Source: Fidelibacterota bacterium
GTDB taxonomy: Bacteria; Fidelibacterota; UBA2242
Direction: 5' to 3'
NCBI GenBank assembly: GCA_049975265.1
Contig: JBNGDF010000005.1
Location: 129,640-163,126, forward strand
DNA length: 33,487 nucleotides
A program made the translations under genes and the position numbers. A model generated the notes under the pieces. That model was not told the origin of the DNA and ran no database searches. It saw only the letters and a program-made list of their open reading frames with translations. This document shows, piece by piece, positions 1 to 33,487 of this stretch; positions within the stretch are counted from its first letter, which is position 1; every line of letters starts with the position of its first letter.

Positions 1-621
1 CGCCGCCTGCTCCAGCTTCTGCAGCACGAAGGCAATCTCGGCGGCTTTTTCCAGCGCTTTAACCTGCGATTTATCACGATTAAAGATATGGTCATAAACC
101 TCCATTGCCTTTTCCGGCTTTTTGTTTCTCAAATAGATTGCCGCCAGCTGGTAATGCAGTTCGAGATCGCCCTGACTGGCGGCGATCAGCTTTTCATATT
201 CCTTTTCCGCGGCTTTGTTATTGCCGGAGAGATAGTAGACCTGAGCCAGGATTTCGCGCAATTCATAATCTTCGGGAGCGAGCCGGAGTGCTCTCTGCAG
301 TGCTTCGATGCCCCGTTCCAGTTTACCGAGATTGATATAGGCTTTCGCCATGGCACCGTAAATGGTTGCCGAGCTGCTGTCGTAACGGAGAGCATCCTGA
401 TATTCCAGAATAGCCATCGCGTAGTCGCCCTGCATGCTGTACTGTTCGCCCGCCATGAAGTGTTCGATTGCCTGTGAATTGTAGGTTTTTTGGGTGGAAT
501 CCGGAAGGGCGGGTTCAGGAGGAGCCTGGGGATGAATGGCGCAGGCGCAGAAAAGTCCTGCTCCCGCGATCATAATGGATATAATCACCGAGTTTCGGAT
601 TTTGTTGTGCAATGGATTCAA
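1..621 (-). CDS. TPR-repeat protein, probable lipoprotein (3' end runs off the window; absent from the ORF track)
   Basis: Manual translation from TTG at 621 (GGGGA just upstream) is open to base 1: MNPLHNKIRNSVIISIMIAGAGLFCAC... It has a hydrophobic signal ending in a lipobox-like Cys, a Pro-rich linker, then TPR-like helices (GDYAMAILEYQDALRYD, LGKLERGIEALQRALRLAP). Confidence 0.8.
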   Translation of the reverse strand, partial: MNPLHNKIRNSVIISIMIAGAGLFCACAIHPQAPPEPALPDSTQKTYNSQAIEHFMAGEQYSMQGDYAMAILEYQDALRYDSSSATIYGAMAKAYINLGKLERGIEALQRALRLAPEDYELREILAQVYYLSGNNKAAEKEYEKLIAASQGDLELHYQLAAIYLRNKKPEKAMEVYDHIFNRDKSQVKALEKAAEIAFVLQKLEQAA

Positions 622-636
622 CGGTCCCCGCTTCTG

Positions 637-682
637 AAATAAAATAAATGTGCCGGTGTTTCCCGGAGGGAGAGACGCCGGT
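637..682 (-). terminator. Possible weak intrinsic terminator after the 66-aa gene
   Basis: Imperfect GC-rich inverted repeat at 652-682 (CCGG...CCGG) followed on the minus strand by ATTTATTTTATTT. The stem has A-C mismatches on this strand. Confidence 0.3.
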
Positions 683-688
683 TGCGAT

Positions 689-889
689 TTATTTATAAAT
701 TTCGCTGCGGTTGCAGTTGCACACGGCGACCATTTTTTCCTTGAAGCGGATCGAGCCGCCACCGGCTTGCTGGGTCACGATATGTTTGATCATTTCAATT
801 GGTTCGCCGCAGACGGCGCAGTGTTTTTTGGTATCCCGCAATGCTTTGGCGGTTTTGTCCGCGAAGCCTTTGGTTACTCGTTTTGCCAT
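689..889 (-). CDS. Small basic Cys4 (CxxC...CxC) protein, DUF4295/bL38-like
   Basis: 66 aa and Lys-rich. Strong SD AAGGAG lies 7 nt before the ATG and overlaps the upstream stop. Contains CAVC and CNC motifs. The MAK start and MIKHIVTQQAGGGSIRFKEKMV segment resemble DUF4295 as recalled. Confidence 0.7.
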   Translation of the reverse strand: MAKRVTKGFADKTAKALRDTKKHCAVCGEPIEMIKHIVTQQAGGGSIRFKEKMVAVCNCNRSEIYK

Positions 890-901
890 TTTCAGACTCC
901 T

Positions 902-2656
902 TTAGGATTGATTGTGTTCATATAACGCTACCCGGTTCCCGCCGGCTCGTTTGGCGCTGTACATAGCCGTATCGGCACAAGAGATCAGCGATTGCCGATC
1001 GTCACCATCGCCGGGAAATTCGGACATGCCGATGCTAATGGACATGCGCTCGTTCATCCCGTCTTTTTCAAAGCGGAAGCTGTTGATATTTTTGCAGATA
1101 CGTTCGGCAGTGTTGAGACAGCTCTTTTTATCGGTATTAATTAAAATGACAGCGAATTCTTCGCCACCGTAACGGGCGACAGTATCAACGGTACGGACGC
1201 TGCTGCGGATGATATTGGCGGATTTCCTGAGAACGTAATCGCCGTGCAGGTGACCATAGGTATCGTTGATGCGTTTGAATTTATCCAGGTCGAGGATCAG
1301 CAGGGTCAGGGCGGTGTTATAACGACGACTCCGTTCGATTTCGATCTGCAGCCGTTCTTTAAAAGCCCGGTGGTTGTAGATATTTGTCAAGCCGTCGACC
1401 ATTGCCAGCTCTTTCATGGACTGGTAAACGGTCAGACGGTTGAGAATTTCAGAGAAATTGCGGCTGAAAATGGTCAGTGTATCTACGTCTTCGCTGGTGT
1501 AATGATCGATTTTAAAGCTTTCCAGCAGGATTCCACCGGCTTCTTTGGAAGCGGGCAGTACCGGAATCCCTACCGCCGAGCGAAAGGGAATGATTTTCAG
1601 ATCATCGGGTTGAAAGCGGAATTCGACCTCGCTTTTATCGTAATCCCGGATGAGAACCGGTTTTTTGTGCCGGATGAGCGGCTCCCAGACGCTCCGTTTC
1701 AGGCGGATCTCGTGACCGATCGTGTAATCTGCTTCGGAGCCTTCCACATATTCTATGGTCAGGTCTGACGGTTGTTCTTTATTGATAAAGGCAAAGGTCA
1801 GTTTATCGAAACGGAAATACTTTTTCAGAACAGCGGCCGCCTGCTTGTACAGTTCGTGGGGCTCGATACCAAAGGTGATTTCCGTATTTAGGCGAAACAG
1901 GTCGCGGAAGAAGCTGATGTAGACCTCCTGGCGGTCCACCACGTCAATCTGCAGGACGGCATTGCGAAATAGATTGGCAAAGCCGATTAGGAGATCGAGG
2001 TCCTCTTTACCCCAGCTCTCCTTATCGATGCTGTCGGTACCGATAAAGCCGACAAAGACGTCGTTAATGGTGACAGGTGCCAGCATCAGGGTTCCGATTT
2101 TCGGCGGAACCGGATAATATTTCAGAAAATCCGGCGCAATTTGTTCTGAATGATAAAGCTCCGGTTGCGGATTCAGGTGCAATTTGCCGAACAGATCGCC
2201 TTCGCAGGCGAAGCTCTCCAGAGGACGGGTTTTATGCGAACAGGAGCATTCCTGCAGGACATAGCTGTTCTCTCTGTTGTTGTAAAGATAAATGAAGACT
2301 GCTTGTGCCATCAGCGAGGCGTGGATAATTTCGGTCAGATGATGAATCAGCTGACGGTAGTTTTCGCTGGTATCGATTTTATAATGCAGTCCGATGGCAT
2401 TGACGGAGCTGCCCTTTTCACCCGATGGCGCCGCGTGACTTTGTGACAGCAGTTGACAGCGTTTGTACCAATTGTTCATTTCGGTCAGAAGAAAGATCAT
2501 CAGCGAGACGATTGCCACGAAGAGCAGAATCCGAAAGACATTCTGGAAAGGTGCCGGTACGTTTTTAAAAGCTTCTGTCGAGGGGTAGACGGTAAACAGA
2601 AACAGGATAACGATTAAGAGGATACTGATGATCCAGGTACTTTTTAAACTATTCAT
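902..2656 (-). CDS. Membrane-anchored diguanylate cyclase (2 TM - GAF - GAF - GGDEF)
   Basis: DGLT, DLDKFKRINDTYGHLHGD, RYGGEEF active site, RxxD I-site (RTVD), and ADTAMYSAKRAGGN. Two GAF-like segments and two N-terminal hydrophobic helices. Confidence 0.93.
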   Translation of the reverse strand: MNSLKSTWIISILLIVILFLFTVYPSTEAFKNVPAPFQNVFRILLFVAIVSLMIFLLTEMNNWYKRCQLLSQSHAAPSGEKGSSVNAIGLHYKIDTSENYRQLIHHLTEIIHASLMAQAVFIYLYNNRENSYVLQECSCSHKTRPLESFACEGDLFGKLHLNPQPELYHSEQIAPDFLKYYPVPPKIGTLMLAPVTINDVFVGFIGTDSIDKESWGKEDLDLLIGFANLFRNAVLQIDVVDRQEVYISFFRDLFRLNTEITFGIEPHELYKQAAAVLKKYFRFDKLTFAFINKEQPSDLTIEYVEGSEADYTIGHEIRLKRSVWEPLIRHKKPVLIRDYDKSEVEFRFQPDDLKIIPFRSAVGIPVLPASKEAGGILLESFKIDHYTSEDVDTLTIFSRNFSEILNRLTVYQSMKELAMVDGLTNIYNHRAFKERLQIEIERSRRYNTALTLLILDLDKFKRINDTYGHLHGDYVLRKSANIIRSSVRTVDTVARYGGEEFAVILINTDKKSCLNTAERICKNINSFRFEKDGMNERMSISIGMSEFPGDGDDRQSLISCADTAMYSAKRAGGNRVALYEHNQS

Positions 2657-2680
2657 AAGATTCCATCAATACAGCACGTA

Positions 2681-2709
2681 AAAATAACATGAACTGTATG
2701 TAAAATCAA
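2681..2709 (-). promoter_or_regulatory. Putative sigma70 promoter for the diguanylate cyclase gene
   Basis: Minus strand reads TTGATT-17 nt-TATTTT with an extended -10 TGn, in the AT-rich 83-bp intergenic gap. Confidence 0.5.
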
Positions 2710-2739
2710 TAATAATTAGCGTGCCACTGAAGGGTTGTC

Positions 2740-3306
2740 TTAATATTCTTTTTTGACGGTCTTGATATTGCCATCGAACGGCTGTGGCGTCCGGCTATCC
2801 TGCTGGACGGAAGAATCGGCGCTGTTTTCGGTATTGACGAGCTGACCGCGATTTGGCAGGACGGGCGGATCTTGGGGCTGCTTCGATGGCAGGGTACTTT
2901 TCTGCCGGATTTTTTCCTGGACGATCTGCGGAGGTGCCTGAGCCGGGAGCGAGCCGGGGTGAAACTCCATCAGATAAAAGCCGATTATCACAGCGATCAG
3001 CGCCATGGCGAAACCGTAGGCGAACGAAGGAATCCGGCGAAAAGCGGAACCCTTTTTCAGATTGTCTTCAATTTGCGCATTGCGAGTCGCCAGAATTCTG
3101 GCTTGCAGCCGATTTATGAAGTCATCGCTGACGCTCACTTCGGCAAATTGATTCATGCTGTTTTTTGTGTTTAAGACAGATTGATAAATGCGTTGGCAGC
3201 GGGGGCAGTTTTGGAGGTGCTCTTCAAAAGAGCGGCGCCCCTGGAGAGAAATGTCGCGGTCAATATATTGCGACAGGGTCGCTTTGAATTGGTGGCAATT
3301 GATCAT
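2740..3306 (-). CDS. Zinc-binding (ZAS/zf-HC2) transmembrane anti-sigma factor
   Basis: N-terminal Cys plus HxxxCxxC (HLQNCPRC), one TM helix (FAYGFAMALIAVIIGFYL), and position directly downstream of the ECF sigma. Confidence 0.88.
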   Translation of the reverse strand: MINCHQFKATLSQYIDRDISLQGRRSFEEHLQNCPRCQRIYQSVLNTKNSMNQFAEVSVSDDFINRLQARILATRNAQIEDNLKKGSAFRRIPSFAYGFAMALIAVIIGFYLMEFHPGSLPAQAPPQIVQEKIRQKSTLPSKQPQDPPVLPNRGQLVNTENSADSSVQQDSRTPQPFDGNIKTVKKEY

Positions 3307-3337
3307 AGAATCCTCACCTCAGGTATCAATTTTTTTC

Positions 3338-3916
3338 CTATTTACCTCGCATTTCTTCTAATTCTTCCTGCAATTTCAGGCGTGCCCGGTTGATTCGTGA
3401 TTTCACAGTTCCCAATGGAGCGTTGATAATATTACTGATTTCCTCATACGAAAGTTCCTGAATATCCCTTAAAATGATTGCTGTTCGAAAATGTTCCGGT
3501 AATTTTACAATGGCTTTCTGAATCGCCCGTTCATCGAATTTGCCTTCAATTTTCGATTGAGCGTCCCGTTCATGCGAGGGGAACTCCATATCTTTGTCTT
3601 CGGGACCCAGCCGGCTGAAGAAAAACAGCTTGCGGTTGCGCTGTTTGCGCAGGACGGTTTTTGCCAGATTGGCGGTGATGGTGTAGATCCAGGTGGAAAA
3701 TTTGGCGATCTCCTTATATGCGTAGCGGTTCTGATAGACTTTCAAAAAGGTATCCTGGATAATGTCCTCCGCCTCTTGCCGATCCAGAACAAAGCGATAG
3801 GCGAAATTCATCAGACGGTTTTTATAGCGGTGCACAATCTCTTCAAATGCCGACTCGTCGCCGGCTTGAAAACGGCGGATTAGCTCTTCATCGGTGACTT
3901 TAAAGCGGTCTTTCAT
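3338..3916 (-). CDS. ECF-family RNA polymerase sigma factor (RpoE/SigW-like)
   Basis: DEELI..GDESAF, AEDIIQDTF, KFSTWIYTI (region 2) and LSYEEI...PLGTVKSRINRAR (region 4). Confidence 0.95.
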   Translation of the reverse strand: MKDRFKVTDEELIRRFQAGDESAFEEIVHRYKNRLMNFAYRFVLDRQEAEDIIQDTFLKVYQNRYAYKEIAKFSTWIYTITANLAKTVLRKQRNRKLFFFSRLGPEDKDMEFPSHERDAQSKIEGKFDERAIQKAIVKLPEHFRTAIILRDIQELSYEEISNIINAPLGTVKSRINRARLKLQEELEEMRGK

Positions 3917-3925
3917 TATCCAAAT

Positions 3926-4909
3926 TTAGCATTTTAGGAGCTGATATATCAATGGAACCAGCAAATTTTCGGGTTTAATAGTGACCGACTTGGCTTGCAG
4001 GTCGGCAGCCTGAAGGTGTGCAAACAGAGCGCCAAAGTCGCAATCCCGGTAATTTTGATAGGCGTGTTCGTATTGCAAGCGCCTTTTTTGGGCGGGAAAA
4101 TAAGATGGGTGGGAATCACGGTGAATCTGCTGAAACGCCCAGACATTGACAAAAAAATTGTACAGAGTAAAGATGATATAGGTGGACTTAATGCCGGTTT
4201 CAATGAGTGCCAGACAGATGTGCAGGGCTTCGTAGAGATTCCGCTGTTCAATGGCGTTAAGGAAATCTTTGATCTGATAGTCCTTTGTTCCGCTGATCAC
4301 GGTGCAGACCGCATCGACGTCGATCTCCCGGTTTGGTTCGACGTAGATACAGATTTTCTCGATTTCGGCGAAAGCGTGGCTGAGGGAATCATCGGTTGCG
4401 AGTGCCAGAGCATCGAGTGCTTCGTTGGTGATGGTGAAGCCTCTGTTTTCCAGGGCGTGCTGGATTATCTCCGGATACTTATTGGTATCGGGCGACCAGG
4501 TGGAGAGTTGCTTGACAACCGGATGTTTTTTGACGCTGCTAAAAACAGGGGCGCTCTGCCCGCCACCGGCGGTCAGGATTAAGAGGGTGTCAGCCTGGGG
4601 ATGATCCAGATACTGCAGCAGCGGTTTGCGGTAGCCTTTTGTCAGTTTGGGCAGATCCTTGTAAATCACGATTTGCCGGACGCTGAACAGACCGATGTTG
4701 ATCAGGTTTTGCATAAAGGTATCGTCAAGGTTATCCGCCGCATAGTAGATTTTCTTTTCGGTGGGTCTGTTCTTCGCCAGCCTGGTAAAAGTGCGGGTCA
4801 GAGTATCAATGGCTTCCTCCTCCAGATAGAGGTCGTCGCCGTACAGCAGATAGGCTGGCGCCAGTTCACCTTTTTCGATCTTTTTCAGTTCATCCAGGAT
4901 AAAAGCCAT
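3926..4909 (-). CDS. holA: DNA polymerase III subunit delta
   Basis: PAYLLYGDD.YL N-terminus, GLFS..QIVI, IT.EAL, EIEKICIY motifs; 327 aa is the typical length. Confidence 0.88.
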   Translation of the reverse strand: MAFILDELKKIEKGELAPAYLLYGDDLYLEEEAIDTLTRTFTRLAKNRPTEKKIYYAADNLDDTFMQNLINIGLFSVRQIVIYKDLPKLTKGYRKPLLQYLDHPQADTLLILTAGGGQSAPVFSSVKKHPVVKQLSTWSPDTNKYPEIIQHALENRGFTITNEALDALALATDDSLSHAFAEIEKICIYVEPNREIDVDAVCTVISGTKDYQIKDFLNAIEQRNLYEALHICLALIETGIKSTYIIFTLYNFFVNVWAFQQIHRDSHPSYFPAQKRRLQYEHAYQNYRDCDFGALFAHLQAADLQAKSVTIKPENLLVPLIYQLLKC

Positions 4910-4934
4910 GTTTGGTCACTTTCGGACAATGTAA

Positions 4935-5747
4935 TCAGCGAATAAAAATTAATACAATCAGCCCGGCAATCAAACAGTAGGGAGCGAACCAGCCGAATTT
5001 TCCGCTTTTGATGACGGCGAGTAGAAATCGGATCGCGATATAGCCGATGATAAAGGCACTGGTCATGCCGATCAGCAGAATCGCCGGGCTGGTATTGGCC
5101 GGGATGCCGTTTTTGATGATGTCAATTGTGTGCAGCAGGGTAGCGCCGAAGATTGCCGGTACAGCCAGGAGAAAGGAAAAGCGAGCGGCGCTATCCCGGG
5201 AGACTCCGGAAAAGAGGGCACAGCTGATGGTGAATCCGGAGCGGGAGATGCCCGGTAAAATCGCGACGGATTGGGCGATCCCGATCAACAGCGCTCTGGA
5301 GGCGGTCAGAGAAGCCGCCTTTTTCCGGATAAAAATGGTCAATAGAATGACCGTACCGGTGACCATCAACGTAAAACCGACCAGCTGCAGATTATGGAAA
5401 ATCGATTCAAAAAAATCCGCCAGCAATAGTCCGGCGAGAACCGCCGGAAGAGTACCAATCAGCACAAAAATACTCAGCCGATAGTACTCGTCATTCCGAT
5501 AAGTCTGACGGAGATTACGGTGGGTGCTGCCGTAGATAAAATGTTTCAGCATTTGCCAGATGTCCCCGGCGTAAATAACCACTACACTCAGCAATGTGCC
5601 TAAGTGGACAAAGACCTCGAAAGCCATGTTTTCCATGGTGATTCCGAGAAGGCGTTCAAAAATGACCAGGTGTCCCGAACTGCTGATGGGCAGAAATTCG
5701 GTCAGCCCCTGAACGATTCCCAATATTATAGCATCTGTATATCCCAT
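4935..5747 (-). CDS. uppP: Undecaprenyl-diphosphate phosphatase (BacA)
   Basis: Signature motifs GIVQGLTEFLPISSSGH and PGISRSG, plus AARFSFLLA.P. Confidence 0.97.
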   Translation of the reverse strand: MGYTDAIILGIVQGLTEFLPISSSGHLVIFERLLGITMENMAFEVFVHLGTLLSVVVIYAGDIWQMLKHFIYGSTHRNLRQTYRNDEYYRLSIFVLIGTLPAVLAGLLLADFFESIFHNLQLVGFTLMVTGTVILLTIFIRKKAASLTASRALLIGIAQSVAILPGISRSGFTISCALFSGVSRDSAARFSFLLAVPAIFGATLLHTIDIIKNGIPANTSPAILLIGMTSAFIIGYIAIRFLLAVIKSGKFGWFAPYCLIAGLIVLIFIR

Positions 5748-5911
5748 ATTGATCCGACCAATTACCTGTTCAATTTAGAGTTTTCCAGAAAATTTTCTGA
5801 GGTTTATTTTTTGACGATCGGTAGCAATTCGACTGGCAAATATACCTAAAAAATCGGAAATGCGGAAATAAATATTGCCGGATGGCACAAAATTGTGATG
5901 CTGATCAAGGG

Positions 5912-6595
5912 CTAATTGATATGATTCATGGGGGTGATGTCGGCATCGATAAAGATTTCGACACGGCGGTTTTTGGAACGCCCTTCGGCGGTATCGTTGC
6001 TGGCGATCGGTCGGAACTCGCCGTATCCCAAAGCCGAAAACTTACCCTCATCGATACCCGAAACGGCGCTGAGATATCGGACCACTTCCAGCGCCCGCGC
6101 CGAACTGAGTTCCCAGTTGCTGGAGTAGCGTCCCCCACGGATCGGCCAGTTATCCGTATGACCCTCGACGCGGATTTCAATATTGAGCCGGTGATTGTTT
6201 TTACGCAGGGCGTCGTGGAAAGCACGCAGTTCGGGGTCTTCTACCTGTCCGAGCAGACGCGACTGCCGGACGGTGCTGCCGATGTGGTCGAGAAGTGGAC
6301 GGAGCTCCGGGGTAATTTCGGCGGAGTTGATATCGAAAAAATATTCCCCGCTGACCGTCAGCTGGACCCCCTTGGTGGTCCGTTGAATATCGATATTGCG
6401 ATTCAAAGCCTTTTCACTGATATAGGTATTCAGCTTCTGTTCCGTTTCGGAGAGCAGCAGGTCCAGCATACGATAAATATTGTTTTCAGCCTCGTTCAGG
6501 ATAACCGTCATGAGAATAAAGAAGGTCAGCAACAGCGTTACCATATCCCCATAGGTGACAATCCAGGCGGCTTTGGGCGAATTTGTTTCACTCAT
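5912..6595 (-). CDS. MotB-family protein (TM with conserved Asp plus OmpA-like peptidoglycan-binding domain)
   Basis: WIVTYGDMVTLLLTFF TM signature; VEGHTD, SNWELSSARA, GYGEFRP and NRRVEI motifs. No motA in the window. Confidence 0.9.
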   Translation of the reverse strand: MSETNSPKAAWIVTYGDMVTLLLTFFILMTVILNEAENNIYRMLDLLLSETEQKLNTYISEKALNRNIDIQRTTKGVQLTVSGEYFFDINSAEITPELRPLLDHIGSTVRQSRLLGQVEDPELRAFHDALRKNNHRLNIEIRVEGHTDNWPIRGGRYSSNWELSSARALEVVRYLSAVSGIDEGKFSALGYGEFRPIASNDTAEGRSKNRRVEIFIDADITPMNHIN

Positions 6596-6624
6596 AGTGT
6601 GATCACGTGCGACGGTTAAATCTA

Positions 6625-7254
6625 TTACATTCCGTAAAAAACATCAAGATAATCAAGAATCGCTACCAGTGTCTCTGCATAACTGGCGTATTGTTGGTCG
6701 GAGTAACACCAGCTGGCGGGATTATCCGGGGATACGGAAACCTCGGGATCGAGCAGGCGGATATACTGATAAGCGAGATCCAGATTGCCGATATGTAAAT
6801 AAGACATCGCCAGGATGAGATGCAGGTCCCGGTAATTAATGACCGGCTTGTATTCGAAATAGTAGTAGGAGTTCGCCGTCAGGACGAACTGGGCTTTGCT
6901 GATGGCGGCGGAGTAGCTTTGATCGGCATGATAGGCGAATGCCAGTCCGGCGACCGGGTCCAGACCCGAATTGCCATAGTAGATCGTGGAATTGAAATCG
7001 CTGACGGCTTCTTGGGGATCGCTTAGCAGCAATGCGGACCATGCCCGTCCGTGGTAGGCATCCATGTTTTTCGGGTCCACATCCAGGGCGGCGTCGAACT
7101 TGTTGTAAGCCGCCCGGTAGTTGCCCTTTTCGAAATAATCCCAGGCAATGGGCAAAAGACTTTCCGCACTGGTAACGGTCTCTTCATAAAATGAACAGCC
7201 CGCTAAAACGACAGTTGCCAGAACAAAAACGGCTAAATTTTTAATCAGATTCAT
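6625..7254 (-). CDS. TPR lipoprotein
   Basis: Lipobox LAGC after a hydrophobic signal; TPR helices (AWDYFEKGNYRAAYNKFDAALDVDP). The ATG overlaps the upstream stop (ATGA), suggesting translational coupling. Confidence 0.85.
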   Translation of the reverse strand: MNLIKNLAVFVLATVVLAGCSFYEETVTSAESLLPIAWDYFEKGNYRAAYNKFDAALDVDPKNMDAYHGRAWSALLLSDPQEAVSDFNSTIYYGNSGLDPVAGLAFAYHADQSYSAAISKAQFVLTANSYYYFEYKPVINYRDLHLILAMSYLHIGNLDLAYQYIRLLDPEVSVSPDNPASWCYSDQQYASYAETLVAILDYLDVFYGM

Positions 7255-8939
7255 TTTACTACCGTCATTTTCTTTTTTGCGGTATAGGGACCGTATTTCA
7301 GGATGTAAAAATAGCTCCCGCTGGGCAAATTGCCACTCCGCCAGGTCAGATGGTAATGACCCGGAGCGGCGGAGCGGTTCAGGATTGTAGCGACCTTTCG
7401 ACCGAGAACGTCGTACAGAATAAGGGTAGCCTCGCTGGTAGACCTGTCTCGAACTTTCGGCAGGTCAAAGGCGATGACCGTTGCTGAGTTAAATGGATTG
7501 GGATAGTTCTGCGCCAACTCGAATCGGGACGGGACCAGGACGCCGAGTTCCGGCGCCACCCTTTTGAGTACATAATTTCCCAATCTATCAATGTATGCCC
7601 AGTAATAGATGTTTGTCTCGTCGGAATAGGTTTGCAGATATTCCCAGCCGGATTCGTTCCAGCGGTAAATGCCCAGACGCTCGCTGCCGGACCAGTTTTT
7701 AAAAAGGATTTTACTGTTGCATGACAATTCCTGTCGGGGAGCAATGATGGAATATCCGCAGAAATCGCTACCATTCGGTTGCCCAGAAGCAAATTTGGGA
7801 TCAATTGGCAGGCACAGGACATATTCATCAGATTGAATGGACTCGCTGAAAAATGAGATTTGGACTGTGGAGTCACTGCTATATAAGATGCCCCCATTTC
7901 GCTTTGAAACAAAAGACGCACTAAAGTCGTACCGGGAGATTCCGATATTGTGACTTGTATCGCTGGCTGTGACAACGATCTGATAAGCGCCACTGCCGGA
8001 CATTTTATAATGGGAATGATAGGGCGGCGGATTAATATGAACCATTAAATCAGTTTGGATCGTGTCACCCCGAATCATTACGGAATGCAGAGAATCAATG
8101 GGTTCATCCGGAAAGAAATAGATGTCGAGATGTCGGGAGGCTACCGGATTCTGGAAAATGCCGAAAGTAAAACCGGGAGGAATCGCATCCCGGAAAAAGA
8201 TTCGAAACGTGTCCCGCGCAGCCAAACCGCCGGGATCGGAAACAGTCACATTGATCGTGTCCCATCCGATAAAACCGGCGGGCGGTATGCAGATCAGCGT
8301 GTCATTCGCGCCGGAGAAACTGACTTCGCAATAGAGGGCATTTGCCAGCCACTGCATTTCCGTGAAATCGTTGTCCACATCATCCCAGCAACCTGTCAGC
8401 GGCAGTTTAAAGATCGTATCCTGCTTGCTACAGGTATCGGAAAAGGCGGCAAGTAGCGGGGCATCGTTGACGGGAATAATATCAACGATAAAAGATTCGG
8501 TTAATGTGGATTCCAGCGGGTCCTGCACCCGGATGTGAAAATAGCCGCAGCTGTCAACATCCCTATTCGCCCAGAAAAGGTGCTGCTGACTCTCCTGATC
8601 AAAACGGTAAAAAACCAGACCGGAATCGGCACGGATCTGGATCGTCAGCAGCGAATCGTGGTGATCGGGGTCCTGAACAGCCTCCAGAATGAAGGCGTGC
8701 GGCAGCGCGAGCTGCGTATCTTCATAAAACGTTGTATCCAGCGGAAACAGCAGCAGCGGTGGTTCGTTGGAATTGGCAGCTGCACCGGAAAGCAGGTCTG
8801 TCCGGGATTCACTAAAGAGAGAGATAGTTAAGACAACTCCCGCCAGTAGCATTTTTCTGGCGAGTAATGGCAATTTTTTATTGTACGAGCGATTGAACAT
8901 TCCTGTGTGGCAAGTTACACTAAAAAACTGAAATTTCAT
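7251..8939 (-). CDS. Secreted protein: two cadherin-like repeats, Ig-like and ZU5-like region, T9SS type A-like CTD
   Basis: Signal-like segment (true start may be a downstream Met, 8900 or 8852). NEPP and PVNDAP repeat boundaries. C-terminus LAQNYPNPFN...LYDVLGRKV...LPSGSYFY...KKMTVVK. Co-linear with the C-terminal part of the 4110-aa protein. Confidence 0.85.
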   Translation of the reverse strand: MKFQFFSVTCHTGMFNRSYNKKLPLLARKMLLAGVVLTISLFSESRTDLLSGAAANSNEPPLLLFPLDTTFYEDTQLALPHAFILEAVQDPDHHDSLLTIQIRADSGLVFYRFDQESQQHLFWANRDVDSCGYFHIRVQDPLESTLTESFIVDIIPVNDAPLLAAFSDTCSKQDTIFKLPLTGCWDDVDNDFTEMQWLANALYCEVSFSGANDTLICIPPAGFIGWDTINVTVSDPGGLAARDTFRIFFRDAIPPGFTFGIFQNPVASRHLDIYFFPDEPIDSLHSVMIRGDTIQTDLMVHINPPPYHSHYKMSGSGAYQIVVTASDTSHNIGISRYDFSASFVSKRNGGILYSSDSTVQISFFSESIQSDEYVLCLPIDPKFASGQPNGSDFCGYSIIAPRQELSCNSKILFKNWSGSERLGIYRWNESGWEYLQTYSDETNIYYWAYIDRLGNYVLKRVAPELGVLVPSRFELAQNYPNPFNSATVIAFDLPKVRDRSTSEATLILYDVLGRKVATILNRSAAPGHYHLTWRSGNLPSGSYFYILKYGPYTAKKKMTVVK

Positions 8940-9090
8940 TTAAAAAATATCGCATATTTTAGTGTATATTTAATATAGAAAACGAAAGGCAAACGGTCTA
9001 TAGGAAAAAACGGTTTTTTATGCAAATCAGCGACACTTAATGTAATTTCTCAGGTCATTCCGGGTAACTAACCATTAAATAATGTTTTTC

Positions 9091-9119
9091 TTGACATTGA
9101 ACAGTATCAAAACTATTTT
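9091..9119 (+). promoter_or_regulatory. Putative sigma70 promoter of the rightward surface-protein operon
   Basis: Perfect TTGACA (9091-9096), 17-nt spacer, TATTTT (9114-9119), about 60 nt upstream of the ATG at 9181, in an AT-rich divergent intergenic region. Confidence 0.65.
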
Positions 9120-9180
9120 TAAAAATGAAATGGAATTTATGCAAGCATGTATCAATCTATCCCGATAGAAGGATTTTGTC

Positions 9181-11352
9181 ATGAATAAAACCTTGAAAAA
9201 CTTCACAGCTTGGCTGATTTTCCTGCTGGCATGCTCTGCGCTTCAGGCAGAGGATTACCGTCTGATTATCACCTATCCGCAGGCGACGAACGAGTGGGGT
9301 CGGCGTCTGGCTTCCGGTGAAAATAAGACGGTGATGAAAATCCAGTTTATTGATCTGGATGATGCAAACGACTACAAACTGAGCCAGTTCAGTGTGCGAC
9401 CTTTTACCGATCGGGAGGAGTGGTATATTGACTCGCTGCAGCTTTGGAAGAATGTAGATAATTATCCCGGTAGTCTGGACCACCGCAGCGATTCGCTGAT
9501 CGCCACTCAATCAATGATCGGGCTGGATGCCCTGACGACCAATATGACGGCGATGCCATTCACACTGGGCGGCGAACTGCCGCTGCAGGATACCACGACC
9601 TTCTTCGTAACCATGATCGCTCAAAACTGGTTTACCGATGCAGCGAATGACCGGGAGATTTCGGACCAAAACGGTGCCCAGATCGGCATTACCGTAGATA
9701 AAAACACCAATGATATCGTTATTTTACGGACCGATAACAGCAGCGGAACTGCCAATGACTGGGCGGGCAACGCGTCGAAAATATTTACGGTTCAGGCGGT
9801 CAATCTGCCGGTGTATATCTACAACCGTACCCGCACTGCCGAAGAGGACAGCAATCTGTTTTATCCCCGCTATCTGGAGCTGGATGATAGTAATGCCAGT
9901 CGGGCGCAAAGCCTGACCGATCTGACAGTCGCCGCCCATGTTTTTCTGCCGCACGATGGCAGCGTGAACGGGGACAGCCTCTCCTATGCCTCGTTTAAAA
10001 TCGGCTGGAGCAACCAGCATCTTCAGCTCGACTCCATTGCTTTCGGCGATCTCTGGGATAACAAGCAATACCAGGAGGACGGCTGGGACGGCAGTGGTTA
10101 CGGCGTGACAACGCTGCCCGGTGATACGACGGTCTCGGTGGTGCGATTCGAAGCCGTGGTCATGGGTAATTCCTCCAGCCCGGAAAATTATGTGGACATC
10201 GCCAATAATTCCCTGGGCGTTTTTTATTTTAAAGTATTGCAACCGGGGGTCAGCCCGCTGTTTTTGGACGATGTCCGGATACTGGATCAGTGGGGCATTC
10301 CTTATCACTGCTATCGTACATTACAGAATGATGCCGATGATACAGCTGAAAAATATGATGCCTGGGTCAAGATGATCCTCGGTGACTTTGCCGGCGGTTT
10401 AGGGACTCTCACCGACGGCGCCTGCGATGGTCGGATCGATCCGGTGCACGATGTCACCCTCTTTGCCGATTATTTCTGGATGAATGCCGACTCCGCCGAC
10501 TGGTACAGCCGTTTCGATATCGGTGATTCGATATCGCACAATCCCGATGAGCTGAGCCCCGACGACACCACCAACTTTTTTGACCTGATGGTGATCGGAA
10601 CAAACTATTATCGGACATTGCGGGGCGATTTCAGTCAAAAACCGGTGGCTTTTGCCGGTTCAGCGAAGGTACACCTGCAAATTTCTGAGAATGAAACCGC
10701 CCCGGACATTTTACAGATAAATCTTGAGATGGAGAAAATACCGGAGCTGGTTTCCGGACAGATCAAGTTATGCTTTGATCCGGAAGTCTACGCCTTCAAG
10801 GGATTCTCACTTGGAGATTGGGTCGCCGCGATGACACCGCAAAATGTATTTCTCTATGCGCCCGGCGAACTGAAAAAGGGGATCCTGGATATCAATTTTC
10901 TGGCGCTGGAAAAACCGGTTAGCGGTTCGGGCTGTTTTCTAAATGTCGATTTCGAAAAGATTGGTAGCGGGACAGACATGTTCCGGCTGGATCATGTTGA
11001 TCTGAGAGACCGCTATTGTCAGCAACTGGTGGTCAATATTGATGAACAAATCACGCCGGTCGTCCCAGCGGACTATTTTTTAACCGCCTGCTACCCGAAT
11101 CCTTTCAATCCGGTTGTGAACCTGAGCTATCAAATTCCCGTTATAAATGCCGGGATTTACCGTATTTCGGTTTTTGACCTGCAGGGCAAAATGATCCGCG
11201 AATTGTCCGCCGATTATCATGCGGCGGGACAGTATCACCTGGTCTGGGATGGTATGAACGGTCAGAAGATGCCGGTCAGCAGCGGTATCTATATTGTCCG
11301 GTTTGATGGTAACGGCGTCTCGAAAAACTATAAAATCACCCTCCTGCGGTAA
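9181..11352 (+). CDS. Secreted protein: N-terminal beta domain - cohesin-like - dockerin-like - cohesin-like - T9SS/FlgD-Ig CTD (paralog A)
   Basis: Signal peptide (ALQA|E). Cohesin-like patterns (FKVLQPGVSPLFLDDVRILD; IKLCFDPEV...GILDINF...SGSGCFLNVDF...LRD). Duplicated Ca-loop/helix (GDF...DGRIDPVHDVTLFADYF and FDI...PDDTTNFFDLMVIGTNY). CTD YPNPFNP...WDG.N...SSGIYIV...KITLLR. Confidence 0.78.
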   Translation: MNKTLKNFTAWLIFLLACSALQAEDYRLIITYPQATNEWGRRLASGENKTVMKIQFIDLDDANDYKLSQFSVRPFTDREEWYIDSLQLWKNVDNYPGSLDHRSDSLIATQSMIGLDALTTNMTAMPFTLGGELPLQDTTTFFVTMIAQNWFTDAANDREISDQNGAQIGITVDKNTNDIVILRTDNSSGTANDWAGNASKIFTVQAVNLPVYIYNRTRTAEEDSNLFYPRYLELDDSNASRAQSLTDLTVAAHVFLPHDGSVNGDSLSYASFKIGWSNQHLQLDSIAFGDLWDNKQYQEDGWDGSGYGVTTLPGDTTVSVVRFEAVVMGNSSSPENYVDIANNSLGVFYFKVLQPGVSPLFLDDVRILDQWGIPYHCYRTLQNDADDTAEKYDAWVKMILGDFAGGLGTLTDGACDGRIDPVHDVTLFADYFWMNADSADWYSRFDIGDSISHNPDELSPDDTTNFFDLMVIGTNYYRTLRGDFSQKPVAFAGSAKVHLQISENETAPDILQINLEMEKIPELVSGQIKLCFDPEVYAFKGFSLGDWVAAMTPQNVFLYAPGELKKGILDINFLALEKPVSGSGCFLNVDFEKIGSGTDMFRLDHVDLRDRYCQQLVVNIDEQITPVVPADYFLTACYPNPFNPVVNLSYQIPVINAGIYRISVFDLQGKMIRELSADYHAAGQYHLVWDGMNGQKMPVSSGIYIVRFDGNGVSKNYKITLLR

Positions 11353-11369
11353 AAGGGATATTTCGCCCG

Positions 11370-13565
11370 GTGAACTACATTAAAAAATATAGCCTCCTTT
11401 ATTGTCTGCTATTGCTGAGCTTTAGCCTGCCACTGCGGGCGCAGTATGGCTGGTATTTTCAGTATGCGGCGAACAATTTATCAACGCACTGGCGGCATCT
11501 GGCTTCCGGCGACACCACAGTGATTGCGAGTTTTACCTTTTCCACGGATATCCCGGACGATCCCACCGAATACTATTTAAAAGGTTTTCGTTTGTGGCCG
11601 ATCACCAATAGCACCACCGGCTGGTTTGTGGACGAACTGCAACTGTATCTGGATCGGGGTGACCGTGTTTTCGGGCGGGATGATTCGCTGATCAGCGGCA
11701 GGCTGGCGATTACGATTCCCGATCAGTCCGATAGCGTGAATTCGATCCATTTTAATTTCGGTGGGGATTCGTTACGTTTGAACGACAACTGCATGCTCTT
11801 TGTCATTGCGGTTGTTCACGACTGGCGGGATGCAGACCCGGAGAATCTGGAGATTGACACCACCACCAGCGGACCTTATGGAAAATGGTTCAGTATTAAA
11901 GTTTTCAAAGAGGATATAACCGTTTCGCCACCGGCTGTTTTCAATAGTATCAATCAACCCACGCTAGCCCAATTTTATTACCGGGCACTGAATCTGCCCG
12001 TTACAATCCGCAATAATCTGGCGTCCGCGGCGGAGGATGACAGCCCACGACGGAACATGTTTTATCCGAATTTCCACCCACTTGATGGAACAAATACCAG
12101 CAGAAGCCAGCGCCTTGACGATCTCTTCTTTTATGCTGACATTTACCTGCCGCTTGCCAATGACAGTATTCAGTTCAGTCTCAAGTCGGCTTCGCTGCGG
12201 TTTGGTTTCGATAACCGGATTTTGGAATTTGCCTCGGCAGAATATGGCGATATATGGGGAGATGACGCCTGGTTTTATGTGGATACGGCAATCACGGCCG
12301 TGGCAGATGCACAGGGTCTCGACACACTTTTTGAATATTCAATATTGCAGTATAACGCCGTTTTTTCCGGTAGCGAGACAGTGAACAGCAAATATGGTAT
12401 CATCGATTCGAACAGTGTCGTACGGCTGAAATTCAATGTCATCAGACCGGGAATTTCGCCGGTCTATTTGCGGGAAATCGATCTGCGCGACCGTTACGGG
12501 ATTCGCTATCATTGTTATCAGCAGTTACAGAACGGTGCGGCAGGAGAGAGTGGCGCGGTGACTGACCGTTTTGACGCCTGGGCGAAGTTCAATCTCGGAG
12601 ATTTTACCTATGCCGGTGGTGAGGAGGTGAGTACCGCCGGTACGGGCGACGGACGTGTGACCTGGGAGGATGTCAGCCTGTTTTCCGATTATATCTGGTT
12701 AAATTCCGGCAGCAGTCGCTGGTACAGGCGCTTTGATATCGCCTCCGCTCATTCGATATCGCCTGCGCAGTCCTGTCCGGATGATACGACTAATTTTTAC
12801 GATCTGATGGTACTCGGGACCAACTATCGCCGGACGTACCGGGGTGCGTTTAATCAAAAGCCGGTCAACCGCGAACCGGATAGCCTTGAAATAAGATTAA
12901 TCGGCGCGGATTTTTCTGACGAACGGCAAGTACGGATTCAGCTGCAAAATATCACCGATCTGCAATCAGCCCATCTGATCCTTCGGTTTAATCCTGAGGA
13001 GCTACGCTTTACCGACATTGAACAGGGCGCCTGGACGAGCAGCGTGATTGAGAATTGTCTGTTGCTGGTTCCCGAAAAGCCATTGGTAAAGGGGATTATT
13101 GATATCAATTTTGTATCTCTGGATCGGTCGCTCAACGGGGAGGGTGACTTTATTCAGGTTCGTTTCAGGAAATGTCAATCGCGGGCGGCAATGCCGGAAG
13201 TAGTTGCCTATGATTTTCGGGATAGTGATTGCCGTTCGCTGCCGGTGGTTCAAGCAGCTGCGCCCGAATCCGCGATTCCGGCGACCTTTACCCTGCTGCA
13301 GAATTTTCCCAATCCTTTTAATGCCGGGACGCAGATCACATACACTATTGCGGAAACGGAGGAGGGTTGTTACAATCTGGCTGTTTACGACCTTCGCGGA
13401 AACCGGGTTATTACACTGAGGGATGCTGTTCACTCCGCCGGTTCATACCGGCTCCGGTGGAACGGCTGCAACCGGCATGGTCAGGCGGTGGCGAGCGGGG
13501 TCTATTTTTTATGTCTGGAAAATTCTGAAAAGGCATGGCGGAAAAAGATAATGTTGCTGAGATAA
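11370..13565 (+). CDS. Secreted cohesin-dockerin-cohesin-CTD protein (paralog B)
   Basis: GTG start; signal peptide LRA|Q. Full-length similarity to paralog A (LASG, ALNLPV.I.N, FYP, PG.SP, PDDTTNF.DLMV.GTNY, KGI.DINF). CTD QNFPNPFN...WNG.N...ASGVYF...KKIMLLR. Confidence 0.78.
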   Translation: MNYIKKYSLLYCLLLLSFSLPLRAQYGWYFQYAANNLSTHWRHLASGDTTVIASFTFSTDIPDDPTEYYLKGFRLWPITNSTTGWFVDELQLYLDRGDRVFGRDDSLISGRLAITIPDQSDSVNSIHFNFGGDSLRLNDNCMLFVIAVVHDWRDADPENLEIDTTTSGPYGKWFSIKVFKEDITVSPPAVFNSINQPTLAQFYYRALNLPVTIRNNLASAAEDDSPRRNMFYPNFHPLDGTNTSRSQRLDDLFFYADIYLPLANDSIQFSLKSASLRFGFDNRILEFASAEYGDIWGDDAWFYVDTAITAVADAQGLDTLFEYSILQYNAVFSGSETVNSKYGIIDSNSVVRLKFNVIRPGISPVYLREIDLRDRYGIRYHCYQQLQNGAAGESGAVTDRFDAWAKFNLGDFTYAGGEEVSTAGTGDGRVTWEDVSLFSDYIWLNSGSSRWYRRFDIASAHSISPAQSCPDDTTNFYDLMVLGTNYRRTYRGAFNQKPVNREPDSLEIRLIGADFSDERQVRIQLQNITDLQSAHLILRFNPEELRFTDIEQGAWTSSVIENCLLLVPEKPLVKGIIDINFVSLDRSLNGEGDFIQVRFRKCQSRAAMPEVVAYDFRDSDCRSLPVVQAAAPESAIPATFTLLQNFPNPFNAGTQITYTIAETEEGCYNLAVYDLRGNRVITLRDAVHSAGSYRLRWNGCNRHGQAVASGVYFLCLENSEKAWRKKIMLLR

Positions 13566-13583
13566 AACAAGCGGATTAATGAT

Positions 13584-14657
13584 ATGAGAAAGATTTGCAT
13601 CGGATTTTGGGTCAGTTTTTTCATCTGGACGACGTTGCCGGCGCTGACCACGCCCCGGGTGTCCATGCGGACAAGCAGCGATGAGATCAGTGTGACGGAC
13701 ACCTTTACAGTATCTCTGGGGGTGACGCGGGGCGATTCCATGCGGACGGTGTTTCTGCGCCTGAATTATGACGAGCAGAAGGTTCGCTACCTGGAGGGCA
13801 CACCGGGCAGTCTCTTCCAGGGAGCGGTATTCTGGGATATCCATCCCGAACGGATCGAGTCCGACAGCATGATCTATATGGTGGCGGTGATGCTGGGCGC
13901 CGGGCGTTTTGTTTCGGCGCCGGGGAACTTTTTCAATATTAATTTCGTGGCGCTGGACAGCGGTCAGGCGGTTTTCACCCTGGATTCGTTAAAATTCGTT
14001 GATCCCAACCTGAACTATTTCGACGGTAGCTGGGATACGCTGAAAACGGTGATCGCACCGACGGACACTTTCCCGCCGGGACCGGTTTCCGATTTTAAGG
14101 TTCAGGAAGACGGTTCGGGACGTTTGAAGCTGCACTGGCGCAATCCAAACGATGAGGATTTTGAGGGGACCATTATTCTGCGCAGTACCGAGAGTTTTAT
14201 CCGGATAGTAGATACAAGCAAAACGGTGGTATATGACGGGATCGGTGAAACATATACCGATATTAATCTGGTGGATGATGCCGTCTATTACTATACCGCC
14301 TTTGCGTATGATGAAATTCCCAACTATTCGGAGCCGCGGTTTCTCAAAGGGGTGCCCAAGGGCGAATATGTCTTCACCTATCCCAATCCCTTCGATCCCA
14401 ACGACGGAGTGGGGACGACCTTTAACATTCTGTTCACAAATAATACCTTTGTGGATATCACGATTTATGATGCCGTCGGTAACCACGTGATTGATTTGTA
14501 TAAAGCGGAACAGGTTTTTGCCAATGAACCCACCAAGACCATGACCTGGAACGGGCGCAACGGCGACAATGAGATGGTGGCGAACGGGGTGTACTATTTT
14601 GTGGTCAAGACCAGTCAAGGAGATCAAAAAATTGGAAAAGTTGCGGTTCTCAGGTAG
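13584..14657 (+). CDS. Secreted cohesin-like - FN3 - CTD protein
   Basis: Signal peptide. Cohesin-like domain (DTFTVSL...LRLNYDEQKVRY...G.LF...INFVALDSG.AVFTLD). FN3-like domain (DTFPPGPV...LHWRNPND.DF...YYYTAFAYD...NYS). CTD YPNPFDPN...WNGRN...VANGVYYF...GKVAVLR. Confidence 0.78.
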   Translation: MRKICIGFWVSFFIWTTLPALTTPRVSMRTSSDEISVTDTFTVSLGVTRGDSMRTVFLRLNYDEQKVRYLEGTPGSLFQGAVFWDIHPERIESDSMIYMVAVMLGAGRFVSAPGNFFNINFVALDSGQAVFTLDSLKFVDPNLNYFDGSWDTLKTVIAPTDTFPPGPVSDFKVQEDGSGRLKLHWRNPNDEDFEGTIILRSTESFIRIVDTSKTVVYDGIGETYTDINLVDDAVYYYTAFAYDEIPNYSEPRFLKGVPKGEYVFTYPNPFDPNDGVGTTFNILFTNNTFVDITIYDAVGNHVIDLYKAEQVFANEPTKTMTWNGRNGDNEMVANGVYYFVVKTSQGDQKIGKVAVLR

Positions 14658-15798
14658 GCGTTTGACGCTGAACCATGTTCTGTTGTTGATTGTTCTGATG
14701 ACGGTCGGAATTTCGGCGCAGAGCGGCGGCTACGCCGGTAGTTATCTCAGTCTGACTAGCAGCTCCCGAGCCTTTGGCATGGGTGGTGTGGCGATCGCCT
14801 CCGCCGAGGATGCCACGACGGTTTTTATCAATCCCGGGATGGTCGGCATGCTTTACGACGGGAATTTCAATGCCACTCTGGCGAAACTGGGCTATGACCG
14901 GAATTATTACGATATGGCGTTTACCTATCCGCTGAACTCCTGGGGTAGTCTTGGTTTAGCCTGGGCGCAGCTGTCCGTTGACAATATCGAAGGGCGCGAC
15001 CGGGATGGATATTTCACGCAGAACTTTTCCGATCTGCAGAGCGCCCTGATGCTGGCATACAGTAAGACGATCGGCGATAATTTTTCGGTGGGTTTCACGG
15101 GGAAATACCTGTATCACAGCTTGGCAGGCTATTCCGCCAACGGGGTGTCTTTCGATATCGGTTCGGCGATTTACATCGGCGAGCGCATCACCCTCGGGGC
15201 GGTTTTCCGGAATCTGAACTCTTCTCTGAAATGGAACACATCCAGTCAATTGAAGGAGACTATTCCGACCCAAATCGGGGTCGGGATCAGCTATTTTGAT
15301 CTGTTCAATGTGCCGAATTTACTGGTGGCGACGGATTTGTATATGCAGGGCGGCGATTTTTCCGGCTATCATGCCGGGGCTGAATATATCATCCGGGATC
15401 TGGTGCTGCTGCGGGGCGGTTATTCGGACCGGGGCATCAGCTACGGCGGCGGATTGCAGGTCGCCGGTTTCCGGTTTGATGTGGGCGTGATACCCGAAAC
15501 GTTTGGAAACGTCTCGCGGGTATTTTTTACCTTAAGCTGGCGCTTTGGAAAGCAGCCGGAAGCTATTTATGAGCCTCCCGTACAGGAAACTCCGCCACCC
15601 GTACAGCAGACGGCGCCCCCACCGGTGAGTACCGAGACAAGAAATATCGTTTTAATTACCGCCGGTCCGCTGGCAAATGAAAGAGCCGAGGTGATCAGCC
15701 AGAATCCGGCTGAGAATACGATTACCGTGCGCCTGCTGGCATTGCCGGGTTCCGATCCGATTACATTGACTATGGATCAGGTGAAATTTTTGGAGTAA
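14632..15798 (+). CDS. PorV/PorQ-family (FadL-like) outer-membrane beta-barrel with Pro-rich linker and C-terminal KOW-like domain
   Basis: Start re-assigned to TTG 14632 (AAGGAG 9 nt upstream), giving signal peptide ...VGISA|Q. PorV-type motif SRAFGMGG..A...DA...FINPG. Amphipathic strands (FSVGFTGKY, SFDIG, LRGGY) end at FTLSWRFG. Confidence 0.82.
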   Translation: MEKLRFSGRRLTLNHVLLLIVLMTVGISAQSGGYAGSYLSLTSSSRAFGMGGVAIASAEDATTVFINPGMVGMLYDGNFNATLAKLGYDRNYYDMAFTYPLNSWGSLGLAWAQLSVDNIEGRDRDGYFTQNFSDLQSALMLAYSKTIGDNFSVGFTGKYLYHSLAGYSANGVSFDIGSAIYIGERITLGAVFRNLNSSLKWNTSSQLKETIPTQIGVGISYFDLFNVPNLLVATDLYMQGGDFSGYHAGAEYIIRDLVLLRGGYSDRGISYGGGLQVAGFRFDVGVIPETFGNVSRVFFTLSWRFGKQPEAIYEPPVQETPPPVQQTAPPPVSTETRNIVLITAGPLANERAEVISQNPAENTITVRLLALPGSDPITLTMDQVKFLE

Positions 15799-15813
15799 AT
15801 TTTTAGGAATGCG

Positions 15814-17346
15814 ATGGAAATAAAATTGAATGTACCGATCCTTGCGTGGACAGCCTTTTTGCTGCTCTACCTGTGTGCATCGCCGGTGCAAGCCCAGCGG
15901 CGGCGCCCAGTGACGACCAGCGCCGGGACTCAAACAGTGCGAAGTCCCGCTATGGACGTGGATCAGATCGAGCAGCGTAATCAAGCCCTTTTACAGCAGA
16001 TTATGAGTTTACAAAAGGAACGGGATTTTTATAAAAAGAAAATCACCGACTGGACAGAGTTGCAGAAGAATAAGGCTCCGGAACAGCCGAAGCCAGAAAA
16101 AGAGGAAACGAAGCCGGAGGGAGCAATCCAACCGGGCGCTCTGGCGGCTTACTATCTGCCGATTACACCCGGTATTCTGGATACCTTGATTCAGTACCGA
16201 GATCTGTATCGCCGTTCCAGAAAACCGGAACCGGTGGTCCTGGATAAGGATTCGCTGTTTCAGACGGCGCAACGTCTGGCGGTCATGGGGCGGTATCACG
16301 CAGCCCGGGAGGGTTACGAGCAGCTGATTCGTTCTCCTCAGGCAAAGGATACCCATTTTCTGGAATATGGTAAATTTCTCTACAAAATCGCTGATTATCA
16401 ACGGGCACTGGAGATGCTTTCGGGGGTGACCGGCGGTAATCGGGAGCTGGCAGAAGCCTCATATTATAAAGGGCGTATCTATCAGCTGACCCATGCGCCG
16501 ACGGTGGCGCAGATAGATTTTTACCGCAGCCGCTACCTCCAGCCGGAATTTCCGGGTGTTGAGACTGCCAGAGGATTTCAATTTTTTCTTGAGGGTGAAT
16601 TGGATTCCGCCCGCACTGTGTTTACCCGTCTTCTGCAGAAACAGTCGGTCTTGAGCGGGGAGATTTATTACGGTCTGGCACGGGTCTATGAAGCCCAGAA
16701 TGAGCGTGAGAAAGCCGTGACCTGTTATCAGCGCAGCCTTGTTCACGATCCCCTGTTTGTTAATAGTTATGTGGCACTGGCGAAAATTCTGTACGAGCTG
16801 GAAGATTATCAATCGTGCATCCTGTTTTTCCAAAAGGCAGCGGAGGCTGCTATTGATCAGCAGATGCGGTATTATTATACAGGGCGTTCATATTATTTTT
16901 TAAAGCAATGGGACAAAGCCCTGGCGGAATTTCAAAAAATAGACGACAGCGCCGAAGGATTACATATAAAAAAAGAGTGGCTTGCCAAAATTTACTATAT
17001 CCGCTGCCTGATGGCGCGGGAGACGGGCGATCACCGGCAGGCGCTGGATTATTTCCGCAAAGCCCGGGAGATCAACCCCGACGCTTACAGCTGGATGACG
17101 GCAGCACTGGAGGATCTGGGTCGTATTCATACCAAAGATTTGGATTACAACGACGCATTGAGTTACTATTCCCGGCTTGTCAGGCTGAATCCGGCGGACA
17201 TGGAGACGTTGCTGAAAGTCGGACAATTCTATTATTATTTGGGAGAAATTGACGAAGCTCGCCGATATTTTACCCTTGCTTTGAACGATACGGAGACCGC
17301 CGATCGGGCGGGTTACTGGCTGCGACAGATCAATGCGATTCCATGA
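15814..17346 (+). CDS. Exported TPR-repeat protein with N-terminal coiled coil
   Basis: Signal peptide VQA|Q; coiled coil IEQRNQALLQQIMSLQKERD; many TPRs (IYYGLARVYEAQNEREKAVTCYQRSL, YYLGEIDEARRYF). Confidence 0.85.
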   Translation: MEIKLNVPILAWTAFLLLYLCASPVQAQRRRPVTTSAGTQTVRSPAMDVDQIEQRNQALLQQIMSLQKERDFYKKKITDWTELQKNKAPEQPKPEKEETKPEGAIQPGALAAYYLPITPGILDTLIQYRDLYRRSRKPEPVVLDKDSLFQTAQRLAVMGRYHAAREGYEQLIRSPQAKDTHFLEYGKFLYKIADYQRALEMLSGVTGGNRELAEASYYKGRIYQLTHAPTVAQIDFYRSRYLQPEFPGVETARGFQFFLEGELDSARTVFTRLLQKQSVLSGEIYYGLARVYEAQNEREKAVTCYQRSLVHDPLFVNSYVALAKILYELEDYQSCILFFQKAAEAAIDQQMRYYYTGRSYYFLKQWDKALAEFQKIDDSAEGLHIKKEWLAKIYYIRCLMARETGDHRQALDYFRKAREINPDAYSWMTAALEDLGRIHTKDLDYNDALSYYSRLVRLNPADMETLLKVGQFYYYLGEIDEARRYFTLALNDTETADRAGYWLRQINAIP

Positions 17347-17478
17347 CACCTGTCACAGTGAGGGTGACCTGAAAATTGTAGGTTAAATATAAATGAACAT
17401 AACCGGGAAAATTAGGAGGCAGGGAAAATCACAGGTTCGGATACAAGCGTAATTTTTTTATAGGAACTTCCCCGGATC

Positions 17479-20400
17479 ATGCGGCGTCCAGCTTTTATCG
17501 TCATTTTTCTATCGCTTTTGGGCGGTTATTCAAACGCCTTAGCGAATACGGCGCCCTACTTTACCGGGGAGGTGGCTGATACCAATTTGACCGAAGATGT
17601 TTACTGGAGCACCTGGTTGATGGCTGCCGACGATGACGAGGATCCGCTTAGTTATAATTTTGCCAATGATGTCCCCGCCGGGATGACGATCAATACCACT
17701 TCAGGGCGGATTACCTGGACGCCGGATAATGATGCGGTTGGGACGCACCGGATTCTGGCTTCCGTGTCGGACGGTAGCCTGACCGCTTATCTGGAGTTTT
17801 TTCTGCACGTTCAGAATGTCAATGATCCGCCATTCTGGGTCAATACAACCGACGATACGGTCACTGTGGCGGAGGACAGCGAGCTGGAATTGACGGTGAC
17901 GGCGAACGATGACGATTTACCCCACGGCGATCATATTACCTACTCCATCATCCGGGGTGATAATGTCAACATTAATCCCGTCACCGGAAGGATCAGCGGA
18001 TCACCGGACAATAGCAATGTGGGCTTTCAGACGATTACAGTCAGAGCCCGGGATGACAGCACCGCCGCGATTGAGTGGTCCTTTGTACTGGAGGTTTTGA
18101 ATACGCCGGTGGTGTTTACAAACATGCCGCCGATAGCAATTAATGAGGATGATCCCTTCGGATTTGACCTGAACGCCGATGACGAGGGACAGGGCAACAC
18201 GGTTTACTATTTTCAGAGCGGCTTTCAACCGGAATGGATGGGAATTGACGCTACCACCGGTTATATCAGCGGTATTCCGAACAATCTACATGTCGGAACC
18301 GAGACGGTGAAAATTGTTGTTGACGATGATAACGGCTCCACCGATACGCTCTCCTATGAGCTGACCGTTATTAATCGCAAGCCGGTGATTACCAGCCCGA
18401 CGCTGCACTACGCTACCGAGGATGTTCATTTTGCTCTGGATATCCATGCCGACGATGAAGGATTGGGAACCACCACTTATCAGTTTTTAGATGATTTAGA
18501 ACCACATCCCGATTGGCTGAGTCTCCGAACAAATGACGGCGTGATTTCCGGGACGCCTAATAATACCCATGTGGGAACGAATTCTTTCTATCTGGAATTC
18601 CATGACGGTCATGATGGAAAGGATACCACTCAATTTGTGATCAATGTAGCCAACGTTCCGGTGGTGATTGACAGTACCAATCTGATCTATGCCATTTCAG
18701 AGGATCAGGAGTACTACTATAAATTTACCTCCAGTGACGATGGTCAGGGAACGGTAACCTATCACGGTATCAACCTGCCCGACTGGCTGGCGATCAATCT
18801 TTATTCCGGAGTTTTGCGGGGCACTCCGAACAATGAGGATGTAGGCGATTATAATCTCTCAATTTATGTGTCAGACGGGACAGATAGCGACACAGTGGAT
18901 TTTACGATTCATGTGGAAAACCGGCTTCCCCAGCTGGAATCTTCCCCGGTGGCGAGTGTTGAAGAAGATAATCCCTATACTTACGACATTGATTATGATG
19001 ATGAAGGCGAAGGCGCGGTTTACAGATGGTTAATCCAGCCAGCCTGGTTGAGTCTGAATCCTTCAACCGGCGTAATCTCAGGAACACCGGACAATAGTGA
19101 TGTAGGCGAGCACGTGATTTCGGTACAGGTTGATGACGGGAATAGCGGAATCGTCAGTCACACCTTTACCGTCACGGTTATTAACCGTAATCCGGTATTT
19201 ACACCGCAGGCGGATACCACAGTGACCCAGTATGAATTACTGACCATTGATCTGGATACCGATGATGAAGGCGATCCCCAGGTCACCTATGAAATTCTGG
19301 AAGCACCGGAGGGGGCAGAAATATCGCCAAACGACGGAATTTTCAGCTGGACGCCGGCAAACGCCCAGGTGGGAACCCATGCGATCAGGATTTCCGGGAC
19401 GGATAATCACGGTGGCGCGAGCACCTTTGATTTTTCTGTGACGGTGTTGAACTCGATTCCGGTCATCAGTTCGTCTCCACCGCTGACCGCAACGGAGGAT
19501 GCTAATTACTATTACGATGTTCAGTGTAATGAAGAGGGCGACGGCGATGTCAGTTATTCGCTGACCACGGCACCCGACTGGCTGAGTATTGACGCCGATG
19601 CCGGAATCCTGCAGGGCGTCCCCGGTAATCCAGAGGTAGGCGCTCATCTGGTAACAGTGCGCGTAAACGACGGCAACGGCGGCTTCACCACTCAGTCATG
19701 GACGATTACGGTGCAGAACATTAATCCCTCCATTGTGACCGAGGTTCTCGATCCGGCAACAGAGGATTCGGCGTACAGTTTTCAGATAGACTACATTCCC
19801 GCCAACCAGGGTGACCACACATTTTCGATTGTCGGTGATAAGCCGGGCTGGCTAAGTATTAATGCTTTGAACGGACGTCTCTCGGGCACGCCCACCAACT
19901 CAGAGGTGGGGTCGGACTCCATTATGGTAAAGATTGCCGATGATTATGGTGGTTACGATCAGAAGCGTTTGGAAATCGTGGTCAATAACAGCCTGCCGCT
20001 CTTTACGACAACCGACGATGTTACGATCACGGAAGACGAGGCGCTCAGCTGGGATATTGATACGAACGATGAGGGCGACGAAGGCTCCGGCACCAGCGGG
20101 TACAATCTGGTGGAAGCACCGGATTGGCTGTCCATTAATGCCACCACCGGCGAACTGACCGGAACGCCGGTTGACGATGATGTCGGGGCAGAATCTTTGA
20201 CTATTCGTTATCAGGATGGTAATGGTGGGATCGTGACGCTTAATCTAAATCTCATCGTTGTCAATAATCCGCCCACGATTACGAGCCTCAGTCCCACCGC
20301 CACCGCCATCGAAGGTGTTAATTATTCTTTTCAATTTACATCCGACGATGACAATTGGAATCCCACATACACTTCAGCAGGCGAGCTGCCTGCGAATATT

Positions 20401-23400
20401 AACCTGACAACCGACGGGCTGCTGAGCGGAATTCCCCTGAACGCCGTCGTGGGTAATCATGCCATCAATATTATCGTCACGGATAATAACGGCGAGCAGG
20501 ACAATCTGGGATTTACCCTCTCGGTTGCAAATGCCGCGCCCACGATCACCGGATATACCGTTTCCAACCCCAAGTCAACCGTGGTGGACACGGTTTACAT
20601 CACTGAGGACATTGCTTATACAATTGATTTTTCCGCCGATGATGAAGCCGACGGCGCGGCAGCGCTTTACACAATCAACCATAAACCCGGCTGGCTGACG
20701 ACGACCAGTACGGTAAACGGAACGCTTGCCGGCACGCCGGACAATCGTCATGTGGGACTGGATTATGTGGATGTTACCTTTAATGACGGCAACGGCGGCA
20801 GCGATAATATGCGCTTTTATCTCCGGGTTCAGAATGTGGCGCCCGCTTTTATTGATGCACCCGCCAGTCTGACCGCTACTGAAGACGCAGAATTTTATTA
20901 CGATCTGAATTCTTCCGACGAAGGACAGGGTACGATCACCTATTCCATCACAGCCGGCGATCTGGGCTGGTTAACCCTGGACGCCACATCCGGTGAGATC
21001 AGTGGAACACCCGACAATGACGACGTTGCCGACGGTACCGATGTAACTTTCCGGGTGACCGACGGCAACGGCGGCGCGGCGACAAAGACCATCGTGTTTA
21101 TTGTTGGAAATACCAATGACAACCCGACCTGGATATCCGCCCCGGTAGCGGGTTCAACGGTTACAACCGCCGAAGATGCTGGGTATAGTCTGGATATTGA
21201 TGCCGGCGATGTGGATGTGGATGATAATCTCACCTACAGCTTGACGACCAATCCAACTGGTATGACGATTAATAGTACAACCGGTGTAATTAACTGGACA
21301 CCGGATAATAGCCAGGTAGGCGATCACCCGGTCACCGTCAGAGTCGAAGACGAAAACTCTGCCGCAATCACCCGGTCCTGGACCGTGCGGGTGACGAATA
21401 TAGTCTCACCGATCACACACCCGGCGACTGATGATTTTACCCCTTCAATTGCAGTGACGGCTGTTGCCGATACCTTCTATTTAATCGAAGATACGACTTA
21501 TACTCTCGATCTGTCGGCGCCGGATGAAGGTGTCGGCGCAGTAAGCAGCTACAGCTTCGATGAATTTCCCAATCCGGGCTGGATAACATTATCAAACGCT
21601 GTAACCGGACTGGTGTCGCTTACGCCGACCAATAGTGCCGTGGGACTTGACTCTTTTCTGGTATATTTCAAAGATCAACCGGCTTCCCGGGATACGATTA
21701 CAATTTATTTGAGTGTCGAGAATATTGCCCCGGAGATTCTCACGGAGGGTCCCTTTTCCGCCACGGAAGGTATCGCATTTTCCCGGCAGTTGCAAAGCAG
21801 CGACGATGGGGACGGCACGCTGACCTGGAGTTTTGTAAGCGGCAAACCGGGCTGGCTGGAAATTGATGCCAACAGCGGAGAACTGAGCGGTACGCCGCAA
21901 AACGCCGACGTCATCAGCGATGCCAGTTTTATAGTTCAGGTCAATGACGGCAACGGCGGCGTGACGCAAAAATCCTTCGATTACAGTGTGGAAAATGTCA
22001 ATACGCCTCCTTCGATCACTGTTGTTCCCGGGGGAATTATCACGATTACGGAAGACGTCCTTTATACAACCGACGTGGATGCCTCCGACGCCGATGCCGG
22101 CGATGTCCTGAGTTACTCGCTTAATACGGCACCAACGGGGATGACGATCAATGCGACCACGGGGGTAATCCAGTGGACGCCGACCAATGCTCAGGTGGGC
22201 ACACACACCGTCACCGTGAAGGTGACAGACAGTGAAAGTGAATTTGCCAGCTCCTCCTGGCAACTGCAGGTACAAAACATGAACGATCCGCCCGAATGGG
22301 TTTCGGTACCCAGCGGTACGATTCAAACCGACGAGGAAGCCTTGTACAGCGTTACCCTGCAGGCGGAAGATATTGATTCCGGGGATCATCTGACCTATTC
22401 ACTTTTGGCAAATCCGGATGGAATGACCATAGATGCCAATACAGGGCTGATTGAGTGGACCCCTGATAATGATGATGTCGGCTTACATGATATTTCTGTG
22501 CGGGCTGTTGATGATTCCGCGGCAGCCATTACCGCCGGCTGGACGCTCGAGGTGCGCAATGTCAATGATACGCCGGTCTGGACTTCGGTTCCAACCGGGA
22601 CCATCACGAGTCCGGAAGATGCCCTTTATACAACCGATGTGGATGCAATAGATGCCGACGCCGGCGATGTGATTACCTACAGCCTGACCCAGAGTCCCCT
22701 GGGAATGACCATCAACGCCACTATCGGTGTGATCAGCTGGACACCCGACAACTCTCAGGTGGGTAATCACAGCATTACGATCAGGGCGACCGATCTGGCG
22801 GGCGCTTTTGTCTCACAAACCTTTACCCTGCAGGTGACGAACGTGGCGTCACCAATCGCTGCACCGGTGGCGGGCGACTTTACACCCTCTGCTGCGGTGA
22901 CAGTGGCGGCGGATACTTTTTTTATCAAAGAAGATACGGTTTACACACTGAATCTGACGGTACCTGATGAGGGTGTCGGTACTGCGAGCAGCTACAGCTT
23001 TGACGATTTTCCCAATCCGGATTGGGTCTCGCTGGCTGATGCCGCCAGCGGACTCGTCACCCTGACACCCACCAACGGCAGTGTCGGGCTGGATTCCTTT
23101 TTGGTCTATTTCCGGGATCAACCCGGTTCCCGGGATACGCTGACGGTCTATTTGCGCGTTGAGAATGTCGCGCCGGAGATTCTCACGGAGGGTCCCTTTA
23201 CCGCCACAGAAGGTGTGGAGTTTTCGCAACAATTGCAGAGCAGCGACGATGGCGACGGCACACTGACCTGGAGTTTTGTAAGCGGCAAACCGGGCTGGCT
23301 GGAAATTGATGCAAACAGAGGAGAATTGAGCGGTACGCCGGAAAATGCCGATGTCATCAGCGACGCCAGTTTTGTAATCAGGGTAGACGACGGCAACGGC

Positions 23401-26400
23401 GGCAGCGCCCAAAAAACCTTCGATTACAGCGTGATTAATATCAACAACAGCCCGGTCTGGACCGCGGTGCCGGAGGGAGTTGTCACCGTCAATGAAGACA
23501 ACCTCTATTCGGTTACGATTGCCGCCGACGATTCAGACCTGGATCACGGTGATATGATCAGCTATTCGCTGGTAAATCCGCCGGCAGGGATGATTATTAA
23601 TTCCGCTAGCGGTGTGATTACCTGGATACCGGACAATAGCCATGTGGGAGCGAATTCTGTCACCGTCAAAGCTACCGATCTGGAAAGTGCCGTTATTTCG
23701 GCTAATTTTACGGTTAACGTATTCAATTCGCCGCCGGTGATTGCCGCACCGGGTACAGGCGATTTTGCACCTGCGGGCGTCGTTACGGCGACCGCCGATA
23801 CATTTTTTATCTGGGAAGACTCCAGCTATACGGTGGATTTTACAGCCGATGACGAGGGGCTGGGCGGCGCCACCGTTTACCGGATCAGCGGTCTGGCAAA
23901 TCCCGACTGGGTGTCGCTGACAAACGCTACCGCCGGAGTTGCGCAACTGACCCCGCTCAATAGGGACGTCGGGTTGGATTCTATTCGGATAGTTTTTGAT
24001 GACGGTTACGCCACCGATACCGCACAGGTTTACATCCGGATTCGCAACAGCGCTCCGGAAATAATTACTGCCGGACCTTTTTATGCGACTCAGGACGAGC
24101 CCTTTGAAGCGGAGCTGGAAAGCACCGACGCGGATGAATTGTGCAGATATTCTTTTGTCGGTATCTATCCCGACTGGATGTCAATCAATGCTTCCAGCGG
24201 TCTGATTAGCGGCATACCGGACAACGATGCCGTGGGAACATTCCTGTTCACCGTGCGGATTGACGATGGCAATGGCGGCAGCGCCGATCAGAGCTACACG
24301 ATCCACGTAGCCAATACCAACGACCCTCCGGCTATCACCTCAGTACCTATTACAACCGTCATCGAAGATGAGTCATACGTTTATCATCTCAGCGCAATAG
24401 ACCCGGACGGCGATCCGCTGACCTATTACCTGATTACTAAGCCCGCAGGGATGACAATTGACGCCGGCAGCGGCATGATTCGCTGGATACCTGATAATAA
24501 TTTCAGCGGCTTGCTGATACCGGTCAAAGCCGGTGTGGCAGATACATCGGGTGCTGCGGTCGAGCAGAGCTGGAATATCAGTGTTGCCAATGCGCCACCC
24601 AATTTTTTAACCGCCTTTGCCTCCTTTGATGCCATTGAAGATTCTGAATTCAGTTTCGATCTGGATGTTGACGACGAAGGACAAGGTGTAACCAGTTATA
24701 TGGTCATTCATCTGCCGGGCTGGATGACATTGCTCAATTCGGTAACCGGCTTGATCGGCGGCACACCGGATAACAGTTACGTCAACAGCAGCGATTCGGT
24801 TTATGTGGAATTTTCCGATGGCAACGGCGGCAGGGACACCCTGAATTTACCGGTAACCGTCGCCAATGTCGCACCGGTTTTTAGCGCGCAGCCGGACACC
24901 AGTGTCACGGAGGGCAGTTCGGTTTTGATCAATCTGGATTGTGACGATGAATTTGCCGGCGGCGTCAGTTATACCGCTCCGGGCGGTCTGCCCGCCTGGC
25001 TGAGCCTGAACGCCACCAGCGGTGTATTAAGCGGTTCACCGGGCAATGCTGCCATTGGAGCTTACAATATATCAATCCGTGCGACTGATGCATCTGGCGG
25101 TTTTACCGCGATTTCTTTTCAGATTACCGTGGTAAATGGACCGCCGGAATTTACCGGGGTACCTCTGACCGCGATTGAAGAAGACAGTCTTTACGAATAT
25201 ACACCGGATTTGGTTGATCCGTCGGGAGATAATATATTCAGCCTGCTGACAAATCCCGGTTGGCTGACAATCAATGGCAGCACCGGCATGCTGAGCGGGA
25301 CGCCTTTGAATCAGCATGTCGGTGACAATACGGTCTCCATGAAGGTGGATGACGGTCTGAGTGCCTCAGATACCCTGGATTTCGTCATTACCGTCGTAAA
25401 CACGGCGCCGGTTATTACCACCGTTCCGCCAACTGCCGGTACCGAAGATTTACTCTACTCAGTGAACATCAATTGCTCCGACGAGGGTCAGGGAACAATG
25501 ATCTATACCGCCCTGCAAAAACCCGGCTGGCTGAGCCTGAATCCGAATACCGGGCTGCTGCGAGGCACTCCTATGAATCAGCATGTCTCGAGCGGTGACA
25601 GCATCGAAATCATGGTCAACGACGGTAACGGTGGATTCGACACCCTGCGATACTCTCTGGCGATTGCAAACCGGGGACCGAGTTTTACCCAAATATTTAG
25701 CGATACGACAATTACAGAAGACGATATGTTCTCTTTCGATATTGACAGCGACGATGAGGGTCAGGGAGCGACGAGTTACAGCTTTATAAACGAGGTGCCG
25801 GACTGGATTAATCTGGATACCGAAACCGGGTTGCTGTCGGGAACGCCCTTGAACCAGCACGTTGCCAGCTCGGTCGGGATGAATGTAAAAGTTGATGACG
25901 GCAACGGCGGCAGTCGCTCACAAATATTTACCATTACCGTACTCAATAATCCGGTGCGGTTTATCTCCGCGATCACCGACAGCATTGCGACACAGGGCGA
26001 GCTGTTCAGCTACGATGCCGACACCGATGACGAAGCCCAGGGCAACGGCGTTTATACGTTCGTAGGTCTGCCCGCCTGGCTGAACGGTGACGATACCACC
26101 GGTGTACTCGGCGGGACACCGGGCAACGATGACGTGGATACCTCGGCGATTACCATCCGATTCAACGATGGCAATGGTTCCATTGTCGAGCAAATGATAC
26201 ATGTCATTGTTGAAAACGCTAATGATGCACCCTGGCTGACGGCGACAGCGACGCAGGATACGATTTACGAGGACAGCCTTTGGACATTTCGTTTTTTTGC
26301 CCAGGACATTGATTCGGTATATGGAGACATGCTGAGTTTCGAGTTGCAGGCTTTTCCGTCTGCCATGGAGATTGACAGCGCCAGCGGCATCGTGAGCTGG

Positions 26401-29400
26401 ACGCCGCAGAACGACGCTGTGGGCGACGTCAGCTTTGAAATCTGGGTATTTGACAAAGCCCGGGCGTCGGATTCGCTGACCTTCCGGCTGCACATTCTCA
26501 ATACCAACGATCCACCGCAGATCATTGCCCAGGCGGATACAATTGCCCGGGAGGATGAACTTTTCAGTTATACAATCCGCTATGTAGATATGGATGCCGG
26601 TGATTCCCTCCGGTTTGAACTGCATTCATCACCACTCCTGATGGAGATCGATTCAATCAATGGTAGAATCACCTGGACACCGGACAACAATGACCGAGAG
26701 CAGAGCTTTGAGATCATCTACAGCGTCACAGATAGCAGCGGCGAGACCGATTTGGACACGTTTAATGTATTTGTGGAAAATGTCAACGACGCACCGGTTC
26801 TTGCGGTTCTGGATGAGTATACGTTTTCGGAGGATAGTTCCCTGATCATTCAAATATCCGACTGGTTTGACCGGGTAACGGATATAGATGATCCCGATTC
26901 GGCTCTGAGCTGGCAGGTGACTTCATTCAATACTGTTGTGGCGGTTGTCCGTGATGACTCACTTCTTCTGACGGCGCCGCAGGACTGGTTCGGACTGGAT
27001 ACCGGTGAAGTTGTGGTTTCCGACGGCGAATTGAGCGATACAACCCAACTGATTGTTTTTGTCCTGCCAGTCAATGATCCACCGGTGATTGCGGCGGAAT
27101 TTCCGGCGCTGATCACTTTTGACGAGGATGATTCCACGATACTCAACCTGAACGATTACGTCTCCGATGTGGATAACAGTGACCTGGAATTGAATTGGTC
27201 GGTCGAAATGGTGGAGGCTGAAAAGAGTACCGGTAATGAGGCATTGTCAAAATCCGAATCGGCTAAGAAAATTCCGCCAATAAAATCGTATTCGGTGAGT
27301 GCCAGGCGGTCGCTGCTGGTTAATTCCAACGGGGACAGCATCAGCATTGACATTGATCCGGAGACAAATCTTGCCAAATTCTACGCCCAGCCTAATTTTT
27401 TCATTGATGGTTTTGGTTTCCGGTTTATTGTGAATGACAGTACCGATGGTGCGGATTTCGGCTGCGACAGCGTTATCACGACAATCCGGGTGGAAGCCGT
27501 CAACGATGCGCCGGTTTTGGCGACATTACCGGAGCTGAATGCCGTTGAGGACTCGACGATTACGGTTGTACTTTCCGACTGGTTCGAATTTGTCAGCGAT
27601 GTGGATAATCCCGATACGACTCTGATCTGGACTATCATTGACGGGAATTACGTATCCGGTGTGATTGTTGATTCAATCCTCTCGATAATACCTTTGGAAA
27701 ACTGGTTCGGGAAGGATACCTTGCAGATAATTGCCTCCGATGATGAACTGCTGTCTGATACGGCAGATGTGATTGTGCATTATCAGCCGGTCAATGATGC
27801 ACCGGTCTTCAGCCCGATTCCCGCTATCTCCTTCCCTGAAGATGACACCTTTTATGTACACCTGAATGATTACGCCGCTGACGTGGAGACGCCTGACGAT
27901 GATCTGGTTTTCGGTTTTTTCCGGGTAGAAAATACCGGATCCGCGAGCACTTCTTTGAAATACCGGCGAGCTAAACCCGCAGTGGAATTCACCGGAATAA
28001 AGTCCCAAACCACCAGAGCAGTGTTCTATGATACTTTTAGTTCGTCGGACAGCATTATCATCGAGATTCATCCCGCGACGCATATTGCCACTATATCGGG
28101 CGCGCCGAATTACTACACGCCTACCCGTCCGTTCGGATTTACCGTTTCCGACGGTGAAGCCGCCGATACAGTGACGGTCATGATCGCCATCCAACCAGTC
28201 AATGACAAACCGGTTCTGGATTCACTGCCGCCGATTGTCTTTGTAGAGGACAACGTTTTCAGATTATCACTCTCAGAATGGGATTCGCTGATCTATGATG
28301 TAGAAGACCCGAACGATTCGCTGCGCTGGGTTTTCAGTACGCAGGGACCGGTTACAGTCCAGTACGATTCGTTGCTTCGTCAAATAACCCTTTCGGCACC
28401 GGAGAATTTTTACGGTTCGGACGTTTTGACGGCGGTTGTCAGCGACCGGGGCGGACTTTCTGATACCATGACGATCGCGATGACCGTCCTGCCCTTTAAC
28501 GATCCGCCGCAGATTGATTCCAGCCTGTTTGCCATTACCTTCGATCAGAAAGACACGGTGGAATACCAACTCGATATTTTCGTCAGCGACCGTGATCACG
28601 ACGTCCGATCCATGCAGTGGCGGTTCCATGCCGGCGAGTTTGTCTGTTTCGACTATACGGACACTTCCCGGTGGGTCAGATTCTGGACCGATCCTGACCG
28701 TTTCGGCATAGATTCTCTTCTGGCGATTGTCACCGATCCCCTGGGCGGCGCCGACAGCCAGTATCTGAAAATTACCGTCACGGATACGACCGAGCCGACC
28801 TTTGAATTGGCGATTTTCCAGAATCAGTTAGCCAGCCGCTTTGTGGAAATTGATGTCTTTCCGTCGGAATTGCTAGCTGACCGGGTACTGATAATCACGG
28901 ATGGAGATACCCTTCCGGTTTTGCAGGACCTGGATGCGGACAGTGTCATGTATTACAACGCCACTTACCAGATCGAGAAGACCGGAATCGTTCAGATCCG
29001 GGTTGAAGGCATTGACCGGGCTGGCAATCCGGGCGATTATGCCTATCAGATCGGCGTGTCCCGAATCAGCCGGGAGACCGGCGGGTCTCTGACCGGTCCC
29101 GACAGCATTATGTCCTTTCTGTTCGCGGCGGAGGCGGTGCCCATGGACCTCTGTGCCCTGTTTATTCCCTATAAAGCCGCCATCCGACCGGATACGGCGC
29201 TCGCCAAGGGCATGTTTGGCGATGCTGACTTTCCCGTTTCCGATGAGTTTGATTTCCGGATTCCCGTCGCCAGCCTTGCGGATAATGCGCGGATCATGTT
29301 TAATCTGGAGAATATGCAATTTCTGCAGCAGTACGCCGCATATCTGGGTGTTTACCGGCTGGAGAACGGAGAGTGGCGGTACCTGAAGACCTATACAAGC

Positions 29401-29811
29401 CTGGAAAAGGGGAGTTACTGGGCGTATACGAAAAAGCCGGGAGTTTATCAGATCCGTGTAAACAGCGCCAATCCGGCGGTGATTCTGCCGGAACAGTTCA
29501 GTGTCAGACAGAACTACCCCAATCCCTTTAATTCCCAGACGACGATCTGCTACACCATCGGCGCCGGTGGATTCGTGACCTTCGAAGAGGCATTTGAAGA
29601 GCTGGTGGCGTATGATGTTTCCATCAAAATTTACAACCTTCTGGGACAGGAGGTGGCTACCCTGCTGAACAAACCGCAGCTGCCGGGTCACTATTCCATA
29701 ACCTGGAACGGGCGTAACAATTACGGGAAGACCGTCGCCACCGGTTTTTACATTTATCAGGTAATCATCGGCAATAGGGTTTTCCACAAAAAGATGACCG
29801 TGTTGAAATAA
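17479..29811 (+). CDS. Giant (4110 aa) adhesin-like protein with about 39 tandem cadherin-like/He_PIG repeats and a T9SS CTD
   Basis: Signal peptide. By-eye count gives about 33 repeats with ED, DxD, P.W/GM.I...TG.I.(G/W)TP.N..VG and DGNGG motifs, then 6 VNDAP/tandem-95-type repeats, an Ig/ZU5-like region, and CTD QNYPNPFN...IYNLLGQEV...WNGRN...KKMTVLK. Confidence 0.92.
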   Translation: MRRPAFIVIFLSLLGGYSNALANTAPYFTGEVADTNLTEDVYWSTWLMAADDDEDPLSYNFANDVPAGMTINTTSGRITWTPDNDAVGTHRILASVSDGSLTAYLEFFLHVQNVNDPPFWVNTTDDTVTVAEDSELELTVTANDDDLPHGDHITYSIIRGDNVNINPVTGRISGSPDNSNVGFQTITVRARDDSTAAIEWSFVLEVLNTPVVFTNMPPIAINEDDPFGFDLNADDEGQGNTVYYFQSGFQPEWMGIDATTGYISGIPNNLHVGTETVKIVVDDDNGSTDTLSYELTVINRKPVITSPTLHYATEDVHFALDIHADDEGLGTTTYQFLDDLEPHPDWLSLRTNDGVISGTPNNTHVGTNSFYLEFHDGHDGKDTTQFVINVANVPVVIDSTNLIYAISEDQEYYYKFTSSDDGQGTVTYHGINLPDWLAINLYSGVLRGTPNNEDVGDYNLSIYVSDGTDSDTVDFTIHVENRLPQLESSPVASVEEDNPYTYDIDYDDEGEGAVYRWLIQPAWLSLNPSTGVISGTPDNSDVGEHVISVQVDDGNSGIVSHTFTVTVINRNPVFTPQADTTVTQYELLTIDLDTDDEGDPQVTYEILEAPEGAEISPNDGIFSWTPANAQVGTHAIRISGTDNHGGASTFDFSVTVLNSIPVISSSPPLTATEDANYYYDVQCNEEGDGDVSYSLTTAPDWLSIDADAGILQGVPGNPEVGAHLVTVRVNDGNGGFTTQSWTITVQNINPSIVTEVLDPATEDSAYSFQIDYIPANQGDHTFSIVGDKPGWLSINALNGRLSGTPTNSEVGSDSIMVKIADDYGGYDQKRLEIVVNNSLPLFTTTDDVTITEDEALSWDIDTNDEGDEGSGTSGYNLVEAPDWLSINATTGELTGTPVDDDVGAESLTIRYQDGNGGIVTLNLNLIVVNNPPTITSLSPTATAIEGVNYSFQFTSDDDNWNPTYTSAGELPANINLTTDGLLSGIPLNAVVGNHAINIIVTDNNGEQDNLGFTLSVANAAPTITGYTVSNPKSTVVDTVYITEDIAYTIDFSADDEADGAAALYTINHKPGWLTTTSTVNGTLAGTPDNRHVGLDYVDVTFNDGNGGSDNMRFYLRVQNVAPAFIDAPASLTATEDAEFYYDLNSSDEGQGTITYSITAGDLGWLTLDATSGEISGTPDNDDVADGTDVTFRVTDGNGGAATKTIVFIVGNTNDNPTWISAPVAGSTVTTAEDAGYSLDIDAGDVDVDDNLTYSLTTNPTGMTINSTTGVINWTPDNSQVGDHPVTVRVEDENSAAITRSWTVRVTNIVSPITHPATDDFTPSIAVTAVADTFYLIEDTTYTLDLSAPDEGVGAVSSYSFDEFPNPGWITLSNAVTGLVSLTPTNSAVGLDSFLVYFKDQPASRDTITIYLSVENIAPEILTEGPFSATEGIAFSRQLQSSDDGDGTLTWSFVSGKPGWLEIDANSGELSGTPQNADVISDASFIVQVNDGNGGVTQKSFDYSVENVNTPPSITVVPGGIITITEDVLYTTDVDASDADAGDVLSYSLNTAPTGMTINATTGVIQWTPTNAQVGTHTVTVKVTDSESEFASSSWQLQVQNMNDPPEWVSVPSGTIQTDEEALYSVTLQAEDIDSGDHLTYSLLANPDGMTIDANTGLIEWTPDNDDVGLHDISVRAVDDSAAAITAGWTLEVRNVNDTPVWTSVPTGTITSPEDALYTTDVDAIDADAGDVITYSLTQSPLGMTINATIGVISWTPDNSQVGNHSITIRATDLAGAFVSQTFTLQVTNVASPIAAPVAGDFTPSAAVTVAADTFFIKEDTVYTLNLTVPDEGVGTASSYSFDDFPNPDWVSLADAASGLVTLTPTNGSVGLDSFLVYFRDQPGSRDTLTVYLRVENVAPEILTEGPFTATEGVEFSQQLQSSDDGDGTLTWSFVSGKPGWLEIDANRGELSGTPENADVISDASFVIRVDDGNGGSAQKTFDYSVININNSPVWTAVPEGVVTVNEDNLYSVTIAADDSDLDHGDMISYSLVNPPAGMIINSASGVITWIPDNSHVGANSVTVKATDLESAVISANFTVNVFNSPPVIAAPGTGDFAPAGVVTATADTFFIWEDSSYTVDFTADDEGLGGATVYRISGLANPDWVSLTNATAGVAQLTPLNRDVGLDSIRIVFDDGYATDTAQVYIRIRNSAPEIITAGPFYATQDEPFEAELESTDADELCRYSFVGIYPDWMSINASSGLISGIPDNDAVGTFLFTVRIDDGNGGSADQSYTIHVANTNDPPAITSVPITTVIEDESYVYHLSAIDPDGDPLTYYLITKPAGMTIDAGSGMIRWIPDNNFSGLLIPVKAGVADTSGAAVEQSWNISVANAPPNFLTAFASFDAIEDSEFSFDLDVDDEGQGVTSYMVIHLPGWMTLLNSVTGLIGGTPDNSYVNSSDSVYVEFSDGNGGRDTLNLPVTVANVAPVFSAQPDTSVTEGSSVLINLDCDDEFAGGVSYTAPGGLPAWLSLNATSGVLSGSPGNAAIGAYNISIRATDASGGFTAISFQITVVNGPPEFTGVPLTAIEEDSLYEYTPDLVDPSGDNIFSLLTNPGWLTINGSTGMLSGTPLNQHVGDNTVSMKVDDGLSASDTLDFVITVVNTAPVITTVPPTAGTEDLLYSVNINCSDEGQGTMIYTALQKPGWLSLNPNTGLLRGTPMNQHVSSGDSIEIMVNDGNGGFDTLRYSLAIANRGPSFTQIFSDTTITEDDMFSFDIDSDDEGQGATSYSFINEVPDWINLDTETGLLSGTPLNQHVASSVGMNVKVDDGNGGSRSQIFTITVLNNPVRFISAITDSIATQGELFSYDADTDDEAQGNGVYTFVGLPAWLNGDDTTGVLGGTPGNDDVDTSAITIRFNDGNGSIVEQMIHVIVENANDAPWLTATATQDTIYEDSLWTFRFFAQDIDSVYGDMLSFELQAFPSAMEIDSASGIVSWTPQNDAVGDVSFEIWVFDKARASDSLTFRLHILNTNDPPQIIAQADTIAREDELFSYTIRYVDMDAGDSLRFELHSSPLLMEIDSINGRITWTPDNNDREQSFEIIYSVTDSSGETDLDTFNVFVENVNDAPVLAVLDEYTFSEDSSLIIQISDWFDRVTDIDDPDSALSWQVTSFNTVVAVVRDDSLLLTAPQDWFGLDTGEVVVSDGELSDTTQLIVFVLPVNDPPVIAAEFPALITFDEDDSTILNLNDYVSDVDNSDLELNWSVEMVEAEKSTGNEALSKSESAKKIPPIKSYSVSARRSLLVNSNGDSISIDIDPETNLAKFYAQPNFFIDGFGFRFIVNDSTDGADFGCDSVITTIRVEAVNDAPVLATLPELNAVEDSTITVVLSDWFEFVSDVDNPDTTLIWTIIDGNYVSGVIVDSILSIIPLENWFGKDTLQIIASDDELLSDTADVIVHYQPVNDAPVFSPIPAISFPEDDTFYVHLNDYAADVETPDDDLVFGFFRVENTGSASTSLKYRRAKPAVEFTGIKSQTTRAVFYDTFSSSDSIIIEIHPATHIATISGAPNYYTPTRPFGFTVSDGEAADTVTVMIAIQPVNDKPVLDSLPPIVFVEDNVFRLSLSEWDSLIYDVEDPNDSLRWVFSTQGPVTVQYDSLLRQITLSAPENFYGSDVLTAVVSDRGGLSDTMTIAMTVLPFNDPPQIDSSLFAITFDQKDTVEYQLDIFVSDRDHDVRSMQWRFHAGEFVCFDYTDTSRWVRFWTDPDRFGIDSLLAIVTDPLGGADSQYLKITVTDTTEPTFELAIFQNQLASRFVEIDVFPSELLADRVLIITDGDTLPVLQDLDADSVMYYNATYQIEKTGIVQIRVEGIDRAGNPGDYAYQIGVSRISRETGGSLTGPDSIMSFLFAAEAVPMDLCALFIPYKAAIRPDTALAKGMFGDADFPVSDEFDFRIPVASLADNARIMFNLENMQFLQQYAAYLGVYRLENGEWRYLKTYTSLEKGSYWAYTKKPGVYQIRVNSANPAVILPEQFSVRQNYPNPFNSQTTICYTIGAGGFVTFEEAFEELVAYDVSIKIYNLLGQEVATLLNKPQLPGHYSITWNGRNNYGKTVATGFYIYQVIIGNRVFHKKMTVLK
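21391..23433 (+). repeat. Intragenic direct repeat of about 600 bp (21391-21990 and 22834-23433; offset 1443 bp)
   Basis: Both copies encode near-identical two-domain blocks, including a 50-nt identical run (21820-21869 = 23263-23312). Confidence 0.9.
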
Positions 29812-29857
29812 GTGCAGGGTTTGTTTTTCCCGGAGAGAATTCTAATTTTACTATGTC

Positions 29858-30751
29858 ATGATGATACAGACACAATTTCAGGGCAATCCGTCACCGCACA
29901 AGCAGGTTATCCGGCTGTTTTTCAAAGGATTTACCAAAGGTTCACTGGTTACCCGGGCTTCGGCGGTGGCGTACAATCTGTTTCTCGCTCTGATTCCCAG
30001 CACGATTTTGCTGTTTACGCTGATTCCCTTTGTGCCGATTGAGAATTTTCAATCGGAATTGCTCTCCATGATCGCCGATTTCATTCCTGAAAATGTCTAC
30101 CAGGTCTTCGAAAATACCCTTGTGGAGGTCGTCACCCAGAGAAGCAGTGTGCTGTTGTTCATTATGTTTATCGTGACGATTGTTTTTTCCAGCAACGGGA
30201 TTCATGCCCTGATTTCGGTCTTTAACACCAGTCAGCACAGTTTTGAAACGCGCACATGGTTTACGCAGCGGATGGTGTCGGTGGTACTGGTGGCGCTGAT
30301 TTTCAGCATGCTGCTGCTGTCGGTGGGTTTGATCATTTTCAGCAAAATAGGAATCAACCGGCTGGTGGAATTGCAGATCATTCAGGTAGCTCTCATGTAC
30401 TATCTGTTGTTGATCGGGCGCTGGCTGATTCTGATCATGCTGCTCTTTTTCATTGTCTCCTTTTTATACTATCTAGCGCCGGCGAAAAAGACCGGCTGGC
30501 GTTTCTTTTCCTGGGGTTCGGCGGTAGCCACCCTTATGATCATCATCTCATCGCTGGTTTTCAGCTTTTACGTCAATAATTTCGCCCAGTACAATAAGCT
30601 CTACGGCTCGCTGGGAACCCTGATGGTGCTGCTACTCTGGCTCTATCTGATCGCCCTTTCTCTGATTGTCGGCTTTGAGATCAATGTGAGCGTTAATATG
30701 ATTCGCAACGGGCGAACCAATACACCGAATGGGGATTCCGTGTATGAATAA
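29858..30751 (+). CDS. YihY/virulence factor BrkB family inner-membrane protein
   Basis: RASAVAYNLFLALIP, LYYLAP, F..YNKLYGSLG...LLLWLY...G.EIN motifs; several TM helices. Confidence 0.92.
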   Translation: MMIQTQFQGNPSPHKQVIRLFFKGFTKGSLVTRASAVAYNLFLALIPSTILLFTLIPFVPIENFQSELLSMIADFIPENVYQVFENTLVEVVTQRSSVLLFIMFIVTIVFSSNGIHALISVFNTSQHSFETRTWFTQRMVSVVLVALIFSMLLLSVGLIIFSKIGINRLVELQIIQVALMYYLLLIGRWLILIMLLFFIVSFLYYLAPAKKTGWRFFSWGSAVATLMIIISSLVFSFYVNNFAQYNKLYGSLGTLMVLLLWLYLIALSLIVGFEINVSVNMIRNGRTNTPNGDSVYE

Positions 30752-32051
30752 TATTAAACCTTTGCTGGTATACAGCGATGGCAATGGACAGGTATATAAT
30801 CATGAATATTTGCGGGCACTCGGCAGCAGCGGGGAACGGATTGACGAGATTCCGCCGCAAGCCTGGATACCGCTGCCCTATGGCAGCCAACTGCTGGAGC
30901 TGCCCGGTCGACTGCCGGTGGGAATACATCCCGACACCGGCGAGATTGAAATTCTGGAGGGCGACGGCAAAGAGCCGGTTGTCGCCGTGGCTGCATTTGT
31001 GGCGCCGGCGTACACGATTTGCTATCACGCCGCTTACGAACGCCTGCCGGGCACGCCGCTTTTGCCACTCTATGCCTATTCCGCCGTCGGGTGGTATGCC
31101 GAAGATATCCATGATGCGGGACGCTTTTATGTGCCGGCGATTCGCATTGACGAGAGCATCCGTCAGGACCCGTCGCAGTTCAGTGAGGAGCGGATTCAAA
31201 AAGCGGCTCAACAAGTACTGAAGCGGTTTTCAAATAACCGGCTCGCACACCACCTGGTACAAAATTGTGCCCTGGAATATGGCTGTCCGGCGGCGCTGAA
31301 TTTTTTATTGAATCGCTGGGAGCTGCCGCTGCCAACATCACAAAGCTGCAATGCCGATTGTCTGGGCTGTATCTCCCTCCAGAAGGATAGCGGCGTCTGC
31401 AGTGCCCAGTTTCGGATTGCCTTTACTCCGACGGTGAGGGAGGTTGTAGAGATTGCCGTGGAGCATCTGGAAACAGCGCCGCAACCGGTAGCCAGCTTCG
31501 GGCAGGGCTGCGAAGGGGAACCGCTGATGAATCCCCGGTTGCTGATTGGCGCCGTCAAAGGTATCCGGCAAAAAACAGCCATAGGGACATTGAACCTGAA
31601 TACCAACGCCAGCCGTCCGGATGTAGTGGCAGCGCTGCGGGAAGCCGGTCTGGACAGTCTGCGGGTCTCGCTGAATTCGGCAAGAGAATTGTACTACAAT
31701 CGCTATTTCCGATCGAAGGGATACCGGTTTGCCGACGTGCTGGCATCCATTGAAGCGATGAAATCCCGGGGCGGGTTTGTGTCGCTCAACCTCTTTGTTT
31801 TTCCCGGATTCACCGATCAGCCGGCAGAAATTGAGGCACTGGAAGGATTGATTAAACATTATAAAATTGATATGATCCAGTGGCGCAATCTGAATATCGA
31901 TCCGGAATGGTACTGGGAGACGCTGCAGCCCGGCGGTCAGACGGGTATCGGCATCCGTGCCGCCATTGACAGGGTGCGGGCTGAATTTCCGACGCTGCGG
32001 CACGGCTATTTCAATCCCTGTCTGGCGGATCAAAAAAAATCTGGCATTTAA
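30744..32051 (+). CDS. Radical SAM protein of unknown function
   Basis: CxxxCxxC (CNADCLGC), SFGQGCEGEP, NLNTNAS, LDSLRVSLNS. The start at ATG 30744 is preferred (GGGGA upstream, overlaps the yihY stop); the ORF track start is 30729. Confidence 0.9.
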   Translation: MNNIKPLLVYSDGNGQVYNHEYLRALGSSGERIDEIPPQAWIPLPYGSQLLELPGRLPVGIHPDTGEIEILEGDGKEPVVAVAAFVAPAYTICYHAAYERLPGTPLLPLYAYSAVGWYAEDIHDAGRFYVPAIRIDESIRQDPSQFSEERIQKAAQQVLKRFSNNRLAHHLVQNCALEYGCPAALNFLLNRWELPLPTSQSCNADCLGCISLQKDSGVCSAQFRIAFTPTVREVVEIAVEHLETAPQPVASFGQGCEGEPLMNPRLLIGAVKGIRQKTAIGTLNLNTNASRPDVVAALREAGLDSLRVSLNSARELYYNRYFRSKGYRFADVLASIEAMKSRGGFVSLNLFVFPGFTDQPAEIEALEGLIKHYKIDMIQWRNLNIDPEWYWETLQPGGQTGIGIRAAIDRVRAEFPTLRHGYFNPCLADQKKSGI

Positions 32052-32082
32052 TAAAATATTTTCTTAAATACCATTTGATGGA

Positions 32083-32164
32083 TAGCATGACATCGCTTAC
32101 ACTTTTTATAGCACCACATCGTTTACACTTTAATACTCAAAAAATAGCAGCACATCGTTTACAG
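32083..32164 (+). repeat. Three 20-bp direct repeats at the IS left end (putative transposase-binding sites)
   Basis: TAGCATGACATCGCTTACAC (32083-32102), TAGCACCACATCGTTTACAC (32109-32128), TAGCAGCACATCGTTTACAG (32145-32164). Confidence 0.9.
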
Positions 32165-32211
32165 AGTCCTCAAAAATGTCCATTTTTCAGTCAAAAACCG
32201 GGGGCTGTTGA

Positions 32212-33369
32212 ATGGATGCAATCAAATTTAGGAGACAAGCTGTATTAATGCATTTAAAGGATGTAAGTGTAACCGATATCTGTAAGTCGCTCAATTGTAG
32301 TCGACCCTGGGTATATAAGTGGATAAAGCGTTATCAAAGCAACCCCAATGGAGAATGGTATAAAGAATATTCCCGCCGTCCACATACTATTCATGCCGGA
32401 ATAGATCGTGATTTGGAAAATTTGATTGTCAAAATTCGTCGTAGTCTTGAAAAGACACCCTATGCTCAAATTGGAGCGATAAGTATTCAGTGGGAGCTGC
32501 AGAAGTTACGTATTGAGGTGCCACCAATCTGGACGATTGATAGAATTATTAAGAAACATGGATTGTCTCTCAAGGCTAAGAAACTTGGTAAAAGAGTCAA
32601 CGAGTATCCAGGTTACGGCGTTGACGCTCTTCATCAGATGGATTTAGTGGGGCCTCGTTACATTAATAAACAGCGCCTATATTTCTGTAACATTATTGCC
32701 GCTGATTCGCACTGTATCCATCTCGATCCGATCCCGAGTAAAGCGTGTCAAAACATCTTGCCGGCTGTCATCCGTTTTTGGCAACAGTTCGGAATCCCGG
32801 ATTATTTTCAGATGGATAATGAATTATCCTTTCGGGGAAGCAATCGCTATCCTCATAGCTTCGGTAAATTAATTCGTTTTTTACTCTCACAAGAAGTAAC
32901 TCCCATATTTATCCCCCAAAGTGAACCGTGGAGGAATGGAATTATCGAAAAATTCAATGACACCTTTGATAAGAAATTCTATCGAACACAGAAATTCGCA
33001 GACTTTGATTTTCTCGTTAAACAAAGCACCGTATTTGAGCAATTTCATAACAGTAATTATCGCTATAGTATCAACAAGAATCAGACACCAATAATTGTTC
33101 ACAAAATGAATCCCCCCGACAGGTACCTGGATAAAGATTATCAAATTCCAGATTATATTCCACTCGAATCCGGGGAAATTGTCCTAATCCGGTTCATTCG
33201 TAGTGATCGCCGCTTGAATATCTTTGGTGAAATATTTCAGGTTAAGCCTGAACTTGTTTATCATTATGTTGAAGCAATCATATCAGTCGAAGGTCAATCA
33301 CTTAGTATATATTCAGATAAGCACTTGGTCCAACAATTTCCTTATTATGTTCTTGTAGATTGGGTGTAA
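32212..33369 (+). CDS. DDE transposase (HTH + integrase core), IS481-like
   Basis: N-terminal HTH (ICKSLNCSRPWVYKWIKRY), SRRPH, DDE triad HQMD / QMDNE / NGIIEKFN, and a C-terminal beta-rich domain. Confidence 0.92.
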   Translation: MDAIKFRRQAVLMHLKDVSVTDICKSLNCSRPWVYKWIKRYQSNPNGEWYKEYSRRPHTIHAGIDRDLENLIVKIRRSLEKTPYAQIGAISIQWELQKLRIEVPPIWTIDRIIKKHGLSLKAKKLGKRVNEYPGYGVDALHQMDLVGPRYINKQRLYFCNIIAADSHCIHLDPIPSKACQNILPAVIRFWQQFGIPDYFQMDNELSFRGSNRYPHSFGKLIRFLLSQEVTPIFIPQSEPWRNGIIEKFNDTFDKKFYRTQKFADFDFLVKQSTVFEQFHNSNYRYSINKNQTPIIVHKMNPPDRYLDKDYQIPDYIPLESGEIVLIRFIRSDRRLNIFGEIFQVKPELVYHYVEAIISVEGQSLSIYSDKHLVQQFPYYVLVDWV

Positions 33370-33480
33370 ACGATGTGGTGCTATTTACCAGGCATTAAAA
33401 AACCGACTCACCCATGGGTGAGTGTAAATGATGTCATGCTATTAAAATGAAGATTAAGATCTGTAAACGATGTTATGCTA
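33364..33480 (-). repeat. Three 20-bp repeats at the IS right end, inverted relative to the left-end set
   Basis: Repeats at 33364-33383 (exact reverse complement of left repeat 2; overlaps the transposase stop), 33422-33441 and 33461-33480, followed by terminal TGTAACA. Confidence 0.9.
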
Positions 33481-33487
33481 TGTAACA

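Follow-up and report, generated by a model that had tools for sequence, protein, structure and literature searches.

The window, a 33,487-nucleotide stretch of a Fidelibacterota genome whose relatives are labelled Marinimicrobia, carries two tandem open reading frames on the + strand that encode paralogs A (9181..11352, 723 aa) and B (11370..13565, 731 aa; start codon GTG in the ORF list). They share 34% identity over 706 aa (E 3e-120), and B was assigned by its homology to A and a C-terminal domain (CTD) over the TIGR04183 cut-off. Behind signal peptides judged by eye only (aa 1-23 in A), both proteins have the order CBM93-like N-domain, cohesin (Coh1), dockerin, cohesin (Coh2) and type IX secretion (T9SS) CTD. 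In A these lie at 9250..9795 (aa 24-205), 9796..10377, 10378..10614, 10666..11040 and 11074..11349, and in B at 11442-11984, 11985-12593, 12594-12833, 12888-13253 and 13287-13562, all on the + strand. The cohesin-dockerin-cohesin-CTD order had been claimed for both paralogs in the original prediction, and it was confirmed by the ORFs, an AlphaFold2 model of A, and fold and profile matches, with the borders in A moving from residues 247-370, 401-480 and 507-610 to 206-399, 400-478 and 496-620. The monomer model of A shows the N-domain, a beta-sandwich, a helical insert, a second beta-sandwich and the CTD in this order; in a model from a shallow alignment the dockerin had pLDDT <50 and was left unmodelled.

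Both beta-sandwiches of A have the cohesin fold. The predicted model of Coh2 matched 3kcp_A (Z 15.2, rmsd 2.2, 123 aligned) and that of Coh1 matched 5n5p_C (Z 11.4, rmsd 2.5, 128 aligned), and the nine-stranded jelly roll of cohesins is found in A by predicted models and in B by homology. The Pfam Cohesin profile is weak alone (E 0.008, below the cut-off, for A; no match for B), and matches 39 of the 49 family members. Coh1 and Coh2 are not equivalent modules. The 8-3-6-5 face of a cohesin is where type II dockerins bind (PMC5141474), and on this face Coh2 of A has S525, on strand 3 by our own strand assignment of the model, with Q527, D570, N572 and R609. These Coh2 residues are kept in the 47 A- and B-type rows of the alignment (D570 in 47, N572 in 45, R609 in 43), and the face co-varies with the dockerin. 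The face of Coh1, a domain with conserved inserts, has diverged: position 525 is Tyr in all 32 A-type rows and the Arg609 position holds Leu or Ile, in a comparison where the register of strand 6 is uncertain, while Coh1 of B has S525 in 12 of 15 rows and R609 in 10 of 15. Conservation among orthologues is lowest of all domains in Coh2 (37% in A, 29% in B), against 61% and 47% in Coh1. Coh1 abuts the dockerin without a linker. In A and B it is likely to be a rigid pedestal for the dockerin, placed like the X-module of clostridial type II dockerins, and not an equivalent acceptor.

The dockerin is type II-like, with Asp or Asn at loop positions 1, 5, 9 and 12 of both loop-helix repeats (D402/D416/D420/D424 and D446/D461/N465/D468 in A). 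Six of these residues (D402, D416, D424, D446, D461, D468) are invariant in the family alignment and N465 and D420 are mostly retained, suggesting that the module binds Ca. Each Ca loop is atypical in holding ∼10-12 extra residues, an insert that replaces the position-3 ligand. A profile of this middle domain matched the solved dockerins 2y3n_B (E 1.4e-6), 4u3s_B (7e-5) and 4wi0_B (9e-5); Dockerin_1 (PF00404) did not reach its cut-off, matching 3 of 49 family members with a best E of 0.024, and a Dockerin_1 search of the genome did not recover A and B. The domain upstream of the dockerin is a cohesin fold here, not the X-module of type II dockerins, and is Fn3-like (a label given by eye) in 101 of the 109 relatives with enough upstream sequence. 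The recognition site of the second repeat is near-fixed (F466 in 134 of 135 tails), and that of the first repeat varies, being paralog-specific, with Trp-Glu in 11-12 of the 15 B rows and variable residues in A. In a model from a deep alignment the dockerin reached pLDDT 81-91 and the linker behind it 72-90, with pTM 0.61, a value that by our own arithmetic would fit a rigid unit of two domains, although that unit could be Coh2-CTD. Fold searches with the tail model gave cohesin and CTD rows, including the CTD folds of PorU and PorZ, and no dockerin chain among the matches listed.

A is the first of six genes in a block whose order is preserved in 7 of 7 relatives read. Behind B lies protein C (13584..14657, + strand, 357 aa), with a cohesin (CohC; Cohesin E 9e-7), an Fn3-like domain recognized by eye, and a CTD. 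It is followed on the same strand by a PorV/PorQ-family outer-membrane barrel (14569..15798; NF033709 106 bits, cut-off 90), whose true start is probably ∼30 codons downstream, a conserved TPR protein of 510 aa (15814..17346) and a giant protein (17479..29811, 4110 aa) in which He_PIG/Big_9/cadherin-like Ig domains are repeated in tandem and which also has a CTD. Profiles found neither a dockerin nor a cohesin in the giant protein, and motif and profile searches found no dockerin in it, the TPR protein or the barrel. A/B and CohC occur in an identical set of genomes, 14 of the 29 in the family. CohC lacks D570 and R609. The CTD of A is of T9SS type A and has an ordinary cargo-type ending (TIGR04183 28.3 bits, cut-off 23); the CTDs of B and C also pass this cut-off, and the ending in C resembles those of PorU and other barrel-adjacent CTDs. 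Such PorU-like endings neighbour 9 of 19 barrels and occur in 10 of 88 CTD proteins, and by this likeness C is a candidate barrel-held adaptor.

The genome encodes SprA and PorU, along with 15 barrels that pass the PorV-family cut-off and 91 matches to the CTD, and A and B are likely to be T9SS-exported surface proteins. In this genome, 95% complete, two proteins have a canonical dockerin and a single cohesin passes the Pfam cut-off; no multi-cohesin scaffoldin, which together with many dockerin-bearing enzymes marks a cellulosome-type system, was found in it. That C or Coh1 has its own partners among the canonical dockerins encoded elsewhere is not favoured: these occur in 12 of 14 operon-bearing and in 11 of 15 other family genomes. 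None was found in two of the operon-bearing ones, which are 87% and 93% complete.

A search with the dockerin alone returned 524 matches, and the best 120 of the 524, 109 of them new to the analysis, were examined. A profile derived from these 120 places a cohesin directly behind the dockerin in 119 of them, and an independent one made solely from A/B does so in 107; the median distance to the C-terminus is 233 aa, and the linker from dockerin to Coh2 spans 15-37 aa (median 20). Dockerin, Coh2 and CTD thus form a fixed tail that is reused on many unrelated passenger proteins. Across 135 tails, M470 of dockerin helix 3 and S525 of Coh2 strand 3 rank second among co-varying pairs (z 15.4; next inter-domain pair z 5.5), in a size-compensating pattern (V-A 41, M-G 25, I-G 25). 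In a tree test with 12 independent pairs, 8.4 agreed in direction and 0.3 ran the other way, for a median p of 0.008. Among the pairings listed, not one of the 35 dockerin columns used as controls equalled the signal, and with the A/B rows removed the pair still ranked 4 (z 9.9). The states track the protein and not the genome: of the 23 that could be read among 24 copies in four genomes, 18 have the M-G pair and the other 5 combine Ala with I, V or A, and both states co-occur in two of the four genomes. In three of these copies the pair is I-A, which the tree test's coding counts as discordant. A and B also show compensated states at the level of the clade, G473 with N572 and T474 with Q527, where other tails have A-A and I-S. 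Within the 49 A/B rows alone, which are underpowered (Neff 32), the best of three face pairs ranked 362 of 81,810 and the tree tests were not significant. An upstream cohesin with the full face is present in 42 of 85 distant tails (G/A525 in 40, S527 in 37, D570 in 40, R609 in 41), and none is detectable at that place in the other 43. Its 525 state agrees with the dockerin of the same chain in 30 of 40 rows; for the downstream cohesin the figure is 40 of 41. A hint that helix 1 of the dockerin is coupled to the upstream cohesin, with 34 of 40 concordant, did not survive the tree test.

We give a probability of about 0.5 to the reading that A and B are exported with the dockerin clasped in cis by the Coh2 of its own chain. 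The dockerin would be held through its second helix pair, and A and B would be monomers or small defined complexes rather than branched polymers. They may be parts of a surface adhesion apparatus that would also include C with its PorV-like barrel, the TPR protein and the 4110-aa Ig-repeat protein. Intramolecular docking had been offered in the original prediction as an alternative, and it fits best, the dockerin co-evolving with the downstream face and being nearly always followed by it; the co-evolution reads the same for cis and for homotypic trans binding. A pure cis clasp leaves Coh1 of A, Coh1 of B and CohC without partners, and the weak co-variation within A/B, the low conservation of Coh2 and the full-face upstream cohesins of distant tails also count against it.

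Cohesins and dockerins are familiar as modules that connect separate chains. We hold only tentatively that the cohesin-(Fn3)-dockerin-cohesin-CTD arrangement is a latent T9SS assembly tail across several uncultured diderm phyla, which would travel plugged and whose released dockerin would swap outside to a neighbour's upstream cohesin or to a barrel-held cohesin adaptor, giving scaffoldin-free surface chains. If so, enzymes, lectins and adhesins would be strung into surface chains, with A, B and C a minimal three-part version that lends itself to in vitro reconstitution. An unlikely proposal for the locus itself is one in which Coh2 would cap the dockerin in export and the dockerin would then swap, possibly via its first-repeat site, to the other paralog's Coh1 or to CohC on the PorV-like barrel, forming an anchored C-A-B chain. 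The shared genome set of CohC and A/B, the preserved gene order, the PorU-like ending of C, the paralog difference in the first-repeat site, the two operon-bearing genomes in which no other dockerin was found and the full face on the 42 distant upstream cohesins are consistent with it, as are the type II dockerins of C. thermocellum, described as having two sites with different cohesin specificity (PMC5141474). However, one surface serves both dockerin helices, so the tethered partner must be displaced, CohC and Coh1 of A (Tyr525) lack face residues, and the coupling of the upstream cohesin is not significant on the tree.

Docking of the dockerin on Coh2 of another copy, yielding swapped dimers or linear head-to-tail chains, would produce the same co-evolution and protein-specific pairing, and the dockerins of Amy4 (PMC4611034) and ScaH (PMC5301203) recognise their own cohesins. 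We judge it rather unlikely for A and B, since the linker of at least 15 aa, ordered in the monomer model, makes cis closure look reachable and favoured by tethering. It is very unlikely that A and B lack cohesin-dockerin binding altogether and use modules inherited with the tail as Ca-stiffened spacers; the weak A/B co-variation, low Coh2 conservation and sub-threshold Pfam scores would suit this, but the Coh2 face kept in the 47 rows and the clade-level compensated states speak against it. Most improbable is the proposal of two equivalent acceptors in trans, giving branched homo- or heteropolymers of A and B, which found little support: the 2:1 architecture is real and recurs, with the same face on both cohesins in 42 of 85 distant Fn3-type tails and S525 and R609 mostly kept in Coh1 of B, but the face of Coh1 in A has diverged, the dockerin is tuned to Coh2 with no linker to Coh1, and the upstream cohesin, undetected in 43 of 85 distant tails, is optional there. 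Polymers as such keep some probability because co-evolution is blind to cis versus homotypic trans and those 42 relatives keep a full upstream face.

Self-recognising cohesin-dockerin proteins are already known and offer an analogy. In Ruminococcus bromii Amy4, for which multimerisation was proposed (PMC4611034), and R. flavefaciens ScaH (PMC5301203), matching modules also sit on one chain; unlike these Gram-positive cases, A and B have a diderm host, a T9SS tail and a dockerin between two cohesin folds, with the likely partner following after ∼20 aa and the evidence tilted towards cis capping. The best dockerin sequence matches are to type II cohesin-X-dockerin complexes (2y3n, 4u3s, 5k39, 2b59), which likewise have a directly fused upstream beta-sandwich and show helix-3-dominated binding (PMC5141474), but here both Ca loops carry inserts, a single gene encodes the dockerin together with its likely partner cohesin, and the place of the X-module is taken by a cohesin fold (by an Fn3-like domain in relatives). 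The inferred cellulosome-like system of Ca. Stygibacter (Cloacimonadota; PMC8542988) also combines cohesins, dockerins and CTDs in a diderm candidate phylum, but with a 3,755-aa tandem-cohesin scaffoldin and dockerin-bearing enzymes, unlike the genome studied here with its two other dockerin proteins. In Chlorobium chlorochromatii, the adjacent genes Cag_2037/Cag_2038 encode Ig-repeat surface proteins predicted to join through a single cohesin on one chain and a single dockerin on the other, with type I secretion (bioRxiv 10.64898/2026.03.19.712371), whereas our giant protein shows neither module. PorV-family barrels hold surface proteins in the T9SS pairs PorU-PorV and PorZ-PorQ (PMC8545088), and C similarly precedes such a barrel directly, but the candidate adaptor carries a cohesin in place of a sortase or LPS-binding domain. 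Four further papers (PMC13487519, PMC12484212, PMC9705933, PMC9012536) served as background only. Our literature search found no paper joining dockerin, cohesin and Marinimicrobia, nothing relevant for Eisenbacteria, Krumholzibacteria, Latescibacteria or Zixibacteria, and nothing on T9SS/PorV in Marinimicrobia; among titles and abstracts no cis-capped tail was found, and Peer et al. 2009 or S4 Data of PMC9012536 may hold similar architectures.

A dockerin that co-evolves with the cohesin lying 20 residues behind it on one chain points to a use other than linking chains, as a closed clasp or stored plug. The tail that carries it occurs on secreted proteins, hundreds of them, from Marinimicrobia, Eisenbacteria and Krumholzibacteria, and such metagenome genes should not be taken as cellulosome-like by default. 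Exchange of partners, if it occurs, would let Gram-negative bacteria build surface chains without a scaffoldin. The operon is a small test set for these ideas, with five cohesins, two dockerins and one specific predicted contact (470-525).

The N-domain of A is a predicted beta-sandwich that matched 7qy9_A (Z 10.9, rmsd 3.0, 141 aligned, 12% identity; model 3-182, chain 34-197) and several sialidase chains (Z 10.7-11.5), in searches with the 700-aa model and not with the domain folded alone. Residues 34-196 of the matched sialidase are named CBM93 (PMC9472817). The CBM93 profile PF14873 matched nothing in the genome, even with E allowed up to 10, and a homology search with the N-domain returned the A family alone, 28 proteins. 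From the model we predict a CBM93-like glycan-binding head, as in Bacteroidota sialidases; although it stands at 12% identity, unmatched by PF14873 and apart from any sialidase domain, its predicted fold resembles the N-terminal CBM93 module of Tannerella forsythia NanH.

Paralogs A (9181-11352, an ORF of 723 aa) and B (11370-13565, 731 aa) lie in tandem and are 34% identical over their full length, and their homologues carry the source name 'Candidatus Marinimicrobia/Neomarinimicrobiota'. Signal peptides were assigned to both by eye, and mature A, modeled with AlphaFold2 (mean pLDDT 77, pTM 0.54), showed five parts. The predicted fold of the N-domain is similar to the N-terminal module of Bacteroidota sialidases (7qy9_A, Z 10.9, 12% identity), which has been named CBM93 (PMC9472817); the PF14873 profile gave no match to the A/B N-domain. 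By fold comparison of the A model, the cohesin downstream of the dockerin (Coh2) matched solved cohesins with Z 15.2 (rmsd 2.2, 123 aligned), and the upstream one (Coh1) with Z 11.4 (rmsd 2.5, 128 aligned). The segment between them contains two Asp-rich loop-helix repeats, each loop carrying an insert of ~10-12 residues, and the top matches of a 12-row dockerin profile were solved type II dockerins (2y3n_B, E 1.4e-6). A T9SS type A CTD was found at the C-terminus of both proteins. The original prediction, which placed a dockerin-like domain between two cohesin-like domains in each protein, had the architecture and coordinates right.

The unit formed by dockerin, Coh2 and CTD (the tail) is a reused cassette. 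Among distant matches to the A core (44 representatives), unrelated passengers carried the same insert-dockerin, cohesin and CTD. A dockerin-only search returned 524 proteins, and in the best 120 of these, on which the tail counts rest and whose source names included Eisenbacteria, Krumholzibacteriia and Gemmatimonadales, a cohesin-like domain directly followed the dockerin in 119, the same cohesin was found in 107 using a profile made from A/B only, and a median of 233 aa more extended to the C-terminus. The dockerin-Coh2 linker measured 15-37 aa (median 20). One Fn3-like domain, labeled by eye, preceded the dockerin in 101 of the 109 proteins with enough sequence, and a cohesin stood ahead of this domain in 42 of 85 distant tails. 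One genome (G304, loci L042-L062) held 16 tail copies; in another (G303, contig C60), three copies fell within 8 kb.

When mean-field co-evolution was computed over 135 tails (Neff 104), M470 in dockerin helix 3 and S525 in Coh2 strand 3 ranked second of all pairs (z 15.4), with the next inter-domain pair at z 5.5 and G473-N572 at rank 56. Residue states at 470 and 525 compensate in size. On a tree of 109 rows made without those columns, which underwent 16 and 17 changes, 12 independent pairs gave 8.4 in the same direction vs 0.3 in the opposite (median p 0.008); the strongest of 35 control columns, 399, gave ~5 vs 0-1. In Fn3-type relatives alone the equivalent pair ranked fourth. Four genomes supplied 23 readable copies, 18 of them M-G and five Ala with I, V or A, and both kinds occurred side by side in two of the four; three of these rows, I-A, run against the pattern as coded for the tree test. 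Strands 8-3-6-5 are described as the cohesin face bound by type II dockerins (PMC5141474), and the Coh2 face is kept in A- and B-type domains (D570 in 47/47, N572 in 45/47, R609 in 43/47). The top co-evolving pair was columns 413 and 444 (A numbering, tail alignment A5), Cys-Cys in 32/135 tails, likely a disulfide closing the first dockerin insert.

With the tail alignment, AlphaFold2 folded the dockerin (pLDDT 81-91; linker 72-90), the Coh2-CTD junction being the inner part of lowest confidence (60). By arithmetic on the score, the pTM of 0.61 would fit two domains moving together.

The most likely reading, to which we give a probability of about 0.5, is that the A/B dockerin closes on Coh2 of its own chain, propped by Coh1, with the CBM93-like head displayed. 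The proteins would leave the cell through the T9SS, and the dockerin would fold with Ca and shut onto its own Coh2, leaving the head at the surface, where it and the giant Ig-repeat protein encoded downstream would belong to one adhesion apparatus. Coh1 joins the dockerin without a linker, and its conserved inserts and PGISP loop presumably lie at the dockerin end, judged from cohesin topology, as expected if Coh1 is a pedestal.

Downstream of A and B lies the gene for C, which carries a cohesin, an Fn3-like domain and a CTD; next come a barrel of the PorV/PorQ family, a TPR protein and an Ig-repeat protein of 4110 aa that has a CTD. A search of 301 genomes of the phylum found the A/B core in 16, of which 14 are among the 29 genomes of the source's own family, and at least two matches were found in 12 of the 15 other positive genomes; the cohesin of C was found in the same 14/29. 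Gene order was kept in all seven relatives (of the 15 genomes) whose longer regions were read, one having a single A/B gene. A B orthologue in two frames (G105, L005:3051-4246) reflects a frameshift or assembly error. SprA and PorU are encoded in the source genome (95% complete), which also has 15 barrels of the PorV family above cut-off and 91 matches to the CTD. The ending of C resembles those of PorU and of proteins preceding 9 of 19 examined barrels; such PorU-like endings occur in 10 of the 88 CTD proteins that a profile built for this analysis detected and are absent from A, B and the giant protein. By analogy with the attachment pairs PorU-PorV and PorZ-PorQ (PMC8545088), C may stay attached to its barrel. 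Because 9/19 PorV-family barrels lie directly 3' of a gene with a G[KR][FVI] CTD-like ending (contigs C3, C5, C15, C18, C25, C47 and C2), the genome may hold many dedicated cargo-barrel pairs.

We consider it unlikely that the dockerin exchanges onto Coh1 or barrel-held C. In the 42 distant tails that have one, the upstream cohesin retains nearly all of the downstream signature. This spare acceptor speaks most strongly for a trans arrangement, although the upstream cohesin matched its own dockerin in 30/40 vs 40/41 for the downstream one. Against equivalent acceptors, the Coh1 face of A has Tyr at 525 in 32/32 rows and Leu/Ile at 609, unlike Coh2; that of B has Ser at 525 in 12/15 and Arg at 609 in 10/15, with the strand 6 alignment of Coh1 unreliable. 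The cohesin of C has yet another face, unlike both. Docking on Coh2 of another copy, giving swapped dimers or linear chains, is similarly doubtful; the co-evolution fits it and closure on the own chain alike and does not separate them. That the A/B dockerin and cohesins do not bind is quite improbable, although two observations count against closure: in the 49 A/B rows alone the best of three face pairs ranked 362 of 81,810, with tree tests non-significant, and Coh2 is the domain conserved least. The original prediction had offered branched polymers or intramolecular docking on the neighboring cohesin; the 470-525 co-variation favors the latter, and the diverged Coh1 face makes the former very improbable.

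The locus works like modules described elsewhere: R. bromii Amy4, whose dockerin recognizes its own cohesin with multimerization proposed (PMC4611034), ScaH, with the same self-recognition (PMC5301203), the cohesin-dockerin proteins with CTD proposed in Ca. Stygibacter (PMC8542988), and the ANME archaeal multi-cohesin proteins with one dockerin (PMC9012536). The locus is not of the cellulosome type. A literature search, with most subscription papers outside its coverage, returned no paper on an insert-dockerin tail or a cis-capped pair.

Only two further canonical dockerin proteins were found in the source genome, and the presence of such dockerins does not follow that of the operon. Their genes are adjacent (contig C16, 43783-50819): the first, a peptidase-like ORF of 560 aa, has a terminal dockerin and no CTD; the second, gingipain-like and 1521 aa long, combines a dockerin with a short beta domain and a CTD. 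We take them to belong to peptidase families M14 and C25, respectively. They add a second tail type, dockerin-X-CTD.

Upstream of the operon, on the opposite strand, 902-3916 encodes an ECF sigma factor, an anti-sigma factor and a GAF-GGDEF cyclase, a set adjoining the operon in only one of seven relatives (G041), several regions ending short upstream. The 245-aa product of a plus-strand ORF (5882-6619) had no Pfam or NCBIfam match; an opposite-strand ORF of 227 aa overlaps this one. The giant protein (17479-29811) is conserved at ~3,900-4,100 aa in relatives whose copy was complete, and basic inserts of low complexity are present in two of its late repeats. By eye, its last ~350 residues resemble the tail of a divergent 562-aa CTD protein (7251-8939), a resemblance that presumably includes a ZU5-like stretch. 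An IS481-like transposase (below cut-off) at 32212-33369 lies in a stretch of 39% GC, vs ~50% elsewhere.

Follow-up and report, generated by a model that had tools for sequence, protein, structure and literature searches.

How a domain of the transcription machinery could come to stand at the end of an outer-membrane β-barrel, and what it could do there, are the questions raised by one gene in a 33,487 nt stretch of a Fidelibacterota genome (the window). NusG/Spt5 KOW domains are cytoplasmic adaptors of RNA polymerase and, to our knowledge, Spt5/NusG is the only universally conserved family of transcription factors. The reading that we favor, with a probability of roughly 0.45, is that a PorV/PorQ-family barrel carries an Spt5-like KOW domain, likely captured from an archaeon. 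This domain would serve as a handle for docking in the periplasm, its partner most likely being the TPR protein that the next gene encodes.

Architecture and distribution of the barrel-KOW gene

The barrel-KOW gene spans positions 14632–15798 (+), in a frame that is open from 14569 to the TAA stop codon at 15796–15798. The likely start is the TTG at 14632, which overlaps the 3' end of the upstream gene and has a GGAG ribosome-binding site ahead of it; this GGAG..TTG arrangement is kept in 16 of the 17 orthologues examined. The first 29 codons (14632–14718, +) encode a predicted Sec/SPI signal peptide, called by inspection of hydrophobicity and cleavage motif in 18 sequences; its hydrophobic core is found, and it precedes Q-x-G-G, in 17/17 orthologues. 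It is followed by a β-barrel of the PorV/PorQ family (276 aa with 14 predicted strands; 14719–15546, +), whose last strand motif, FTLSWRF, ends at 15546. A flexible linker rich in Pro, Glu, and Thr comes next (15547–15645, +; 33 aa, 27% Pro), which corresponds to the Pro-rich tether noted originally; in the orthologues it measures 32–40 aa and is poorly conserved in sequence. The Spt5-like KOW tail occupies 15646–15798 (+) including the stop. Previously put at about 52 aa, it was delimited here to 50 aa (codons 15646–15795). The mature chain lacks any cysteine.

The barrel scored 106 bits on the NCBIfam model NF033709 (PorV_fam; cut-off 90), and orthologues scored 119 and 122 bits. The equivalog cut-offs were missed by far (PorV NF033710, 40.1 of 250 bits; PorQ NF033711, 91.9 of 220 bits; PorV2, 46 of 325 bits). 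An AlphaFold2 model of the full-length protein, based on a 17-row alignment, has 14 strands (E49–E277) and a five-stranded tail (pLDDT 76–85), with low confidence (pLDDT<50) for the N-terminal 45 residues, that is, the plug region, and for the linker. With the barrel as query, Foldseek placed PorV chains from structures of the T9SS translocon (8gl6_F and 6h3i_F) at the top, followed by FadL/TodX; together with the NF033709 score, these matches bear out the description of the barrel as PorV-like. In the established FadL/PorV topology the N-terminus is periplasmic and, with an even number of strands, the C-terminus would therefore be periplasmic as well. Thus, the signal peptide, the strand number, and the FadL/PorV topology predict that the protein is exported and that its tail lies in the periplasm, the side originally assigned to it.

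When the tail was analyzed alone, it reached 21.1 bits on the Pfam KOW model PF00467 (E=2.6e-4), just below the gathering cut-off of 22.3, and E=6.5e-5 on the archaeal Spt5 model TIGR00405. The latter match was confined to positions 89–140 of the 145 profile positions, and the NGN domain was not matched. A profile of the whole domain matched along positions 5–53 of 55, with E=1.2e-6 among 1.84 billion proteins. An Spt5-KOW profile assembled without using the tail to select its sequences gave all 27 distinct tails scores of 17.9–38.1 bits; the maximum was 13.6 bits for 5,400 shuffles, 5,078 of which were reported, and 1.2 bits for reversed tails. Folded alone by AlphaFold2, the tail formed five strands with a pLDDT of 88. 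At E<=0.001, Foldseek returned three matches, namely Spt5 of T. kodakarensis, Spt5 of M. jannaschii, and NusG of Aquifex. The wide VIA structure search placed M. jannaschii Spt5 first (Z 8.5, 1.7 Å over 52 residues, 35% identity); by structure alone, Spt5 (Z 8.5) was tied with Thermotoga NusG (Z 8.3). The tail thus models as a five-stranded SH3/KOW domain with the KOW domains of Spt5/NusG as its best structural matches, and the resemblance to KOW claimed by the original prediction extends along the whole domain. No peptidoglycan-binding SH3 family occurred among the sequence matches or among the 50 structural matches listed, and nothing supports the binding of peptidoglycan, which had been proposed as one possible function. 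A search of the ESM Atlas with the tail gave no usable match.

The fusion recurs in related genomes. Full-length orthologues were found in 14 of 41 genomes, including that of the window, and the tail profile gave 15 strong matches among 401 Marinimicrobia genomes. These carriers comprise 13 of the 29 other genomes of the same family, one of the nine genomes of a sister family, and the host genome itself. Fusion loci were also found in genomes (13 loci) and metagenomes (15 loci), which in part represent the same records. Nearly all close homologues of the barrel are tailed (26/27); the remaining one, P0171, is a sequence cut within the barrel and not an orthologue that lacks the tail. A weak, partial tail match in genome G347 (E=2.3e-4, positions 26–48) was dropped as a chance match. 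An assembly artefact, such as a misjoined nusG, is ruled out by the independent assemblies and by the intact nusG elsewhere in the genome (in a secE-nusG-rplK locus); neither absence from orthologues nor an artefact is compatible with 15/401 tailed genomes and 26/27 tailed barrel homologues. Both outcomes that would have refuted the original prediction, this one and a tail that does not model as a five-stranded SH3/KOW barrel, thus failed to materialize. Our full-text literature search, whose coverage mostly leaves out subscription journals, retrieved no description of a PorV-KOW fusion among the papers listed, in line with the initial impression of novelty. The fusion is thus real and apparently undescribed; its barrel part belongs to a known kind of PorV-family carrier, and the archaeal-type transcription domain is the surprise.

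The operon and candidate partners of the tail

In the host genome, SprA and PorU scored over their cut-offs (G000:C29:18713-24619 and G000:C3:101765-105055), and 98 ORFs had a CTD-like match. GldK gave only sub-cut-off matches. GldL, GldM, GldN, and PorP (TIGR03519) had no match in the genome, with the control searches equally silent. Possibly, therefore, the host has a T9SS that operates without the Gld motor. The genome encodes 18 members of the PorV family, the other 17 of which lack a tail and end at or near the last strand; 11 of the 18 genes adjoin a CTD gene. The barrel-KOW protein shares with the PorV/PorQ carriers (NF033709) the family score, the 14-strand barrel, the signal peptide, the CTD neighbors, and the presence of SprA and PorU. 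It differs from them in that it stays under the equivalog cut-offs, is one of 18 paralogues, carries a linker and a KOW domain, and occurs outside of the Bacteroidota, in a genome in which GldL/M/N were not found (controls silent).

The gene lies in an operon of about 20 kb with a fixed order: three CTD proteins of 723, 731, and 357 aa, the barrel-KOW protein, a 510 aa TPR protein, and a 4110 aa adhesin. A sigma70-like promoter match (9091–9119) precedes the first gene, which encodes the 723 aa CTD-bearing secreted protein (9181–11352, +; assigned by family profiles and locus comparison). The gene for the 731 aa CTD-bearing secreted protein (11370–13565, +) is missing from locus L056, and in another locus (L051:6457-8831) its orthologue is broken into two overlapping frames. 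The 357 aa product of the third gene (13584–14657, +) is cohesin-like, with Cohesin and CHU_C over cut-off, and ends in a T9SS-type CTD that is over the cut-off of TIGR04183 and under that of TIGR04131, a score between types A and B. Its gene is directly upstream of the barrel gene in 25 of the 28 loci, the other three of which begin inside the barrel gene. Among the five CTDs nearest to the 357 aa type, four adjoin a PorV-family gene. The 357 aa protein is likely the cognate cargo of the barrel; that the barrel binds the CTD of its cargo, by its extracellular loops, is predicted from the gene neighborhood.

Immediately downstream, the 510 aa protein (15814–17346, +) is predicted to be exported, matched TPR families only, and is the candidate periplasmic partner of the tail. 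Its gene directly follows the barrel gene in 26 of the 28 loci, and in the remaining two the barrel gene is the last of the locus. Orthologues of the TPR protein (E<=2.4e-76, compared with 1.7e-22 for the next best match) are present in 16 of the 401 genomes, that is, in the 15 tailed genomes and in one whose contig begins at the TPR gene. This co-occurrence stems from one clade and one operon and therefore counts as a single event, which the other operon genes share. The TPR protein as the partner of the tail is thus suggested by gene order and co-occurrence. A prediction of the complex of the tail with the mature 510 aa protein, using 19-row alignments, scored 0.01 with controls that did not fold, and it speaks neither for nor against this pairing. 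In all loci with room for it, the TPR gene is followed by the adhesin gene (17479–29811, +), whose 4110 aa product is an Ig/cadherin-repeat, adhesin-like protein with a CTD and contains 28 He_PIG and 16 Big_9 stretches.

In the region 15895–16080, the mature TPR protein starts with Q-R-x-R-R directly behind the signal peptide and has a strongly conserved, N-terminal coiled-coil-like stretch with many residues that are invariant in 19 orthologues. Sec substrates do not usually carry a basic cluster so close behind the cleavage site.

In the arrangement that we envisage, the barrel would be a dedicated carrier that holds the CTD cargo of the operon, first of all the 357 aa cohesin-like protein, at the surface after export by SprA. 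The KOW domain, tethered by its linker, would reach a periplasmic partner, most likely the 510 aa TPR protein, and the surface that contacts FttA, S10, or Rho in transcription would be re-used for this contact. Together, the KOW domain and the TPR protein might do for this carrier what PorE does for PorP, or the C-tail of SprF for SprF, namely fix or organize the carrier beneath a very large adhesin. The most elaborate version is doubtful: in it, a captured Spt5 KOW domain was moved to the periplasm and links a TPR scaffold with the carrier and its giant adhesin, the T9SS itself seemingly being devoid of the GldLM/GldN motor and track.

Parallels for parts of this arrangement are known from Bacteroidota. 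Two reports (PMC9143113, PMC12618676) describe type B operons of cargo, PorP/SprF, and PorE (PG1035-PorP-PorE and Fjoh_3952-3951-3950) and complexes of cargo, PorP, and PorE. The shared feature is the order of cargo, carrier barrel, and periplasmic TPR-containing protein. However, the barrel described here is of the PorV/PorQ family and not PorP, the cargo CTD falls between types A and B, the KOW tail has no counterpart, and the TPR protein has neither an OmpA_C domain nor a conserved lipobox cysteine; lacking OmpA_C, it is not a PorE. In SprF, according to another report (PMC12635249), a periplasmic C-tail attaches the carrier to the gliding track, with a Cys-x-Cys that is disulfide-bonded to GldK. 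The common principle is a carrier barrel with a periplasmic C-terminal tail as a separable attachment handle, whereas the barrel-KOW protein uses a folded domain and has no cysteine in its mature chain. An appendage after the last strand is also present in distant PorV-family barrels (P0172–P0174, P0181–P0182), which bear C-terminal TPR arrays or SLH domains; these differ in that the appendages are ordinary envelope domains, at 26–28% identity and in database proteins only.

The same archaeal-type periplasmic handle could grip another partner: the periplasmic face of SprA, a Skp-like protein, the MotB/OmpA-like protein encoded upstream, or itself. In the translocon of F. johnsoniae, PorV touches SkpA with its periplasmic face (PMC10994853), and, with GldL/M/N and PorP not found (controls silent), release of the carrier may need another link. 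For the MotB-like protein the loci diverge, the gene being upstream of the operon in five of them (L045, L046, L051, L054, L057) and absent from the available upstream sequence of L050 and L056. The 17 paralogues of the PorV family work without any tail, and the TPR orthologue is restricted to tailed genomes, both of which argue against such a partner. We regard it as rather unlikely and retain the TPR protein as the preferred partner.

Affinity and origin of the tail

The profile search of 1.84 billion representative proteins yielded 16 proteins: two fusions, three repeat proteins, and 11 proteins over the TIGR00405 cut-off. No bacterial NusG was among the 16. The 11 Spt5 proteins come from Methanopyri and Nanoarchaeia wherever names exist. 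In a sequence search of the PDB with the tail, the four best matches were all archaeal Spt5, and in the 401 genomes the tail profile did not pick up the NusG of the hosts themselves. Profile searches with 13 tails gave the same picture, as 13/13 matched TIGR00405 (best, 2.8e-9) and 8/13 matched nusG (best, 0.017). The mean identity of the tails was 31.5% to 106 Spt5 sequences, which were chosen independently of the tail, 21% to 36 NusG sequences, and 13% to 17 NusG paralogues. The medians of reciprocal profile scores were 23.8 bits for Spt5, 5.2 bits for NusG, and 5.1 bits for the paralogues. On the Spt5 profile, the tails nonetheless lie far below true Spt5 (medians of 23.8 and 83.1, respectively), and their scores overlap with the top of the bacterial range (18.7–19.2). 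In E. coli numbering, E144, A146, T159, L162, and T172 of the tail are of the Spt5 type, and two positions, L173 and Q177, are of the NusG type.

The three repeat proteins (P0019, P0022, and P0031) were artefacts and were removed from the matches. P0025, a database protein that begins as an SDR and ends as an Spt5, is likely a chimeric assembly.

In a tree of 55 rows and 54 columns, the tail and Spt5 were on one side of a branch with 99/95 support, which increased to 100/99 when four long rows were left out. In AU tests, from which these four long-branch paralogue rows were likewise omitted, a topology holding the tail with Marinimicrobia NusG was rejected (p-AU 0.011). Neither the grouping of the tail with UpxY (p-AU 0.067) nor an Spt5 clade that excludes the tail (p-AU 0.47) was rejected; therefore, with only 54 columns, nesting within Spt5 and the donor are not established. 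The Spt5 sample was skewed to Micrarchaeota-like sequences, and the tree was built without RfaH, CPR NusG, and eukaryotic KOW domains. Judged by sequence, the tail domain belongs to the archaeal Spt5 type and not to the bacterial NusG type, its closest similarity being to Spt5. Of the original label "NusG/Spt5 KOW," the KOW fold of this type thus stood, and the matches, identities, and tree narrow it to archaeal Spt5. The tail is probably archaeal in origin, although no donor can be named.

The comparison with archaeal Spt5 itself (TIGR00405; PDB 4zn3 and 9bct) shows a gap-free alignment of about 50 aa and TM scores of 0.84–0.87. The tail differs from these proteins by the lack of an NGN domain, the predicted export, GPL in place of GPF, fewer basic residues, and an altered β3–β4 loop; moreover, the periplasm offers it neither FttA nor an archaeal polymerase.

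A bacterial origin would make archaeal transfer unnecessary, as the tail could descend from a fast-evolving bacterial NusG paralogue of the UpxY/LoaP/RfaH type that drifted toward Spt5 and took up the same function. Compatible with this descent are the unrejected tail+UpxY topology (p-AU 0.067), the NusG-type residues L173 and Q177, the matches of 10/13 tails to NusG_myco (best, 1.9e-4) and of 2/13 to LoaP (best, 1.6e-4), and the presence of an UpxY-like gene in the genome. We nevertheless hold it to be unlikely: all 13 tails match Spt5 (down to 2.8e-9), identity to the paralogues is a mere 13%, the search of 1.84 billion proteins brought up no bacterial KOW domain, and the 100/99 branch places the tail with Spt5. 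Capture from an archaeon therefore remains the preferred origin.

The UpxY-like NusG paralogue (G000:C4:8065-8469; L022:1444-2028) is separated from nusG by about 6 kb and adjoins a gene that was labeled, by inspection, as D-Ala-D-Ala ligase-like. Among viral contigs, 14 pattern matches to the tail were obtained, none of which was confirmed, and a NusG scan of these contigs was empty.

Conservation and surface of the tail

Across 17 orthologues, the mean identity to the window sequence was 0.78 for the tail, 0.68 for the barrel, and 0.41 for the linker. The corresponding pN values were 0.155, 0.20, and 0.42, with pS at about 0.7 (0.69 for the tail). Conservation is higher in the tail than in the barrel, and the tail is under strong purifying selection. 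Two loops, G-P-L and L-P-x-S-x-P, are near-invariant across 34 distinct tails.

This pattern bears on the idea that the tail merely aids folding or biogenesis, by keeping the barrel soluble or by making up for a missing free C-terminal β-signal, and engages no lasting partner. The 17 paralogues do stop at or near the last strand, as the barrel-KOW protein does not, and KOW domains fold on their own (as in the model with pLDDT 88). Yet near-invariant loops and a conservation that exceeds that of the barrel go beyond the needs of a solubility tag, and barrels with TPR or SLH tails exist, so that we deem such an aid improbable.

The residues P140, F141, I164, F165, R167, T169, and E172 form the interface of NusG with S10 and Rho (PMC13753749). 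In the tail, P140 is kept, and the other positions are changed (F141L, I164A/S, F165L, R167G/D, T169D/E, E172T). The tail thus retains G139-P140, has Leu at 141 and a hydrophobic side chain at 165, and shows a new invariant Pro at 166; its hydrophobic surface of G-P-L and L-x-x-L-P is near-invariant, while R167, T169, E172, and I164 are lost. The number of K+R is 3.8 in the tail, compared with 7.7 in Spt5 and 5.9 in NusG, that is, about half of the basic residues of Spt5. In archaea, the KOW domain of Spt5 serves to dock proteins and buries 1,024 Å² against FttA (PMC11616081). Docking would thus be an ancestral property of the domain that is open to re-use.

A separate small KOW protein made from an internal start was considered and discarded, as no start codon is conserved in the linker of 18 sequences. 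A role of the tail in transcription is unlikely, given the missing NGN domain, the replaced S10 residues, the paucity of basic residues, and the missing conserved internal start. NusG paralogues act on long surface-structure operons, and the KOW ancestry and the long operon running from the promoter match at 9091 would suit a KOW domain that stays in the cytoplasm, as unexported precursor or small protein, and feeds back on transcription or translation of the 20 kb operon; besides the features just listed, the signal peptide in 17/17 orthologues and the intact nusG and UpxY-like genes elsewhere make this the least credible explanation.

An exported KOW domain that is under strong purifying selection and bears an archaeal signature would be a core information-processing domain that has crossed the boundaries of both domain of life and compartment. 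If the elaborate version given above, with a captured domain and a TPR scaffold, is true, it would represent a non-Bacteroidota way to anchor or energize T9SS carriers. The tail would also offer a small, soluble bait of 50 residues for probing how carriers are retained or released in those FCB phyla in which SprA and PorU occur but no Gld motor is detectable. The phenomenon concerns one small clade (15/401 genomes) of uncultured hosts.

Two other genes of the window deserve mention. The MotB-like gene (plug and OmpA domains) is located at 5915–6595 (−) without an adjacent motA, and three MotA/ExbB genes are present on other contigs. Beyond the adhesin gene, a transposase of the IS481 family is encoded at 32212–33369 (+), with a match below the cut-off (106.9 vs 224 bits).
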